In this document: positions 1 through 64,000 of the stretch, piece by piece
Position numbering within the stretch: the stretch's first letter is position 1
Layout of the letters: every line of letters starts with the position of its first letter
Origin: an uncultured Candidatus Saccharibacteria bacterium
Lineage (GTDB): Bacteria; Patescibacteriota; Saccharimonadia; Saccharimonadales; JAUPVS01
Direction: 5' to 3'
DNA length: 64,000 bases
NCBI GenBank assembly: GCA_964410185.1
Contig: CAYPFM010000002.1
Location: 134,047-198,046, forward strand
Translations under genes and position numbers: made by a program
Notes under the pieces: generated by a model
What the model was told of the DNA's origin: nothing
Seen by the model: the letters and a program-made list of their open reading frames with translations, nothing else
Databases searched by the model: none

Positions 1-70
1 AATCCACCGCCTCCAGGTTGCGGTCTGAGGCGGGGTTTGGGAAACCCGAATGAATCGACACATCAGTCAT
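1..70 (-). CDS. 5' end (partial, runs off window) of a LexA/UmuD-like S24 peptidase family protein
   Basis: ATG at 70..68 opens MTDVSIHSGFPNPASDRNLEAVD...; the SGFPNPA-D motif resembles the N-terminal GFPSPA(A/D)D motif of UmuD-type S24 peptidases. It is absent from the ORF track because it is truncated. Confidence 0.35.
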   Translation of the reverse strand, partial: MTDVSIHSGFPNPASDRNLEAVD

Positions 71-83
71 GGTATTAGTATAC

Positions 84-133
84 CTTTTTGGTTACGGCTT
101 CGACCTCAAGGGTCTGCAGATGTAACCAAAAAG
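84..133 (+). repeat. Hairpin-repeat family, copy A: perfect 12-bp stem plus conserved apical module
   Basis: Stem 84-95 (ctttttggttac) pairs perfectly with 122-133 (gtaaccaaaaag). The loop 96-121 is ggcttcGACCtcaagGGTCtgcagat, the same module as the reverse complement of the loops at 206-230 and 31761-31784. Confidence 0.8.
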
Positions 134-179
134 CCATCCTAATACCACACCTGAGCCGCCTATTTCTGTCGCCCGGAAA

Positions 180-256
180 GTAAACCTCGTTGCTACTTTT
201 ATTGCATCTGCAGGCCGTAAGGCCGAAGCCGCAATAAAAGTAGCAACGAGGTTTAC
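180..256 (-). repeat. Hairpin-repeat family, copy B: perfect 26-bp stem plus conserved apical module; overlaps the stop codon of the response-regulator gene
   Basis: 180-205 is the exact reverse complement of 231-256. The loop read on the minus strand is ggcttcGGCCttacGGCCtgcagat. The TAA stop of CDS 253..657 lies inside the right arm. Confidence 0.85.
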
Positions 257-657
257 CGGATGCTGTCAAGGATGTTGACCAACTGGCGGGGGGTGATTTC
301 GGCTTTGATGATGTAGCCGTCGGCCTGGTGTTCGATGGCCTCGCGGGTCTCTTCTTTTTGTTCGAGGTTGGTGGTAATGATAATTTTGGCTTTGAGCGGT
401 GGCGTTTGACTGGGGTCACGGAGGCGCTTGAGTACCTCGGTACCAACCATGTTGGGGACCATTAAATCGAGCAAGATAATGTCGTATTGGTTGGTTTGAG
501 CTTCTTTGAGGCCTTCGAGGCCGTCGACCACCACTTTAATTTGGTAGCCGGCTTTATTGAGGGCCCGGGCGTAGAGTTCGCCAATAAAAAACTCGTCTTC
601 GACGCAGAGTACTTTACGGCCGGTTCGAGCTGGTTGAGAAGTTTTGTCTTGATCCAC
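253..657 (-). CDS. Response regulator, receiver domain only (CheY-like)
   Basis: 134 aa; KVLCVEDE...DIILLDLMVPNMVGTEVLKRLR has the receiver-domain acidic pocket and phospho-acceptor Asp context. It sits directly downstream of a histidine kinase. Confidence 0.85.
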   Translation of the reverse strand: MDQDKTSQPARTGRKVLCVEDEFFIGELYARALNKAGYQIKVVVDGLEGLKEAQTNQYDIILLDLMVPNMVGTEVLKRLRDPSQTPPLKAKIIITTNLEQKEETREAIEHQADGYIIKAEITPRQLVNILDSIR

Positions 658-666
658 GATTTCCTC

Positions 667-2211
667 TTATCTTCTGTATAACGAGTGATTTTTGATCCAC
701 CCGTGGGCGTTGCGGGTAATGCCCTTATTATTGCTGTCTTTCAGATTTCCTGCAAGCGAGGCGTAGGGTTGCACGGTAAAGCTGACACTTGTGCCCTGGC
801 CTTCTCTGGACTTAATCCAGATGTTACCGCCCTGGGCTTTGACCAGTGACAAACAGAGGTAGAGGCCCAAGCCGGTGCCTCCGATGCGGGCTTGGTTATG
901 GTGGTTGCGATGGAACTTCTCGAACAGGCTGGGGATGACGCTGGCCGGGATGCCAACACCCTGATCGGTGACAGTGGTTTCGACCATATTATCGGTGGTG
1001 AGACGAGCATGAATGGTGACGACCTTGCCCTGGCCATTGCCGCTGTATTTAATGGCGTTGTCGAGGAGGTTGTTCAGTACCTCAATGACACTGATTTTGT
1101 CGACACCAACTTTGGGCACATTGGCGTCGACGGCGTACTTGATGGTGACACCCTTAATGCGCGCCGCTAGGCTGAGGTTTTCGGCAGCGCTTTTGACGAC
1201 ACTGGCCCAGTCTTCCTCTGCTAGTTTGAGGGCGAGCTGCCCTTCTTGGATACGTGCCACATTGAGAATATTGCCCACAAAGGCGGTTAACTGCTGAGCC
1301 GAGGCTTCCATGCGATCCATGAAGCTATTCATTTCGGGGTCGAGCTTGCCGGCCAGTTCATCTTCAAATATCTCTATATAGCCACGCAGCGCCGTCAATG
1401 GCGTCCGGAGTTCGTGGACCGCGAGGGCGATGAAGTCGAGGCCTTGGTCATCACCGTTGTAACGGTCAGTTTGGTCAAAAATCGTCAGAAGCATCTCGAT
1501 GCCGGAGGGGTCGTCTTTGCTATAGGCAGCGGCCATATCGAATTGCTTGAGCGTGGTTTGGTCGGCCAATTTGAGGCGGACGTGCTGCCAAGCATGACTA
1601 TCTTTAGCTTTGTTGGCGCGGCAGTCTTGCAGCCAGGCATCGAGCGTGTTCTCTTCTGAAAATGACAGATCAAAGACCGAGTACAGATTCTTTTGGAGCA
1701 CGTCGGCCGACTTCAGCCCCAAGTAGCGGAGGCCGGCTTGGTTGGCGAAGGTTATAACTTGATCCTTATTGACCGCAAAAACTGGCAGCGGCAGATCGTC
1801 GGCCATCTGCGTGGTCACACTTGGTTTCTGACTTTGGGGGCTACTGCCATTGGAGGTTTCGCTGGTGCTGGCCAGTTGGTAGACCTGTAGTGCCAAGGTG
1901 GTGACCAGCTCCTGGCCAATTTTATTCTTCTCCAGGTTTGGTGGCGCGGTGCTGCTATGCCCCGGTGTGACGTGAAGGATGGCGCGCCAGACAATATCAA
2001 GGGGTTTGAGCGAATAGTCGGCTAAGATAAGCGAAACAATCCAGACTGCCACCAGGCCAGTGACAAGGAGGAGGATGCTAATAATGTTGTCGTGGTTGGG
2101 ATACATCCGACGAACCATCCAAGAACCACCGACCATGATAAAGACGGTTAGGCCACCAAGTAGAAAGATGTAACTTTGGACTTGGCGTTTGAGCTTGTCG
2201 AAATTATCCAT
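667..2211 (-). CDS. Sensor histidine kinase (2 TM, PAS-like, HisKA, HATPase_c)
   Basis: 514 aa; H-box LAVHELRTPLTALRGYIE, N-box NLLDNAIKY, G-boxes DQGVGI and GGTGLGLYL; N-terminal hydrophobic helices. Confidence 0.9.
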   Translation of the reverse strand: MDNFDKLKRQVQSYIFLLGGLTVFIMVGGSWMVRRMYPNHDNIISILLLVTGLVAVWIVSLILADYSLKPLDIVWRAILHVTPGHSSTAPPNLEKNKIGQELVTTLALQVYQLASTSETSNGSSPQSQKPSVTTQMADDLPLPVFAVNKDQVITFANQAGLRYLGLKSADVLQKNLYSVFDLSFSEENTLDAWLQDCRANKAKDSHAWQHVRLKLADQTTLKQFDMAAAYSKDDPSGIEMLLTIFDQTDRYNGDDQGLDFIALAVHELRTPLTALRGYIEIFEDELAGKLDPEMNSFMDRMEASAQQLTAFVGNILNVARIQEGQLALKLAEEDWASVVKSAAENLSLAARIKGVTIKYAVDANVPKVGVDKISVIEVLNNLLDNAIKYSGNGQGKVVTIHARLTTDNMVETTVTDQGVGIPASVIPSLFEKFHRNHHNQARIGGTGLGLYLCLSLVKAQGGNIWIKSREGQGTSVSFTVQPYASLAGNLKDSNNKGITRNAHGWIKNHSLYRR

Positions 2212-2217
2212 ACGCTC

Positions 2218-3468
2218 CTACGGTTTATAGACTACGGCACCAGTGATGTTCACCAGGCTAATCCAGGTTTGTCCAGGGTTTAACTTGAGGGTATTGCCGT
2301 TACTATCTTTAAAAACGAACTGACTGGTGCGACTGTCTTTGGTCCATGTTCCTTGAGCGACGGCACCATCTTGGAAGACGTACATCGTGCCCGTACCGGT
2401 GGTCGTGTAGCTGTTGTGTGTACCGTCACTTTCCAGGGCGCTGGGAGTAACGAGGGCGATTACGACCTTGGGCGATAACTGGGCGCCAGACTTTTCGTCA
2501 GTATGAATTTTGCCACCTTCGCTGCGTTTGTAGCTATTGGTTGCAGCATCGTAGTCGTAGTGTGGGTTGTACAGATAGCTGGAAATCGCAAAATCAATGC
2601 TGGTAGCAGTTGGTGTGGCAACCTTGGCCTCGGGCTTGCGGACAAAACCAGTGAAGGTACTGCTGGTATAGCCCTTGGACTGGGCCAGCTTGTAGAGTTC
2701 GTCGATGCTGGAATAGACGTTGTGCGGTGCATAGCGCTGCGTAACACGATGGTAGGCGCTGGCGTTGGCGAACTGGTCGAGGTCTTTGACGTGCAGTTCC
2801 TTAATTTGAGCCAAAGCCGCGGGGCTACCACCGACATGGGCATACGAGGCATCGAACGGAAGTAGCCAGTCGAGATAGTACGGCCGTGAGCTGCGTATTG
2901 GGCCAATGTAGCCGGGCTGAGCCTCCTGGAAGAGCGCCAGGAAGCGCGTAATACCACCCTCGGCCACCGCTTCGTAGACAACACCGGCTTCGAGCAGGCC
3001 TGATTGTGGTCGGGCATCAGGACTGTTTTCGATCATAACCCCGGTAACGGCTCGTTTGTTCATCTCGGGCGGAACTTGTAACCCGGTCAGATTGGAGGGT
3101 TCGGTGGTTGGCTTAGTCTCGACCACAGCGGTTTTCTTAACAACTACGACTGCTTTTGGCTTGTGGGTCTGCTTGTAGGCGTAGACTCCCCCACCAATCA
3201 AGGCTAGCAGTAAGACCACCAAGAGGCCGGTAAATAATCGTTTCTTGCGCTTTGACCACGCTGTTGGCCAGATGTGAAACTTACGCTGCTTCTTGGGCGC
3301 CGCAGGTTTAGCTGGCTTGGGGGGCTTTGGCTCAATCGCTGGTTCTACTGGCTCCACTGTTGGCGTGGGTGGTTCAACGGGGGTTTGAACTGGTTCGCTT
3401 GGGAGCTCGGGCATCTTTTTATTTTTGGAGCCTTTTTTGGGCGCCGCAAAGTCGTTAATCATAAGCAA
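2218..3468 (-). CDS. DUF3048-family secreted/membrane-anchored protein (YerB-like)
   Basis: 416 aa; Pro/Lys-rich N-terminus, one TM, then GVMIENSPDARPQSGL..GITRFLALFQ, typical of DUF3048. Confidence 0.6.
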   Translation of the reverse strand: MLMINDFAAPKKGSKNKKMPELPSEPVQTPVEPPTPTVEPVEPAIEPKPPKPAKPAAPKKQRKFHIWPTAWSKRKKRLFTGLLVVLLLALIGGGVYAYKQTHKPKAVVVVKKTAVVETKPTTEPSNLTGLQVPPEMNKRAVTGVMIENSPDARPQSGLLEAGVVYEAVAEGGITRFLALFQEAQPGYIGPIRSSRPYYLDWLLPFDASYAHVGGSPAALAQIKELHVKDLDQFANASAYHRVTQRYAPHNVYSSIDELYKLAQSKGYTSSTFTGFVRKPEAKVATPTATSIDFAISSYLYNPHYDYDAATNSYKRSEGGKIHTDEKSGAQLSPKVVIALVTPSALESDGTHNSYTTTGTGTMYVFQDGAVAQGTWTKDSRTSQFVFKDSNGNTLKLNPGQTWISLVNITGAVVYKP

Positions 3469-3545
3469 TATTGTAGCAGGTGGGCCTCTGTTTCTAAAGC
3501 CCTTGCCCCACAGACCGCCCAGAGGAAAGAGGCCTTTTGGTGCTG

Positions 3546-4961
3546 TTAGAGTTGGGCGATGGAGCGGGCGAGCCGCTGGAGGGAGGCTTCTTTGCCAAGA
3601 ACGTGCAGTGTTTCGGCCAGGCCGGGGCTGGCAGGCGCCCAGGTGGTGGCGATGCGAATCAGGCTAAATAGGGTGCCCGGCTTCTGGCCGGTGGTTTCGA
3701 GTAGTTGGTTGAGCCGCTCCTGGAGGTCCCCAACCCCAAAGTCGCTTTGTTCCAAGGTGGTTTGGGCTTGCTCGAGTAAGGTCTTGAGTTGGCTATGGTC
3801 GAGTTTTTTGAGCTGCTTGTTGCCATCGATAAGCTCCATGTTGACCGGTAGCTCGGTGAAGAAGAAGTTGGTCAAGGCTGGCAGCTCAGCAAAGTATTTA
3901 AGCCGTTCCTGGGTGAGGCCCAACACGGCTTTTTTATAGTCTTCGGGAGCATCGGCGGCTTCGGCTGGCCAAAAGTCAGCGACTTTTTGGTAGAGGTCGT
4001 CCAACGGCAGTTCACGAATAAAGGAGCCATTAACCCAAAGTAAGCGGCGCTCGTCAAAGGCGGCGCCAGATTTGCCAACCCTGTCGAGACTAAACTTCTG
4101 AATTAACTCGTCGCGGGTAAAGACTTCTTGCTCGGTGCCATCGTTCCACCCCAGGGTGGCAATAAAGCTGACCAAGGCATCTGGTAGGTAGCCATCGCGG
4201 ATATAGTCTAAAACATCTTTGGCACCATCGCGTTTGCTGAGTTTTTTGTTACCGCCTTCGCCCAAGATATGCGGCATGGTGGCCAGAATTGGCCGTTCCA
4301 ACCCCAGCGCTTCATACAGGTTTAAGTAGTTCGGTGTGCTGGCCAAAAATTCCTGCCCGCGGATGACGTGGGTGATGTTCATTTCGGCGTCATCAACGAT
4401 GTGGGCGAAGTTGTAGGTCGGGTAGCCGTCGGACTTGATAAGGATAAAGTCGTCTTGGGCTTCGGGTCCGGCGTGCAGGTCGCCCATGACGGCGTCGTGC
4501 CACTCCCACTTCTGGGGGTTGGTTTTAAAGCGAAGTGGCGTCGTGCCATCCCAGGCAGGTGGGTTTTCGGGCCGGTGATTACGGTACAAAAATGGTTTCT
4601 TGTCTTTTTGGGCCTGCTCGCGGAAGGCTTGCACTTCGGCTGGGGTGTAGGGGTCGGCATAGGCATGACCGTCGGCAATTAACTGCTCGGCGTAGGCCTT
4701 ATAGACATCGAGGTGTTCGCTCTGGCGGATTGGCCCCTCATCAAAATCTAAACCGAGCGCCAAGAGGCTATCAACAATATGCTGGGCTGCCCCTTCAACC
4801 TCGCGGGCTTTGTCAGTATCTTCAAGCCGCAAAATGAACTGTCCCCCACCCTGTCGGGCTAGTAGCCAGGCAAACAAGGCGGTGCGAATGCCGCCCACAT
4901 GCAGGTAGCCAGTTGGGCTGGGAGCAAAACGGGTGCGTGGAGGGGTTGGGTTGGGAATCAT
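3546..4961 (-). CDS. gltX: Glutamate--tRNA ligase
   Basis: 471 aa; RTRFAPSPTGYLHVGGIRTALF (HIGH region) and KLSKRDG (KMSKS-like). Confidence 0.95.
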   Translation of the reverse strand: MIPNPTPPRTRFAPSPTGYLHVGGIRTALFAWLLARQGGGQFILRLEDTDKAREVEGAAQHIVDSLLALGLDFDEGPIRQSEHLDVYKAYAEQLIADGHAYADPYTPAEVQAFREQAQKDKKPFLYRNHRPENPPAWDGTTPLRFKTNPQKWEWHDAVMGDLHAGPEAQDDFILIKSDGYPTYNFAHIVDDAEMNITHVIRGQEFLASTPNYLNLYEALGLERPILATMPHILGEGGNKKLSKRDGAKDVLDYIRDGYLPDALVSFIATLGWNDGTEQEVFTRDELIQKFSLDRVGKSGAAFDERRLLWVNGSFIRELPLDDLYQKVADFWPAEAADAPEDYKKAVLGLTQERLKYFAELPALTNFFFTELPVNMELIDGNKQLKKLDHSQLKTLLEQAQTTLEQSDFGVGDLQERLNQLLETTGQKPGTLFSLIRIATTWAPASPGLAETLHVLGKEASLQRLARSIAQL

Positions 4962-5017
4962 GATTTACCTATTGTAACAGATAACGAGCGAGCTAAAGGC
5001 TATCGCTAGGCGGAAGC

Positions 5018-6118
5018 CTAGAGGCTATCGGCGATGCTGACGACTTGATCGCTACTCAGGCCAGCATTGCCGGTGACCTGATAAAGGACGCCACCATTGA
5101 CCCAGGCAGCGTTGGCGCCACCGTTGTAGAGATAGATGGTTTTACCCTTATCGAGCAGGGCGACAGGTGAATCATTGGATTTGAAGAAGTTAAAACGTAG
5201 CGAATCACTGGTCCAGTTGGAGGGCTGCTGGCTGACGGTATAGGTTCGGTTGTCGGTGTGCGACCGGAAGCTAACGGTGATATTGCCTGGTGTCGCTTTG
5301 ATAGGGCTACTCATACCAAAACCCCCCGGCGTATAAGCGGGCAAAGTGCCATGGAAGCCAGCGCGGCTACCAGCGATATACATCGAAATATTTGGTGCGC
5401 TCTGGTAAGCCACAAACCCGGACAGCAAAATAATCACCAAGCTAACGGTGGCGATACTGAGGGCGCGGTTACTGACACCGAGCTTCTTGGCAGCTCGATG
5501 ATGCAGTTTGGGTACCTTTGGTCGGCTTTGTTGGTGACTCTGGGCGGTTTCGAGAGCTTTATTAAAGGAGGCTTCACTACTTGACGGGCTTTGTTTTGGT
5601 GACGCTGAAGCGGCGTGAATGGGTGGCTCGCTGGCTGCAGGAGCTTTGGGGTGTGGCTGAACGGGCAGATGTTCAACTTTTTTATCGACTTTATCAGCCT
5701 CGGCCTGATTTTTACTTGTCGTGCCAAAACGACTAATTGCAGCGCTTTTGGCGACTTTCTGGGCGCGTTGTTGGCGTTCGTTCAGTTGGCTGGTTGGCAG
5801 TGATGGTTTGCTGGGTTTGGGTGCGTCGGCTTTTGTGGTGGTTGCAGTTACTGGTGTGGCAGCCGGCTTTTTGACGACGTGGCGCATCAAGGTCTGAGCG
5901 TGCTGTGGTTTGCGAGTGGCGGCTTGGGGCTTGGTAACGGGACGCGAGGTGGTTTTTTTAGCGGTCGCATGGCTGGGTGGACGGAAGAAGCCATCCATCG
6001 AAGCACCTGTTTTTGGTGTGGCAGCTTTGGTTGTTTTGGTTGCTGCTTGAACCATGGCCCCAGTCGAGGCGTCGTATAGTTTTCCGTTTAGTTCGATGGT
6101 TGTTTTTGGTTGGCCCAC
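5018..6118 (-). CDS. Hypothetical membrane-anchored protein with long low-complexity K/A/T/P-rich N-terminal region
   Basis: 366 aa intact ORF with a single TM (ALSIATVSLVIILLSGFVAY) followed by a globular C-terminal domain. No motif recognised. Confidence 0.5.
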   Translation of the reverse strand: MGQPKTTIELNGKLYDASTGAMVQAATKTTKAATPKTGASMDGFFRPPSHATAKKTTSRPVTKPQAATRKPQHAQTLMRHVVKKPAATPVTATTTKADAPKPSKPSLPTSQLNERQQRAQKVAKSAAISRFGTTSKNQAEADKVDKKVEHLPVQPHPKAPAASEPPIHAASASPKQSPSSSEASFNKALETAQSHQQSRPKVPKLHHRAAKKLGVSNRALSIATVSLVIILLSGFVAYQSAPNISMYIAGSRAGFHGTLPAYTPGGFGMSSPIKATPGNITVSFRSHTDNRTYTVSQQPSNWTSDSLRFNFFKSNDSPVALLDKGKTIYLYNGGANAAWVNGGVLYQVTGNAGLSSDQVVSIADSL

Positions 6119-6257
6119 GCGTTTTTCCCTACTGAATACTGGTCGGTTGTTACCCTGATAGTATGTATCTTACCGCCTGAAACCAGTTGCCGCAAGCGGT
6201 TTACAGCTTCCCAAGAGATTTTAGGGGTGACCAGACGTAGCAGACGTGCTAAATTGA

Positions 6258-7760
6258 TTGGGCAACGTATACACTTCTATGGACTTTTTAAACCCAACAA
6301 AAAAACGTGCCCAAAAAATTCAGCTAATCGTCGGCTATATCCTGATTGCTATTGCTATCGGCCTCGTAACGGCCATCCTAGTATTTCAGTCGTACGGGTA
6401 TGATCTAGACCGCAAAACCGGTGCTATTATCCAAAACGGCTTACTAGTAGTGGCCGCACAGCCAAAGCCAGCTGATATTTATTTGAACGGCAAACAGTAT
6501 AAGTCCCAATCTGATGCCAAGCTGGTCTTGCCGTCTGACATCTATAAGCTTGAATTGAAAAACAACGGTTACCGCGACTGGAGTCGTACGGTTAGTCTGG
6601 CTGGTGGCAGTATAGAACGATTTGTCTACCCATTCTTGTGGCCGCAGAATCTGACTGCTAAAACCCAGAAGACCTATGCTGCCGCACCAACTTTGGCCAC
6701 ACAGAGCCCTGACCGCCACTGGATGCTCATCCAGCAGCCGGGTCAGGTTGGCGTGTTTGACCAATATGATGCGAACGACAGTAAAAAGCCCGTCACGGTG
6801 GTTACCTTGCCGCCTACAGTTCTGCCGGCCGGTACTGGTCATCAATTATCGGTGGTAGAGTGGTCAACCGACAATCGACACGTTTTACTACAGGATGACT
6901 ACAGCGCGGGCCGCCAGTTTATCGTGCTGGATCGAGATACACCGACTTCTTCTTACAACGTGACGACGGCACTCAAGATAAACCCCTCGGAAGTTACGCT
7001 CAAAGATAAGCACTTCGACCAACTGTACGTCTACGACCAGGCCACCCACAAGCTTGATCTCGGTGATGTGAGAGATAGTACCGTTAAGCCAATTCTCACC
7101 AATGTCTTGGCCTTTAAGTCGCACGGTAGCGAACTCATCATGTACGCCAGCGACGAGGGCGCTACCGCCGGGAAAACCCGAATTATGATCAAGGACGGCG
7201 ATGGTTCATACCCCTTGCGCGAAGTCTCAGCCGGTTCAAAATATTTGATGGATTTGGCGCAGTATAGTGGGCACTGGTACGTCGGCGCCGGTGCCGCTGT
7301 TGATAATAAAGTGTACGTCTACAAAGACCCGCTCGATAAACTCAAACAAACCAAACCACAGCCAGTGGTGGCGGAGAGTGTGCTGCGCGTAACGGGTCCG
7401 GGCTGGATTGATTTCTCGGCCAACGCCCAGTCGCTGGCCATCCAGGGTGGCTCGCAGTTTAGCGTTTATGATGCCGAGAACCAACGAACCTACAAGTATG
7501 ATTTACAGCTACCAGTCGATACCGCCGCACCGAACGCCGAATGGATGGACGGTAACCGCCTGATCGTTAACAGTGCCGGCAAAATGGTGGTCGTGGACTT
7601 TGACGGCACCAACATGCAAACCCTATCAGCTAATCAGCCGGGCCTTTCACCCTTCTTCGATCGCCAATACAAACTGCTTTATAACATTGCTCCGGCGACA
7701 ACACCGGCTGGCAGCTTTAACCTCAATCGAGTCAACCTGCTGGTTGGCCAAAACAACTAG
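6258..7760 (+). CDS. PEGA-domain membrane protein (start probably ATG 6279)
   Basis: N-terminal TM, then ADIYLNGKQYKSQSDAKLVLPSDIYKLELKNNGYRDWSRTVSL (PEGA-like), then a beta-propeller-like region. Confidence 0.6.
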   Translation: MGNVYTSMDFLNPTKKRAQKIQLIVGYILIAIAIGLVTAILVFQSYGYDLDRKTGAIIQNGLLVVAAQPKPADIYLNGKQYKSQSDAKLVLPSDIYKLELKNNGYRDWSRTVSLAGGSIERFVYPFLWPQNLTAKTQKTYAAAPTLATQSPDRHWMLIQQPGQVGVFDQYDANDSKKPVTVVTLPPTVLPAGTGHQLSVVEWSTDNRHVLLQDDYSAGRQFIVLDRDTPTSSYNVTTALKINPSEVTLKDKHFDQLYVYDQATHKLDLGDVRDSTVKPILTNVLAFKSHGSELIMYASDEGATAGKTRIMIKDGDGSYPLREVSAGSKYLMDLAQYSGHWYVGAGAAVDNKVYVYKDPLDKLKQTKPQPVVAESVLRVTGPGWIDFSANAQSLAIQGGSQFSVYDAENQRTYKYDLQLPVDTAAPNAEWMDGNRLIVNSAGKMVVVDFDGTNMQTLSANQPGLSPFFDRQYKLLYNIAPATTPAGSFNLNRVNLLVGQNN

Positions 7761-8936
7761 CTAGTTCGTAAACCAACCGGTGATATGCTGCCAAAGCGTT
7801 GGTGCCTGGCTCGGGATGGTGGACGGTGTGTTATTGCTTTTAACAGCGGTACTGGCGCTGTTAGCGCTAGGATTGGGTGAGATCTGTTCACCAATCACCA
7901 CAAGGCGATTCAGTGAGGTGCCTGGTGGGTCACACGTGATTAAGGTAGCCGTCGCCGGCTTGTCGGTCGGCCCAAGCACCGAAACATCGTTTGGCTTAAC
8001 AACTTTACGGTCGTAGACGCGGTAGACATACCGTTTGCCGTTTTTAGTGAGCGTAAAGGTATCGCCAATCTGTAGCCGGTTTAGCAAGACAAAAGCGAAC
8101 TTATACTTCCCTTTGTTGAGAATATTATTACTGGAGTGGCCAAAAATGACGGTATTCCCCTGCTCTCCCGGCGATGACGTAGTGGAGTAATGAACCACAC
8201 CGTTTTCGAGCGAGTTTTGAATGGCGCTTTCGTCGATACTGTTTTGGTCGTATATGACAGGAATTTGGACGTTAATCTTGGGAATGATCACTTCGTTGGC
8301 ATTGCTGCTGGGTTGACTGCCATCGGCAATAATCGGGGTGTTACTGACAGTACGACTCGGGGTGATGAAGGGCGCGATGATCCGTTCGTTAAAGAACCCA
8401 AACAACATAATCATAATGGCAATGGAACCAATGCCGAGCCCAAATAATATCGACTGAAAGTGATGTTTGGCCTTGAGTTTACTACGGCTGTCGACGTGGC
8501 GCAGCAACTGCTTTTTGACCTGCCCGACCGTCCGCTGACTGGTTTTTTTATGGTGTGGCGCCGGCATTTCTTGAGGAGCCTCTTTGGCTTGTTTGGCCTT
8601 GGCGCTCTCGCTGTAGAACTCTTCCCAGACCTGGTGTTTCTCGTCATCTGGCAGGCCAAGATAGTACTGGTGCCAAGCCGTTTGAATCTCTGGCAAACTT
8701 TTACCGGAGTGACTTAGTTCGTACATGAACTTTTGATGTTTCGAACGATGACTGAGTCGAGCAACCTCGCGCTCTTCGTCTAGGGCATTTGGTTCATGAT
8801 GCTCCTTGGCCTCCTGAACGTACAAGGAGCTGATTTTTTGACGAATAACTTCTGCGGCCAATTCACCGGACGTGTCGTCAGACCCTTGGTTGGAGGGGTC
8901 GGCGTGCGCGGATTGAGGATTTGCTTCGTTCGTCAT
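7761..8936 (-). CDS. Sortase-family transpeptidase with long N-terminal cytoplasmic extension
   Basis: 391 aa; TVIFGHSS, ...TLITCDPPGT (catalytic TLxTC) and a TM helix before the catalytic domain. Confidence 0.85.
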   Translation of the reverse strand: MTNEANPQSAHADPSNQGSDDTSGELAAEVIRQKISSLYVQEAKEHHEPNALDEEREVARLSHRSKHQKFMYELSHSGKSLPEIQTAWHQYYLGLPDDEKHQVWEEFYSESAKAKQAKEAPQEMPAPHHKKTSQRTVGQVKKQLLRHVDSRSKLKAKHHFQSILFGLGIGSIAIMIMLFGFFNERIIAPFITPSRTVSNTPIIADGSQPSSNANEVIIPKINVQIPVIYDQNSIDESAIQNSLENGVVHYSTTSSPGEQGNTVIFGHSSNNILNKGKYKFAFVLLNRLQIGDTFTLTKNGKRYVYRVYDRKVVKPNDVSVLGPTDKPATATLITCDPPGTSLNRLVVIGEQISPNPSANSASTAVKSNNTPSTIPSQAPTLWQHITGWFTN

Positions 8937-9032
8937 ACTCTATGTAATAAGCGTATGCTCAATTATAACAGGTTCTGACCTCTTTAGCGCCCCTTTGGGC
9001 TGGCGTCATTTTGTAGTACAATAGTCGCGCAG

Positions 9033-9119
9033 GCCGCAGTGGTGGAATTGGTAGACACGCCGGACTCAAAATCCTGTGAGCGCAAGCTCGTGACGGTTCA
9101 AGTCCGTCCTGCGGCACCA
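9033..9119 (+). tRNA. tRNA-Leu (anticodon CAA), class II with long variable arm, CCA encoded
   Basis: Acceptor GCCGCAG/CTGCGGC, anticodon loop CTCAAAA, variable arm GAGCgcaaGCTC, T-arm GACGGttcaagtCCGTC, discriminator A plus CCA; 87 nt. Confidence 0.95.
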
Positions 9120-9133
9120 GCTAGAATGAAAAC

Positions 9134-9156
9134 AACCGCCTTTAGGTGGTTTTTTA
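9134..9156 (+). terminator. Rho-independent terminator after tRNA-Leu
   Basis: AACCGCC-ttta-GGTGGTT (7 bp including one G-U) followed by TTTTATT. Confidence 0.7.
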
Positions 9157-9236
9157 TTCTAGGCTTGATACTTCAAGCACTGACTTGAACCGTGACCGCG
9201 AAGCGGCAGTGGTTTGGCGCGAGTTAACCTACATAG

Positions 9237-9382
9237 GTTTTCGCCTGCTATGGTTTTTGGAGCATGACTTAACGAGTTTTTAAGAATTCAGATTAACTAA
9301 GTTAAGAACATTCTGAAGTTATTTAATCTGAATTCTTACCTTTTGGTTAAATGGTGCTCCAAAATTCATAGCACGCAAAAAC
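9237..9382. repeat. 146-nt AT-rich imperfect palindrome (60-nt arms, 26-nt centre), MITE/foldback-like or long-hairpin RNA
   Basis: Arm 9237-9296 matches the reverse complement of 9323-9382 at 47/60 positions by my alignment. The inner 16 nt (taagaattcagattaa / ttaatctgaattctta) are perfect. Confidence 0.75.
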
Positions 9383-9389
9383 GGAGTAT

Positions 9390-10208
9390 CTAAAGGTTCG
9401 GTTGGCCGTATGCCTGCTCATGTACGGCCGTAGTCAGCGCCTCCAAGGGTTTGCCAGGATTCTGCAGCCACCAGACTACGGCGTGGCTGGCGGTCTTGAG
9501 TCGCCAACTCTTTTGCTCGCCAACATGGGTAGTAATCACCTGCCCGCCACTGGCGACGATGATATTTTCGTGATGATAACTAATGATATTGCAGGTGTGC
9601 TCGGCGGTGAACTCGTGCAGCCACTGAACATACTGGGCCAACCCAAAACTAAAGTTTAGGGCGGTCTCGAGTGGAGCTTTACGGCTCAACTTTTGCAGCT
9701 GGGCCAGGCTTAGGACCAAGGTTGTGCCCGGGCGATCCAGGATTGACTTGGGTTGAGCATAAAAGTAGTCGATGGCATCTTTGGTGATGACCATTGGCCG
9801 GTTGGTCTTGGTGGTGAAATTTTCGATGGTAATGGCGGTTTCGCTGTTACGACCCAGGTCCCCAGCCAATAAAATGGCGTCTGACCACTGTGACCATTCC
9901 AGCCAAGTAGCGATGGCTTGTTGGTTGAAGCTGCCGCTTGGCGTGCTGGGAGCGTACTCGCCGTTCTCTAGAATGCGACCAACCGTTTTTTGCAGGGCGT
10001 TTGGCAATAAGACTTTGGCGACACCAATACCGGCCTTCAAGGCTTCTTGATAGGCGCTAGCTGGCGCCGAAAAACCATACAAGTTGCCACCAATAATAAG
10101 CAGCTTACCGGCGTGCTGCTTGTTTTCGGGTCGGGCCCAAACTAAGTCTGGGAAGAGTGGCTTGTCCGGACTTTGCTTTTGCCAGTATTGGAGGTCGGAC
10201 GGGTTCAT
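9390..10208 (-). CDS. NAD(P)H-hydrate dehydratase-like carbohydrate kinase (YjeF C-terminal family)
   Basis: 272 aa; GKLLIIGGNLYGFSAPASAYQEALKAGIGVAKVLLP and AILLAGDLGRNSET match the YjeF_C pattern G(K)vliiGGs..y.GA..la..aAlr.GaG and GPGlG. Confidence 0.6.
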   Translation of the reverse strand: MNPSDLQYWQKQSPDKPLFPDLVWARPENKQHAGKLLIIGGNLYGFSAPASAYQEALKAGIGVAKVLLPNALQKTVGRILENGEYAPSTPSGSFNQQAIATWLEWSQWSDAILLAGDLGRNSETAITIENFTTKTNRPMVITKDAIDYFYAQPKSILDRPGTTLVLSLAQLQKLSRKAPLETALNFSFGLAQYVQWLHEFTAEHTCNIISYHHENIIVASGGQVITTHVGEQKSWRLKTASHAVVWWLQNPGKPLEALTTAVHEQAYGQPNL

Positions 10209-10231
10209 AGTCTCATTCTAGCACCGAGCAC

Positions 10232-10933
10232 CTAATGGCTCAGGTGGGCATGGGCTTCTTCGGGTACGCGGATGGTAGTCACAAAGGCGCCGAGTCCAAG
10301 TAGCACGAGGCGTGGCATGTTCCTGCTACCGAGTTCACGATTGGCGATGGTGGCAGCTCGATCGAGCTGTGCTAGTTGGCGGGCGCGGGCGAAGCCGACG
10401 GGAATGTCATGGGAAATATCTCGGAGCGGCCGGTTTGCCTTAGGTACATTATTGGGGTTGAGCTTTCTGGTGATGGCGACCTTTTCGGCAAGCACCTGCC
10501 CGGCGGCGGGTGCATTGCGGGGCGCTGGCACGTCTGACCCTTTAATGACCAGGCGGCAAAAGTTTCCGCGTCGAATAGTGTCAAAAAATAATGACGGTAC
10601 CGTCACCGGTTCATAGGCGCTTGGTGGCAAAACTTCTTCATCAATCACCTGCTGGCGAAAATGCTCAACCAGTTCATCTGGCGATAGGCGTTTATCGTAA
10701 CCTTCGATAACGCCGTGGCTTGTGGCGCTAGCTAGTTCGTTGCCAGGGACGTAATTGAGGCCGGTCTGCCAATTCATAACCAAGCCCGGCACATCTGCGA
10801 ACAAATGGGCGATTTCAATGGTTGAACCAACATCAAGAGGCCGACCTAAACTGACGTCTTGGTAGGCCCGCTTCTGTTCATTATCAAGGGGTCGAAAAGT
10901 AACTTCACTCATAGATAAAGTACTATAACACAA
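10232..10933 (-). CDS. Hypothetical protein
   Basis: 233-aa intact ORF packed tightly between xth and the yjeF-like gene. No motif recognised. Confidence 0.45.
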   Translation of the reverse strand: MCYSTLSMSEVTFRPLDNEQKRAYQDVSLGRPLDVGSTIEIAHLFADVPGLVMNWQTGLNYVPGNELASATSHGVIEGYDKRLSPDELVEHFRQQVIDEEVLPPSAYEPVTVPSLFFDTIRRGNFCRLVIKGSDVPAPRNAPAAGQVLAEKVAITRKLNPNNVPKANRPLRDISHDIPVGFARARQLAQLDRAATIANRELGSRNMPRLVLLGLGAFVTTIRVPEEAHAHLSH

Positions 10934-10938
10934 ACCAG

Positions 10939-11736
10939 CTAAATGTCGAGGGTGATACTTACCGGACAGTGGTCCGATCCCATCACATCTTTGTGAATGG
11001 CGGCAGCTGTAACATGCGGCTTGAGGCTGGCCGAAACCAAAACGTAGTCGATGCGCCAGCCAACGTTGCGCTCACGGGCGTTGGCCCAGTGGCTCCACCA
11101 GCTGTAATGGCCGTTGCCCTTTTCAAAAATCCGTAGGGTGTCAACAAAGCCAGCGTCCAGGAAGTTCTGGAAGCCCTGGCGCTCTTCGTCGGTAAAGCCC
11201 TTCTTGCCACGGTTGGGTTTAGGGTTGGCCAGATCGTCTTCGGTGTGAGCGACGTTCAGGTCGCCACAAAACACCACTGGCTTGGTTTTTTCGAGCTGTT
11301 GGCAGTACTCCAAAAAGGCCGGATCCCAGTGCTTCTCGCGCAGCGGCAAGCGGCTTAGGTCGTCTTTGGCGTTGGGGGTATAGACGGTGACCACAAAGAA
11401 TTTTTCATACTCGGCGGCGATGACTCTTCCCTCTTTATTGGGGTCGCCGTAGCCATCTTCCATCTGATATTTCTTCATGATGTCTTCGGGCAGACTGTGT
11501 ATGACGCGCAGCGGCTCGGTTTTACTAAAGATGGCTGTGCCGCTGTAACCCTTCTTCTCGGCCGAGTTGAAGTACTGATGATAGCCCGGTGTTTCCAGCT
11601 CGATTTGGTCGGGCTGGGCCTTGGTTTCTTGCAGACAGACAATGTCGGGCTGCTCTTTGGCAAAGAATGGACTAATGGTGTCCTTTTTGATGACGGCGCG
11701 GATGCCGTTGACGTTCCAGGAATAGATTTTAATCAT
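10939..11736 (-). CDS. xth: Exodeoxyribonuclease III (AP endonuclease)
   Basis: 265 aa; IYSWNVNGIRA, DIVCLQETK, ...GSDHCPV C-terminal motif. Confidence 0.95.
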   Translation of the reverse strand: MIKIYSWNVNGIRAVIKKDTISPFFAKEQPDIVCLQETKAQPDQIELETPGYHQYFNSAEKKGYSGTAIFSKTEPLRVIHSLPEDIMKKYQMEDGYGDPNKEGRVIAAEYEKFFVVTVYTPNAKDDLSRLPLREKHWDPAFLEYCQQLEKTKPVVFCGDLNVAHTEDDLANPKPNRGKKGFTDEERQGFQNFLDAGFVDTLRIFEKGNGHYSWWSHWANARERNVGWRIDYVLVSASLKPHVTAAAIHKDVMGSDHCPVSITLDI

Positions 11737-11769
11737 AGCTATAGTTTACCTGATTATCTGCTAAACTTA

Positions 11770-12489
11770 ATGGTAATGAGTGCAACATACCAGCGAGTCC
11801 TCCTTAAGCTGTCCGGCGAACAGCTAGCTGGCAAGTTCGATAGCGGCATCGACCCGGCCATCGCCAAGTACTTTGCCGAAGAAGTTAAGAAAGCCACCGC
11901 GACTGGCTGCCAAGTGGTGGTCGTGGTTGGTGGTGGCAATATGGTACGAGGTGTCGAAGTGGCTGGTCACGGTATCCGCCGCGTCACGGCCGACCACATG
12001 GGCATGCTCAGCGGTATGATTAACTCCATGGCCGTCACCGATATTTTTGAAGCCAACGGCATTAAAACGCGCTGCCTGAGCAATATCTTTGCCGATCAAG
12101 TGGCCGAAAACTACTCCTTCCGTCGTGCCGACAAGCACCTCCAGGAAGGTCGCGTGGTGGTAGTGGCTGGCGGTATTGGCCGCCCTTACTTCACGCACGA
12201 CACCGCCGCGATTAATGTGGCCCTGGAACTTGACTGCGATGCCGTCCTAAAAGCCACCAAGGTGGACGGTGTTTATGACAAGGATCCAAAGCAGCACACT
12301 GATGCCAAAAAGTTCGTTACGCTGGGCTATCAGGAGGCTATGGAGAGTGTCACCATCAAGGTTATGGATAAGGCGGCTATGGGGCTTGCCATGGAACAGA
12401 ACATGCCGTTTGTCGTCTATGACGCTATGACACCTGATAATCTTTGCAAAGTTGTGCAGGGCGAACAGGTCGGCACAACTATTAGTTAG
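11770..12489 (+). CDS. pyrH: UMP kinase
   Basis: MVMSATYQRVLLKLSGEQLAG...VVVVGGGNMVRG...KATKVDGVYDKDP. The track ORF start at 11497 is an antisense-to-xth extension; ATG 11770 gives a typical 239 aa. Confidence 0.93.
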   Translation: MVMSATYQRVLLKLSGEQLAGKFDSGIDPAIAKYFAEEVKKATATGCQVVVVVGGGNMVRGVEVAGHGIRRVTADHMGMLSGMINSMAVTDIFEANGIKTRCLSNIFADQVAENYSFRRADKHLQEGRVVVVAGGIGRPYFTHDTAAINVALELDCDAVLKATKVDGVYDKDPKQHTDAKKFVTLGYQEAMESVTIKVMDKAAMGLAMEQNMPFVVYDAMTPDNLCKVVQGEQVGTTIS

Positions 12490-13946
12490 CGTGATGCCAA
12501 CCGCTTCTTTGGTCGCAGCATCTCCTTCTCGTGCAGAATAATCCAGGCCTCGGCTCCCAGGCAGCCAATAACCATCAACGACGTTAAGCCGATTATTGTC
12601 CAGATTACTGACGTGAGGCTGAAGTGCTTATCGAGCACCTTGACCTGAGTATTTTTAGACAACCCTAAGACTGCTGTCGCCTTGTCTGCGCCCGCCGTGG
12701 GCTGCCCGGTGGCTTGCGTTTTGCTGGTGGCGCCTGTTTTGGCGGTTGGACTTGCGGTGGGAGAGGTTGTTTTGGCGGCTGCACCCGTGCTTGTCGTGCC
12801 AGCTGTCGCTGCCGGGCTATTGGTGGCTGCTGCAACTGGCGAACCGGCCAGCTTGACCTGAACCATGCGCAAATCACCCGTGTAGACTCCAGTGGGCTGG
12901 TAGTAGGTAATAAACATCGACCGCCCTGTGCTATCGAGCTCGGGGTGAAGCGTGGCGGCATAGTCACTGGCTCCAGCAGCCGGTGTGTTGAGCTTCATAA
13001 GCTGAACAGCGTCACTCCATGGCCCTTCGGGTGAAGTCGCGGTGCGGTACTGAATGGTATTCGTAAAGGCTGGAGAATATACGGCCACATAACGCTGGAT
13101 AAAGGCATTCCACTGAACTGAAAAGCCCGCGGTTGAGCCATCGATAACCGATTTGGCCGAACCAATACTTCCCCATCCGCTGCCACTCCAGGCCTGGTAT
13201 GACCCGCGCTGACTGGCCTGGCTGACCGGCGCTTTGACGACCTTGCAAGGATTAACCGAAACATTGGTAATGCTACAACCGTATAGGTAGACGGTTGAAC
13301 CCTGCACTACGGCGGTTCCAAATAGTGGGTCGGTGCCGCTAAATAGCAGGCCAGAATCTCGGACCGCCACATTACTACCCGCAGTTAAGCGAGCGGTACC
13401 AATGCCAATCTGCTCGTAGTTGAGGCCATCGTGCACAATAAGTTTAAGGTAGTAGATGAGCACCGTCTGGCTATCGATCGGCACCACAGACGTTGGCCAT
13501 AACGCATATCGGTTGTTGGCCTTGCCACTGGCTTGGTTATAGGCAAGTTCCTCGGCCGTATACGGAATCAATTGGTAAGGTGATGTGTGGCTATCAACCG
13601 GCGTGGCGACATTGAGTGGGCTGGCTAAGGTCGCGGTGCCGCTGGTTGCCGAACGCCAGTAGGCCGACCCCAGCGTGGCCAGGTCGTTTGATTGGTAGAG
13701 CGTGTCGCCAAAGGTCCACAGAACCTTGCCTCCCAGCAGGCCTGAGGCACCACCATCGCGCGTGGTGATGCTGGCCGGGTTATTGATTTTACCAATGTCA
13801 TTAATCGAAGCAATGTTCAACGAATAGGACGCAAAGGTATGCCCGGCTACGAATAAGTATCCCAAGCCAAGCCAGAGGGTGGCGACGCCAACTAACAGGG
13901 CAATCCGTATCCGTTTTTTTGTGTTGATTCGTTTTTGTTTTGGCAT
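12486..13946 (-). CDS. Membrane-anchored secreted beta-propeller protein, DUF4185-like (possible glycoside hydrolase)
   Basis: 486 aa; N-terminal TM, GGKVLWTFGDT motif, ALWPTSVVP, T/A-rich linker and a C-terminal TM. The resemblance to DUF4185 is by motif only. Confidence 0.45.
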   Translation of the reverse strand: MPKQKRINTKKRIRIALLVGVATLWLGLGYLFVAGHTFASYSLNIASINDIGKINNPASITTRDGGASGLLGGKVLWTFGDTLYQSNDLATLGSAYWRSATSGTATLASPLNVATPVDSHTSPYQLIPYTAEELAYNQASGKANNRYALWPTSVVPIDSQTVLIYYLKLIVHDGLNYEQIGIGTARLTAGSNVAVRDSGLLFSGTDPLFGTAVVQGSTVYLYGCSITNVSVNPCKVVKAPVSQASQRGSYQAWSGSGWGSIGSAKSVIDGSTAGFSVQWNAFIQRYVAVYSPAFTNTIQYRTATSPEGPWSDAVQLMKLNTPAAGASDYAATLHPELDSTGRSMFITYYQPTGVYTGDLRMVQVKLAGSPVAAATNSPAATAGTTSTGAAAKTTSPTASPTAKTGATSKTQATGQPTAGADKATAVLGLSKNTQVKVLDKHFSLTSVIWTIIGLTSLMVIGCLGAEAWIILHEKEMLRPKKRLASR

Positions 13947-14213
13947 GTGTGTTGTATCAGGCGGGCGAAAGAATCCAGCGCACTACTTCGTCACGGAGGA
14001 GGTAAATCTCGAACCAGTGTTCCATGCCCTTGGTAATTGTCTGAGCCATTAACGGGTATTATAACCGTAACCCTGGTTTTCTACCACCAGTGACCGTAGC
14101 TAATCTTATCGGCCTAAACAGCAGTTTACTAAGCACTAGCACAATCTACTAAAATTGACCAAAGAACAACTAAGTGGTACCCTTTAGAAAATTAATGGTT
14201 TAGAGGGGTTATT

Positions 14214-14963
14214 ATGAAGAAGTTCAAATTAGTTCTGGCAGTTGCCTTGTTCGCCGTATTTATCAGTGTGCCTGCTGTGGTGGCTCCGCGTGTGCATGCC
14301 GAGCCGACAGATCTGTTGTGTAGTTTTTATGATGGTGAGTTCCCAAGCGACACTACCAAAGGCTGTGACTTGGTCGTGACCAAGCAGGTCAGTATTAATG
14401 GTGGTGCCTTTGTTGATGCCGACACCGCCGAGGCAGCTGCTCAAGCACATGTTGGCGACAGCGTTCAGTGGAAGATTGTCGTCACTGATAATAGCGACCA
14501 AGGTAATACACCTTTCGGTATCGTAACCGTACATGACGTACTGCCAGCTGGCGTAACGGCAGGCTCGTCTGTTGCTTCGACAGGTACCTACACTGCTGGT
14601 GACTGGGTGTTCACGCTCGGCGAAAATCTACCAGCTACCCTGATTCTTAACAGCACCGCCGCAACCCCAGGGCTTGTAAAGAACACGGCCGCTTTTTCTG
14701 ACTACAACCCAGACAACTGTGATGGACCTTGTGTCGATCCTCCATTCTTTGACGCTGAAAACGACAACAACACGAACGACGCTTTTGTGAACATCGTAGC
14801 TGTTCCAGTTCCAGCCGTTGTTACTCCAGCCGCGCCTACCCTCGTCAATACTGGCGTCAACCCACTGGCTGCCATGATGGTTGCCTTTGTCTTGGGTGCC
14901 GCTGCCATCGTTGTTTTCAACTACGACAAGGTTAAAGCCGAACTGGCTAAGTTTCGCGGCTAA
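14214..14963 (+). CDS. Surface protein (DUF11-like repeat domain) with C-terminal sortase sorting signal LVNTG + TM + basic tail
   Basis: Signal peptide; VTKQVSINGG...GDSVQWKIVVTDNS...TVHDVLPAGV; C-terminus PTLVNTGVNPLAAMMVAFVLGAAAIVVFNYDKVKAELAKFRG. GAGGGG SD lies upstream. Confidence 0.75.
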   Translation: MKKFKLVLAVALFAVFISVPAVVAPRVHAEPTDLLCSFYDGEFPSDTTKGCDLVVTKQVSINGGAFVDADTAEAAAQAHVGDSVQWKIVVTDNSDQGNTPFGIVTVHDVLPAGVTAGSSVASTGTYTAGDWVFTLGENLPATLILNSTAATPGLVKNTAAFSDYNPDNCDGPCVDPPFFDAENDNNTNDAFVNIVAVPVPAVVTPAAPTLVNTGVNPLAAMMVAFVLGAAAIVVFNYDKVKAELAKFRG

Positions 14964-14969
14964 GTCCCC

Positions 14970-15086
14970 CTAGCCTCTTAGCTGGTCAATAAAAGCGTTG
15001 TCGATGTGGGTTCGTACAAACACGAGCAGGCCAACGCTTAAGACCAGTAGTATGCAAAGGATGATGAAGCGAGTTTTCTCGGACAT
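14970..15086 (-). CDS. Possible 38-aa hydrophobic micro-protein coupled to sortase (TAAATG junction)
   Basis: My translation: MSEKTRFIILCILLVLSVGLLVFVRTHIDNAFIDQLRG. The ATG follows the sortase stop immediately. Too short for the ORF track. Confidence 0.25.
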   Translation of the reverse strand: MSEKTRFIILCILLVLSVGLLVFVRTHIDNAFIDQLRG

Positions 15087-15749
15087 TTAATGAGCCTCCT
15101 TGGTTGCTTGCAGATCGGCGACAATGACCAGTCGCTCAGTAAACGACCAGAACGGGGTGCAGGTGTAGAGCGTCAGCTGGGCGTTTGACGTATTATTCTC
15201 GACGGCGACGTCGGTTGCGGGTACTACCTTTGTCGTTCGTACCACGTAGTCATATTCGCGCCCTTGCCAATACACGATGATGTTGTCACCAACCGAAACT
15301 TTATCAAGATCATAAAAAACCGAGGGGCTGGTATAGGTGTATCGGTGTCCCACCAGGACGGTATTGCCGCCATTCGGTGGTGTTGAGGTCTTGGGACGAG
15401 CCCAGACGCCCTTATTCACGGTATAGGGGCTGGTGCCTTGCAGGATGGCTTGGTTGAGCACTAACTTAGGTATGACCAAACGATTATCTTGCGGCATGCC
15501 CTGCCGGGTGGCCTGTGGCGCGCTACTAGTAGCCGCCAGTTTACTTTGATATGGTAGCCCGGCACTGTGGTCGTGGCTCTGACGCCACAGATAGTTGAGT
15601 CGTGGCACTAACGGCAACCCAAAAATGTAGCCATTGATGAGCAATATCACCACCAGCAAACCAATGTTTATTTGGCGCAGCGATGGCTTGGTGAGCCGGC
15701 TTGTCGGCCGTTTTGGGGTTGATTTCTTTTTAGTGCTCATTACCGGCAT
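15087..15749 (-). CDS. Sortase-family transpeptidase
   Basis: 220 aa; N-terminal basic tail plus TM, TVLVGHRY, LTLYTCTP (TLxTC). Confidence 0.85.
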   Translation of the reverse strand: MPVMSTKKKSTPKRPTSRLTKPSLRQINIGLLVVILLINGYIFGLPLVPRLNYLWRQSHDHSAGLPYQSKLAATSSAPQATRQGMPQDNRLVIPKLVLNQAILQGTSPYTVNKGVWARPKTSTPPNGGNTVLVGHRYTYTSPSVFYDLDKVSVGDNIIVYWQGREYDYVVRTTKVVPATDVAVENNTSNAQLTLYTCTPFWSFTERLVIVADLQATKEAH

Positions 15750-15828
15750 TATAGCAGCCAGCCCCTGTTATTTAATGGGAATTTAATAATGCTTGCCAGA
15801 TTTGGTGCGGCTTGCGTAGAATGGCGGC

Positions 15829-16383
15829 ATGACCGAGGAGCGATTCAACCAATTCGAGAAGGCCGTGCTCAATTCCCTAAAGGAAGTGGGCGCCAAGATG
15901 TCATCGCTGGAGCATCACTTTGGTAAGGTTGAAGAACGCATCGGCAGGCTCGAAGAGCGCATGGACGCATTGGAGTCACGTATGGATAAGCTGGAGTCGC
16001 GTATAGATAGGTTAGAATCGCGTATGGACGGGCTAGAGTCACGTATGGATAGGCTGGAATCCAGCTTGTTGGCTACCAAGGCCGTCGTCGAGGATCTTGT
16101 CACTCGGGTTGGTGTTGTCGAAGAGCTGACAGCAGAAATCCCGGCCATGAATCGGCGTTTGGCTCGGCTCGACAGGCGAACCAAAAACATCGAGGTGGGC
16201 CTAAAGATTACGCAAGTCGCGGTGCATGATTTATCGCTCGACAGTAAAAAGCACAATAAAGACATTGAATTTTTGATGAAAGAAAATATACAGCAGAGTC
16301 AGCACATCTCGGCGCTCATCAAACAAGAGGAGCACCACGACAACCGGATTGCAATTTTGTTTGAGCGGTTGGCGGCGGCTTAA
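15829..16383 (+). CDS. Coiled-coil protein with tandem LESRMDx heptads
   Basis: 184 aa; VEERIGR LEERMDA LESRMDK LESRIDR LESRMDG LESRMDR LESSLLA. Confidence 0.6.
   Translation: MTEERFNQFEKAVLNSLKEVGAKMSSLEHHFGKVEERIGRLEERMDALESRMDKLESRIDRLESRMDGLESRMDRLESSLLATKAVVEDLVTRVGVVEELTAEIPAMNRRLARLDRRTKNIEVGLKITQVAVHDLSLDSKKHNKDIEFLMKENIQQSQHISALIKQEEHHDNRIAILFERLAAA
15928..16074 (+). repeat. Seven tandem 21-nt units (in-frame heptad repeat) inside CDS 15829..16383
   Basis: Units start at 15928, 15949, 15970, 15991, 16012, 16033 and 16054. The central five encode LE(E/S)R(M/I)Dx. Confidence 0.85.
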
Positions 16384-16499
16384 GCTCTGGTGTGAGCGGG
16401 ATGAACGCTGCGCTACTCCCTGCGTCGCTTTCTCGGAATAAATTCCTGCGAGAGCTCCTGGGGATCGAACCTGGCTCGAGTCCCGATTCTTCTGTGAGA

Positions 16500-16531
16500 A
16501 GAGAAAAGGCCACGACTTGATAGCCGTGACC
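16500..16531 (-). terminator. Rho-independent terminator after tRNA-Ser
   Basis: Minus-strand RNA reads GGUCACG-gcuaucaagu-CGUGGCC followed by UUUUCUCUUCUC. The stem has a G-U on the minus strand but a C-A mismatch on the plus strand, which supports minus-strand function. Confidence 0.75.
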
Positions 16532-16541
16532 TTCTCTCTCC

Positions 16542-16631
16542 TGGCGGAGAGAGCGGGATTCGAACCCGCGATACGGTTGCCCGCATACACGCTTTCCAAG
16601 CGTGCTCCTTCAGCCACTCGGACACCTCTCC
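16542..16631 (-). tRNA. tRNA-Ser (anticodon GGA), class II, CCA encoded
   Basis: Reverse complement is ggagaggtgtccgagtggctgaaggagcacgcTTGGAAAgcgtg...gcgggttcgaatcccgctctctccgcca; anticodon stem CACGC/GCGTG, loop TTGGAAA; 90 nt. Confidence 0.95.
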
Positions 16632-16636
16632 TCGTC

Positions 16637-16758
16637 AGAAGTGAGATTCATTCTCCGCCAATACCCAGAGGTATTGGCTTCCGAACTCTACTCACTTCTT
16701 CCTCTAGCTTTTCCAAACAGTCGAGGCGAATGAATCGCCTCCTTGGTTTGGAAAAGCT
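16637..16758. promoter_or_regulatory. Two nested hairpins in the tRNA-Ser / ABC-transporter divergent intergenic region
   Basis: Hairpin 1: 16637-45/16691-99 (9 bp) enclosing 16657-64/16671-78 (8 bp). Hairpin 2: 16706-18/16746-58 (13 bp) enclosing 16723-29/16735-41 (7 bp). In addition, 16645-53 is the exact complement of 16728-36. Confidence 0.5.
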
Positions 16759-16836
16759 GCTTGCCAAAACACTCAGTGACAATATTCCCCATTATACTTG
16801 ATGAATCGGCAAAGAACAGCGTAAACTATAGACTAC

Positions 16837-17709
16837 ATGCCTATCATTGATATTAAAGACGTCAGTAAACTGTACGGCTTTGGCGATGCTACTACCGTAG
16901 CGCTCGACGAGGTTAGTTTAAGTGTTGATCGTGGCGAATTTGTCGCCGTCATGGGTCCCAGCGGGTCGGGAAAATCGACTCTCATGAACCTGATTGGCTT
17001 GCTCGATCGTCCAACTCATGGCGAGTACATGTTGAGTGGTCGGTCGGTCGCTCGTTTGCGACCGAATCAACGCTCCAAGGTGCGCCGCGATAAAATTGGC
17101 TTCATCTTTCAGTCCTTTAATCTCATTCCACGCCTTTCGGCGATCGAGAACGTGGCTTTGCCGCTTGCCTATCGTGGTATGTCGCAGAGTCGCCGGCTCA
17201 AGCAGGCCAGCGTTTTGTTGGAACGGGTTGGTTTGCAGGATCGTGAGTATTATCAGCCCCACCAACTGAGTGGTGGCCAAACCCAGCAAGTTGCTATTGC
17301 TCGCGCTCTTATAACGAACCCAGACATTATTATTGCTGATGAGCCGACCGGAAACCTGGACAGCGCCTCCAGCCGTTTAGTGATGGAGTTGTTGAGTGAA
17401 ATTCACAGTAGCGGCCACACTATTATTATGGTGACGCACAACCCCGAACTCACGCGCTACGCCAACCGTGTCGTTTATATGCAGGATGGTGTGATTGTGC
17501 ACGACGAAGTGACTGAAGTGGGCGAAGTTCCGGCCCGCGCCCGTCGCCTTATCTACGATTTGCCAAAGACCACAACTGAAGAAGATGACCTAGCCGGCGT
17601 GTCAGCCCTGATGACAGCCATCCCAGCCAAAGACCCTAAACCAAAGAAGAAGCCGGTCAAGCGCAAAAAACGTAAGCCAACCACCAAAACGCGGAGTAAG
17701 AAGTCATGA
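16837..17709 (+). CDS. ABC transporter ATP-binding protein (MacB/LolD-type) with Lys-rich C-terminal tail
   Basis: Walker [10 protein letters not shown], signature [15 protein letters not shown], Walker B IIIADEPT. The C-terminus is [23 protein letters not shown]. Confidence 0.92.
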
Positions 17710-18923
17710 GTAACGGAAACGTCCGGATGGCTTTTAGCTCCCTGCGCCGCTCTCGTGCCCGCAGTTTATTGACCATGTTCGGTATTATCATTGGTGTTAC
17801 AGCCGTGGTTGTGACCATTAGTATCGGGGCTGGCGTAAAGCGTCAGATGAAAGATCAGCTCAACCAACTGGGGAGTGATGTCATAACCATACAACCGGCC
17901 AGCAACACCAAGAATAGTAGCTATCTGCCCGCTACTGGTGTTTTCTCGGGCTTGGGAGCCAGTCCGCTAACCCAGGCAGACCTGACAGCTGCTACACAGA
18001 CCAGCGGTGTTGTTACAGCCGTCCCACTTGGTGTTGGTAGCGGTTTTGCAACGGTTGATGGTGCCAAAGTTGATGGCGGTACCGTCATTGCGACGACCGA
18101 AAACCTACCCAAGATTCTCAAGCAAGACATCGAATTCGGGGTCTTCTTCAACAGCCAAGAACTCAACAGCCATGTTGTAGTGATTGGTCGGAGCGTGGCC
18201 GAGCAACTCTTCCAGGAAAATGCTCCGATTGGTCGCACGATTAGTATTCGCGGACAGGACTTTATTGTCAGGGGCGTGTTTAAAGAATTTGGTGGCAACC
18301 CATTGTCGCTCGGTGCTGACTTGAATAAAGCAGTTTTTGTTCCCTTCCCAGTTGCCGCCAGCTTGTCGGATGGCAGTGTGCCGATTGCTCAGATTTTTGC
18401 CCAGACCGAAGGCGATTCTATCGCCACCACGAGCGAGGCCTTAAAAAAGAATCTCACCACCGCCCACGCTGGCCAGCAGGACTTTGTGGTTCTCACCAGA
18501 GATCAAGCCCTGGCTGCTAATGCCAAGAGTGTTAATGTCATCACTCAGCTGATTGCTGGCATCGCTGCCCTGTCTTTGTTGGTTGGCGGCATCGGTATCA
18601 TCAATATTATGCTGGTATCTGTCACCGAGCGGACGCGTGAAATTGGTATTCGTAAGGCTATTGGTGCCACCAACCGGCAGATTTTGAATCAGTTCCTCAT
18701 CGAGGCCGCGACGTTAAGTGGAGTGGGTTGTGTGATTGGTGTGCTCTTGGCTCTACTCAGTATTTTCTTAATCCGAGTTGGCACTAGCCTGCATCCAGTT
18801 ATTACGGTTCCGGTCATCGTCATCGCTCCCCTGGTCGCTTGGACGGTTGGGGTGATTTTTGGAGTCGCGCCGGCCGTTAAGGCAGCCCGCAAAGACCCCA
18901 TCGACGCGCTCCGCTACGAGTAG
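17706..18923 (+). CDS. ABC transporter permease, FtsX/MacB family
   Basis: 405 aa; N-terminal TM, a periplasmic MacB_PCD-like domain, and a C-terminal FtsX 3-TM module (ERTREIGIRKAIGAT). A 4-nt overlap joins it to the ATPase gene. Confidence 0.9.
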   Translation: MSNGNVRMAFSSLRRSRARSLLTMFGIIIGVTAVVVTISIGAGVKRQMKDQLNQLGSDVITIQPASNTKNSSYLPATGVFSGLGASPLTQADLTAATQTSGVVTAVPLGVGSGFATVDGAKVDGGTVIATTENLPKILKQDIEFGVFFNSQELNSHVVVIGRSVAEQLFQENAPIGRTISIRGQDFIVRGVFKEFGGNPLSLGADLNKAVFVPFPVAASLSDGSVPIAQIFAQTEGDSIATTSEALKKNLTTAHAGQQDFVVLTRDQALAANAKSVNVITQLIAGIAALSLLVGGIGIINIMLVSVTERTREIGIRKAIGATNRQILNQFLIEAATLSGVGCVIGVLLALLSIFLIRVGTSLHPVITVPVIVIAPLVAWTVGVIFGVAPAVKAARKDPIDALRYE

Positions 18924-19526
18924 TTAGAAGAAGCGGCGAACTGCTTCGGTGGCGGCGGCACCCAGACCAATTTCGAGGATGATGCCACCAATGCCAATGG
19001 CCAGTCCGACGATGTACACAATGACGTCTTCGAGGATAAGCCCCAAGGCAATACCGACGACGCCCATCGATGGCAAGGTGTCGAGACCAGAGAATGGTGG
19101 TGATACAAAGGCTCCAATAGTGAGCACCAGTACCGTCAACCCGACTAAGCGCAAGTACTGTCGCTGGGCTAGTAATCCACTCATGCGTGGCCGCGAATGT
19201 TTTTCGAGCCAGCGAATCTTCTTAATTAGATAAGGAATGCCACGACCAGTAATCGACTTGCCCAGTTTGCGGTGTAGCCAGCGTTTGGGCAGCCAAATCG
19301 TGCGGCGGCCGATGATGAGCTCCAAGCACAACAGCATGACGATAACTTCAAAGACATGGGTGATGCCACCGGTTGGAATCGGCAACGCCGGAATGGCCAT
19401 CAGAATCAGGAATACTAATGCGAAACTCTTTTCGCCGCTCACGCTAATCAGCCCGGCAATCGTTTTCGGCTTGCGGCTGTGGAGCCAGGCTTCGAGCTCG
19501 TCACTAAATGCGACTGGTTTGGTCAT
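18924..19526 (-). CDS. ExoD-family membrane protein (exopolysaccharide synthesis ExoD)
   Basis: 200 aa; SGEKSFALVFLILMAIPALPIPTGGITHVFE is typical of the ExoD family; multiple TM helices. Confidence 0.65.
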   Translation of the reverse strand: MTKPVAFSDELEAWLHSRKPKTIAGLISVSGEKSFALVFLILMAIPALPIPTGGITHVFEVIVMLLCLELIIGRRTIWLPKRWLHRKLGKSITGRGIPYLIKKIRWLEKHSRPRMSGLLAQRQYLRLVGLTVLVLTIGAFVSPPFSGLDTLPSMGVVGIALGLILEDVIVYIVGLAIGIGGIILEIGLGAAATEAVRRFF

Positions 19527-19542
19527 AGTCTTATTGTAGCGG

Positions 19543-20733
19543 TTATTGCTCTTGGGAGCGACCGCAGATGGGACAGGATTCTTCTTCTGTCATCAGCGCC
19601 AACCATCGTTGGGTGGCCGGCCACCATGGTTGGTAGTCTTTGTAGGCCACAAAGTCGGCTGCTTCGCGCAACCACCAACCAACTCGCCCGTAGATGCGCA
19701 GCTTACCCCACACCACTGACGCCCATCCTGGGCCGGTCGGCGTGACGTAGACTGGTAAACGTGGACGATACACCTGTGGGTCGCGACCATTGGCGCGACG
19801 CATCAAGTTGTGGGCGACAAACAAGGCGTTGTGTAAGGCTGTTTGGGCAACACCACTGTACTTGGTTTCGGCATTGTCACCAAGCACGTAGATGTCGTGT
19901 TCGGCCTGCAGGTATTGGTCGACCTGTACCTTGTGGTGATCGGTCATCGTAAAGCCGTTATCCTGGAAGAAGCTGTTGCAGGCGACGCCGGCCGTCCAAA
20001 CCACGGTGTGGCTATAGACCGGTTGTCCGTTAATAATGAGCGCATCGGCATTTTCGGCTTCAACCTTTTGGTTGGTATGAATGGCCACGCCTAGTTTGCG
20101 GAGGTGTCGGGCGGTGGCTCGGGCGACATCCTTGGGCATACGCGGCAAGATGCGCGGGGCGGCCTCGATGAGCTCAACGTGGATGGCACGATGTTTAACG
20201 CCGTGCGCTTTCATCAGCTGCTTGAGGTACTGCGGCAAAACGCCGGCTAGCTCCACGCCGGTTGGTCCAGCCCCCACAATGAGGTAATGAGCATCGGGTT
20301 TATGGTCGGTGCGTAGTTGGTCATGTAAATGCTGCTTCAGCCGCTCGGCCTCGGCGAGTGACTTGATGCCGTAGGCAAACTCTTGCAGGCCCGGAATGCC
20401 AAAGAAGTTGGTGGTCATGCCGAGGGCTAAAATCAGGCTGTCATATTTGATGGTGCCAGCCCCCTTGGTGAGGATTTCTTTTGATTCCCGCCGTAAGTGC
20501 GTGGCGCGAGCCTTGATAAAAGTAATGTCGTGATTGGCTAATAACTCGGAAAGCGGGATTTCGGAAACACGCCCGGCCCCACCGGTGGCAGTGTGGTAGA
20601 GCGACGGGTAATAACGGAAGTTATCTTCATCAGAAATTAAGGTGACGTCGAAGCGCTGGTCGGTGCTCAACTCGAGAGCAGCCTTGACCCCGCCGAAGCC
20701 GCCGCCAACAATTACAATCTGTTGTTTCATCAT
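19543..20733 (-). CDS. ndh: Type II NADH dehydrogenase-like FAD/NAD(P)-dependent oxidoreductase (NDH-2)
   Basis: 396 aa; IVIVGGGFGGVKAA (FAD GxGxxG), a second LIVGAGPTGVELAG (NAD) and VLGDNA. Confidence 0.8.
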   Translation of the reverse strand: MMKQQIVIVGGGFGGVKAALELSTDQRFDVTLISDEDNFRYYPSLYHTATGGAGRVSEIPLSELLANHDITFIKARATHLRRESKEILTKGAGTIKYDSLILALGMTTNFFGIPGLQEFAYGIKSLAEAERLKQHLHDQLRTDHKPDAHYLIVGAGPTGVELAGVLPQYLKQLMKAHGVKHRAIHVELIEAAPRILPRMPKDVARATARHLRKLGVAIHTNQKVEAENADALIINGQPVYSHTVVWTAGVACNSFFQDNGFTMTDHHKVQVDQYLQAEHDIYVLGDNAETKYSGVAQTALHNALFVAHNLMRRANGRDPQVYRPRLPVYVTPTGPGWASVVWGKLRIYGRVGWWLREAADFVAYKDYQPWWPATQRWLALMTEEESCPICGRSQEQ

Positions 20734-20775
20734 TTGGGTTTATTATACGCAAAAAAACAGGTAAGCTAAAGCGTA

Positions 20776-22428
20776 ATGGAAGAATTAATTCAAAAACTCA
20801 AACAACTTGGCTTTAGTGGCGAAACCGAGATGACCAGCGAAATTCTGGAGGCGTACAGTCACGACGCCTCAATGTTCGAAATGAAACCAAAGGCCGTGGT
20901 AGTGCCACGTAGTGCCCAAGATGTCGAAAAATTAGTCAGCTTGGTAGCCCAAGAAAAGAAGCATCACCCCGATCTTTCGGTCACGGCTCGTAGTGCGGGT
21001 ACCGATATGTCAGGCGGTGCCATCAATGATTCGATTATCGTCGACTTCAACAAACACTTCGGCAAAATTGAGTCTGTCACGGCGACGTCGGCACATGTTC
21101 AACCGGGTGTTTTCTACCGTGATTTCGAGCCCGCCACCTTTAAGCACGGCGCCCTCTTGCCTTCCTTCCCGGCGAGTCGTGAACTTTGTACGGTTGGTGG
21201 CATGGTCAGCAACAACTCAGGCGGCGAAAAGTCGTTAGAGTACGGCAAAACCGAAGACTTTGTTACCGAGCTGAAAGTTGTTTTTGCCGATGGCAATGAG
21301 TACACTGTTAAGCCACTGAACCGCCGTGAACTGGTCAAGAAGATGGCGCAAAAGGACTTCGAGGGCAGCCTATATAAGCAAACCTTTGAACTGATCGAAA
21401 AGCACTACGACGAAATTAAAGCTGCCAAACCGCAGGTCAGTAAGAATGCGACGGGCTACAACCTCTGGGATGTCTGGGACCGCGAGACCGGCATCTTTGA
21501 CCTCACCAAGCTCATCGTTGGCTCGCAGGGCACGCTGTGTCTGGTAACCGACATTCACTTCCGTCTTGTTCCCAAAACCGACTTTAGCGGCGTCTTGGTA
21601 TGCTTCATGAAGAACACCGACCAACTGGGTGACATTATCAATACCGTGATGGCACACAAGCCGGCCACCTTTGAATCGTTTGACAACTACACGCTGCAGC
21701 TGTCGATGAAGTTCTTCTTGTACTTCCACAAAACGCTGGGTTGGGCCAAGCTGGCCAAGCTGGGCATTCAGCTCATCCCCGATGCGTTAGTTCTTCTGAA
21801 GGGTATCCCCAAGCTGATTTTGCTGGTTGAATTTACCGGCGCCAGTCAACAAGAAGTCGACGACAAGATTCGAGCCATGCACGCCGAGCTGAAGCCGTAC
21901 AAGTTGCAAGCACTGGAGGACGATGATACCGAAGCCAAGGCTTGGAAGTTCCGGATTATGCGCCGCGAAAGCTTCAACCTGCTTCGCAAAAAAGTTAAAG
22001 ACAAGCACACGGCGCCATTTATTGATGACCTGGTCGTTCCCCCTCCCTATCTGCCTGAATTCCTGCCAAAACTCCGCCAGATTATTAACAAGTACAAGTT
22101 GATGGCGACGGTGGCAGGCCACATGGGTGATGGCAACTTCCATGTTATTCCCCTAATGAAGCTGGAAGATCCCAAAGAACGCGCCAAACTGACTCCAGCC
22201 ATGAAAGAGGTCAACGAGCTGGTATTGAAGTATCACGGCTCACTGTCTGGTGAGCATAATGATGGGCTGGTTCGGGGGCCATGGTTAGGCCGAATGTATG
22301 GGCCAAAGGTGTTGCAACTCTTTAAAGATACCAAAAACATTTTTGACGCTGATAACATCTTTAATCCGCACAAAAAGACCGACGCCAACTGGGATTACAG
22401 CTACAAACACATTCGCGACCACTTCTAG
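20776..22428 (+). CDS. FAD-binding oxidase (GlcD / D-lactate dehydrogenase-like, FAD_binding_4 + FAD-oxidase_C)
   Basis: 550 aa; VVVPRSAQDVEKLV, ARSAGTDMSGG, ...GHMGDGNFHV...GSLSGEHNDG. Confidence 0.75.
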   Translation: MEELIQKLKQLGFSGETEMTSEILEAYSHDASMFEMKPKAVVVPRSAQDVEKLVSLVAQEKKHHPDLSVTARSAGTDMSGGAINDSIIVDFNKHFGKIESVTATSAHVQPGVFYRDFEPATFKHGALLPSFPASRELCTVGGMVSNNSGGEKSLEYGKTEDFVTELKVVFADGNEYTVKPLNRRELVKKMAQKDFEGSLYKQTFELIEKHYDEIKAAKPQVSKNATGYNLWDVWDRETGIFDLTKLIVGSQGTLCLVTDIHFRLVPKTDFSGVLVCFMKNTDQLGDIINTVMAHKPATFESFDNYTLQLSMKFFLYFHKTLGWAKLAKLGIQLIPDALVLLKGIPKLILLVEFTGASQQEVDDKIRAMHAELKPYKLQALEDDDTEAKAWKFRIMRRESFNLLRKKVKDKHTAPFIDDLVVPPPYLPEFLPKLRQIINKYKLMATVAGHMGDGNFHVIPLMKLEDPKERAKLTPAMKEVNELVLKYHGSLSGEHNDGLVRGPWLGRMYGPKVLQLFKDTKNIFDADNIFNPHKKTDANWDYSYKHIRDHF

Positions 22429-22431
22429 CGA

Positions 22432-22881
22432 TTATGGGGTGACCGTAAAGGTCGACTGAATCTCGTCGTTTTTATGATCGTGAACCAAGAAGTCCTTGCC
22501 CGTTTGCGATAGGTTGATGGTGAATGACTGCTCCTTGCTGAGCACCTTGGTTTCGATGCCGTCATAAGGCGTGTGGGAGTCGTGTTTGCCAAAAGCGATT
22601 AGCCGGATGGCATCATCGCGGTTAGTTATGGTGAGAAGGTCGCATTGGTGAGCCTCAATGTGCTGCGGAGTAGCCTGGTCGTTTTCGATGTAGATCGTAT
22701 AATTGGTGGGATTAGCTTTGTTGCATTTTTGGCTGGCTTCCTTGCCGGCATAAAGTTGCTGTTGGGCAACGCGACTGGCCAGCAGGGCGGTAGCGGTGGC
22801 AACCAAAATAATAATCACAATGGTGGTTGGGCTTAAACTTTTGCGCTTACTGTGTTGTGGCTGTTGGGGTTCTTCTGTCAT
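22432..22881 (-). CDS. Membrane-anchored cupredoxin-like domain protein (paralog of CyoD C-terminal extension)
   Basis: 149 aa; one TM, then C-x-N..Y.I.I...ATPQHIEAHQCDLLTITNRDD..IAFG...LSQTG...FTVTP. The pattern aligns with residues ~125-220 of the upstream CDS. A 4-nt overlap places it in the cyo operon. Confidence 0.55.
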   Translation of the reverse strand: MTEEPQQPQHSKRKSLSPTTIVIIILVATATALLASRVAQQQLYAGKEASQKCNKANPTNYTIYIENDQATPQHIEAHQCDLLTITNRDDAIRLIAFGKHDSHTPYDGIETKVLSKEQSFTINLSQTGKDFLVHDHKNDEIQSTFTVTP

Positions 22882-23549
22882 CTCGCTGTTACCGTGAATT
22901 TGGCGATTGCCTTGGTGTTAAGTGGATTATAGTACGAATAGGTGCCGGTCTGATTGAGCGTCACCGTCTCGCTTTTACCTTTACGGATGGTGATGGTGGC
23001 CTGACCCGCGTAGGTGGTTGGGCTAGCGGGCGTACCAAACGTAATCTGGTGGCTGACACTATCCTGGTTGGTAAACGAAATTGTATCACAAAGTTCGGCC
23101 TGAATCTGCATGGGGCTGACAACACTGCCCAGCATGATTACCTGATGATTGGCCTTCGTGCCTTGGCAGGCACCCGTCTTGTTGCCTTCGACCTGCGGAA
23201 TGGCCTCGCCCTCGGCTAGCTGTTTGGCGGTGTCGGCTGGTGGCAGCATATTGTAGTGCAAGTGGCTCATGATGAACAAGGAGCCCCCGACCACAAAGGC
23301 AATAATGGCCACGGTGCCGGCAAAGAAAGCGACGTTATACAGCGGTTTTGGCCCCCTACCAAGGTGCAAGAAGTAGTAGACTTGTATTAGCACCTGCACT
23401 GTTGCGAGCCCAACAATAACGGCCAACAGATTTGTGGCCGTCGTCGATTTGTGCACTACCATGTAGTACGAAGCGGTCGTTAATAACAGACATAATACAA
23501 AGCCAGTAATATACGACCACACACTGGTTTCGGCAGGTTTACGGCTCAT
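22878..23549 (-). CDS. cyoD: Cytochrome o ubiquinol oxidase subunit IV (CyoD) fused to a C-terminal cupredoxin-like domain
   Basis: 223 aa, about twice the normal CyoD length. The N-terminal 3-TM CyoD region is YITGFVLCLLLT...QVLIQVYYFLHL. The C-terminal ~100 aa reads PMQIQAELCDTISFTNQDSVSHQITFG...LNQTG...FTVTAR. Confidence 0.75.
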   Translation of the reverse strand: MSRKPAETSVWSYITGFVLCLLLTTASYYMVVHKSTTATNLLAVIVGLATVQVLIQVYYFLHLGRGPKPLYNVAFFAGTVAIIAFVVGGSLFIMSHLHYNMLPPADTAKQLAEGEAIPQVEGNKTGACQGTKANHQVIMLGSVVSPMQIQAELCDTISFTNQDSVSHQITFGTPASPTTYAGQATITIRKGKSETVTLNQTGTYSYYNPLNTKAIAKFTVTAR

Positions 23550-24133
23550 ATAAAGGCCCTCAGATAAACAATAGTAAAGATAAAGATCCAGACGATGTCT
23601 AAGAAGTGCCAGTACAGGCTCAGTAGCCCGAGTTTACGCATCATCGATGGTGTGAGGCCTCGTTTGATGAGGAAGAAGAGGACGACCGCCATCCAGAGCA
23701 AGCCCAGGATGATGTGTAGCCCGTGGGTCCCAACCAGAACAAAGAACGACGACAAGAAGGCGCTGCTGCTCAGGGTGTGCCCTTCCCTTGCTAACTGCGC
23801 GAACTCAGTCAGCTCCATGCTCAAAAAGGCGAGGCCGAGCAAGAAAGTGACGCTAAACCAGGCCACAACCTGCTGTTTGTTGCCACGGCGGGCGGCAATC
23901 ATGGCCAGTCCGCAGGTAAAACTGCTGGTTAGCAATAGATAGGTCTCGGTCAATGCCAAGGGCAGACTAAATAGTTCGCGCCCAGACGGCCCACCGGCAG
24001 TGCTGTCGTGCAAAACGGCGTAGACAGCGAACAGGACGGCAAACATCAATAAATCGGTCATCAGGTACACCCAAAAGCCAAACATGGAACGTTCGTTGGC
24101 AGCGGCCTCGTGGTCTGCGACTAGTTTGCTCAT
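23546..24133 (-). CDS. cyoC: Cytochrome o ubiquinol oxidase subunit III
   Basis: Start MSKLVADHE at 24133 forms an ATGA overlap with the cyoB stop. FGFWVYLMTDLLMFAVLF and LYWHFLDIVWIFIF are typical subunit III helices. Confidence 0.9.
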   Translation of the reverse strand: MSKLVADHEAAANERSMFGFWVYLMTDLLMFAVLFAVYAVLHDSTAGGPSGRELFSLPLALTETYLLLTSSFTCGLAMIAARRGNKQQVVAWFSVTFLLGLAFLSMELTEFAQLAREGHTLSSSAFLSSFFVLVGTHGLHIILGLLWMAVVLFFLIKRGLTPSMMRKLGLLSLYWHFLDIVWIFIFTIVYLRAFI

Positions 24134-26217
24134 AATTCTCGCCACCTTCTGTGCTTGATGACACCAAACGCCCAACTAATCACGGTGCTGATGAATTCAC
24201 GCAGCCCCATATCGTGGTCACTATCCGGTTTGGCGGCGGCTTGGCGGAGCTGATCCTTTTTGATGCGAGCATTCTCGAGTTTCTCAACCTCGGCTGCCGT
24301 TAGGGTGTACTCAGTATCCTCGTTAAAAGTCCGGGCGATCACGCAAATAACAATTCCCAGAGCAGCGACAATAACCAGCCAGAGGATATTCCAAACAGCG
24401 CCAAAGCCAAACAAGAAGGCAAAGCCGGCGATGTATATGCCGGTGGCGATGTTCTTGGGCATGTGGATGTCCTCGTAGACTGGTTTGGTAATTCCCTGCT
24501 GCTTCATCTCCAAAAAGGCGTCACGGCTGCTTACCTGCGGGATGGTGACAAAGTTATAGAATGGCACTGGTGACGGTGTCGCCCATTCCAGAGAACGTCC
24601 ATCCCATGGGTCGCCGGTGGTGTCGGCCAGCTGGCGTTTTTGCATGAAGCTAGCGATAATCTGCACAAGTTGCAGAACCACCCCAGCCATAATGAGGATG
24701 CCGCCGCAAAGGGCGACGATAAAGAAAGCTCGCCAGCTGGTAGCGTCGTAATGATCCAGCCGTCGTGTTGCGCCCATGATTCCCAGTATGTACAGCGGGC
24801 CAAAGGCCATCCAAAAGCCAATCACCCAGCACCAAAAGGCGTAACGGCCGATTCGCTCGTTTAAGCGGAAGCCGGCGATCTTAGGGAACCAGTATGAAAT
24901 GCCGGCTAAAATCCCCCACAGAACACCACCAATCACCATGGTGTGGAAGTGTGCTACCAAGAAGAGGCTGTTGTGGAGTTGAAAATCAGCCGGTGGTTGA
25001 GCCAGCATCACGCCAGTCATACCGCCAACGGCGAAGGTGCCCACAAAGCCCAGGAACCACAGCATCGGCGTGGTGAACCGTATTCTTCCCTTGTAGAGGG
25101 TGGCGATCCAGTTAAATACCAGCACACTGGTTGGGATGGCGATTACCATGGTCATCAGGCCAAAAAAGGCGTTCACGTCGGCGCCAGCACCCATGGTAAA
25201 GAAGTGATGCAACCAAACCGACAAAGCAAAGAACGACACGCCAATCATGCCCAGGACGGCCGAGGTGTAACTGGCGATGCGTTTGCCGCTGAAGGTCGAG
25301 ACGACTTCGGAGAAGATACCAAAGGCTGGCAACATCAAGATGTAAACCTCGGGGTGACCCCACATCCAGATTAGGTTGGTGTACATCATGGCGTTACCAC
25401 CCGCGGTGGTGGTAAAGAAGTGGGTGCCCAAGGTACGGTCGAAGGTTAATAAGAACAAGGTGGCGGTTAAGAGCGGAAACACACAGACGGCCATAACCAT
25501 GCTGCACAACGAGCCCCACGTAAAGAGCGGCATCATGCGGAGCTTCATGCCAGGGGCGCGCATCTTAAAGATGGTAACGATAAAGTTAATTGCACCCAGG
25601 GTGGTACCGATGCCCGAAATCTGTAGCGCCCAGACCATGTAGTCAACACCGACACCAGGGCTAAACTCCCTGCCCGACAGTGGCGCCACGCCCAGCCAAC
25701 CGGTAGCGGCGTACTTACCACCAAAGATAAAGAACACATTGACCATAATTACGCCGGCAACATACAGCCAGAAGCCTAAGGTATTCAAAAAGGGCGAAGC
25801 CAAGTCGCGGGCACCAATTTGTAGCGGGACGATGTAGTTGATGAGCCCAAACACAAAGCCCATGGCCACAAAAAAGACCATGATGTTACCGTGGGCGGTA
25901 AAGAGTTGCTGGAAGTGATCGGCCGACAAAAAGCCGTGCGCCGATCCGGCGGAAAGTGATTGCTGTAGCCAGATCATGATGGCGTCAAGGCCGCCGCGCA
26001 ACAGCATGAAGCCAGCGACGATAAAGTACATAATGCCAATCTTCTTGGGGTCAACCGTGGTTAGCCACTCTTTCCAGAGCCACTTCCATCGCTTCAGGTA
26101 GGTTAAGACAAAGACTAAAAAGAGGCCGGAACCAATAAAGAAGACTGCTCCACCGATAGTGAACCACTCGTGTGGCAGCGATTCCCAGGTTAAATTACCA
26201 ACCAGCAATTCTTTCAT
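24130..26217 (-). CDS. cyoB: Cytochrome o ubiquinol oxidase subunit I (heme-copper oxidase)
   Basis: 695 aa; WMWGHPEVYILMLPAFG and HHFFTMGAG...FLVAHFH are heme/CuB ligand contexts. Confidence 0.95.
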   Translation of the reverse strand: MKELLVGNLTWESLPHEWFTIGGAVFFIGSGLFLVFVLTYLKRWKWLWKEWLTTVDPKKIGIMYFIVAGFMLLRGGLDAIMIWLQQSLSAGSAHGFLSADHFQQLFTAHGNIMVFFVAMGFVFGLINYIVPLQIGARDLASPFLNTLGFWLYVAGVIMVNVFFIFGGKYAATGWLGVAPLSGREFSPGVGVDYMVWALQISGIGTTLGAINFIVTIFKMRAPGMKLRMMPLFTWGSLCSMVMAVCVFPLLTATLFLLTFDRTLGTHFFTTTAGGNAMMYTNLIWMWGHPEVYILMLPAFGIFSEVVSTFSGKRIASYTSAVLGMIGVSFFALSVWLHHFFTMGAGADVNAFFGLMTMVIAIPTSVLVFNWIATLYKGRIRFTTPMLWFLGFVGTFAVGGMTGVMLAQPPADFQLHNSLFLVAHFHTMVIGGVLWGILAGISYWFPKIAGFRLNERIGRYAFWCWVIGFWMAFGPLYILGIMGATRRLDHYDATSWRAFFIVALCGGILIMAGVVLQLVQIIASFMQKRQLADTTGDPWDGRSLEWATPSPVPFYNFVTIPQVSSRDAFLEMKQQGITKPVYEDIHMPKNIATGIYIAGFAFLFGFGAVWNILWLVIVAALGIVICVIARTFNEDTEYTLTAAEVEKLENARIKKDQLRQAAAKPDSDHDMGLREFISTVISWAFGVIKHRRWREL

Positions 26218-27161
26218 TATTGTCCCTCTGTTTCGGATTCGGTGTGATGGCTGTGACCATCCCCATACTTCACAAGCACTGTATCATAGAGTCCGGCCGG
26301 GGCGGTAGAGTAAAACGCTACCGGATTGTTTTCGCTTGGGGTGAGCAGTGTTTTGTAGGCGGCGAAGTCCAGTGGATTGGCTGAGTGTTTAACATCCTGC
26401 ACCCAATTATCGAAGTCTTCTTGCGAGCCCACCCGAGTAGTGAACTTCATGTTGGCAAAGCCCTCACCGTTAATTTCGGCGGCTTGCCCGGTGTAATCAC
26501 CATTGGTATCGGCCATCAAGTTGAGCTGGTTGGAATGTCCTGTCATGGCATAGAGTTGCCCGCCAAGATGTGGAATCCAGAAAGAGTTCATGGGCGCCTC
26601 GTCGGCAGTGAGGTTGAAGTGTACTGGTGTATCGGCCGGGATTTCTACAAAATTAACAGTAGCGATGTTTTGCTCTGGATAGATAAACAGCCACTTCCAG
26701 CGCAAGGCGATGACCTGGATGGTGAGCGGCTTGGTGTCGGAAGAAATTGCCTTGTGGGGGTCAAGCTTGTGGGTCGCTGGAATCATCACCGAAGCGAGAA
26801 GTAGCAAGACAATACATGGAATCACCCATAAACTAAAGGCCGAGAATTTACCCTGCCCTACTTTGGTGTCGCGCTTGGCGTGTTCGTTTGATGCTCGATA
26901 TTTCCAGGCAAAAAAGTACAGCATGGAGAGGGTTGGGATGGCCACTGCTAGTAAGATGCCCACAACCGTAATAATAAGGCGTGCTTGCTGATCGGCGATT
27001 AATCCCTTGGGGTTGAGTAAGACTACATCCTTGCCGCGCAGCAGCACTACCATCAGGAGCGCGAGTGCGGACAGTCCCAAAACTATTACTCGTGCAGATG
27101 TACCCTGACGCGACGGTTTGTGCCGTTTCATTACCATAACCTCATTACTACCATCATACAC
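26217..27161 (-). CDS. cyoA: Ubiquinol oxidase subunit II (no CuA ligands); start possibly 27131
   Basis: 314 aa; two TM, then a cupredoxin domain NSFWIPHLGGQLYAMTGHSNQLNL...AEINGEGFANMKF, which lacks the CxExCGxxHxxM CuA motif as quinol oxidases do. Confidence 0.88.
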   Translation of the reverse strand: MYDGSNEVMVMKRHKPSRQGTSARVIVLGLSALALLMVVLLRGKDVVLLNPKGLIADQQARLIITVVGILLAVAIPTLSMLYFFAWKYRASNEHAKRDTKVGQGKFSAFSLWVIPCIVLLLLASVMIPATHKLDPHKAISSDTKPLTIQVIALRWKWLFIYPEQNIATVNFVEIPADTPVHFNLTADEAPMNSFWIPHLGGQLYAMTGHSNQLNLMADTNGDYTGQAAEINGEGFANMKFTTRVGSQEDFDNWVQDVKHSANPLDFAAYKTLLTPSENNPVAFYSTAPAGLYDTVLVKYGDGHSHHTESETEGQ

Positions 27162-27247
27162 CCAAAGGCCTTATGGTAACTAGACTATAATCGGTCAACC
27201 TTGCTGGACGCCCCATGGCTTTTAGCTTATGCTAGCACTACACTCGT

Positions 27248-28117
27248 GTGATAGGATTGCAATTGCTAAAAAAATACTACGACCTCACCAAACCCGGCAT
27301 TATCTACGGCAACGTCCTGAACGCCACCGCCGGGTTTTTATTGGCTTCACGCTATCACATCAATCTGTTATTGTTGGCAACTACCCTGCTTGGCACTTCG
27401 TTGGTGGTGGCATCAGGCTGTGTCTTTAATAACTATCTAGATCGCAACATCGACAAAAAGATGTCCCGTACCAAGCAGCGTGCGCTGGTAATCAAGAGTA
27501 TATCGGTACGGAATGCGCTGATTTTTGCTACTGTTCTGGGTATTCTTGGGTTTACGGTGTTGGCGGTGTTCACCAACTGGCTAGTGGTATTGATTGGTCT
27601 GATTGGTTTTGTGGATTATGTGATTGTCTATGCCTACGCCAAGCGGCATTCGGTGCACGGCACGCTGGTGGGCAGTATCTCGGGCGCGGTGCCCATCCTC
27701 GCCGGTTATTGCGCGGCCAGTGGACAGTTGGACGGCGCGGCCGTGATTGCCTTCTTGCTGCTGGCGGCTTGGCAGATGCCCCACTTTTACGGTATTGCCA
27801 TGTATCGCTACAACGACTACAAACGAGCCGGCCTGCCGGTGATGCCAGTGGCTCGTGGCATGCTAGCAACCAAACTCCAGACCCTCATTTACATTGTGAT
27901 CTTTATGGCCATCGCCAGCCTACTCACCATCTACCATTACACCGGCTACTGCTACTTGGTTGTTATGTTGCTGGTCGGCTTGGCCTGGTTTGTTAAGGGG
28001 GTCCGTTTGTTCAACATCAAGGATGACAAGCTGTGGGGTCGCAAAATGTTCCTATTCTCTTTAATTGTGGTGCTGGTGATGGCAGTGATGCTATCGCTTG
28101 GTGCGCGACTTCCCTGA
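27248..28117 (+). CDS. cyoE: Protoheme IX farnesyltransferase (heme O synthase)
   Basis: 289 aa (GTG start); LTKPGIIYGNVLNATAGFLLA and NNYLDRNIDKKMSRTKQRAL (UbiA-type Asp-rich motif). Confidence 0.9.
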   Translation: MIGLQLLKKYYDLTKPGIIYGNVLNATAGFLLASRYHINLLLLATTLLGTSLVVASGCVFNNYLDRNIDKKMSRTKQRALVIKSISVRNALIFATVLGILGFTVLAVFTNWLVVLIGLIGFVDYVIVYAYAKRHSVHGTLVGSISGAVPILAGYCAASGQLDGAAVIAFLLLAAWQMPHFYGIAMYRYNDYKRAGLPVMPVARGMLATKLQTLIYIVIFMAIASLLTIYHYTGYCYLVVMLLVGLAWFVKGVRLFNIKDDKLWGRKMFLFSLIVVLVMAVMLSLGARLP

Positions 28118-30289
28118 TTTCCGGCTTGGTTTTGCGGGTGGGGTTGGCTCATCTTCGGCAGCGCCGTCAATGTGCAGCTTAGGCAGCCAGTTGAGCCATC
28201 GTGGGAACCACCAGTTGGCCTTACCAAGTAATTCCATACTAGAAGGTACTAAGATCATTCGAACGATGCTGGCGTCCAACAGGACGGCCACAGCCAGGCC
28301 CAAACCAAATTCTTTAATGATGCGGTTGTCGTTCAGTACAAAACTAGCAAAGACGGTTACCATAATCGCCGCCGCGGCAGTGATCACGCGCGCCGTGTAG
28401 TTGAGACCATCGGCCACGGCGGTGGCGTTATCGCCGGTGCGATCATATTCTTCTTTAATGCGCGACAGCAAAAAGACCTCGTAGTCCATCGACAGGCCAA
28501 ACAGAATGGCGAACATAATCATTGGCACAAAGCTCTCGATGGGACCGGTGTGCCCGAGGCCGAGCAAGCTCGACCCGTAACCCCACTGGAATACGGCCAC
28601 TAAAACACCATAGGCCGCACCAATCGAGAGTAGATTCATAATAACGGCCTTGAGTGGTACCAGGACGGAGCGGAAAACAACTAATAAAAGGATGAAGCTG
28701 AGTACCAAGACGATGCCAATAAATAGCGGCAGGCGGCTTTGGAGGAGGTCGGCCAGGTCATCGAAACTGGCGGTAATACCGCCAACGTGCACGTTGGCCG
28801 GTGCTACCTGGCGGATTGACTTTATCAACTGGCTGGTGGCTTGGTCTTGTGGCGAGGTAGTAGGAATGACTTGCATGACTGCGGCTGTCATTTGTTGGTT
28901 GGGCACGGCTGGCGAGACCGATTGTACGCCCGGCATAGCCGCTAACTTGGCCTTGAACTCGGTGAGCTCGGCCATACTTTGATTGGCTTGCCCGGCTGGT
29001 AGCTCGGCCACTAGCAACAGTGGACCGTTGGCACCAACGCCAAAGCCCTGCCCGATTAAGTCGTAGGCTCGGCGGGTGGTATCGCTGGTGGGACGACTAC
29101 TGGCATCGGACGAACCCAGCCGCATTGAAAACAACGGTATGGTCAGGATGAGCAAAAAGCCGAGGCTGAGCACCATGGCCGGCCACGGATTGCGCTGCAG
29201 GAACCGACTCCAACGATACCAGACGCTGTGCTCCTTGGTTTTGGTCTTGCCAAAATGCGGCAGTCGCAAACTGTCGATCTTGAGGCCAACAAAGCCCAGA
29301 ATGGCTGGCAACAAGGTGATCGAAGCCAGCATGGTTATGAGGACAACCGTGGCCGAGCCAATCCCCATACCACTAATAAAGCTGACGCCGATCAGCACCA
29401 TACCAAGCAACGAAATCACCACGGTTGTGCCAGCAAACAGCACCGACCGACCGGCTGTATCAATGGCCTTCACGACAGCCTGTTCGGGGTCACGTCCTTC
29501 CTCGAGGTTCTGGCGGTAACGCGTCACAATAAACAGCGCGTAATCAATTCCCACCCCGATGCCAATCATGCTGGCCAGCTCGATGGTAATGTCTGGCAAG
29601 GCAATAAAGTGCGACAGCAGCTTCACAAAGGCTACGCCAATGCCGATACCGAACAAGGCCATGGTAATTGGTAGTCCCATTGCTAACACCGAACCAAAGC
29701 TAATTAACAGGATGAAGATAGCCGCAATAATACCGTACAGCTCGCTGTTACCCGGCTTCATTTGCGTTTGGAAGATGTCGCCACCGAGTTCGATCTCGAC
29801 TCCCTTGATTTGGTTACTGGCGACAATGTCACGGATCTGCTTGACGCTGCTCTGCGGTATCGCCTCCCCCGACTGGTCGAATTGAATCTGGGCATAGGCG
29901 ATTTGCCCATCTCGACTGACCTGCTGCGCCCCGGCCGGCGTAAACGGACTGACAATGCCAGAGACATGCGGCACCTTGAGAACCTCGGCAAAGATGTAAT
30001 CCATGTCCATTTGGATGTTCATATCGGTAGCGCCGGTAGGCACTTTAAAGACGATCTGCCCGGTGCCGCCCGCCAAAGCTGGGAAACGTTGCTGGAGAAT
30101 GTCGACCGCCTGCTGCGAGTCGGTCTTACTGGTGCGGAACTGGCTACTAAAGTTATCACCGTAGTGCGTCGCGGCAAAGTTAATGCCCACCAGTATAGCG
30201 ACCCAGATGGCCAAAACGATCCAACGGTGACGATACGAAGTACGAGCCAGCTTTTTTAACATATTAGTTTCATAATAGCAGAAAGCCAT
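28091..30289 (-). CDS. MMPL-family (RND superfamily) transporter
   Basis: 732 aa; duplicated 6-TM modules with GIGVDYALFIVTRYRQNL and GLSMDYEVFLLSRIKEEY motifs. Confidence 0.9.
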   Translation of the reverse strand: MAFCYYETNMLKKLARTSYRHRWIVLAIWVAILVGINFAATHYGDNFSSQFRTSKTDSQQAVDILQQRFPALAGGTGQIVFKVPTGATDMNIQMDMDYIFAEVLKVPHVSGIVSPFTPAGAQQVSRDGQIAYAQIQFDQSGEAIPQSSVKQIRDIVASNQIKGVEIELGGDIFQTQMKPGNSELYGIIAAIFILLISFGSVLAMGLPITMALFGIGIGVAFVKLLSHFIALPDITIELASMIGIGVGIDYALFIVTRYRQNLEEGRDPEQAVVKAIDTAGRSVLFAGTTVVISLLGMVLIGVSFISGMGIGSATVVLITMLASITLLPAILGFVGLKIDSLRLPHFGKTKTKEHSVWYRWSRFLQRNPWPAMVLSLGFLLILTIPLFSMRLGSSDASSRPTSDTTRRAYDLIGQGFGVGANGPLLLVAELPAGQANQSMAELTEFKAKLAAMPGVQSVSPAVPNQQMTAAVMQVIPTTSPQDQATSQLIKSIRQVAPANVHVGGITASFDDLADLLQSRLPLFIGIVLVLSFILLLVVFRSVLVPLKAVIMNLLSIGAAYGVLVAVFQWGYGSSLLGLGHTGPIESFVPMIMFAILFGLSMDYEVFLLSRIKEEYDRTGDNATAVADGLNYTARVITAAAAIMVTVFASFVLNDNRIIKEFGLGLAVAVLLDASIVRMILVPSSMELLGKANWWFPRWLNWLPKLHIDGAAEDEPTPPAKPSRKSGKSRTKR

Positions 30290-30330
30290 GCGTAGTAGCC
30301 CCGGCAGAGTTAATTAAAAGTTAATAATAA

Positions 30331-30603
30331 TTGCTATGTATGGTTGAGGACTCTAAAATACTAAGCATGAACAGCATGGAGCGAGTTGAATTCTTACTTG
30401 AAGACATGAACGGGAAGTTCGACTTCTTAGTCGAAGCCGTTAGCATTCTTCAGAAAGATGTGGCAGAGATGAAACCGCTCGTTGCCCGAATTCCACACAT
30501 TGAGCAAACTCTGGACGAAGCCGTTAGAACATCAGGCCTGCATAGCCGCCAGCTCACTAATCACGAAGCCAGAATTATGACGCTCGAGAAAAGAGTCGCT
30601 TGA
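30331..30603 (+). CDS. Small coiled-coil hypothetical protein (start uncertain); C-terminal similarity to CDS 15829..16383
   Basis: ~80-90 aa; VAEMKPLVARIPHIEQTLDEAVRTSGLHSRQLTNHEARIMTLE compares with TAEIPAMNRRLARLDRRTKNIEVGLKITQVAVHDLSLDSKKHNKDIEFL. Confidence 0.45.
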   Translation: MLCMVEDSKILSMNSMERVEFLLEDMNGKFDFLVEAVSILQKDVAEMKPLVARIPHIEQTLDEAVRTSGLHSRQLTNHEARIMTLEKRVA

Positions 30604-31187
30604 ACAAGCCCATTATCGTCGATAGAACTCAACCAAACTCGTATATAACGGCGTTGATGAAGTACCTTCAGTCAGGGTCCCTGCTAGACTTGGGTGCTGG
30701 GCATGGTCGCCATGCAATCTATTTTGCACAACAGGGTTTTGTTGTTACCGCAGCCGAGCCAGTTACAGAGTATTGTGACGAAATCATAAACAAGGCCACA
30801 CACGCCAATGTAGTTGTTCAAGTCATCCAGGACGACATCAAATCCTTTCCTGTTGACGCAAAGTTTGATGCCGTCGTTTGTGCCATGGTTCTTCACTTCT
30901 TAGAGTACCAAGAAGCAAAGCAAGCTGTTACCAAGATGCAAAACCTGACGAACACAGGCGGTTGCAATGTTATTTCCGCCTACACCAGTAAAAATACCGG
31001 TGACTTTATGAAGGGTAATCCCTATGGTAGCCAGAAATACCTGCTCAAGCCGGGCGAACTAAAGGAGCAATACAAAGACTGGGAGATTCTAGAGTACTCC
31101 GAAGCCTGGACGCCTCCCGGGATTATCAATCTGGGCGACGTGCCAACCAGCTACCACAAGGTTAATATGATTGCCCGTAAACCCTAG
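30600..31187 (+). CDS. Class I SAM-dependent methyltransferase (TehB-like)
   Basis: 195 aa; LLDLGAGHGRHAIYFAQQGFVVTAAEP (motif I) and FDAVVCAMVLHFL. Confidence 0.8.
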   Translation: MNKPIIVDRTQPNSYITALMKYLQSGSLLDLGAGHGRHAIYFAQQGFVVTAAEPVTEYCDEIINKATHANVVVQVIQDDIKSFPVDAKFDAVVCAMVLHFLEYQEAKQAVTKMQNLTNTGGCNVISAYTSKNTGDFMKGNPYGSQKYLLKPGELKEQYKDWEILEYSEAWTPPGIINLGDVPTSYHKVNMIARKP

Positions 31188-31693
31188 TTATTTGTCTGTA
31201 AAGCCGTCATGATGTGATCGTATTCGGCTTGAGTGGTAAGTTCGTCTGCTTTCAGGCTGGCAGTATCACGCCAAACATATTCACTGACCTCATCGTTGGG
31301 GGCAAAATCACGATGAGCGAGCCTAGCACGCATAATCACGCCGACCAGCTGTCTTTCGTTACCCTCTTGCTTATGAAAGATAAGTCGACTGCCACCATAA
31401 CTAAAAGCGCCGTATTCCGAAGGCTTCATACCAAGCTCCTCTTGAATTTCTCGTTGCAAAGCTTCTTCTAGGGTTTCTCCCATATCCACAAAGCCGCCGG
31501 GCAAGTTCAGTTTGCCCTTTTCGGGTTCTTGGTTTCTTCGTCCCAGTAAGATCTTGCCATGATTATCTACAAACAGCGCATCGATTACCGGGATAGGATT
31601 AGCATAGTGATGGCGCCTGCAACCTGGGCAAAACCAAACAAGCCTTTCCTGGCGAACCTGAAGCTTAGTCCCGCAACCTGGGCAATAGTCCAT
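31184..31693 (-). CDS. NUDIX hydrolase with N-terminal zinc ribbon (NudC-like)
   Basis: 169 aa; CPGCGTKL...CPGCRRHHY, then the Nudix box GGFVDMGETLEEALQREIQEELG. Confidence 0.85.
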   Translation of the reverse strand: MDYCPGCGTKLQVRQERLVWFCPGCRRHHYANPIPVIDALFVDNHGKILLGRRNQEPEKGKLNLPGGFVDMGETLEEALQREIQEELGMKPSEYGAFSYGGSRLIFHKQEGNERQLVGVIMRARLAHRDFAPNDEVSEYVWRDTASLKADELTTQAEYDHIMTALQTNN

Positions 31694-31735
31694 TCCCCAA
31701 GTATAGCAAATTCAGCCCGGGACTTGCCCGCTGCT

Positions 31736-31809
31736 GGTTTTGTATGAAGCTAAGCATTGCATCTGCAGGCCGCAGGCCGAAGCCGCAATGCGAAGCTTTG
31801 TACAAAACC
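31736..31809 (-). repeat. Hairpin-repeat family, copy C: 25-nt arms (21 paired) plus conserved apical module; abuts stop codon of CDS 31809..
   Basis: Arms 31736-60 / 31785-809. The loop on the minus strand is ggcttcGGCCtgcGGCCtgcagat. The loop and 5 closing bp (attgc/gcaat) are near-identical to copy B, but the rest of the stem is unrelated. Confidence 0.8.
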
Positions 31810-32057
31810 TAGCAAGCAGGCCGAGTACCAACTAACATCCACTCATCATTCTCATTCCTCAACCGGTACGTCGTTGTCCCATCGGTCATGTCGAACAAGC
31901 GGACGACGCGTTCGCCACTCTTTACCAAGTACTGAAAGCCATCCTTAAAAGTGCAGCGAGTGGTGCCAAACTCAATTTCTCGAGGGAAGCTGCGGAACTC
32001 GCGGCCACGGTGAAAGCTGAAAGAAGTAACGTTAACGATGCTATTGATTAATTCCAT
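31809..32057 (-). CDS. Hypothetical 82-aa protein (in-frame ORF continues upstream to 32552)
   Basis: ATG 32057 is preceded by AGGAG at an 8-nt spacing: MELINSIVNVTSFSFHRGREF... The longer 247-aa frame has no other ATG and overlaps the start of the CHASE gene. Confidence 0.45.
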   Translation of the reverse strand: MELINSIVNVTSFSFHRGREFRSFPREIEFGTTRCTFKDGFQYLVKSGERVVRLFDMTDGTTTYRLRNENDEWMLVGTRPAC

Positions 32058-32381
32058 ATCTAAACTCCTGTAATATTCTTGATAATTATTAAGAACAGTT
32101 AACGGGTTTTGGAGTGGAGTTGCCTGGCTAAAAGCAGTCACCGTTTTGACGACTTTTGTAGCACCGAGGAAACTAATTTGTTTAGATATGAGGCGCCCAG
32201 GGACGATTAGATGACTAAAGGTTTGGTTGCCGAATGTAAGTCTGTACGGAGGAAGTCCAACAAGTTGGCCAGCCCGCACATGACTATCCACAGTATAGTC
32301 CAACCATAAGCACTTGAGAACCCCAAAATGCTTAACGTTTGCTATAATATGTAAAGATACTAACACTAACCAAAGATACCT

Positions 32382-33488
32382 GTGGAAACAAGACTGCTCC
32401 GCCCCAAATTCAAGTTGCTCAGCATTGTATCTTTTTTGATATTGATTGCCATTGCCATTGGTACGCTGTGGCTGAGCCAGGTTGCAGCCAGTGCGGTACG
32501 ACAAAAGAATGCTAACCAGTTTGCTTGGGATAGTCACATTATCAGTAATCACCTCCAGAACAACCTTGAGGGGTACAGCAACGCACTGTATGGTGGCCGG
32601 GCCTTTATTCTGAACAGTAATGTTGTGACATCTGCCGAGTGGACTGGTTATTACCGCAATCAGGACATCTTCAACCGGTTAAACGGTCTTAACAGCATCT
32701 CCTATATCCAGCTCGTACCGGCGGCAAGCGTTGACCAGTTTGTGGCTCAAAAGCGGCAGCAACCGGAAATTGGCCCCAGCTATACGGTCAGCCCGGCTGG
32801 TAGCCGTGGAGTTTATGCCTTGGGAGCGTTGGCGGTTGGCGCGACCGATAACCTCAAGCCGAATGGTTTCGATGTCTACTCAACTCCTGATAGGCGCGCC
32901 GTCTATCAGTTGGCTCAAGATACTGGTTTACCGGCTGCTTCCGGCGAAACAAACTTTACTGATGGCAATAAGGGAATGTTCATCGCCCTGGCACTTAATC
33001 GCGAAGGTGCGACGGCTGGGTACGTGGTTGCGGCGGTACACAGCAACAATTTCTTCTCGACGGTTATCGACGAGACGACTCTTGGAGTGGTGAGCGCCAG
33101 GGTGATTGATGTCACCGACTCCAAAAAGCCCAACATGCTCTATTCGACCGCTAAATGGAATGATCATTCCAACGGCATGAGCCGAACGGACAAGATCACC
33201 TTTGCGGGCCGTCAGTGGAAGGTTGAATATCAGGCGCCCAAGAACTACACCCACCATTTGATCTCTACAGTCCTTCCCTATGTTGTTTTGTTCTGTGGGC
33301 TACTGTTGATATCATCACTAGGAATGATGTTCTACATCTTCTTCAAGACTGTGCCAATCTCGAAGCTACAGTTTGCACCAGGCGAAGAAAAGGGCAAGCC
33401 CCACTCTGGCGTGAAGACCAAGTCAACCGCCAAAGCCAGCGATCCGCACCACATTGTGGTGACCACCAATGTCGATCTTGACCCCTAG
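32382..33488 (+). CDS. CHASE-domain membrane protein without recognisable output domain
   Basis: 368 aa (GTG start); TM, then a periplasmic region FAWDSHIISNHLQNNLEGYSNALYGGRAFILNSNVVTSAEWTGYY...SISYIQLVP (CHASE-like), a second TM and a short K-rich tail. Confidence 0.55.
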   Translation: METRLLRPKFKLLSIVSFLILIAIAIGTLWLSQVAASAVRQKNANQFAWDSHIISNHLQNNLEGYSNALYGGRAFILNSNVVTSAEWTGYYRNQDIFNRLNGLNSISYIQLVPAASVDQFVAQKRQQPEIGPSYTVSPAGSRGVYALGALAVGATDNLKPNGFDVYSTPDRRAVYQLAQDTGLPAASGETNFTDGNKGMFIALALNREGATAGYVVAAVHSNNFFSTVIDETTLGVVSARVIDVTDSKKPNMLYSTAKWNDHSNGMSRTDKITFAGRQWKVEYQAPKNYTHHLISTVLPYVVLFCGLLLISSLGMMFYIFFKTVPISKLQFAPGEEKGKPHSGVKTKSTAKASDPHHIVVTTNVDLDP

Positions 33489-33489
33489 G

Positions 33490-34203
33490 CTATAAGAGCA
33501 GTAATGCGCCAATGGCGACAATGGCAATCAAGAAGATGCCGCTGGCAGCCATGTTGACAGCTTGATTGATGGTTGGTGAAACGACCGGCGTGGTTACGTC
33601 AAGAAGCTTGGCGATTGGCTCAATGAAGGTGCCTTCAAAAACATGCTGGCTGTCACCTTGGCCGGCTTCGCTAACTCCAGCAGGTAATGAGTCTCGCGCA
33701 GTGGAGCCGAACAGCTCGTTGAGCAGTTCCTGCTCCTGGCTGATGGGTTTTGCTGGCTTGGTGCCTGGTATTACAGGTGTCGGTAAGTCGACGTAGACGG
33801 TCACGCTCGGTGAACTTGGACCGGCCTGATCGAAGGCATCGTAGTTGAAGCTAGTCAGGACATTCTTGCCCGAAACGAGCGTGATGTTGGCCGTAAAGGT
33901 CGAATCGGGCGCGCAGGTCACCGAACCGGCCAAGATGCCATTATCAAAGATGCGGACGAGCAGATCAGCCCCACAGCGGCCTATGACGACTAATGGCGTG
34001 GTGCTACGGTGGATCCCATCCTGCGGCTGGTCAATGATGGCCGCTTCGGTTGGGACGGTCGGCAAAACCAGGGCGGTTACGTTCACATTCCCGCTCTGCG
34101 TAATCACGACGGCGTGAGCCTTTGGTGTGGGCAGGCAGCCCACAATGGTAATCAGCAACCCTACGGCCAGAAAGCCGCGCGCGAGAAGTTTGGCCCTACC
34201 CAT
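33490..34203 (-). CDS. Secreted Ig-like-domain protein with C-terminal TM anchor
   Basis: 237 aa; signal peptide ...PKAHA, a beta-rich segment with a Cys pair (GRCGADLLVRIF..SVTCAP), and a C-terminal hydrophobic helix. Confidence 0.5.
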   Translation of the reverse strand: MGRAKLLARGFLAVGLLITIVGCLPTPKAHAVVITQSGNVNVTALVLPTVPTEAAIIDQPQDGIHRSTTPLVVIGRCGADLLVRIFDNGILAGSVTCAPDSTFTANITLVSGKNVLTSFNYDAFDQAGPSSPSVTVYVDLPTPVIPGTKPAKPISQEQELLNELFGSTARDSLPAGVSEAGQGDSQHVFEGTFIEPIAKLLDVTTPVVSPTINQAVNMAASGIFLIAIVAIGALLLL

Positions 34204-34217
34204 CGTTTTCAGTGAAA

Positions 34218-35219
34218 CTATTGTTCTTTAGGTTTACTGTTCGCTTTTCGGACAACTCGCCGATTGTAGCGCTTGAGGAGCCGTCTGAAGATGAGGATAA
34301 AGAGGACGGCGAAGATAACGGCAAAAGCAATTAACTTGATTGGGATAATCCAAAAGGTCGTGTCGCCAATCAGCACGCCACCAGTTGTGCCGTAGCCAGC
34401 TTCAACATGCGCAGTGTAGCGTCCAAACAGGAACTTCTTATCAAAGGTTTGGTCGTAGCGTCGGGTTCCGCCTGGCAAAACGTTCTTGATGTTGCTGCCA
34501 AATGGGTATGAACCAACCGTCTTACCAAAAGTATCTTTAATGGTCATTGTGCCAACGGGCTTAACGTGTACGTTGCCGGTGTTGCTGACCTGGGTAACGA
34601 TATTGACTGGTCCGCTCGCAAAAAGCCCGCCGCGCTTGCCTTTTTGCTCGGTGAACATATCTTTGACCGTAAGCTTCTCGGTAATATTACCGGCCACACG
34701 CGCCAGTAACAAGGTTCCAACGCTAGCATTCAAAGTAACCTGGGCTTGCCCCTTAGGCGACACACCACTAAAGCGGATAACCCCGTAGTGACCACCAGAC
34801 TCAGCATTGGCGGGCACATTCACGGCCACGGTAATGGTTTGACTCTGTTTTGGTTGGAGCGTCAGTGGCGCAATCGGCCCGACCCAGCTACGTAACGAGT
34901 AGGTACCCTCAGGCGCACTTGTGTCGGTAAGAATCTTGGGGTTGCCGGAATCGTCGGCCGATACGAAATCATTAGTTGTAGCGGTAACCTCAAGCGGATT
35001 AACGGTAACGTTGGTAATGGTGAGCTTGAGTGTGTAGTTGCCGCCCTTTTCGCTGTTCAGATCGACAATAACGGGTGAAACCTGTAGACCTTGTGAGGTA
35101 TCGGCAGCATGTGCGATGCCCGTGCTGAGCATCGGGATGATTGCCACCGAAAAGATCGCGACGACTGCCAGTAATATGTTTGCAATGCGTTTGTGCACGC
35201 TTCCTCCTAATATACCCAT
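34218..35219 (-). CDS. DUF916/DUF3324-like cell-surface protein (WxL-locus accessory type)
   Basis: 333 aa; signal peptide, LQVSPVIVDLNSEKGGNYTLKLTITNVT, a C-terminal TM and a basic tail FRRLLKRYNRR. Confidence 0.55.
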   Translation of the reverse strand: MGILGGSVHKRIANILLAVVAIFSVAIIPMLSTGIAHAADTSQGLQVSPVIVDLNSEKGGNYTLKLTITNVTVNPLEVTATTNDFVSADDSGNPKILTDTSAPEGTYSLRSWVGPIAPLTLQPKQSQTITVAVNVPANAESGGHYGVIRFSGVSPKGQAQVTLNASVGTLLLARVAGNITEKLTVKDMFTEQKGKRGGLFASGPVNIVTQVSNTGNVHVKPVGTMTIKDTFGKTVGSYPFGSNIKNVLPGGTRRYDQTFDKKFLFGRYTAHVEAGYGTTGGVLIGDTTFWIIPIKLIAFAVIFAVLFILIFRRLLKRYNRRVVRKANSKPKEQ

Positions 35220-35258
35220 ATTAACTGGAATTATAGCACAGAGCCCAGGAGCAAAGAA

Positions 35259-36281
35259 CTAGAATGTTGCGGTTGCAATGTAAGTTAGTGCGGTTGAGTA
35301 TGCACCAGCCTTTTGGGTGGCGCTGATGTTAGCGATGTAGCTCGTTGTGTAGGTGTTCGAGTTCGTTGAGCTGGCTGCAGAGGCGACGGTGTCACCAGTG
35401 ACGAAACGGAACTGGTTGGTGGTGTTGTAGTTTGAGTTTACGGTACCTGAACCGGCTCCTGATACGGCCGCACCAACGCTCGGCGTGGTGTTAGCTAGTA
35501 GGTTAATGCCAAACTGACTGGTACCTTGAGAAGATGCGGTTTGTGAGGCCAGTGCTGGGATAGTGTTGGCACCTGAAGTCAAAGTTGTACCATTAACCGT
35601 AATGGCGTAGCCGGTGCCACCGTTGGTTGCAGCAGTCATGGTTGATGTGCCGCTACCTGTAGTACCAGTAGTCAGTGTTCCAAGACCAACGGTTGCGCTA
35701 GCCAGGGTGAAGGTCAGTGTTTCATCAACGCTTGCGGTGACGGTGATTTGACCAGCTGTCGAAGCGGCAACAACACCAGTGTCAATAGGGGTAGTCCAGG
35801 TTGCGTCAGAATAGGTTGTTAAGCGGAGGAAGAAGGTTGAGTTGCTGGCACTTGGGTTGGTGACGGTAGCAAAAGATACGGTCTGTGCACCGGTTGGTGC
35901 AGCAACGTTACCTGATTTTGCAATCTTCAATGCAGTTGCGTTCGTAGTAACCGTCCAACCTGAGGCATCACCGAGGTTGACTGGCTGCGATGGCACGGTT
36001 GCACTTGATCCAGAGAAACCACTGGCGCTACCAGCTTGCGTACAAGTACCAGAGGCGGTATCACAAGCTTGGGCCTGGAAGGACTTAATGACAGTGCTGG
36101 ATGGGACGGTAAAGTCGAAGGTATAGGTTGTAGAGGCCGAAGCGACCGACGAACCAATAGTTACTTTACGTCCAGTAATAGGTAGCGCCGATACAGTGCT
36201 GGTGTAAGCCATGAGACTGACTGTAAATAGCATCATGAACGCGGTTAGCGTGTAACTTAGTTTTTGTAGGTACTTCTTCAT
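35259..36281 (-). CDS. Secreted S/T/A-rich WxL-like surface protein
   Basis: Start MKKYLQKL at 36281 with a GGGAG SD; signal peptide; DASGWTVTT and C-terminal KAGAYSTALTYIATATF resemble the two WxL-type motifs. Confidence 0.5.
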   Translation of the reverse strand: MKKYLQKLSYTLTAFMMLFTVSLMAYTSTVSALPITGRKVTIGSSVASASTTYTFDFTVPSSTVIKSFQAQACDTASGTCTQAGSASGFSGSSATVPSQPVNLGDASGWTVTTNATALKIAKSGNVAAPTGAQTVSFATVTNPSASNSTFFLRLTTYSDATWTTPIDTGVVAASTAGQITVTASVDETLTFTLASATVGLGTLTTGTTGSGTSTMTAATNGGTGYAITVNGTTLTSGANTIPALASQTASSQGTSQFGINLLANTTPSVGAAVSGAGSGTVNSNYNTTNQFRFVTGDTVASAASSTNSNTYTTSYIANISATQKAGAYSTALTYIATATF

Positions 36282-36334
36282 ATTACTCCCAATTATCTGT
36301 TGTTTATACATAAGCATAGTGTAACATAAGTGGC

Positions 36335-36901
36335 ATGAGAGCAAATACTAAATTGGGACGAGTGGCTATATTATTGATAGTATTGACCGCAAACCTGTGG
36401 ATAAATTGCCTCTCCCCTTCGGTTGCCGTCGCCCAGCCTTTTGGCACCGGCAAGTATGGCGCGAATGTTCCCTACGGCTCGGCCACCAGTCTTACCATAA
36501 GTACCAGCGGAAATGTTGCAATTTCGATAACACCTACCGACTCAGGCACCTTGGGCACGGCTACGAATAACGTGACGATCACTTCAACCGACGTGGTTGG
36601 GTATCAGCTGTATATTAATTCGTTGTCTAGCACTAATATGTCGAACGGCGCCTATAATATTCCGGCCAGCGGCAATGTGGTGGCTGGATCGCTGGCGGTT
36701 GACACCTGGGGCTATAACACCGACGCCAGCAGCAACTTCGTTGGTATGACCACCAGCCAAGTATTAATCAAGAATGCCACCGGTCCGTTTAGCTCGGGCG
36801 ACGTCACAGCTGTTACCTATGGTGTCAAAGTAGATAACGCCAAGCCCGCCGGCAACTACTCTACTACTGTTGTTTACACTGCCGTGCCGCAGACTATGTA
36901 G
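36335..36901 (+). CDS. Secreted WxL-like surface protein (small paralog)
   Basis: 188 aa; signal peptide; LAVDTWGYNTD and C-terminal KPAGNYSTTVVYTAVPQTM parallel the motifs of CDS 35259..36281. Confidence 0.5.
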   Translation: MRANTKLGRVAILLIVLTANLWINCLSPSVAVAQPFGTGKYGANVPYGSATSLTISTSGNVAISITPTDSGTLGTATNNVTITSTDVVGYQLYINSLSSTNMSNGAYNIPASGNVVAGSLAVDTWGYNTDASSNFVGMTTSQVLIKNATGPFSSGDVTAVTYGVKVDNAKPAGNYSTTVVYTAVPQTM

Positions 36902-37793
36902 ACTTGCGGTTCTTGATTTTGTCCAGTGGTTTGCTGCGCCAGAAACGAATAATCAGCACGATCAAGCCAAGCAAAAAGACAACCACGACGCCCAGGAACC
37001 ACAGTGGTAGATAGATGATGTTGTGCGAGATGTGGTTGACACCCCCCTGTGGCGGCGAGTAATCGGCTGTGACCTTATAGACGCCCGGGCTACGCGGCAA
37101 AAACACCTCAGTGCTAAGCTGACGAACGGTTCCTGGCAAAACAAATCCCTGTAATTGAGTGACATACTTCCCCTCTCCGGGCAGCGGCCAGCGCTGTACA
37201 TAAAAGCCAACTCGTGACTGAAAGTGGGTATTGCCACCGTTATCGATGCGCACGTGAGCGATAAAGCTGGGCTTAGAAGTAAGGTGTGGCACGTCAAAGC
37301 TGAGCAGCTGACTGGTTTTGGTGACCTTGCCATTCACTTGCAGGTAGACCAATGAAGCGATCCGACGGATCTCGGTAATCCTCTGATTGCCAGCCGGTGG
37401 CGCTAAGCTGGTGATAAGCGCCAGGTACTTCCCGCCCGGAGCCGCATTAGTCGGAATGACAATGGTGTACTTGGCGACCTTGGTTTGCTTGGGCGCCAGA
37501 TCAATGACCGGTTCGGCGTATTGCACCCAGCTGGTGGCGTCATTACTGCCAAACGAATAGCGGTAGTCTTCCCCAGTAGTTTTAAACGTCTCGGTACTTA
37601 GTAGAACTTGCTGCGGGCTGTCAGTGTAATTGGTTAGCGTGAGGCTGCCGTCAGTGATGGTACCTGGGTTTTGGACGGGGTATGAACGGAGCGGCGTTAC
37701 CTGCAGGCCAGTCGGTGCTTTGGCCTGTGCCGTTAACGGCGCTACCAAAAGTAACGCTGTAACAATGCCGGTTGCCCACAACCCCCGCTTCAT
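36894..37793 (-). CDS. DUF916/DUF3324-like cell-surface protein (second copy)
   Basis: 299 aa; signal peptide ...LTAQA, LQVTPLRSYPVQNPGTITDGSLTLTNYT, and a C-terminal TM plus basic tail. Confidence 0.55.
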   Translation of the reverse strand: MKRGLWATGIVTALLLVAPLTAQAKAPTGLQVTPLRSYPVQNPGTITDGSLTLTNYTDSPQQVLLSTETFKTTGEDYRYSFGSNDATSWVQYAEPVIDLAPKQTKVAKYTIVIPTNAAPGGKYLALITSLAPPAGNQRITEIRRIASLVYLQVNGKVTKTSQLLSFDVPHLTSKPSFIAHVRIDNGGNTHFQSRVGFYVQRWPLPGEGKYVTQLQGFVLPGTVRQLSTEVFLPRSPGVYKVTADYSPPQGGVNHISHNIIYLPLWFLGVVVVFLLGLIVLIIRFWRSKPLDKIKNRKST

Positions 37794-37799
37794 GCTCGG

Positions 37800-38459
37800 C
37801 TAACCTCGCTTAATCAAGGTGACTGAAATGTCGGTAACAACGTTGATGTAATGCTGAATAGCAAAAGCACGCGCCTCTTCGCTGCGGTTTTGCCAGTTGG
37901 GGGTAATTGAGTAGCCGTAGCTAAAATCAAAGTCGCAACTTACTGGGTAGTGGTCAAGCTTGTTATCGATGCGCCACTGTTTGTTGACATACAGAAAACT
38001 AGCTTCGCTGATGGCACGTTGGTGGGTTGGATCCTGCCAAGCCCGCATACTGCTGTAGTAAGGACAGACGATGGTGGCAAAGCCCTTAATTGGAATGTTG
38101 GGGTTATTCGGATCAAACTCGGCTGGTTTGAGAATGCGGTAGATTTCGTCAAAGAACTGGAAGAATGGATCGTGACGGCTGTCACCATGTGGAATGTGTT
38201 CCACGAAGTTGCTGCATTCAATCTCATCTACTGAATTGTCTTTGAATTGCTTCCAAGGAAATTTCATCAAGTCCTGTACGTATGTGGTTGACTTGGTTTT
38301 AACAATGTCTACACCCTGGAATCCTTCCGGCACATTGTCGCCACCGCCAAGTGATAGCTTCAATATCGGAAGTTCCTTTGGGGTGCGCTTAACGGGCGCC
38401 CTTTTATCATTTAGTGCTTTAGTCTTTAAAGTCTTCTTGACTGGTTTTTTGGTTGGCAT
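37800..38459 (-). CDS. Class I SAM-dependent methyltransferase-like protein with Lys-rich N-terminus
   Basis: Start MPTKKPVKK at 38459 with an AGGGAG SD. LSLGGGDNVPEGFQGVDIV (motif I-like) and VDEIECSNFVEHIP (motif II/III-like). Confidence 0.55.
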   Translation of the reverse strand: MPTKKPVKKTLKTKALNDKRAPVKRTPKELPILKLSLGGGDNVPEGFQGVDIVKTKSTTYVQDLMKFPWKQFKDNSVDEIECSNFVEHIPHGDSRHDPFFQFFDEIYRILKPAEFDPNNPNIPIKGFATIVCPYYSSMRAWQDPTHQRAISEASFLYVNKQWRIDNKLDHYPVSCDFDFSYGYSITPNWQNRSEEARAFAIQHYINVVTDISVTLIKRG

Positions 38460-38482
38460 AATTTCTCCCTTAATCTTCCCGT

Positions 38483-39211
38483 TTACCACATTATCTGTGT
38501 AGCTGCATCATAGTGACCGACTTTAACCCGCGAATCACAGGCCACTTTGTAGCCCATATCGCGTGCCTTTTGGAAAAACCACAGATCTTGCGTCATCATT
38601 TGAGTGCCACCACCAGGAACGACTTCTTGCTTGGTTTTAAACCAGTGTCCGTAGTCAAAGCGCTTGTCTTTGAGCATTTCCATGCGGAAAAGCGTGAAAC
38701 CCATTCCCAGGCCGTTGCAGGGCGTAATGGTATCTGGCGGCGGGACCTGTGGGATGAAATTCATTGGCATGACTTCAGGGTTGCCATAGCACATTGGCTG
38801 CCCGGTCTCGCCTTTAGTCCAGTAGAGACCACCAACTGCGTCATAGTCATCAATTGACTCGTATAGTTTCATGAGGCCATCGGCTGGTGGAGCGTTGTCT
38901 TCTTCAAGGGTTAGGATGAACTTGAACTTACTCAGTTCGGGGTTTTCGAGGATCATTTTAATAACGCTATTATAGGCTTCGCCGACTTCCATGCCCTCCA
39001 TAAAGATGGGCCCAATAACTTTCTGATTCATTGGTTTAATCAGACCCTGCCAGTTCTGGACGATGCGTGCCGAAATCATACCCCGGGTTGGGCAGACAAT
39101 AATGGTTGACAAGTCGCGATAACTTTTGGCCTTTTCGAGACGGTCAACGTAGTCGCTGGCGTTATGGATACCAGTATCATTAGGTACTAAAATCTGTGGT
39201 TTTGTCATCAT
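38483..39211 (-). CDS. Putative GT-A fold glycosyltransferase
   Basis: 242 aa; STIIVCPTRG, FILTLEEDN (DxD-like acidic motif), GLGMGFTLFRMEMLK and TQDLWFFQKARDMGYKV. The assignment is by pattern only. Confidence 0.45.
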   Translation of the reverse strand: MMTKPQILVPNDTGIHNASDYVDRLEKAKSYRDLSTIIVCPTRGMISARIVQNWQGLIKPMNQKVIGPIFMEGMEVGEAYNSVIKMILENPELSKFKFILTLEEDNAPPADGLMKLYESIDDYDAVGGLYWTKGETGQPMCYGNPEVMPMNFIPQVPPPDTITPCNGLGMGFTLFRMEMLKDKRFDYGHWFKTKQEVVPGGGTQMMTQDLWFFQKARDMGYKVACDSRVKVGHYDAATQIMW

Positions 39212-39292
39212 CCCTCAATAAGTATTAACAGTTCAGAACCATTATAGCCGCAACAAGCATCAAACCCCAAGCATAAGGGGAAGAACGAGGAC

Positions 39293-41395
39293 CTAGAAGG
39301 TTCCCGAGTAGCGGTTATTAAGAATCATATGCGGCATAAAAATGGCTGTGGCGTTGTTGCGGTTAACAGCGTTTGAAGCGATAGTAGCCGGCATGCTTGA
39401 CCGGGTGGCAGTAAACATGGCGTTCCAGTAGTTACCGTGCGCTAACGAGGTGTTGGTTGCTACGGTCGTGCCAATACTGCCACTCCGTTGGAGTGAGTGC
39501 ATAAAGTTCTGGCCGATGTACGACATGGGTGGCCCATAGTTGGAAGAGTTGAAGATAACCCCCACAACGTAGTCGTTACCAGAGGAAAAATTAGGGGCAC
39601 TTGACCATTGGCTGGACACGAACGACAGCCAGCGCGGGCCATGATAGTTGGCGGTATTACTGGTAGCAGCCGTAAAACCCCAGGTTGTTGTTGCCGAGTT
39701 GATAAGAGTCAGCCGAGTACTTTCGTCGAGATAGATACCCAGGCTGACGGTAATGCTATGCGAGCTGCTAAGAGATGTTGCCGTCATGTTGGCTGTCATA
39801 TTAAGTAAGAAAGTATTGGCAGTTATGTCATGGCCAAATTCATTGTTTTCTTGATTGAACCGTTGCAGCATCAGTGTGCGATGGGCAGTTGCCAGCGAGG
39901 CCGAAGTACCGCGATCCATATTCTGATAGAAGTCGAGGACATTGCCACCACCACCAGCAGGTGCTGAAGCGGTAACCGTAGAGCCGGTCAGCCCCATGGT
40001 TATGTTGCCCGACCCGTTGGAGTTACCGGCCCAGAGAATTGGCATGGTGCTATCGGCGGTCGAGTTGGTGAATTGTGCGGAGTTGTATCCGTCAGCCGCA
40101 CCACCGCCTGCAGGAACGGAAATGACGACACTGCCGTTGCTGGCGCCAACCGAGGCAATGCCAGCCCCTGCAAACGACAATGACCGGGCATCAACGGTGG
40201 CTGATGTACTCTGGGTCGTATTACTGTTGGCATACAAGCCAACTGTCTGGTTGCTCTGCGCTGCCACCGATACGGAGATTGAGTTGGAAGCAATCGTGCC
40301 CGAAGCATTGGTGCCATTAAAGCCAGCCGTGGCTTGCACATAGTTGGTGCTGGCGTTAGAGCCGAGGTAGGAAGTGTTGACGCTGCCCGAGATATTCTGG
40401 CCGTTAAAACTCCAACTGACACCGTTGGCGTTTACAAAGCTGGCCGTTCCACTAGTGATGCTGTTGTTGCTACCAGAAAGAACCACGCCAGCTCCACCGG
40501 CGCCACCAGAAATCGTGACGGCGTTACCGTTCTGTGACAGCGTAATGTTGTTGCCACCGGCCAAAGACAACGTGCCGGAACTAATCTGAGCCATGACACC
40601 AGCAGTGTTACCGCTGAGTGTAACGTTGTGGAGGTTCTGGGTTTGGACGGTTTGGTTAGCGGCCGAAATAGTGATGGTTGAGGCGTTGTTGCCGACGGTG
40701 ACATTATTGCCACCAGAAATCGACACAGCGCCCTGGGTGCCGTTGACGGTCATGAGGTTCTGGGTTTGGACGGTTTGGTTAGCGGCCGAAACAGTGATGG
40801 TGTTCCCTCCAGCCCCGGTTGATTGGCTCAGGGTGACGTTGTTGCCACCAGCAAAAACTATCTGGTTACTGGCCGTGCCGCTGGTTCCAACGCTGTTGCC
40901 AATGTTGCTGACGCCGCCACGGAACATGTTCGGGCCGCTGATGCTAACAGTTTGCCAAGAGCCAAACAAGGCGTCGGTACCGGTGGCGTTAGACAGGGTA
41001 ATGTTGTTGCCGCCGGCAAGGTAGAGGCTTTTGTTGGCCAGAAAATTACCATCACCAGAGGTGTTGCCGCCCGACATGCCGGCACTTAAGGCGTATAGGC
41101 TAGGAGCATTTACCGAAATAGTATTGGAGCTTTGCGATACGTAGAGGTTGTTGAAGTAAAAACGAGCTTCGTTGGAGCTAATGGTGTTTAGGGTACCAAA
41201 GGTAAGGTTGCCGCTCACGCCGATAGTCGGCGCCATACCGGAAACGGTAATGGCGTTTCCGTTCTGGGATAGCGTAATATTGTTGCCGCCAGCCAGCGTT
41301 ACGGTACCAGTAGAGGCTAGCGCACCGGCACCAGCGGTGTTGCCGCCGATGGTCGCGTTAATTCGCCCTCCGTTTAGCCCAGGTGTGTATGCCAT
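39293..41395 (-). CDS. 700-aa G/N/S/T-rich repeat protein (beta-helix/fibre-like), no signal peptide
   Basis: Recurrent (L/F)AGGNN(I/V)TLSQ..GN.(I/V)T(V/I)S(G/A) and SAANQTVQTQNL units, plus a distinct ~230-aa C-terminal domain. I count about 33 N-x-S/T tripeptides by eye. Confidence 0.6.
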   Translation of the reverse strand: MAYTPGLNGGRINATIGGNTAGAGALASTGTVTLAGGNNITLSQNGNAITVSGMAPTIGVSGNLTFGTLNTISSNEARFYFNNLYVSQSSNTISVNAPSLYALSAGMSGGNTSGDGNFLANKSLYLAGGNNITLSNATGTDALFGSWQTVSISGPNMFRGGVSNIGNSVGTSGTASNQIVFAGGNNVTLSQSTGAGGNTITVSAANQTVQTQNLMTVNGTQGAVSISGGNNVTVGNNASTITISAANQTVQTQNLHNVTLSGNTAGVMAQISSGTLSLAGGNNITLSQNGNAVTISGGAGGAGVVLSGSNNSITSGTASFVNANGVSWSFNGQNISGSVNTSYLGSNASTNYVQATAGFNGTNASGTIASNSISVSVAAQSNQTVGLYANSNTTQSTSATVDARSLSFAGAGIASVGASNGSVVISVPAGGGAADGYNSAQFTNSTADSTMPILWAGNSNGSGNITMGLTGSTVTASAPAGGGGNVLDFYQNMDRGTSASLATAHRTLMLQRFNQENNEFGHDITANTFLLNMTANMTATSLSSSHSITVSLGIYLDESTRLTLINSATTTWGFTAATSNTANYHGPRWLSFVSSQWSSAPNFSSGNDYVVGVIFNSSNYGPPMSYIGQNFMHSLQRSGSIGTTVATNTSLAHGNYWNAMFTATRSSMPATIASNAVNRNNATAIFMPHMILNNRYSGTF

Positions 41396-41397
41396 AT

Positions 41398-42105
41398 CTA
41401 GATAATATACCAGTTACTGCCGTCGGAGACGACTGTTGCCGACGTGTATTGTAGATCTAAGGTGTGTGAGGTAGCACCGTCAATGGTATCGCCACCGGAA
41501 CGAGCGATGGTGACCGTGTTGCCGCTGGCGTCCTTGCGCTTGACGTAAAAACGATAGCCCGGCGAGCCAGAAGCTGCCGGCAGCGTGATGGTGACGTTGT
41601 TGCTGCTGGCGTCCGCAATGATAACCGTATCGGTGTTAGTGATGGTATAGCTGGTGCCAGTCTTGGTAGAGGTTGCGTAGATACCCTGCCCCCAGCTTGG
41701 TAGGCCGCTCGCGACAGTAAGAACTTGGCCAGTTCCACCTATCCCTAAACGCACAAAATAACCACTGGCATCGCGGTAGTAGATATCACCGGTGGCTCCA
41801 GAGGTGTCGTCAAAAGCCGCTAACACCTTGCGGGTGGTGCTGGTGGTTTGGGTGACGTAAAAACGATCAGTTAAGAATTCAATCGCGCCGGCTTCAGGCG
41901 CAGTCATGAGGCTACCAGAGGTCAGTTTAATTGGTGCCGTTCCGGCGGCAGTCGTACCGGCGCGAACGGTTATCTTTTGGTGACCTCCGTTAACGGCATT
42001 ATCGGTGCCATCATCGTAATGTTCCTTTTTGAGGTACTGATTAATGATGTCACCCCAGGCGCCATCATCGCTGTTTACAATCGGTAATCGTTGGGGGGTA
42101 GGCAT
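41398..42105 (-). CDS. Phage tail-fibre-like protein
   Basis: 235 aa; LPIVNSDDGAWGDIINQYL, GDIYYRDASGYFVRLGIGGTGQVLTVASGLPSWG, and C-terminal VTITLPAASGSPGYRFYVKRKDASGNTVTIARSGGDTIDG...SDGSNWYI. These patterns recur in caudoviral minor tail/fibre proteins. Confidence 0.5.
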   Translation of the reverse strand: MPTPQRLPIVNSDDGAWGDIINQYLKKEHYDDGTDNAVNGGHQKITVRAGTTAAGTAPIKLTSGSLMTAPEAGAIEFLTDRFYVTQTTSTTRKVLAAFDDTSGATGDIYYRDASGYFVRLGIGGTGQVLTVASGLPSWGQGIYATSTKTGTSYTITNTDTVIIADASSNNVTITLPAASGSPGYRFYVKRKDASGNTVTIARSGGDTIDGATSHTLDLQYTSATVVSDGSNWYII

Positions 42106-42111
42106 AGGCGC

Positions 42112-42330
42112 TTAGACCCCGAACTTTCCGCCACCCCAGCGGGTACCGGTGGCCTTATGCGATGACTGATTCTGTGACTGTAACAAGTGCTCCATAACCT
42201 TGGTGATACCGAACAACGCCAAGAACATTAAACCGACATGCTGTAAGAACTCCTTACGGCTTAGCGGCTTATTGAGGATGTGTTGCAGGGGGTTTTGTTT
42301 CGCCATACAGAGCTGCTCGTTCCAATTCAC
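42112..42330 (-). CDS. Small single-TM protein with Tat-signal-like SRKEFLQ motif (start uncertain: GTG 42330 or ATG 42306)
   Basis: LSRKEFLQHVGLMFLALFGITKV, then QSQNQSSHKATGTRWGGGKFGV. It is the first gene of the fibre-like operon. Confidence 0.4.
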   Translation of the reverse strand: MNWNEQLCMAKQNPLQHILNKPLSRKEFLQHVGLMFLALFGITKVMEHLLQSQNQSSHKATGTRWGGGKFGV

Positions 42331-42389
42331 AAATTACTGCTTATAGTTATAACAAATTTTACCGCTAAAGGCTATATTATTGAAAACTA

Positions 42390-42983
42390 CTATTTGCCGT
42401 AACGTTCAGAGGCAGTTTGCCAGTTGGCGATGTGCCACCAGGCGGCCACATAATCGGCTCGATTATAGGTATAATCGAGGTAGTAAGCATGCTCCCAGAC
42501 ATCGAGACCCAAAATCGGTTCGGGCTGGCCAAAATTGATCGGCGTGTCTTGGTTTGGCGTGGTCGTGATAGACAGGTCTGGCATCAGCCAAGCCCAACCA
42601 GCTCCAAAGATACCTAACGATGTCTTGGTAAACTCATCCATATAGGCTTGAAAGGAGCCGTATTTGGCCACAATGTCTTCGGCCAATTTGCCGGTTGGTT
42701 CGCCGCCATTATCGGGTGTCAAAAATTGCCAAAACAGCGAGTGGTTGTAGTGTCCGCCACCGAAGTTACGGAGAGCGTTGCGGACGTGCTCGGGAGCTGC
42801 GTCCAGGTTGCTTAATAATTCAACAATTGATTTGTCTTTTAGTTCCGGTGCCTGGTCAATGGTGGCATTGAGTTTATCAACGTAAATTTGGTGATGTTTG
42901 GTATGATGCATCTCCATGATGGCCTTGCTGACATACTTGCCGAGGGCATCGTATTCAAAATCGAGGGCTGGTAACGTAAACAT
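42390..42983 (-). CDS. sodA: Fe/Mn superoxide dismutase
   Basis: MFTLPALDFEYDAL...HHTKHHQIYV...DVWEHAYYLDY. ATG 42983 is preferred over the track start 43019 (TTG). Confidence 0.93.
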   Translation of the reverse strand: MFTLPALDFEYDALGKYVSKAIMEMHHTKHHQIYVDKLNATIDQAPELKDKSIVELLSNLDAAPEHVRNALRNFGGGHYNHSLFWQFLTPDNGGEPTGKLAEDIVAKYGSFQAYMDEFTKTSLGIFGAGWAWLMPDLSITTTPNQDTPINFGQPEPILGLDVWEHAYYLDYTYNRADYVAAWWHIANWQTASERYGK

Positions 42984-43015
42984 GAGCTTAGTGTAGTGCT
43001 TGGGTTCGGGCGGTG

Positions 43016-43147
43016 TCAAACCAGCTGATGCTTAAGCTTGCGCCAGCGGCGGGCTTGCAGTCGGGCGGCGCGCTGCTGCCACTCCGGTTGGACGTCTTCG
43101 TAATCATCCTTGAAGCTTTCATAGTTGCGAGGTGTAATTTTGACCAT
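43016..43147 (-). CDS. Possible 43-aa basic micro-protein
   Basis: ATG 43147 is preceded by GGGAGA: MVKITPRNYESFKDDYEDVQPEWQQRAARLQARRWRKLKHQLV. Confidence 0.3.
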   Translation of the reverse strand: MVKITPRNYESFKDDYEDVQPEWQQRAARLQARRWRKLKHQLV

Positions 43148-43242
43148 ATCGTTCTCCCATCTGCTATTTACATACCTAGCATAGTTGATAAACATAACCA
43201 GGACTGCGAGATATCCCACAGGCACTTTGTGATATTAATCAC

Positions 43243-43884
43243 TTAGATTAAACGAGCTTGCAGTTTGGCCAGATCTTTGATGAGAATGCCCTGTCGACTA
43301 GCACTTACCAAGTCTTCGGCGATGAGCTTGCGCATCTCGCGGTTGATGGTCTCACGACTGAGACCGGTATGGGTTGCGAGCTCACTTTCGTTCATCTTCA
43401 CAAAGCAGCCGTTTTTGGTGCGATTTTCGCCCAGTCGGTTGGCTTGCAGGATGAGCTCGTAGAGGACTCGTTGCTCGGCGGTGCTCCCCATCAGGCGGAC
43501 CATTCGGCCCAGAATGCCACTCGTGCCTTTGTAGACACGGCTCAGGAGGTCGTACATGACATCCGGATTCTCCTTAATAAAGGCGACCACCGCTTTGGGG
43601 GGCGCAGCCTGGTAGCTCAGGGGTGTTATGGATTCAAAGAAGTGCGGGTTGGGCGTCTTATTAATCGCCCATGACATCGGGAAAAAACTACCGGCTCGGA
43701 ACCGGTTAACGACAATTTCGTCACCCCGCGCAGAAACGCTGTATTCGCGAACTTCGCCTTCCAAAAGATGGTAGACGTGCTCCGGATCTTCGTTAGCCAG
43801 AATGAGCAACTGCCCCTTACGTGCCTGTTGCGTTGGGTAGCCACTGAAGAAGCGATTAATTTTGCCTGAAACAGTGCTTGTCAC
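43243..43884 (-). CDS. Crp/Fnr-family transcriptional regulator
   Basis: 213 aa; a cNMP-binding-like beta-barrel, then the HTH ESELATHTGLSRETINREMRKL. Confidence 0.85.
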   Translation of the reverse strand: MTSTVSGKINRFFSGYPTQQARKGQLLILANEDPEHVYHLLEGEVREYSVSARGDEIVVNRFRAGSFFPMSWAINKTPNPHFFESITPLSYQAAPPKAVVAFIKENPDVMYDLLSRVYKGTSGILGRMVRLMGSTAEQRVLYELILQANRLGENRTKNGCFVKMNESELATHTGLSRETINREMRKLIAEDLVSASRQGILIKDLAKLQARLI

Positions 43885-44013
43885 GTCTTGACTATACTGT
43901 TTTTTAGGGATGAATCAAAGCCAAGAACGTGGCTTTCACCAAGAACTACTTATGAAAGAAAGCATCGAAAAAGTCAATATACTTCACGCTGGCTTTGTCT
44001 TACAATAGCCGTA

Positions 44014-44679
44014 ATGCGAAAAGGAACAAAAATTGCCATTGTTTGCACGGGTTTTTTGTTGTTTACCGTTGCGGTAGTGGGCTACGGTTTTTGGCGAGCC
44101 AGCCGAAAGCCACAGGCAAAAATTGTCGTCCCGGCGCCTACCAGCTCGACGGCCGGTACCCTGCAGGCCGCCAGTAATTCGGGCACTTCTTTGAGTGTTG
44201 GCAATAATACCGGTTTGGGTGGCGGTACCGAAATTAGCAGCTCCGCTAATCAGCAAACTGGAACTTCAAGCTCCAGCAAGCCGGCCACCTCATCCACCGC
44301 CGGTCCGGAAAGCTTTGGTCAGTACGAGCAGTATAAAGACAGTAAAACGACGCTCTACTCCGACTTGCAGGTCGGTACTGGCGCGGAACTTGTGGCTGGC
44401 AAAAAAGCCGCCGTTATTTACAAGGTCTGGTTAACCAACGGTACGCTGGTTGACGAGAGTAAACTGGACAAGCCTGGCGGTAAGCTGCAGCCCTTCGTCT
44501 TTACGCTTGGTGATCACTCGGTTATCCCCGGCTGGGAGCAAGGTGTTTTTGGCATGAAAGTAAATGGCGTCCGCCGTATGATTATTCCGGCTGCTCTGGC
44601 CTACGGTGCGCAAGGTCAGAGCGGCGTCCCGCCGAACTCCATGCTCATTATTGATGTTCAGTTATTGCAAGTTCAGTAA
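44014..44679 (+). CDS. Membrane-anchored FKBP-type peptidyl-prolyl isomerase
   Basis: Start MRKGTKIAIV at 44014; TM; a low-complexity linker; VIYKVWLTNGTLVDES...FTLGDHSVIPGWEQGVFGMKVNGVRRMIIPAALAYG. Confidence 0.88.
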   Translation: MRKGTKIAIVCTGFLLFTVAVVGYGFWRASRKPQAKIVVPAPTSSTAGTLQAASNSGTSLSVGNNTGLGGGTEISSSANQQTGTSSSSKPATSSTAGPESFGQYEQYKDSKTTLYSDLQVGTGAELVAGKKAAVIYKVWLTNGTLVDESKLDKPGGKLQPFVFTLGDHSVIPGWEQGVFGMKVNGVRRMIIPAALAYGAQGQSGVPPNSMLIIDVQLLQVQ

Positions 44680-44680
44680 C

Positions 44681-45463
44681 CTAGAACCAGTACTGTTTGG
44701 CGAAGAGACCGACCGTAACCAGCAAACCGATTATTACGACGATTCGGCGGATGACTTTGGTTGGTAACTTGGTGCTGTAGGCGGCACCAAACCAGCCGCC
44801 AAGGACGCTACCAACCAACAAGGCTGGTAACACCGACCAAGCGATCAGTCCGATGTGCACAAAGTACAGCACGGTCGTAAAGCTAATGGCGGTTCCGATG
44901 AGGTTTTTGAGCCCACTCATCTGATAGATATTGGTTAACTCGCTGAGCCCCAAAAAGGCCAGCATAATGATTCCAAGGCCAGCCCCAAAGTAACCGCCAT
45001 AGACCGCCAAAACGAACATGCAGATAAAAATGATCGAAAAAAACACGCCATGAAAACGCTTTTCTAACTTTTTGGCTTTGCGTGAGTAGAGCCATTTGTG
45101 TAGTGCCGGCTGGAACGCCAATAGGACGGTGGCCGACAACATGAACCAGGGCACGATATATTCGAAAGTACGGTCGGTGGTGCGGCCAAGCATGACTGCG
45201 CCGAGCATCCCGCCCAGCACGGCTGGTATGAGTAGTAAGTAGTATCGGCGCGGAAGCTTTGCAAGGTATTTTCGGTAGCCAAAGGCCGAACTGGCTTGAC
45301 CAGGACAGGTTACAAAACTAAAGGTGGCATTGGCGCTAATCGGCGGGATTCCAAGGCTCAGGAGTAACGGATAAAGCAACAACGCTCCCCCACCCGCGAC
45401 GGCGTTGACCATGCCAGCCACAAAGCCAAACAAAAACAGGGTACCAAGGTGGAGCGCATTCAT
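44681..45463 (-). CDS. TauE/SafE-family anion exporter permease
   Basis: 260 aa; 7-8 TM; FLFGFVAGMVNAVAGGGALLLYPLL is typical of TauE. Confidence 0.75.
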   Translation of the reverse strand: MNALHLGTLFLFGFVAGMVNAVAGGGALLLYPLLLSLGIPPISANATFSFVTCPGQASSAFGYRKYLAKLPRRYYLLLIPAVLGGMLGAVMLGRTTDRTFEYIVPWFMLSATVLLAFQPALHKWLYSRKAKKLEKRFHGVFFSIIFICMFVLAVYGGYFGAGLGIIMLAFLGLSELTNIYQMSGLKNLIGTAISFTTVLYFVHIGLIAWSVLPALLVGSVLGGWFGAAYSTKLPTKVIRRIVVIIGLLVTVGLFAKQYWF

Positions 45464-45522
45464 CAGTTAAGCATAACAAATATCGGACCGACCACCGAGA
45501 AAATTGGCCGAGCCCTGGCTTG

Positions 45523-45789
45523 TTAGGCTGTTTGCTTGGTACGGTGCATGCAGCCTACCCAGCAACACGGTCGCCGCTTGCCGGTGAGCAGTTCTTGGGG
45601 TACGCGTTCCACGTGGTTCTTGCGTGTCTCTGGCTTTTTGCAGGTCTCAACCCAGCAAATCCACTCATTTCTAGCCAGAGGCGTAATATCTTCCCATAGC
45701 TCCTGGGCTTGTTCGTCCGCCATAAGCGCGGCACGTAAGTCGGCCGGGATTTTGTGGACCACGCCTTGGGACAATTGTTGCGTTTTCAT
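45523..45789 (-). CDS. YdeI/OmpD-associated family protein
   Basis: 88 aa; IPADLRAAL...ELWEDITPLARNEWICWVETCKKPETRKNHVER matches the OmdA/YdeI C-terminal pattern. Confidence 0.65.
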   Translation of the reverse strand: MKTQQLSQGVVHKIPADLRAALMADEQAQELWEDITPLARNEWICWVETCKKPETRKNHVERVPQELLTGKRRPCCWVGCMHRTKQTA

Positions 45790-45797
45790 ATGCGGAA

Positions 45798-46655
45798 TTA
45801 TAGCAAATAGACGTACAGCAAGGCCATCGTCACCACAAAGCCGGCGAACCAGTTAATCTTGATGAAGCGCTTCCAGGCGGCGTTAGAGGTGGCAGCGTCC
45901 TTTTCGGTAACACTAATATATGGCCAAATGTTAGCGATGTAGCAAAGATTGACCGCTCCAACGATCAGCCCTAACCAGCCAAAGTACAGCATGATCAGGC
46001 CAGATGCGGCGTACAGGACGGCCGCAAAGCGGACCGTTTGTTTGGCGCCAATGACGGTCGCAATTGAACCAATGCCAGCGGCCTTATCGGACGTGATGTC
46101 CTGAACAGCGCCAAAGGCGTGACTGGCCATTCCCCACAAAAAGAACGACCCGACCATGACGGCATAGGCTGGTTGATAATGACTAAACGTCAGTGCGTAG
46201 ACCAGCGGCCCAACAAAGTGGATGCTGGAGGTCATCGAGTCGATAAACGGCCGTTCTTTAAAGCGCAGTTTGGGCAGGCTGTAGGCGAGTACCATGAACA
46301 TTACAAAGGCCAGCACGGCCGAGCCGACGGCCGTGCTTTGGGCGAACAAAAATATCAAGAATGGTATACACAGCGACACCGAAGCCACCAAGGTAAGCTT
46401 GTGGGTCGACTTGGCCAGCTTAGCGCCCTCTACCCCGCCCTTGCGCGGATTGAGCATATCCGACTCGTAGTCAAAGACGTCATTCACACCGTACATCAAC
46501 AGGTTATACGGAATTAAGAAGAAGACGGTGCCAACGACAAGGGTGGCATCGACCGTTCGGGTGGTCATAAAATAGCCGCCGGCAAACGGGTAGGCCGTAT
46601 TGATCCACGATATCGGCCGTGACGTTACGAAGAGATATTTAATCTTTGTTAGCAT
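45798..46655 (-). CDS. crtEb: UbiA-family prenyltransferase, lycopene elongase-like (CrtEb/LyeJ type)
   Basis: 285 aa; NDVFDYESDMLNPRKGG Asp-rich motif; multi-TM. It is the last gene of the crt operon and overlaps the cyclase subunit gene by 17 nt. Confidence 0.7.
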   Translation of the reverse strand: MLTKIKYLFVTSRPISWINTAYPFAGGYFMTTRTVDATLVVGTVFFLIPYNLLMYGVNDVFDYESDMLNPRKGGVEGAKLAKSTHKLTLVASVSLCIPFLIFLFAQSTAVGSAVLAFVMFMVLAYSLPKLRFKERPFIDSMTSSIHFVGPLVYALTFSHYQPAYAVMVGSFFLWGMASHAFGAVQDITSDKAAGIGSIATVIGAKQTVRFAAVLYAASGLIMLYFGWLGLIVGAVNLCYIANIWPYISVTEKDAATSNAAWKRFIKINWFAGFVVTMALLYVYLL

Positions 46656-46929
46656 AGCGTTTCCATAAATATGGTATCAGAACTACCGCGGCCAGCGTGT
46701 AAGCAAAATCTTCGATTGGTGCCCGGCCGACGTAGAAACCAATAATTTTGAGGCTATCGTAGGCGACGATGTGTGTGCCGACAATCAAGCTATCAAAGAC
46801 GGCCGTCATCATGAGTAAAACTGCCAGGATGGTTACAATTGGTCGCCAGGCCAGCTTTTGCGGCCACAGCAGACAGACCAAGCCAAGCCCGGCCAGTACG
46901 GCGACATCAAGCGCGATATAGGTGAACAC
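46639..46929 (-). CDS. crtYf: Lycopene cyclase-domain small subunit (heterodimeric carotenoid cyclase)
   Basis: 96 aa, 3 TM, ...APIEDFAYTLAAVVLIPYL (the PxE(E/D) motif of the cyclase domain). Confidence 0.7.
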   Translation of the reverse strand: MFTYIALDVAVLAGLGLVCLLWPQKLAWRPIVTILAVLLMMTAVFDSLIVGTHIVAYDSLKIIGFYVGRAPIEDFAYTLAAVVLIPYLWKRYANKD

Positions 46930-47221
46930 AGCCCCTCCAGAGTAATAATGTCACGTAGGTGAACATGGATAAGAAGAATAGTTCCTCGAGCGGCACGCGT
47001 GGCAGCAGCATGACATGCAAGGCGTATGGTGAGTTGCCTGGGAAGAATATCTTGAGCGCCACCCCCAGGATGTCCCAGACCAAGAAGAACCCCACCGCCG
47101 TGGCCAGGGTTTTGGCGGTTCGTTGCCAGTCGTAGAAAAAGGCTAGCCGCAGGCGCCAATCAGCCACCAGCAATATTGCGATTACCGCCAGCAAACTGCC
47201 TAGATAGGCGTAGTGCATCAT
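46907..47221 (-). CDS. crtYe: Lycopene cyclase-domain small subunit (heterodimeric carotenoid cyclase)
   Basis: 104 aa, 3 TM, ...LLPRVPLEELFFLSMFTYVTLL (PxEE motif). Confidence 0.7.
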   Translation of the reverse strand: MMHYAYLGSLLAVIAILLVADWRLRLAFFYDWQRTAKTLATAVGFFLVWDILGVALKIFFPGNSPYALHVMLLPRVPLEELFFLSMFTYVTLLLWRGCVHLYRA

Positions 47222-48729
47222 AGCGGTTGTATTCCCCCCAGTGGGCCGCTGGTTTTGTCACCAACCAGGCGTTTGTAGACCAGTTCGGCGCCAATTAGGC
47301 ACATCGGGATGCCAATGCCTGGCACAGTGCTCGCTCCGACGTAGTACAAGTTCTTCACTTTCTTGCTCTTGTTGCGGGGGCGGAAGACGGCGCTTTGGCG
47401 CAGGGTGTGCGACAGGCCCAGGGCGGTTCCCTGCCAAGCATTAAAATCATGGCTAAATTCAGATGGACCGTAGGTGCGCTTAAAGACGATCCGTTTGGCC
47501 AGGTCGGGCGTGTTGCTCATCTGGGCAATCTGTTCAATATATTGATCGGCGAGTTTGTCGAGCCCCGCTTTGCCGAGCTTTTCGACGGCTGGCCCGGGCA
47601 CCAACACGAACATATTTTCGTAACCTTTTGGTGCTACCGACGGATCAGTTTTGCTGGGCACGCAGACGTACAGCGACGCTGGCTCCGGCCATTCCTGCTT
47701 GTCAAAAATCTGACTAAAGCTGGTCTGCCACTGATCGCTAAAGAACAGGTTGTGGTGCTCAAAGCCTTTCAGCTCACCCTTAACGCCCAAGTACAACAAG
47801 ACGGCCGACGGCCCGTTGGTGCGTTTTTGCCAGTATTGTTCGGGGTAGGTTTGTAGGTGTTTAGGAAGCAACTGAGTTTCAGTAAAATGTAGGTCGGCGT
47901 TGGACACAACCAAGTCGGCCATAACCTTGCTGCCATTGGCGAGTTTAATGCCAGTAGCCACCCCTGCTTTGGTGATAATCTGGGTGGTTGGGCTATTGTA
48001 GTGGTACTGAACGCCCAGTTTTGTACCAATCTTGACCAACGACTCAATAATCTTGTATAGCCCGCCCTGCGGGTAGTAGACGCCTTGGCTAAAGTCGAGG
48101 TGACTCATTAAAGAATAAATGGCTGGTGCCTTGAACGGCGAGGTACCCAAAAAGACGGCGTGGTATTCCATGACCTTTTGTAGCTTAGGATTGGTAATCG
48201 AGGCTTCGACATTTTGGTGCAAGGTCTTTTTAGCCATAGCCAACATCTTGGGGCCAGCCGCAAGGACTTCTTTGGCCACAACGTTTTTGGGCGACGTAAA
48301 GTTGTTATACAAAAAGTAGCGAGTGGCGATATTGTAGATTTGCTGCGACTTGGTGAGGTAGTCGTCCAAGGCCTGTCCACTGCCCTTTTGGATGGACTCA
48401 AAGGTCTGGCGGTCGTGCTTTAGGTTACCCTGGATGGCTAGCGTGGTGCCATCCTGGTAGGTAATTTTGTAACCCGGCTTAAGACGAATTAAATCAAGTT
48501 GTTGCGTGACGTCCTCACCCAGCAGTCGGTAGTATTGTTCAAACACTTCGGGCATAAGGTACCACGACGGGCCGGTATCAAACCGAAACCCCCGGGCGTC
48601 AAAACGCCCGGCCCGCCCGCCCGGCTGACTATTCTTTTCATACACGCTTACTTGCAGCCCGGCTTTGGCCAGAATGTTTGCTAAGGCCAGACCACCAACG
48701 CCGGCACCAATAATAACGGCCGTCTTCAC
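47218..48729 (-). CDS. crtI: Phytoene desaturase
   Basis: 503 aa (GTG start, GTGA overlap with crtB); VIIGAGVGGLALA dinucleotide fold; C-terminal YYVGASTVPGIGIPMCLIGAE. Confidence 0.92.
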   Translation of the reverse strand: MKTAVIIGAGVGGLALANILAKAGLQVSVYEKNSQPGGRAGRFDARGFRFDTGPSWYLMPEVFEQYYRLLGEDVTQQLDLIRLKPGYKITYQDGTTLAIQGNLKHDRQTFESIQKGSGQALDDYLTKSQQIYNIATRYFLYNNFTSPKNVVAKEVLAAGPKMLAMAKKTLHQNVEASITNPKLQKVMEYHAVFLGTSPFKAPAIYSLMSHLDFSQGVYYPQGGLYKIIESLVKIGTKLGVQYHYNSPTTQIITKAGVATGIKLANGSKVMADLVVSNADLHFTETQLLPKHLQTYPEQYWQKRTNGPSAVLLYLGVKGELKGFEHHNLFFSDQWQTSFSQIFDKQEWPEPASLYVCVPSKTDPSVAPKGYENMFVLVPGPAVEKLGKAGLDKLADQYIEQIAQMSNTPDLAKRIVFKRTYGPSEFSHDFNAWQGTALGLSHTLRQSAVFRPRNKSKKVKNLYYVGASTVPGIGIPMCLIGAELVYKRLVGDKTSGPLGGIQPL

Positions 48730-49541
48730 ACCGACCCCGGCTTGGTCAGGAGTAGTAATTTGTACGAGTTCTTGATGCGCACCCGCTTGGTTTTAATCAC
48801 GTCGATCGGCGTGTCCTTGAGCTTAGTCAGTAAGGCGGTGTAATAGCGATAGCTGGCAGTGACGGCTCGGCGGGCACCGGGTGGGAGTTGGCGAATGGCC
48901 GGAACGGCGGCGGCAAAATCGGCCTCGATATCTGTAATGATGGCCGCTTTTTGCTTTTCATCAAGACCCTCAAACGTCACGCCCGGAAAGTAGCAGCGGC
49001 CCAACTCTTTGTAGTCTTCGGCGATGTCACGCAAAAAGTTTACCTTTTGGTAGGCGGCTCCCAATTTACTGGCGCCATCTTTTAGAGAGTCGTAACGCGC
49101 ATCGTCACCATTACAAAATACCCGCAAGCACATTAAGCCAACCACTTCGGCGGAACCGTAAATGTAGGCCTGGTATTGGCTGGCCGTAAAGGACTTTTTA
49201 GTCAGGTCGGTCCGCATACTGGCAAAGAATGGTTTGAGCAATGCTTGGGTGATACCAAATTGGCGGGCGGTGGCTTGGAAGGCGTGCACGATGGGGTTGG
49301 CGCTGTAGCCTCGTTCCATGGCGCGGTAGGTTTCGGCTTCAAGCTCATTGAGCATGGCCTCGGCATGTGGCCCGTGGTAGGTGTCAACAATCTCGTCGGC
49401 AATCCGGGTTAAGCCGTAAATGTCGTAGATGTGCTGGCGGATGGATTTGCTGAAGAGCCGACTAGCCAGGCCAAATGAACTGGAGTAGGCGTTGGTAAAC
49501 AGACGACTACCAGCCCGAGAGGTGGATAAGTACAAGTCCAT
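48726..49541 (-). CDS. crtB: Phytoene synthase
   Basis: Start MDLYLSTSRAGS at 49541 (TAATG junction with crtE); SSSFGLASRLF, YGLTRIADEIVD, YQKVNFLRDIAEDY. Confidence 0.9.
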   Translation of the reverse strand: MDLYLSTSRAGSRLFTNAYSSSFGLASRLFSKSIRQHIYDIYGLTRIADEIVDTYHGPHAEAMLNELEAETYRAMERGYSANPIVHAFQATARQFGITQALLKPFFASMRTDLTKKSFTASQYQAYIYGSAEVVGLMCLRVFCNGDDARYDSLKDGASKLGAAYQKVNFLRDIAEDYKELGRCYFPGVTFEGLDEKQKAAIITDIEADFAAAVPAIRQLPPGARRAVTASYRYYTALLTKLKDTPIDVIKTKRVRIKNSYKLLLLTKPGSV

Positions 49542-50632
49542 TACTTGACTCGCTTGGTGGCCTTTTGGATGATCTGGCGGAAGGCGTCCTTGGCGGCGTC
49601 GGACATAGCCAGACACTCGAGCATGCTGGTGGCTTGAGCGGCGTACAGCTCGATTTGGGCTAGGCAGTCAGCTTTGGCCCCGCAGCGTTCCAAGATGGCC
49701 TGAACCTGCTTGGCTTGCGTTTGGGTAACCTTGGGGTTGCCTAGCAGCTTTTGTAGCTTGGCCAAATCGGCCTTGTTGGCTCGGGCAATCGCCTGCTCCA
49801 TTAAGTAGGTGCGCTTGCCCTCGCGAATGTCGCCGACAGTGGTTTTGCCGGTAACTTTGGAGTCACCGTAAATACCAAGTAGATCATCGGCCAGCTGGAA
49901 GGCGATGCCCAAAGCAATGCCCATCTCTTCAATCAGGCCAACATCTGGCTTGCCAGCATTAGCCAGTAGCGCGCCAGTGACCATCGGGCCGACAAAGGAG
50001 TATCGTGCCGTTTTGAGGTCGGCAATTTTGAGTGCTTTCCCGCTTCCCCAGGCTAGTAAAGAAGACTCGGTGTCGAGTAGTTCGCCACCACCAACCAAAA
50101 AGATCGATTCGCCCAGCTTTGCCGTGGCTTGGGCTTTTTGCGCGTCATTGAGCTGGCTGCTGGCGATGAGCTGGTAGGCGCCAGACAGCAAAAGATCACC
50201 CGCCAAGATGGCGGCGCTGTTACCAAAATGCTCGGCGTTACGGCCAGCCCCCCGCTTGCTATACGACTTCTTCATCAGCCCGGCCACATTGTCCTGGCCA
50301 TAGCGAACATAGTCTTTATCAATAATGTCGTCGTGTATCAGCAAGCTAACATGCAGTAGTTCCTGCGCGGCCGCCACTGGTAAAACTTGCTCGTAGTCGG
50401 CGCCGCCATAGGCAAGATAGGTCAGTACCAAGAAATACGGGCGCAGCCGTTTACCACCGACCATTGCCAGCGACTCCATGGCCCGCCACAGATCGCCATA
50501 TTGCTCGTCCAGCTGATCGCTGTGGGTGACATTGTCAGCAAAGTACTTCGCCAAGAAGTCGCCTACATCTTGTTTGACGCGATCTTGGCTGAGAATTAGG
50601 TCACGTACATCGGGTGTATTGGCTTGACTCAT
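49541..50632 (-). CDS. crtE: Polyprenyl (geranylgeranyl) diphosphate synthase
   Basis: 363 aa; FARM LLIHDDIIDKD and SARM FQLADDLLG. Confidence 0.88.
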   Translation of the reverse strand: MSQANTPDVRDLILSQDRVKQDVGDFLAKYFADNVTHSDQLDEQYGDLWRAMESLAMVGGKRLRPYFLVLTYLAYGGADYEQVLPVAAAQELLHVSLLIHDDIIDKDYVRYGQDNVAGLMKKSYSKRGAGRNAEHFGNSAAILAGDLLLSGAYQLIASSQLNDAQKAQATAKLGESIFLVGGGELLDTESSLLAWGSGKALKIADLKTARYSFVGPMVTGALLANAGKPDVGLIEEMGIALGIAFQLADDLLGIYGDSKVTGKTTVGDIREGKRTYLMEQAIARANKADLAKLQKLLGNPKVTQTQAKQVQAILERCGAKADCLAQIELYAAQATSMLECLAMSDAAKDAFRQIIQKATKRVK

Positions 50633-50887
50633 CTGTTTTATTATAGCAAAAAACGGCCGCTAATCACTCCTCATGCCCTGGCTTTGTATTAGCTAGAGCT
50701 GCCAGGCTTGCGGCACCGAACGGCGCTACTCGGTTACCCAAGCCGCTGATAATTTTCGACCGCTTATCGAAGACATCAAGCTAGTAGCGTTCAAAAACTA
50801 GGGCTATTGTTGAGATACCTGGACAAAAACCACTGTAAGTTGTTAAAATAATGGTTACGGTTACACAACAAAAAAAAGGAACTCAAA

Positions 50888-51604
50888 ATGATGAAAAGAA
50901 AAATTGTAGTCAGCCTGGTGGCAATGCTCTTTGCCTTAGGCCTATTTAGCGTGCCGGTCTTGGCCAGGGACGGTACGAGCGGAAGTGACGATAATACCAC
51001 AACCACACAAGCAGCTACCACTGCACCCGATGACTCAACAACTCAAACGACCACGCACGAGAACTCAAGCGACACAACGAAGACTGAGCGGCAGAAACAA
51101 GTAACCAAAGTTGAGCAAGAAGCTGACGACAAAGCCAAATCTACTCAAGAAGATGGTCTTGAAACCGAGGCCAAGCTAGAAGTTGCCTCCTTGCTCAAAG
51201 TTCATGATAAGCACACTGACTCCGATCGACAAAAGGCCTGCCAAGCGGCTGAACAAGGCCTTGAAACCAAGCTGGGTGGTCTGGCAACCAATAGTACTAG
51301 CTTTCAGACCAAAATCGACACTGCCCTTAATCTAGCTATCGGCTACCAAAAAGATCAAAACGTTACCGTTGCTAACTTCGACCAGCTTGTCGCTGCTGCA
51401 CAGGCGGCCAAAGCCAAGGCTGCTGCCTCGGTAACTGTGCTGAATGGCCTGAGCCCAAACCTGGACTGTAGTCAGAATACGGTGGCAACCAACCTTGCTA
51501 AATTCAAGGTGGCAACCAAGCAAGCCAAAACGGACTTGCTGGCCTACAAAGAAGCTGTTAAGGCTGTCTTACGAGCCTTAGAAGACGCAAAGGCGGGCAA
51601 CTAA
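50888..51604 (+). CDS. Secreted alpha-helical hypothetical protein
   Basis: 238 aa; signal peptide ...VLARDG, a T/D-rich stretch, then coiled-coil-like A/K/E-rich sequence. Confidence 0.5.
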   Translation: MMKRKIVVSLVAMLFALGLFSVPVLARDGTSGSDDNTTTTQAATTAPDDSTTQTTTHENSSDTTKTERQKQVTKVEQEADDKAKSTQEDGLETEAKLEVASLLKVHDKHTDSDRQKACQAAEQGLETKLGGLATNSTSFQTKIDTALNLAIGYQKDQNVTVANFDQLVAAAQAAKAKAAASVTVLNGLSPNLDCSQNTVATNLAKFKVATKQAKTDLLAYKEAVKAVLRALEDAKAGN

Positions 51605-51605
51605 G

Positions 51606-51875
51606 ATGAAACGTAGTAACAACCAACATGGCTTCGCCGCACTCGAATTAATTTTAATCGCAGTTGTCGTTGTCTTCATCGGTTTTATCAGCGTAAAAGT
51701 GTTCAAAAAGCCAACTGCGACTAAGACGACTGTCGTTTCCTCTCAGGTCACCATGCCCACCAAGATTCAGTCCAAGGCTGACGTGAGCCAGTCCATCAAA
51801 GCACTCGACGCGGCACCAATCGACAGCAAGCTAGACCCAAACCAACTTAATGGCAGTATCAACTCGCTCCTGTAA
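51606..51875 (+). CDS. Type IV pilin-like protein (prepilin-type N-terminal signal)
   Basis: 89 aa; MKRSNNQHG|FAALELILIAVVVVFIGF shows G/F cleavage context with Glu at +5 and a hydrophobic helix. Confidence 0.6.
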   Translation: MKRSNNQHGFAALELILIAVVVVFIGFISVKVFKKPTATKTTVVSSQVTMPTKIQSKADVSQSIKALDAAPIDSKLDPNQLNGSINSLL

Positions 51876-51935
51876 GTGACCCGCCACAATGGTTGGCGTA
51901 CTACCCGCAGATTGAAGCACTTATCAAGCAGTAGT

Positions 51936-53069
51936 CTAGTCTTTAAAAAGGATGTCTTCCCAGAGTTGTGGTGGGGTTAATGGTGCCGTGGCTGGCGGCC
52001 CAGTGATGTGCGACTGGCCAACGACTGGCCAGGCTACGGGGTTAACTTTGGACTGACGAGTGACGACTGCCTCTTTGGTGATATTAAATGAAGTAAGGTC
52101 TTGGGCGATGGTAACCGGCCCATCGTACTGCTCGCGCATTTCGTCGAAGGCTGGTCGCACGGTGTCGTGGTCGACAGCAAAGTGCCACATAACGGACATG
52201 CGGGCACCGGATTGTTTAAAGATTTTGCCGGCCATGGCGGGGCTGGTGTGAACGCCATTAACAATTTGCTCGGCAAAGGCCACCGGTACGCTGGCTTTTA
52301 CAGCGTACGTACTGGCTGTTGGGAAGGTTTCGTGTATGAGTAAATCGGCACCCTTGGCGGCTTCAATAACTGTAGTGCAAGGCCTGGTATCGCCAGAAAA
52401 TACGACGCTGCGACCGGCGTATTCTAGCTTGTAGCCGACGGCACCAAAATGTAAGTGAATTACTGGGAAAGAAGTTATTTTTACTCCGTTACGCTCATAA
52501 ACCACCTCAGTTTTATCGTATGGTACTTCGGTGGTTATGGTGTGGGCACCCGATTGGCCGGGGTGGCCCGCCATCGATTCGGTGTCCCAGGCAAAAGCTT
52601 CCTCGAGGTGTTGCGCAAAGTGTTTTGTACCATACTTTTGGTTGTCGCTGGCTGGACCCCAAATCTCTACGGGGTCCCGACGTCCAGCCTTGGCGCTGCT
52701 CCATATTAATGTCGGTACATCACCAATGTGATCGGCGTGTAGGTGGGTAATAAACAGCTTGGTCGTAGAGGTTACGGGCAATTCGAGGGCGTTAAAGTTG
52801 GCTAGGGCTCCAGAACCGAGGTCAAAGAAGAACATATCTTTTTCTTGATTACCGACTTCAATAAGGATAGAGGCGGATGACTGGCCAATTTTGACGAAGG
52901 GATCGCCACTACCCAAGACGGTGACCCGAATTTCTTCAGGTGCTAATGGCTCAGACTTATGAATGAGCTCGCTCGGGTATTCTTGCCCCGGTTCCCCAAC
53001 GACGGGCGTCGGTGTCAGCGGCTGGGTACTGCCCTCGATTGCGAGCCTGGTTGTTGCGTCAATCTTCAT
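51936..53069 (-). CDS. MBL-fold metallo-hydrolase
   Basis: 377 aa; LFITHLHADHIGD (HxHxDH motif), downstream FSGDT and HETF. Confidence 0.8.
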   Translation of the reverse strand: MKIDATTRLAIEGSTQPLTPTPVVGEPGQEYPSELIHKSEPLAPEEIRVTVLGSGDPFVKIGQSSASILIEVGNQEKDMFFFDLGSGALANFNALELPVTSTTKLFITHLHADHIGDVPTLIWSSAKAGRRDPVEIWGPASDNQKYGTKHFAQHLEEAFAWDTESMAGHPGQSGAHTITTEVPYDKTEVVYERNGVKITSFPVIHLHFGAVGYKLEYAGRSVVFSGDTRPCTTVIEAAKGADLLIHETFPTASTYAVKASVPVAFAEQIVNGVHTSPAMAGKIFKQSGARMSVMWHFAVDHDTVRPAFDEMREQYDGPVTIAQDLTSFNITKEAVVTRQSKVNPVAWPVVGQSHITGPPATAPLTPPQLWEDILFKD

Positions 53070-53159
53070 AATTTGTGCCTCCCTTTTGGAATACGTTTAG
53101 CCACTATATCCATAGTAGCATTTTGGCCTAGTTAAGCACCTAAACAAATGTTGGTTGTA

Positions 53160-54371
53160 CTAAAACAGCTTGGAGTATTCAGCCGCCGGCACCAGTAGCA
53201 TCGCCCGCAGCTGAATCATGCCGTCTAGCTCAAGCAGTTCGCTGGGGTATTGCGGCATCTTGTCGACTGTTCCCTGCAAGGTGCTCAGTACTCTTTTGGT
53301 GAAAACTGGATCCTGGTTGAGGTCAGCTATTTTGAGTAAGTTTCTGAAGAAAATGGCGTCGAACGCGGGGTTATGGAGCAAGGCTCCCTGGTTGAGCCGA
53401 TCGAGGGCCAGGTTAGAAAAGTCTACGGCGGTTTGCAAGGAGTACTTGTCGGGCATTAGCTGGCTCATGTCAGCCATTGCACCTGCGGCAACCCCCTGGA
53501 CATAGGTGTATTTACTGGTGTCGTAGGTTTGATCAGCGCGCATATTGTCATGGAAGACGCCCACCGCTTGATCCTTGCGTTCAAGCATCCAACTGAAGAT
53601 TTCCTCAATCTTGGGTAAGTAGGCCGGGTTGCCGGTGTGTTGATATAAGGCCGCACCCAACTGTACGGCCGGAGCATTAGAAACCATTGCCCTGCTGTGA
53701 TTTTTGGCGTCAAGCCATTGGACCTGCCAGAAGATACCACCTTGTTGCTTGTCCCATTCCTGGTAGGCTAAGTCGAATATTTGCTCGGCTCGTTTGAGCT
53801 GGTTCGGGTCTCCATCGGCATTATAGGCTTGGATATGAATCAAGCCCATCCACAGATTGTCGTCAACATAGCGTTCAGGTTTGCCAAAGTTCGTGCTGTT
53901 GATGCTTGCGTTGTAGCCTGGCTGGTTGGTGCCCGCGCCATCATCCCAATAGCTATCAGTTGCGCCAAGGCTAGACCTAAATTTAGCCCCATACTCTGCT
54001 TCATGCCCAGGTGTCAGTGAGACGATGTGCAGAGCCGATAGAGCCTGGGAATGTGCCCAAACCTGCGCATAGTCGCCGGTTGTCTCGTTCATGAATAGGC
54101 CATTGCCGACTTCGTACTCCTCAAGGTATTCAAAGGAAGTTGGATCCGGTGCTTCGCCAAGAACGTGCTCGATGTTAGCCTGTGCGAGTTGGCCGTAGGC
54201 AGCAAGCCGCTCAGCATTAAACATCCCCGTAGCTAAAAGCCCGGACATGCCAAGTGCGGCTACTTTAAGCGGCCATCGTCGCTTGGTGTTAGCCTCTACT
54301 GCTGCCACTTCCGCAAGACCGGTCTCGACAGGTGGCTGCGCGAACTCCACGCTCGTTTCTGAAAGGGCCAT
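53160..54371 (-). CDS. Glycoside hydrolase family 76-like (alpha-1,6-mannanase fold), membrane/secretion-anchored
   Basis: 403 aa; RYVDDNLWMGLIHIQAY (adjacent Asp-Asp), QQGGIFWQVQW, SNAPAVQLGAALYQHTGNPAYL; N-terminal KRRWPLKVAALGMSGLLATGMF. Confidence 0.65.
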   Translation of the reverse strand: MALSETSVEFAQPPVETGLAEVAAVEANTKRRWPLKVAALGMSGLLATGMFNAERLAAYGQLAQANIEHVLGEAPDPTSFEYLEEYEVGNGLFMNETTGDYAQVWAHSQALSALHIVSLTPGHEAEYGAKFRSSLGATDSYWDDGAGTNQPGYNASINSTNFGKPERYVDDNLWMGLIHIQAYNADGDPNQLKRAEQIFDLAYQEWDKQQGGIFWQVQWLDAKNHSRAMVSNAPAVQLGAALYQHTGNPAYLPKIEEIFSWMLERKDQAVGVFHDNMRADQTYDTSKYTYVQGVAAGAMADMSQLMPDKYSLQTAVDFSNLALDRLNQGALLHNPAFDAIFFRNLLKIADLNQDPVFTKRVLSTLQGTVDKMPQYPSELLELDGMIQLRAMLLVPAAEYSKLF

Positions 54372-54433
54372 GTAGGCATCTTAGTAGGGTGATATCTATC
54401 ACACAAGTATTAAATGCGGAGGGTTCCTGCTCA

Positions 54434-55039
54434 CTACATTATTGGTTTGCCAAAAAGATTAAAAACGCGCGAGCAGTAAACTCCAGTGTTCATTTTGGCT
54501 GGATCGGGGCTGCTAAAGGCGGTGGTATTGCCGAACATGCACTCAACTTTGCCAATTTGCTTTTGGTAGGTGGCGTCGGACTGATAGTCGATGCCGTCGT
54601 TCAGGCTGCTAACAAGCTTCACTAAGGAAGTGTAGGGCTGCCCATCATTGGAGTACTCCCCTTGCCAGCCGTTGGTTTGCAGGAGGGCCTGGAGCTTGGC
54701 GGCGTTCGCTGCTAGAGCCTGCTTTTCCGCGCTACCCGTAGGAATATCCCGGCTAAGATTATCCGTGTAACTACAGAACACTTGTATCTTGAAGCCACTG
54801 GCGAACACGGTGTGACAGCCGGTCCCAGCTATAACGGGCTGAGAATCTTGGTAGCCCAGCAACTTCAGCGGATCTTGCAGTTTACGAGCTTCGTTTTGGT
54901 ACGTTATTTGGGCGGAATTGCCATACACTGCTTCGACTGCACGCGGCGCAACGGTCATCCGCAGCCAGCCTCTTGAGAGGTATAGAATTGCGCAAGAAAG
55001 AAGCACGGTAGAAAGGATCAACAGCAGGTTTTTCTTCAT
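54434..55039 (-). CDS. Hypothetical secreted protein
   Basis: Start MKKNLLLILSTVLLSCAILYLS (signal/anchor). No motif recognised. Confidence 0.45.
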   Translation of the reverse strand: MKKNLLLILSTVLLSCAILYLSRGWLRMTVAPRAVEAVYGNSAQITYQNEARKLQDPLKLLGYQDSQPVIAGTGCHTVFASGFKIQVFCSYTDNLSRDIPTGSAEKQALAANAAKLQALLQTNGWQGEYSNDGQPYTSLVKLVSSLNDGIDYQSDATYQKQIGKVECMFGNTTAFSSPDPAKMNTGVYCSRVFNLFGKPIM

Positions 55040-55228
55040 TTTGTTATTGTAGCAAGAAGGACCTCGAATTGGTCTCATATTTTGTTAACTCGGGATGACC
55101 GCTATGACAGCTTCTGCATCAAGGAATCTCATACGGCTTGTTGTTCTTGAATAATACAGGCCAGAATTTCGGACATATATAAACAGGCATCTGTAAAACG
55201 AGGTTCACCGCAGTGCCGGTGCTGCGAG

Positions 55229-55774
55229 CTATTCAATCGAGCGCAGTAGGTAGAGCCAATAACTATACATTGATGTCAGCCTGCCAAAGTGCAAAACATA
55301 GTGCTTTCTAACCGACCGCTTGACATGCCGCAGCGGCAACAAGAACAGCAATTGGGCCTCATCATCCTGGGGCTTAAATTCAGTATCCTCGGGGATCTGT
55401 GCGGAGTAGGAATAAATAAAGGCCTTCATGTAGTACTTGCGGCCATGTTTTTTGTAGCTATGGTTGAACTTCATTTTGCCAACAAATTTTAGGTCTCCTG
55501 CAGACAGGACTATGCCGGTCTCTTCCTTGGTTTCACGAATAATTGCTTGTTCGGGTGTCTCTCCAGCTTTTACACTGCCACCGACGGACACTTCGATTTC
55601 ACCGGGATGATAATCTAATCGATCACTGCGTTTTTGCATGACGATCTTTTTTGAGGGTGTATATAAGATTACATGAACGCCCCGTGTCCAAAGTCCATTC
55701 TGCCTAACTTCATCATATGTTGCAGTTTTGTGTAATGGGTTTTCGTCTTTATCGAGAATGTCCAGTATATCCAT
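55229..55774 (-). CDS. NUDIX hydrolase
   Basis: 181 aa; Nudix box GGSVKAGETPEQAIIRETKEETGI. Confidence 0.85.
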   Translation of the reverse strand: MDILDILDKDENPLHKTATYDEVRQNGLWTRGVHVILYTPSKKIVMQKRSDRLDYHPGEIEVSVGGSVKAGETPEQAIIRETKEETGIVLSAGDLKFVGKMKFNHSYKKHGRKYYMKAFIYSYSAQIPEDTEFKPQDDEAQLLFLLPLRHVKRSVRKHYVLHFGRLTSMYSYWLYLLRSIE

Positions 55775-55856
55775 CTAGAACATCATAACAAACAACTTGA
55801 GGAGGAGTCTTATGTATTGGTTATGTTTGGCTCTCGCTAGTGGGTGTACTTCGGAA

Positions 55857-56372
55857 CTATGGAAGCGATACTTCGGCTGTGTCTTTGACCGCAGTTCCGT
55901 CAAATTCAATAATACTTACTCTGTCTAAGTTGCCATTAATAGAAAAGTTCTGACCGATTTGTTCAACGAGCGCGGTCATTTCTCTTTTGCTGCCGGAGCC
56001 AATTGTAAGATGGGGTATGAATGGTATGTCAGATCGCAATTCACTTTCTAGAGCACCTTGGTATAACACGTCGTGCAGCTGTTTGACTTCATTGAATCCA
56101 TTCGATGGGACGAGAAAGGCATGAAACAGGTCTTTTGAATCGTTTCCAACGACCTTTGTTGAATCAAGGATGATGGGAAATGAGCTAAAGGCAGTCAGGC
56201 TGTTTTGAACGTGTTCAATAAACTCATTCTGACTCAACTTTTCAGTGCCAAAAACTAGTGTGACATGAGGCTTGACTAGGTCAAATTGCTGGTCATGCTT
56301 CTTGCGAATACTTTGAAGCCAGTCATAGTCGGGTTCGCTCAGATTTGGATACGCAATTACTAAGTAGGCCAT
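55857..56372 (-). CDS. 2H phosphoesterase superfamily protein (LigT / 2'-5' RNA ligase-like)
   Basis: 171 aa; two HxTx motifs (PHVTLVF and PHLTIGS). Confidence 0.75.
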   Translation of the reverse strand: MAYLVIAYPNLSEPDYDWLQSIRKKHDQQFDLVKPHVTLVFGTEKLSQNEFIEHVQNSLTAFSSFPIILDSTKVVGNDSKDLFHAFLVPSNGFNEVKQLHDVLYQGALESELRSDIPFIPHLTIGSGSKREMTALVEQIGQNFSINGNLDRVSIIEFDGTAVKDTAEVSLP

Positions 56373-56427
56373 TGCTTAATCATAGCAAAACAGTTCAAAA
56401 ATCGTCCGCTACGGGTAACCCAAAATA

Positions 56428-56453
56428 TTAACGGAGATTTTCATCTCTGTTAA
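56428..56453 (-). terminator. Possible terminator hairpin downstream of the tRNA-Asn-derived fragment
   Basis: ttaacggaga-ttttca-tctctgttaa (10-bp arms). On the minus strand it is followed by UAUUUU but has one A-C mismatch. Confidence 0.35.
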
Positions 56454-56477
56454 TCCAGTTCGAGATTTGGCTCCCGG

Positions 56478-56610
56478 GGCCGGGTAACCACCTGGCTGCA
56501 GCCATGCTCGGAATGAATTCCTGTGCGTGGCCTTGCCGACCGCACCGACAACCTCCTGCCAGCAAGCTGTCAGGGTTGTCTTGATTCAAGTCCATCCCAG
56601 AAATCAAAAT
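56478..56610 (-). pseudogene. tRNA-Asn-derived fragment: duplicated 3' acceptor end and variable/T-stem segment separated by a 66-nt insert
   Basis: 15-nt atttggctcccgggg at 56475-89 equals 56653-67. 12-nt accgacaacctc at 56554-65 equals 56678-89. No 5' half is present. Confidence 0.5.
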
Positions 56611-56655
56611 GTCCAGCAATGACACTGCGGTCATTTCTGGACATTTGGCTCCCGG
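56611..56655 (-). terminator. Rho-independent terminator immediately after tRNA-Asn
   Basis: Minus RNA: AAUGUCCAG-A-AAUGAC-cgcagu-GUCAUU-G-CUGGACAUU followed by UUGAUUU. Confidence 0.75.
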
Positions 56656-56730
56656 GGTCGGATTCGAACCGACAACCTCGAAGTTAACAGCTTCTTGCTC
56701 CACCATTGAGCTACCCGGGATTATTTAATT
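56656..56730 (-). tRNA. tRNA-Asn (anticodon GTT), CCA encoded
   Basis: Reverse complement is tcccgggtagctcaatggtggagcaagaagCTGTTAActtcgaggttgtcggttcgaatccgaccccgggagcca. The full cloverleaf fits; 75 nt. Confidence 0.95.
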
Positions 56731-56791
56731 GTGTAAAGGACTCGCTTATTCTAGCGATTTACTCTGTAAATGTAAATATGAAGTCGTGTTA

Positions 56792-57661
56792 TTAGGCTTG
56801 GGCAGCCGTGAGGGCGACTGCGTAGTCGAGGGTTCGGATTTGGGCAGCCTGGATTTCGGCTTCGGTGGCGTTGGGACCCATCCGTTGACGAACAACCTCA
56901 TTGCCGGCAATGAGCTGACCCAGTGCGTCGGCGGTCTCTTGGTTGGACAGGTCGATTGGCAGAGCGGCTTCGGGTTGTTTTACGGTGATAGTGCTGGTGG
57001 TGGTCGGTGCTTCAAATACGGTCGTGGCTGTGGTTGGGGCTTGGGTAATCGGTTGGGTATCGCCGCTGCCGCCTTGTGTGGCCAGCGCCCCGCCCATGAG
57101 CGCCAGGCCAGCTAGGGCGACGGCGCCAACTGCTTTACGCACCGGCATTGTCGAGCTATGGAGTCGTTCACTAAACCGTTCACGAAAGCGTGCAAAGCGA
57201 CTCTGTTGTTGCGGTTGCTGATAGCGCTGATGCGGTGTCTGACTGTATCTGTTGACGATTTCTTGCAGGCCGGCGTTGAAGGCGTCGATATCGACTTCCA
57301 CGGATGGCTTTGTTTTGGTGGTAAATTCGGGGAAAAGGTATCCGCTGATCTCGACGTTGGCCTTTTTGATTGGCGTCAACGGCGGCAGGTAGTCACCAAA
57401 AATCACTGCGGATTCGGAATCCCCCGCGTCCTGCGTAATGACTGCTCCCTTACCGCGAAGATCAATATCAAGCTCAATACCGGCGCCGTGCAGCGCGCGC
57501 AAGGCAGCGGCTTGTTGTGCGTTGTTGAGGCGGTGTTCGGCCAGCTTGGCTTCCCTGTCGGCCTGAACCTGCGACTGGTTACGTGCAACCAGTTTATCCA
57601 ATTCGTTCTCACCAAATTGTTCGGGGTTATCGATCATAAGCATTTCCCGATATAATAACAC
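56792..57661 (-). CDS. Hypothetical protein with one TM segment
   Basis: 289-aa intact ORF; central hydrophobic AVGAVALAGLALMGGALA. No motif recognised. Confidence 0.45.
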   Translation of the reverse strand: MLLYREMLMIDNPEQFGENELDKLVARNQSQVQADREAKLAEHRLNNAQQAAALRALHGAGIELDIDLRGKGAVITQDAGDSESAVIFGDYLPPLTPIKKANVEISGYLFPEFTTKTKPSVEVDIDAFNAGLQEIVNRYSQTPHQRYQQPQQQSRFARFRERFSERLHSSTMPVRKAVGAVALAGLALMGGALATQGGSGDTQPITQAPTTATTVFEAPTTTSTITVKQPEAALPIDLSNQETADALGQLIAGNEVVRQRMGPNATEAEIQAAQIRTLDYAVALTAAQA

Positions 57662-57698
57662 AGAACAAGCACAAGCGCAAACTAATTTCGGTGGTCAA

Positions 57699-58151
57699 TT
57701 AGCTATCCAACTGTCGGATCGATCGTTTTTCGTCACGCTGTTTGAGCGCCTGGCGTTTGTCGTAGTTTTTCTTACCTTTACCAATAGCAATGCGTAGTTT
57801 AATATAGCGTCCACGCGTTAGGACTTCGGTGGGAACTATGGTGCGACCCTGGTCTTTGGCGGCCATGAGGGCGCTGATTTCGCGCTTTTTGGCGAGCAGC
57901 TTGCGGCTGCGTACTTGCTCGTTTTCGTCCAGGCTGACCCCTGGTACGCTGGTGATGGTGGCGTTAACCAGCCACAATTCACCGTCCTTAACATTTACAA
58001 ATGAACCCCGTAAATGACCGTGCCCCATTCTGAGGGCTTTGGTCTCGCGACCATTCAGAACCATGCCCACCACAAAATCATCGCCAAGCTCGTAATCAAA
58101 GCGGGCGCGACGATTCTGAATTTTGCCGGTGGCTGGCTTTTTCTTCTTCAT
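57699..58151 (-). CDS. smpB: SsrA-binding protein
   Basis: 150 aa; NRRARFDYELGDDFVVGMVLNGRETKALR...LLAKKREI. Confidence 0.93.
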   Translation of the reverse strand: MKKKKPATGKIQNRRARFDYELGDDFVVGMVLNGRETKALRMGHGHLRGSFVNVKDGELWLVNATITSVPGVSLDENEQVRSRKLLAKKREISALMAAKDQGRTIVPTEVLTRGRYIKLRIAIGKGKKNYDKRQALKQRDEKRSIRQLDS

Positions 58152-58175
58152 GCCAGTATTGTACCGGATAACTGC

Positions 58176-59372
58176 TTATAATTCTCGGTAAGTGTTGGCG
58201 TTTTGGTTCTTTTTAACGGCATCTTTGACGACATTCCAGAGCCGATCATCGTGACCGGTAGTTTTACGCCAGTACCACCACTCGGCGCCCCACAGGTCGA
58301 TAGTTTTTAGGCCGGTGGCTTCGGCGAAATCAATCCGGTCTTTTAAGCGTTCTGGGCTAAGAGACTTATCTTGTTCGCTGACTGGAGCGGTGAGCATGTT
58401 GTAGCCTTCAGGCAGCCATGGTTCGGCTTGTAGCTCGTGAATGATCATGTCGTTGCCGTTGACGATTTTGCCGGCTCCAGCCAAGAAGGCGTAGAACCAG
58501 GCTGGGAAAGGAAATTCGTAGTAGCGACGGGTCAAGGTTTTGTCCCAGACGCGTTTGTAGACAGAGACGCCAGAAATATCTGGTTTGGGCGCGTAAATTG
58601 GAATACCAATCGCGTTGTTGCTGCGACTGACCACGACTGGATGGTTGGGGTCGGCTTGCTTGACGAAATTGTACTCGTCGACCAGGCGTTCGCGAGTAAA
58701 GTCAGGACAAATGCCAAAGACCTTTAAGAAATACTCGTTTTCGAGCTGATACGATTCGAGGGCCGGACTGTCTTTATAGCGCTCAATCACCTTGCCCATG
58801 GCCACTTTGAGGTCTTGTGACCACTGGTCTTTGGGTGTTTGAGCGGCCCAATCGGGCATATGACACTCTGGCCAGCGTGGTTGCCGCAAGCCCAGCGCCA
58901 ACGACACCTTGGTTTTGCTGGCCTCAGCCATCTTGAACTGCCAGTCGAGCTCATCAAAGTTGAAGTTGCCTTTGGTGGGTTCGATATCGTTCCAGTAGCT
59001 GACTAGCCGAATGTGGCGTAACCCGGCGTCGTAGATAAGGGCATGCAAGGTATCTTGCGGATCCAAACCATAGTACCGGGCGTATTCTGGTATGAAGGTA
59101 GCGCCGAGCTGAATTGGTTGGTTCTGGTGTGTGTAGATGTACCAGCGGGCAATACCATACATAACACCGGTAAAAAACATAATGATAGCAATCAGGATGG
59201 CAAGGATTTTTTGCCAGATACGGAGTTGATGCCACCAAAAGCTGGGCTTCAGGACTGCCAACTTCTCGAAATGGTGCAATAGCCGGGTGCGATAACGGGC
59301 TTCGTTGGCACCCCACTGTCGCCGGTAAAACGGTCGATTAGATTTGGTTTTCGGTTTCTTCTTAGTTGACAT
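58176..59372 (-). CDS. Membrane-anchored TIM-barrel glycoside hydrolase-like protein (GH5/cellulase-like)
   Basis: 398 aa; TM; IRLVSYWNDIEPTKGNFNFDELDW and YQLENEYF (an NE acid/base-type motif). Confidence 0.5.
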   Translation of the reverse strand: MSTKKKPKTKSNRPFYRRQWGANEARYRTRLLHHFEKLAVLKPSFWWHQLRIWQKILAILIAIIMFFTGVMYGIARWYIYTHQNQPIQLGATFIPEYARYYGLDPQDTLHALIYDAGLRHIRLVSYWNDIEPTKGNFNFDELDWQFKMAEASKTKVSLALGLRQPRWPECHMPDWAAQTPKDQWSQDLKVAMGKVIERYKDSPALESYQLENEYFLKVFGICPDFTRERLVDEYNFVKQADPNHPVVVSRSNNAIGIPIYAPKPDISGVSVYKRVWDKTLTRRYYEFPFPAWFYAFLAGAGKIVNGNDMIIHELQAEPWLPEGYNMLTAPVSEQDKSLSPERLKDRIDFAEATGLKTIDLWGAEWWYWRKTTGHDDRLWNVVKDAVKKNQNANTYREL

Positions 59373-59470
59373 TTACCATAAGCCTTATAGCTCAGTAGTA
59401 TAACAGATTGGGCTACTGAGCACTATGGCTAGTGCGCTGGCCGCGCTTTCTGTTAAAATGGAGGTAACGA

Positions 59471-60331
59471 ATGAATAAATCAACTCTCCGAGTTTCGGTA
59501 TTCGTACCAGCGCATAACGAGGCAAAGTATATCGGCTCCTGCATAGATTCTTTGCTACGCCAAAGCGTTCCACCGTATGAGATTATTGTTGTCGACAATG
59601 GGTCGACCGATGATACGGCAAAAATCGTCTCTTCGTATGGCTCGGTTAAGCTGATTAAAGAGAAGAAGCCAGGCATCCTGGCAGCTCGTACGACCGGTTT
59701 TAACAGTGGTAAGGGAGATATAATCGCCCGACTTGACGCCGACTGCAAGGCCGATACCGACTGGATTGAACAAATCCAGCACAATTTTACCGAACATCCT
59801 CGCCTCGCCGCCGTTAGTGGACCGTTTTACTACTACGACATGCCGGCCCAGCAGTTTGGTCAGGCCATCGAAGCCTTTGTGCGCGGTGAGCTCGACCGAT
59901 TCTCCAAAAATGCCCAGTTCTTGGCCGGTGCCAACATGGCCATTCGGCGTAGTGCCTGGTTAGCGGTGGCGCCAAAACTCTGTCAGGACAAAACCATTCA
60001 CGAAGACCTGGATATCGCCATTCACTTGCAGCGGCTTCACTACTCAATTCGCTTTGACCCCCAGATGGTGGTTGGCACTTCCCTGCGCATCGTCGAGTCG
60101 AGCACTAAAACCCTGCACAGCTACCTCAAGGTTTACGAACACACCTACAACAGCCATGGCGTCCACAGCGTCTTACTAAAGGTCCCGATCATGGTCTACT
60201 TCCCACTAGCGCCAATTTTTAAGGTGGTGCGTCGTGTCTATAACCCAGTTACGAAGCGCTTGTCGCTTAAGCGCCTACTGTTCAGTACCGAAGTCGAAGA
60301 GCCAGTGCACAAACGGCGTCAAGTCGTCTAA
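59471..60331 (+). CDS. Glycosyltransferase family 2
   Basis: 286 aa; VSVFVPAHNEAKYIGSCIDSLLRQ, IIVVDNGSTDDT, ARLDADC. Confidence 0.88.
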   Translation: MNKSTLRVSVFVPAHNEAKYIGSCIDSLLRQSVPPYEIIVVDNGSTDDTAKIVSSYGSVKLIKEKKPGILAARTTGFNSGKGDIIARLDADCKADTDWIEQIQHNFTEHPRLAAVSGPFYYYDMPAQQFGQAIEAFVRGELDRFSKNAQFLAGANMAIRRSAWLAVAPKLCQDKTIHEDLDIAIHLQRLHYSIRFDPQMVVGTSLRIVESSTKTLHSYLKVYEHTYNSHGVHSVLLKVPIMVYFPLAPIFKVVRRVYNPVTKRLSLKRLLFSTEVEEPVHKRRQVV

Positions 60332-60882
60332 TTGGCGTTATTGGAGGTGTAGCCGCCGTACTTGTTGGCGGTCGGAGTGCAACTGCCCCACAGTCCTAGG
60401 TTTTGAGACTGCGCTTGTTTTTGATACCCCTTAAACTCCTCTAGCCTGGTAAACGGAAAACTGACGTAGGCAAAGCCGTAACCCTGTTTAATAATCTCGG
60501 CATTAATCAGCCGGCCGTCCGGAGTGTAGACATAGCGCAACAAGCGATTATAGCGGTCTCGGTTGGTATTGGTGGGGTCTTGCTCGAGCCGGACCGGATT
60601 GCTGCCAATCTGTTGTTTGGTAAATGCCGCCGCCGCGACCCCAAAACATTGCACTTGCTTGCGCGGGTCGTGGGTTTCGGGCGTATCGACACCAATCAAG
60701 CGCACCTTTTCTTTGGTGCCATTCATGTCGACTTCGATAGTGTCGCCGTCGATAAATTGTTTGACACTGTAGTAGCCGGGGGGTGTGGCTGGCTGCATCT
60801 TTTGTAGGTATTTTGCCGCTAACGGTATTATTGCCGCAATTAACAGCGTCACAACCAATCCAATTAGTTTCTTTTGGCTCAT
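60328..60882 (-). CDS. Thermonuclease (staphylococcal nuclease-like), membrane-anchored
   Basis: 184 aa; GDTIEVDMNGTKEKVRLIGVDTPET and RLLRYVY. Confidence 0.85.
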   Translation of the reverse strand: MSQKKLIGLVVTLLIAAIIPLAAKYLQKMQPATPPGYYSVKQFIDGDTIEVDMNGTKEKVRLIGVDTPETHDPRKQVQCFGVAAAAFTKQQIGSNPVRLEQDPTNTNRDRYNRLLRYVYTPDGRLINAEIIKQGYGFAYVSFPFTRLEEFKGYQKQAQSQNLGLWGSCTPTANKYGGYTSNNAN

Positions 60883-60898
60883 ACTACTAGTTTACGAG

Positions 60899-61408
60899 CT
60901 ACTTATTAAAAAGTAATGAACGAATGTAGTCTTGATTGATTTTGGTGCCGTCAATAATGATTGGTTTCTCATCTTCTGTTGGAGGTTCGATGATATCGGC
61001 AATACGATCGAACATCTCACTGGCGGTTTCGTTCTGTGGTACCAGATGGGCACGGTTTTCGTTGACCGCCCGCTCTTTGGCTAAAGTCTTAGGGGTTTGC
61101 ACCCACAACAAAACTGGTTCGGCGCCGGTGCGACGACAGATGTCGTATTTTTCTTGTCGGTGTTGGCGGCGGTTGAGGTTGGCATCATAGACAACATCTT
61201 TGCCTTCGGTAAGTAGCTCTTCGGTCGTCTGGTTGAGCTTTCGGTACAACAGCTCGTGTTCGGCAGGACTAAAGACCGGCTTAGGGGCGATTTCTAAACG
61301 CATTTTGTCGGATGAGATATGGACCGCGTCAGTCAACTGTTGGATAACCTGGGCGGCGGTGGTTTTGCCGGCACCGGGGTACCCCATCATCAGGTAGAGT
61401 TTTGGCAT
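60899..61408 (-). CDS. P-loop kinase-like ATP-binding protein (AAA_33 / zeta-toxin-like fold)
   Basis: 169 aa; Walker A GYPGAGKTT. Confidence 0.65.
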   Translation of the reverse strand: MPKLYLMMGYPGAGKTTAAQVIQQLTDAVHISSDKMRLEIAPKPVFSPAEHELLYRKLNQTTEELLTEGKDVVYDANLNRRQHRQEKYDICRRTGAEPVLLWVQTPKTLAKERAVNENRAHLVPQNETASEMFDRIADIIEPPTEDEKPIIIDGTKINQDYIRSLLFNK

Positions 61409-61433
61409 GTCTTAAGATTACGCCCCCAACTCA

Positions 61434-62153
61434 TTGACCGCAAGAAGAATTGAACAAAAGCTCAAAAAGTGGTATTATAAGCGTATGAAAGTTGGCGGTT
61501 TATCCCTCGAAGGAAATCCTCGGTTCGATCCGTATCACCTATTTGTAAGCTCGGTGCCATATATGATTGATGGGGCCCGTTTTGCGGCAGGTAACGAAGC
61601 CCATTCCTATCGAAACTTCTTGGTCGGGGCAGCCGTATTTGCCCTACAACCAGCTACCCAAGAAACGGATGTCTTTTTTAGCGGTAACCTTAAGGCGAGT
61701 CGTGGTAAGGAAAAAGTTTGTGCCGAAAAGAAAGCACTCAACAAGGCGCAAAAAGCCGGCTTTACTCGTGTGCTTGGCATTGCGGTGGTAGCCACAACTG
61801 ATCGCGCCAAAATCGAAGAAGTCACGCATATGCCAACGGCTACCCTCCATCCGTGCGATGATTGCTTGACCATGTTCGAGGGTCACTCGCAAGTACGCGA
61901 TGACACGCTGGTTGTGACGGCTGGGATTGACGTTGATATTTACGAGGTTCATACCCACAAAGAGTTGCACGATATAGCGGTGAATAATGAGTTTCCGGCC
62001 ACAGAACAGGTCTATCGTGGCCTCGATAATTGGCGGCAACGGGTAGATATGTACGACTATATGTTCTATGAGCAACAAAAGCTGGATGGCAGTAAGCGAA
62101 CGCCCTACGCTGAGCTGGCCCGCATTGCCTTGACAGCGCCGCTTCGGGGCTAG
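61434..62153 (+). CDS. Cytidine deaminase-like zinc-binding protein (start uncertain, possibly ATG 61485)
   Basis: SYRNFLVGAAV, VCAEKKAL (CAE zinc/catalytic motif), HPCDDCL (PCxxC). Confidence 0.5.
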   Translation: MTARRIEQKLKKWYYKRMKVGGLSLEGNPRFDPYHLFVSSVPYMIDGARFAAGNEAHSYRNFLVGAAVFALQPATQETDVFFSGNLKASRGKEKVCAEKKALNKAQKAGFTRVLGIAVVATTDRAKIEEVTHMPTATLHPCDDCLTMFEGHSQVRDDTLVVTAGIDVDIYEVHTHKELHDIAVNNEFPATEQVYRGLDNWRQRVDMYDYMFYEQQKLDGSKRTPYAELARIALTAPLRG

Positions 62154-62157
62154 TGAA

Positions 62158-62727
62158 CTAGTAGTCGATACCCTTATTAGCCAAAAACTTGTCGTCGAAG
62201 TGGTGTTTGAGCTTGGTCATGTTGGTAGCGATGTCGACCAACTCGATGAATTCTTCAGGGAAATTGCGGCCCGTTAGGCATAGACTGGTGCCCTTGGCGC
62301 GATCTTTAATGAGCTTTTTCAGCTGCGCCTTGGTAAGGAGTCCGTTATTGACGGCGTTATTGATTTCGTCGCAGACAACCAGCTGGAACTTGCCGCTGGT
62401 GGCGCATTGGTAGGCTTGATCATAGGTTTCTTGGGCGGCTTGCTTATGCTCGGCTTCACTAACCCCTTTGGCGCTAATTTCGCCGGCGTTATAAAAGCCC
62501 TTCCCGCCCTTAAAGAAGTACAGTTTATCACCAAATATGGGTTGAATTTTGGCAATAAAGCGATGTTCGCCAACTTCCCAGTGCTTGATGAATTGAATGA
62601 AGGCCACTGTCCAGTCGGTGCCGAGCGCACGGGTCATCAAACCCATGCTGGCACTGGTCTTCCCTTTACTTTCACCGGTATAGACGATAACTACCGCTTG
62701 TTTTTGTTTAAAATCCTCAAAGGCCAT
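62158..62727 (-). CDS. CobA/CobO/BtuR-family ATP:corrinoid adenosyltransferase-like P-loop protein
   Basis: 189 aa; VIVYTGESKGKTSASMGL, VAFIQFIK, LVVCDEINNAV. Confidence 0.7.
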   Translation of the reverse strand: MAFEDFKQKQAVVIVYTGESKGKTSASMGLMTRALGTDWTVAFIQFIKHWEVGEHRFIAKIQPIFGDKLYFFKGGKGFYNAGEISAKGVSEAEHKQAAQETYDQAYQCATSGKFQLVVCDEINNAVNNGLLTKAQLKKLIKDRAKGTSLCLTGRNFPEEFIELVDIATNMTKLKHHFDDKFLANKGIDY

Positions 62728-62751
62728 GGCGATATTATGCCTGATAACAAC

Positions 62752-63285
62752 TTATTTAAAAAGCTTGTGAACGGTATGTTGACCGTCATCAACCTCGTCG
62801 TCGCTGTAGAAGGCCGCCAAAAAGACGCCCAGTAACTCGGTGCGGTCCAATAGGTCGTCGTAGATGGTATCGAACTTATCTCCAATGAACTCTCGGGCGG
62901 CCGAGAATATCCGGTTAACTTCAGCCTCTTTGGGTAGTGACTGTTGGATGAAGTTGACTGCTTGCGGCCACTTGCCTTCATTTTGTCGAGCGCCTCGCCA
63001 GACGTGGTAGGCTTCGCTCTGCGTTTCGATGTAGGCCGACAGCTCTTCTTTTGAGATCTCTTTGTGAACAGTTGCGAGTAGCTCGGTCAGGAGTACGGAT
63101 TCGGGGGTATGGTTGGTGAGCTGGACGGTATTGAGGGCGGCCGATGGCTCACGGAAGGCCTGGTTAAAAAAGTTATTCTCCAAAAACACCTGCGAATTAA
63201 TAGGCGGCGCTTCGAGGCCGAGATTTTGGAACAATTGCTCGACCGCTGGTTCTTGTGGGGGGTCGTCGCGTTCTCCCATGGTCAT
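62752..63285 (-). CDS. Hypothetical acidic protein
   Basis: 177-aa intact ORF. No motif recognised. Confidence 0.4.
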   Translation of the reverse strand: MTMGERDDPPQEPAVEQLFQNLGLEAPPINSQVFLENNFFNQAFREPSAALNTVQLTNHTPESVLLTELLATVHKEISKEELSAYIETQSEAYHVWRGARQNEGKWPQAVNFIQQSLPKEAEVNRIFSAAREFIGDKFDTIYDDLLDRTELLGVFLAAFYSDDEVDDGQHTVHKLFK

Positions 63286-63287
63286 GA

Positions 63288-63566
63288 TTATTCCGCCGGC
63301 TTTGGTGACCCGGCCGCCAGGGCCGCGTCAATTTTAGGTCGGTCGAAGCCGACAATGATTGTGCCATCAATATCGAGAACTGGGATACCCATCTGGCCGG
63401 ACTTTTGGACAACGGCCTGAGCATTGGCTGGATCTTGCTCGATATCTTTGTCGGTGTAGGTGACGCCAAGCTTGTCGAGATAATCCTTGGCAGCATGGCA
63501 GAAAGCACACCAAGTGGCGCTATATATGGTGATATTTGGTTGGTTGGTTGCGCTAGGTGTAGTCAT
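63288..63566 (-). CDS. Glutaredoxin/NrdH-like thiol-disulfide protein
   Basis: Start MTTPSATNQPNITIYSATWCAFCHAAKDYL (CxxC) ...GIPVLDIDG. The track's longer frame (to 63719) overlaps atpB upstream sequence. Confidence 0.8.
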   Translation of the reverse strand: MTTPSATNQPNITIYSATWCAFCHAAKDYLDKLGVTYTDKDIEQDPANAQAVVQKSGQMGIPVLDIDGTIIVGFDRPKIDAALAAGSPKPAE

Positions 63567-63687
63567 AGTAATTATTATAGCACCTCTTGCAGCACTTAGC
63601 TCACTCCTGTTATACTTGCTGTCAGATGAAGAGACACAACGCCGCCGATACGACGACGACTGTACTGCCCTATGGGGGTCAGTTCTA

Positions 63688-64000
63688 GTGTTTCGCTCGA
63701 TTTTTGCCGCTGCCGACATTCATGTCAGCCTTCGAGCTGAGCCGCTGTTTGACATCGGTCCGCTGCATGTGACGAACTCAATCTTGTACGGCTTCATTTG
63801 TTCGGTGGCTATTGTATTGATGATGGTCTGGGCCAACAAACTGATTACCTTCCGCCCCAAAAAAGGCTTCTTCCGCAACAGTATTGAGTACATGGTGGAG
63901 TTTATTATTAACTTGCTGGAGGGCGCCTTTGGTAGTCGCGAGAAAGCCGCCAAGTTTGCCCCGTATTTTGGGGTTTATTTCATCTTTATTATCTTCTCGA
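63688..64000 (+). CDS. atpB: F0F1 ATP synthase subunit a (partial, runs off window; GTG start provisional)
   Basis: My translation: (V)FRSIFAAADIHVSLRAEPLFDIGPLHVTNSILYGFICSVAIVLMMVW...FRPKKGFFRNSIEYMVEFI. GGGGG lies 9 nt upstream of GTG 63688. It is not in the ORF track. Confidence 0.7.
   Translation, partial: MFRSIFAAADIHVSLRAEPLFDIGPLHVTNSILYGFICSVAIVLMMVWANKLITFRPKKGFFRNSIEYMVEFIINLLEGAFGSREKAAKFAPYFGVYFIFIIFS

Follow-up and report, generated by a model that had tools for sequence, protein, structure and literature searches.

A complete crtE-B-I-Ye-Yf-Eb gene set was found on the minus strand at 45798-50632 of the window, the 64-kb stretch of DNA analyzed here. It probably represents a native operon that is predicted to be functional in the synthesis of a cyclic C50 carotenoid and would go back to a single ancient exchange with Actinobacteria. 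C50 carotenoid genes have been known in Patescibacteria since 2023; the present locus points to a tiny symbiotic Saccharimonadales bacterium with an intact C50 operon, which appears to be long-established and widespread in the group and not a recent gift of the host.

The six genes and the flanking features are arranged as follows:

50633-50887, minus strand: intergenic region 5' of crtE, 255 nt
49541-50632, minus strand: crtE, 363 aa, ATG start, first gene of the operon; trans-isoprenyl diphosphate synthase, presumed GGPP synthase
48726-49541, minus strand: crtB, 271 aa, ATG start; putative phytoene synthase (SQS_PSY family)
47218-48729, minus strand: crtI, 503 aa, GTG start; putative phytoene desaturase
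46907-47221, minus strand: crtYe, 104 aa, ATG start; putative first subunit (~100 aa) of a heterodimeric carotenoid cyclase
46639-46929, minus strand: crtYf, 96 aa, GTG start; putative second subunit of the cyclase
45798-46655, minus strand: crtEb, 285 aa, ATG start; putative UbiA-type lycopene elongase (adds DMAPP C5 units onto the lycopene ends)
45523-45789, minus strand: OmdA/YdeI-domain ORF, 88 aa (PF13376, 62.3 bits)

From crtE to crtEb, consecutive genes overlap by 1, 4, 4, 23, and 17 nt. Direct reading of the sequence identified the crtE/crtB junction as TAATG (49539-49543), in which the crtB ATG overlaps the crtE stop codon, the crtB/crtI junction as GTGA (48726-48729), in which the crtI GTG overlaps the crtB stop codon, and the crtI/crtYe junction as ATGA (47218-47221); the overlaps of crtYe with crtYf and of crtYf with crtEb span 46907-46929 and 46639-46655, respectively. 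The gene chain and junctions of the original prediction were thereby confirmed exactly. The tight start/stop overlaps imply a single translationally coupled transcript, and because six consecutive overlapping genes each match the expected family, a chance arrangement is excluded. The longest ORF of crtB has 296 aa and begins at a GTG at 49616, but the 271-aa form starting at ATG 49541 is the one recorded for the NCBI contig, and homologs have 265-271 aa. The GTG start of crtYf is preceded by GGAGG at a distance of 6-10 nt.

In profile searches CrtE matched PF00348 with 163 bits and reached no NCBIfam equivalog cutoff (GGPP_syn, 145 bits versus a cutoff of 500). It carries the Asp-rich motifs DDIID and DDLLG, and each of the 67 aligned homologs has the DDxxG form; identity to the first cluster gene of other loci is 32-47%. 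CrtB matched PF00494 (158 bits) and contains the motifs DEIVD and DIAED; CrtB-specific NCBIfam cutoffs were not reached, and its identification, based on family and genomic context, is at the family level. Thus, the assignments of CrtE and CrtB pass family thresholds, not equivalog ones. For CrtI, a score of 544 bits was obtained with TIGR02734 (crtI_fam, cutoff 238), and the N-terminal motif GAGVGG is present. Both small subunits exceeded the cutoff of 39.4 for the lycopene-cyclase domain TIGR03462, CrtYe with 56.7 bits and a PLEE motif, and CrtYf with 45.2 bits and a PIED motif, the latter also matching PF18916 (29.9 bits). CrtEb scored 396.9 bits against the UbiA prenyltransferase model NF009608/PRK13105 (cutoff 217) and contains NDVFDYESD and DITSD. 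The catalytic motifs are intact. The family matches, combined with the comparison of gene orders, bear out the earlier claim of a complete set in the actinobacterial C50 order.

By homology to the pathway of Corynebacterium glutamicum, CrtE would form GGPP from IPP and an allylic primer, CrtB would condense two GGPP to phytoene, and CrtI would desaturate phytoene to lycopene. CrtEb would then attach a DMAPP-derived C5 unit at both ends of lycopene to form an acyclic, flavuxanthin-type C50 intermediate, the ends of which would be cyclized by a CrtYe/CrtYf heterodimer to a pigment of the decaprenoxanthin, sarcinaxanthin or C.p.450 type. From these homologies we infer the assignment of the six genes to this pathway, and with it how long the chain is, how many desaturations occur and that rings are formed; which ring type the C50 pigment carries cannot be told from the sequence. 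The functions of crtB, crtI, crtEb, and crtYeYf in C. glutamicum have been established by deletion and complementation (PMC3598387), and Microbacteriaceae that have the same cluster were found to contain C50 pigments (PMC6669644).

The original prediction equated the gene order with that of the decaprenoxanthin operon of C. glutamicum, for which co-transcription has been shown (PMC3598387). The two operons indeed share the enzymes and their relative order; however, in C. glutamicum cg0722, encoding an MMPL-type membrane protein, is situated between crtE and crtB and the MarR regulator CrtR is present. As cg0722 is absent here, the closest match in gene order is the (idi-)crtE-B-I-Ye-Yf-Eb cluster of Microbacteriaceae. 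Such idi-crtE-B-I-Ye-Yf-Eb clusters occur in Microbacteriaceae and Micrococcaceae, e.g., as the lct genes of Agromyces mediolanus and cluster 2 of Marisediminicola antarctica (PMC6669644). The six genes were found in identical order and orientation in ~60 Micrococcales loci (GC 0.43-0.75), with identities to the window of 52-57% for CrtEb, 42-50% for CrtI, 40-49% for CrtB, and 32-41% for CrtE, and with the DDxxG form of the second CrtE motif in common. These loci belong to another phylum and mostly have a GC content of 0.60-0.75 compared to 0.53 in the window operon, in which the gene overlaps are tighter and which adjoins neither idi nor a divergent MarR regulator. In some Saccharimonadales relatives idi does adjoin the operon; in one locus (L015) it lies directly 5' of crtE, as in ~55 Micrococcales loci.

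The six-gene order was identified in at least eight other Saccharimonadales MAG loci, in which the GC of the operon follows that of its flanks (0.42-0.51). The 120 best CrtI matches were 52-88% identical, and the sole organism name among them was Saccharimonadales, none being actinobacterial. In neighbor-joining trees with a simple distance correction, rooted on one or two haloarchaeal sequences, the window sequences fell into a separate Saccharimonadales clade with bootstrap values of 100 for CrtI, 91 for CrtB, 100 for CrtE, and 100 for concatenates, with terminal branches of 0.3-0.4. More than 120 distinct CrtI clusters belong to this clade. The nearest relatives beyond this clade are Micrococcales. 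The sampled Actinobacteria, i.e., the 80 loci with the highest similarity to CrtEb, which comprise Micrococcales only and no named Corynebacterium or Dietzia, formed its sister clade (bootstrap 79-100), and Saccharimonadales were not nested within them. A deep CrtEb tree united Saccharimonadales and Actinobacteria with a bootstrap of 75 and placed all other 50%-cluster representatives outside. With CrtEb alone no monophyletic Saccharimonadales group was recovered, and Saccharimonadales were basal.

Most probably, the operon is part of an old and large Saccharimonadales-specific clade and has mostly been inherited vertically; one ancient transfer between the phyla would account for the ancestry that this clade shares with the Micrococcales-type cluster. 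A single such exchange is likely. Actinobacteria were more probably the donor and Saccharimonadales the recipient. A reverse exchange, or a third lineage that gave the cluster to both phyla, would fit the sister position of the two clades, the basal placement with CrtEb, the unnamed cluster representatives that branch just outside both groups, and the representatives labeled Dehalococcoidia and Ardenticatenaceae deeper in the same tree. This origin is considered unlikely: cyclic C50 clusters extend across several actinobacterial orders with a complete MEP pathway (PMC3598387, PMC6669644), whereas Saccharimonadia, which lack C5 synthesis (PMC9166423), are an unlikely cradle of the pathway. Moreover, a basal position is the expected long-branch artifact for a fast-evolving lineage with reduced genomes, and long-branch attraction could have pulled the Saccharimonadales clade out of the Actinobacteria.

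For the product, a C40 end point is improbable. In that case the small subunits would be a lycopene cyclase of the CrtYc/Yd type, and the UbiA enzyme would prenylate another substrate or serve a minor branch. TIGR03462 and PF18916 do not discriminate C40 from C50 heterodimeric cyclases, and a supply of carotene would be attractive since saccharibacterial rhodopsins need retinal (PMC9296517). However, CrtEb scores far above its equivalog cutoff, its gene is translationally coupled to crtYf by the 17-nt overlap, and all Saccharimonadales loci extending to the operon's 3' end retain a full-length elongase with aligned motifs. A Pfam scan of ~54 window ORFs, roughly three quarters of the called set, detected no rhodopsin or blh gene.

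An acyclic product of the bacterioruberin type, as proposed for Lake Baikal Patescibacteria, is quite improbable as well. Capacity for C50 carotenoids in Patescibacteria, including a Saccharibacteria genome, was claimed from homologs of lyeJ, crtD, and cruF, which were likewise described as an Actinobacteria-like pathway (Haro-Moreno et al., 2023; PMC9948471). In agreement with this reading, the best-scoring model for the window CrtI is the bifunctional CrtID (NF058655, 549.6 bits), but the score is under the cutoff of 640. Haloarchaea and pink Arthrobacter possess a bacterioruberin cluster, crtB-crtI/D-lyeJ-cruF (e.g., locus L082, on a Halarchaeum plasmid), in which a UbiA-family lycopene elongase is likewise combined with a phytoene synthase and a desaturase of the CrtI family. 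This cluster contains cruF and no cyclase subunits, whereas no CruF homolog was found in the window or in any Saccharimonadales locus, and two cyclase-domain genes lie between crtI and crtEb, as in cyclic C50 clusters. CrtEb is only 29% identical to the haloarchaeal protein in the LyeJ position, in contrast to 52-57% for the protein encoded at the end of Micrococcales C50 clusters. While the Lake Baikal genes are scattered and were read as a bacterioruberin pathway, the compact six-gene operon with cyclase subunits found here predicts a cyclic C50 product.

The composition of the operon is native. GC is 0.535 compared to 0.518 for the window, GC3 is 0.651 versus 0.585 ± 0.055, the codon-usage distance is 0.050 versus 0.047 ± 0.006 for 5-gene blocks, and the tetranucleotide correlation is 0.863 versus a mean of 0.865, which upholds the earlier impression that any transfer must be old. 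In a congener, the operon occupies the same chromosomal neighborhood with all six ORFs intact, four of unchanged length and crtB and crtYe encoding 265 and 106 aa, respectively. Synonymous sites are saturated in this comparison (pS 0.62-0.79) and pN is 0.07-0.29; for CrtI, which is 88% identical, pN is 0.07 and pS 0.72. These values indicate that the operon is maintained by purifying selection. The original picture of a host that passed the pathway to its symbiont does not hold, and a recent acquisition from the current actinobacterial host is effectively refuted. Cultivated Saccharibacteria have Actinobacteria as known hosts (PMC9296517), and the nearest named CrtEb relatives outside Patescibacteria are Micrococcales, but no actinobacterial protein identity exceeds 57%, the GC of most Micrococcales loci is higher, codon and tetranucleotide usage fit the recipient, and the genes belong to the broad, deep Saccharimonadales-only clade with its many CrtI clusters and have a chromosomal position conserved in the congener with its saturated synonymous sites.

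The contig is of Saccharimonadales and not actinobacterial origin. The window (GC 0.52) derives from a 240-kb NCBI contig that also encodes GltX 42 kb from the operon, and the named GltX relatives (72-82% identity) all come from Saccharibacteria, Patescibacteria or Saccharimonadales, with contigs that do not exceed ~1 Mb; the earlier assignment to Patescibacteria is thus borne out and narrowed to this order. An independent Logan assembly reproduced crtI-Ye-Yf-Eb-OmdA-TauE-FKBP identically, and three more assemblies, of the congener, have OmdA...FKBP-Crp-SOD after the operon, just like the window, so that an assembly artifact is excluded. A mis-binned or chimeric contig, in which an actinobacterial operon was joined to saccharibacterial DNA, has a negligible probability: the gene order is typically actinobacterial and the conflicting NCBI name of one match (P0065, Polaromonas/Saccharibacteria) indicates that labels on such contigs are sometimes unreliable, but besides the GltX marker and the flanks shared by four independent assemblies, composition is unbroken across the window and the operon lies on eight other Saccharimonadales MAG contigs of up to 286 kb.

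NDH-2, a cyo-type oxidase, heme O synthase (27248-28117, 351.5 bits), and an Fe/Mn SOD are also encoded in the window, which agrees with the oxidase and SOD noted originally. A C50 pigment would most likely reside in the membrane of this oxygen-exposed organism and may act as an antioxidant, photoprotectant or membrane stiffener. The heme O synthase indicates a native demand for prenyl diphosphates. Against the predicted pathway, no idi, MEP or mevalonate genes that could supply IPP and DMAPP were found within the 64-kb window, and published surveys assign only a C10-C20 isoprenoid module to Saccharimonadia (PMC9166423). The premise that isoprenoid-pigment synthesis is missing from such organisms was overstated, since C10-C20 synthesis is recognized and carotenoid genes had been published.

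A consensus scan of the operon strand upstream of crtE revealed no full -35/-10 promoter, match counts being no higher than in shuffled sequence, and no regulator gene adjoins the intergenic region. Located 7 nt 5' of the crtE ATG, the hexamer TATAAT (50640-50645) is a candidate promoter element, and its position would point to a transcript that is leaderless or has a very short leader. The OmdA ORF starts only 8 nt past crtEb and may be a co-transcribed seventh cistron. To our knowledge, no role of the OmdA domain in carotenoid synthesis has been described. An OmdA gene is also located 3' of crtEb in two congener contigs (L086 and L087), and none adjoins the operon in the more distant Saccharimonadales loci compared. 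The only MMPL gene of the window is located at 28091-30289, 16 kb from the operon.

Six open reading frames were found on the minus strand where a complete carotenoid operon had been predicted from the sequence, and each matched the expected family by its profile score:

49541-50632, minus strand: crtE, 363 aa; PF00348, 163 bits (cutoff 27)
48726-49541, minus strand: crtB, 271 aa; PF00494, 158.4 bits (cutoff 26)
47218-48729, minus strand: crtI, 503 aa; TIGR02734, 544.2 bits (cutoff 238.1)
46907-47221, minus strand: crtYe, 104 aa; TIGR03462, 56.7 bits (cutoff 39.4)
46639-46929, minus strand: crtYf, 96 aa; TIGR03462, 45.2 bits (cutoff 39.4)
45798-46655, minus strand: crtEb, 285 aa; NF009608/PRK13105, 396.9 bits (cutoff 217)

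This order on one strand is that of an actinobacterial-type C50 carotenoid operon. The overlapping junctions of the original prediction could also be read from the sequence, as TAATG, GTGA and ATGA, followed by overlaps of 23 and 17 nt. For the 240,253-bp NCBI contig, the recorded CrtB is the 271-aa form that starts with the ATG at 49541, and its homologs have 265-271 aa; with the in-frame GTG at 49616 as start, the protein would have 296 aa. An 88-aa OmdA-domain ORF is located 8 nt 3' of crtEb and may be co-transcribed with it. A TATAAT hexamer ends 7 nt 5' of the crtE ATG, a spacing that suggests a leaderless crtE transcript. Matches to the promoter consensus did not exceed expectation (2 vs. 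3.5 expected from shuffled sequence), and terminator matches (13 vs. 7.8 ± 3.0 in shuffled sequence) were judged not to be above it either. Two further ORFs of 108 and 106 aa, at 46833-47159 (over crtYe and crtYf) and 45536-45856 (covering the OmdA ORF together with the end of crtEb), were discarded as artefacts of ORF listing that are out of frame or antisense.

CrtEb passed the equivalog cutoff of NF009608/PRK13105 (396.9 vs. 217 bits), the next-best UbiA models scoring at most 151. Both Asp-rich motifs of UbiA proteins are present, NDVFDYESD at residues 58-66 (NDxxDxxxD) and DITSD at residues 186-190 (DxxxD). The crtEb gene directly follows the two cyclase subunit genes and overlaps crtYf by 17 nt, and it has this position in every locus covering that part of the cluster (at least 78 of 80). 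CrtEb is predicted to catalyze a DMAPP-dependent C5 addition to lycopene. CrtYe and CrtYf are two separate membrane subunits of ∼100 aa, each with one lycopene-cyclase domain above the TIGR03462 cutoff; CrtYf also passed PF18916, CrtYe did not. C40 and C50 cyclases are not told apart by these profile models. In heterodimeric carotenoid cyclases a PxE(E/D) motif is conserved in each subunit, and it was identified as PLEE in CrtYe and PIED in CrtYf.

CrtI carries the FAD-binding GxGxxG motif as GAGVGG at residues 8-13 and fails the equivalog of the bifunctional CrtID (NF058655, 549.6 bits vs. a cutoff of 640). CrtE and CrtB passed family-level thresholds only. Both DxxxD motifs of CrtB are present (DEIVD and DIAED), and it scored 104.9 bits with the HpnD model (cutoff 278.6). 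It reached none of the NCBIfam CrtB equivalogs (NF042419, NF045686 and NF045921; best score 69.8 vs. 480), whose cutoff would distinguish a phytoene synthase from HpnD, HpnC or a squalene synthase, so that its assignment as phytoene synthase rests on the operon context. CrtE contains the Asp-rich motifs DDIID and DDLLG, the latter a variant common to 67/67 cluster homologs, and its equivalog scores were below the cutoffs (GGPP_syn 145 vs. 500; GGPPSynCrtE 85 vs. 460); its C20 product is presumed from the fact that crtE comes first in the cluster.

Deletion and complementation in Corynebacterium glutamicum showed crtB, crtI, crtEb along with crtYeYf to be necessary and sufficient for the conversion of GGPP via lycopene and flavuxanthin to decaprenoxanthin (PMC3598387), and Microbacteriaceae with the same cluster make C.p.450- or decaprenoxanthin-type pigments (PMC6669644). 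Based on these gene functions and pigments, the operon should direct the synthesis of a cyclic C50 carotenoid, of which ring type, glycosylation and the chain length made by CrtE are not readable from the sequence. A bacterioruberin-type product, as was proposed for Baikal Patescibacteria (PMC9948471), is unlikely, since the operon encodes two cyclase subunits and its elongase shares no more than 29% identity with the gene that takes the place of LyeJ in haloarchaea. Moreover, CruF was not found by tblastn in the window and the Saccharimonadales loci when the protein from the Halarchaeum bacterioruberin cluster was used as query.

The possibility that the window is a mis-binned actinobacterial contig was rejected on the basis of the relatives of GltX (3546-4961). 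Besides the query, 120 homologs with 71-92% identity were listed, on contigs of at most about 1 Mb, and all organism names among them are Patescibacteria, Saccharibacteria or Saccharimonadales. The taxonomy of the window is based on these names, and therefore the contig carrying the operon is Saccharimonadales. The native composition that had been noted by eye was borne out by calculation: the operon is indistinguishable from the rest of the window in GC3 (0.651 vs. 0.585 ± 0.055), codon-usage distance (0.050 vs. 0.047 ± 0.006 for 5-gene blocks) and tetranucleotide correlation (r 0.863 vs. a mean of 0.865), and its GC content is 0.535 at 0.518 for the window. Downstream of the operon and the OmdA-domain ORF, the following genes were identified:

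44681-45463: TauE
43888-44679: secreted FKBP isomerase
43243-43884: Crp/Fnr-type regulator
42390-43019: Fe/Mn SOD

An independent Logan assembly reproduced the stretch crtI'-Ye-Yf-Eb-OmdA-TauE-FKBP identically. In three assemblies of a congener, whose CrtI is 88% identical, OmdA, FKBP, Crp and SOD come after the same six genes, in the order of the window. All six of its ORFs are intact and four are of unchanged length, CrtB having 265 aa and CrtYe 106 aa. Between window and congener, pS was 0.62-0.79 and pN 0.07-0.29, which is given as pN << pS because synonymous saturation precludes a proper dN/dS. Saturated pS, low pN and intact ORFs together indicate long-term purifying selection on the operon. 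By four lines of evidence, the operon is native to the Saccharimonadales genome. The order FKBP-Crp-SOD is kept in the congener contigs L085 and L086, but the Crp proteins are only 26% identical.

In searches with CrtEb, unnamed metagenomic proteins were found at 60-79% identity and named Saccharibacteria or Patescibacteria at 58-61%, followed by Micrococcales at 55-57% (Arthrobacter, Rathayibacter, Microbacterium). The best 120 clusters found with CrtI had 52-88% identity; the single organism name among them was Saccharimonadales and none was actinobacterial. In Saccharibacteria MAGs, the homologs already carry the NCBI annotation prenyltransferase or phytoene desaturase. Among the matches listed for GTDB species representatives, at least 10 loci were labelled Saccharimonadales or Patescibacteria; one further locus of low GC was labelled 'uncultured bacterium', and about 69 belonged to Micrococcales. 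The order E-B-I-Ye-Yf-Eb was observed in all listed loci long enough to show it, and for 6/6 operon proteins the best matches among the compared loci were in Saccharimonadales, a label assigned by the MAG submitters. The operon thus occurs in other Saccharimonadales MAGs at their own flank GC: operon and flank agreed in every locus, at 0.42-0.51 in Saccharimonadales MAGs and mostly 0.60-0.75 in Actinobacteria. In the more distant Saccharimonadales loci, the flanks have hardly anything in common with those of the window. In the plasmid collection only one Arthrobacter megaplasmid and haloarchaeal replicons were matched, which gives no evidence for a mobile vector.

Neighbor-joining bootstrap trees with a simple distance correction were rooted on one or two haloarchaeal sequences, and their actinobacterial sample consisted of the loci most similar to CrtEb. 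Saccharimonadales were monophyletic for CrtI (bootstrap 100), CrtB (91) and CrtE (100), as well as for the concatenates B+I+Eb (100, rooted on the Halarchaeum bacterioruberin cluster) and E+B+I+Eb (100). Their terminal branches were long (0.3-0.4) and Actinobacteria formed their sister clade with a bootstrap of 79-100. Of the phylogenies called for by the original prediction, CrtI and CrtB placed Saccharimonadales in a clade of their own, whereas CrtEb alone did not: resolution in its tree was weak, Saccharimonadales being paraphyletic at the base and Actinobacteria having a bootstrap of 52. When 50 representatives of 50%-identity clusters were added to the CrtEb tree, Saccharimonadales and Actinobacteria formed a clade (bootstrap 75) that excluded everything else. 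The nearest foreign representatives were Agromyces (52%) and a CrtYf-CrtEb fusion of Paenarthrobacter (53%); most representatives carried no name, and the labels obtained were Agromyces, Paenarthrobacter, Dehalococcoidia, Ardenticatenaceae and one Saccharimonadales, with no Corynebacterium or Dietzia among them.

Type-1 idi genes adjoin the crt operon in three Saccharimonadales loci:

L015, 1122-1622: idi directly 5' of crtE (219.8 bits, cutoff 127)
L005, 10847-11395: idi after crtEb
L002, 2714-3202: idi after crtEb

Among the loci listed, about 55 of Micrococcales likewise have idi directly before crtE. Taken as a whole, the clusters of Saccharimonadales and of the Micrococcales type are homologous, which points to a single passage of the unit between the phyla, after which it evolved independently in Saccharimonadales for a long time. 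A transfer from Actinobacteria to Saccharimonadales is the more probable direction, because several actinobacterial orders with the cluster make their own IPP (PMC3598387, PMC6669644). This amounts to a well-resolved ancient cluster exchange between Saccharimonadales and Micrococcales-type Actinobacteria. To our knowledge, the Actinobacteria are the only phylum hosting cultivated Saccharibacteria.

Elsewhere in the window, an aerobic respiratory module extends over 19543-30289:

19543-20733: NDH-2
20776-22428: FAD-linked oxidase
22432-24175: three small ORFs
24130-26217: cyoB
26217-27161: cyoA
27248-28117: heme O synthase (351.5 bits)
28091-30289: MMPL transporter

This module needs a quinone and FPP, neither of which Saccharibacteria are known to make. 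Soil Saccharibacteria have already been described as having a cyo operon together with heme O synthase and NADH dehydrogenase (PMC8407418, PMC11659515), and for Saccharimonadia only a C10-C20 isoprenoid module was reported (PMC9166423). Recognisable C5-pathway genes were not found in the 64-kb window: tblastn with Saccharimonadales idi gave no match there, and no IP kinase was identified, the AA-kinase ORF being PyrH. Two NUDIX ORFs in the window were considered as idi and rejected. FPP is already needed by the same genome for heme O synthase, and the pigment pathway sharpens the question of the source of IPP, DMAPP and FPP in Saccharimonadales. It is conceivable, though rather doubtful, that environmental Saccharimonadales of a large, oxygen-exposed clade lack a C5 pathway and yet synthesize a cyclic C50 carotenoid of their own, from isoprenoid precursors taken from the actinobacterial host. 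If so, the pathway would have been gained long ago from the host lineage and would still be fed by the host today, and pigment synthesis would report on how precursors move between host and episymbiont.

The usual picture of Saccharibacteria is that of episymbionts with a minimal metabolism, which obtain lipids and cofactors from the host. A conserved and selected six-enzyme pigment pathway across many environmental Saccharimonadales suggests that some invest in their own membrane chemistry, which fits an aerobic, possibly light-exposed lifestyle beside the cyo oxidase and SOD. The enzymes and their arrangement are a known system and represent no new kind of enzyme, pathway or mechanism. C50-carotenoid genes were described in Patescibacteria in one earlier report (PMC9948471). 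In the literature library searched, no paper was found on the compact operon of the cyclic type, on how widely it occurs in Saccharimonadales or on how it relates to the Micrococcales clusters, and carotenoids are not mentioned in a 2024 survey of Saccharibacteria genomes. The operon is thus a solid trait of environmental Saccharimonadales that has been somewhat overlooked, and a C50 carotenoid would serve as a chemotaxonomic marker of these uncultured cells and possibly as an optical handle for sorting or imaging them.

Other Saccharimonadales versions of the operon have additional genes. In L004 and L057, the start of crtE is overlapped by a gene for a TetR regulator, and in L057 an MMPL transporter, reminiscent of cg0722 of C. 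glutamicum, is located divergently upstream. Directly 3' of crtEb in L004 lies a GT2 glycosyltransferase, 36% identical to the product of 59471-60331 of the window, which may glycosylate the carotenoid (coordinates of extra genes: L004, 5433-6017 and 10858-11577; L057, 1104-3877). A gene pair for a 238-aa secreted low-complexity protein and an 89-aa protein whose N-terminus resembles that of type IV pilins (GFAALELI) adjoins the operon in the window (50888-51875), L017 (2998-3914) and L046 (3842-4770), on varying sides. Among the homologous proteins, elongase-like UbiA domains are fused to a C-terminal GT2 glycosyltransferase in P0265, P0266, P0280 and P0295 (530-720 aa), one of which is labelled Saccharimonadales, and to an N-terminal lycopene-cyclase domain (LbtBC-like) in P0255, P0256 and P0258 (388-429 aa); P0256 branches inside the Saccharimonadales clade.

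The region 33490-42105 of the window, shared in part with L017, encodes surface proteins or proteins with a signal peptide, along with others that match no family. It contains weak matches to a WxL-interacting domain (34218-35219) and to T4 gp9/10 (41398-42105; E 7.6e-4, below cutoff), and could serve in adhesion or attachment to a host, or be the remnant of a phage. A BtuR/CobO-type ATP:corrinoid adenosyltransferase (62158-62727, 163.9 bits) in this reduced genome points to the use of a salvaged corrinoid cofactor.
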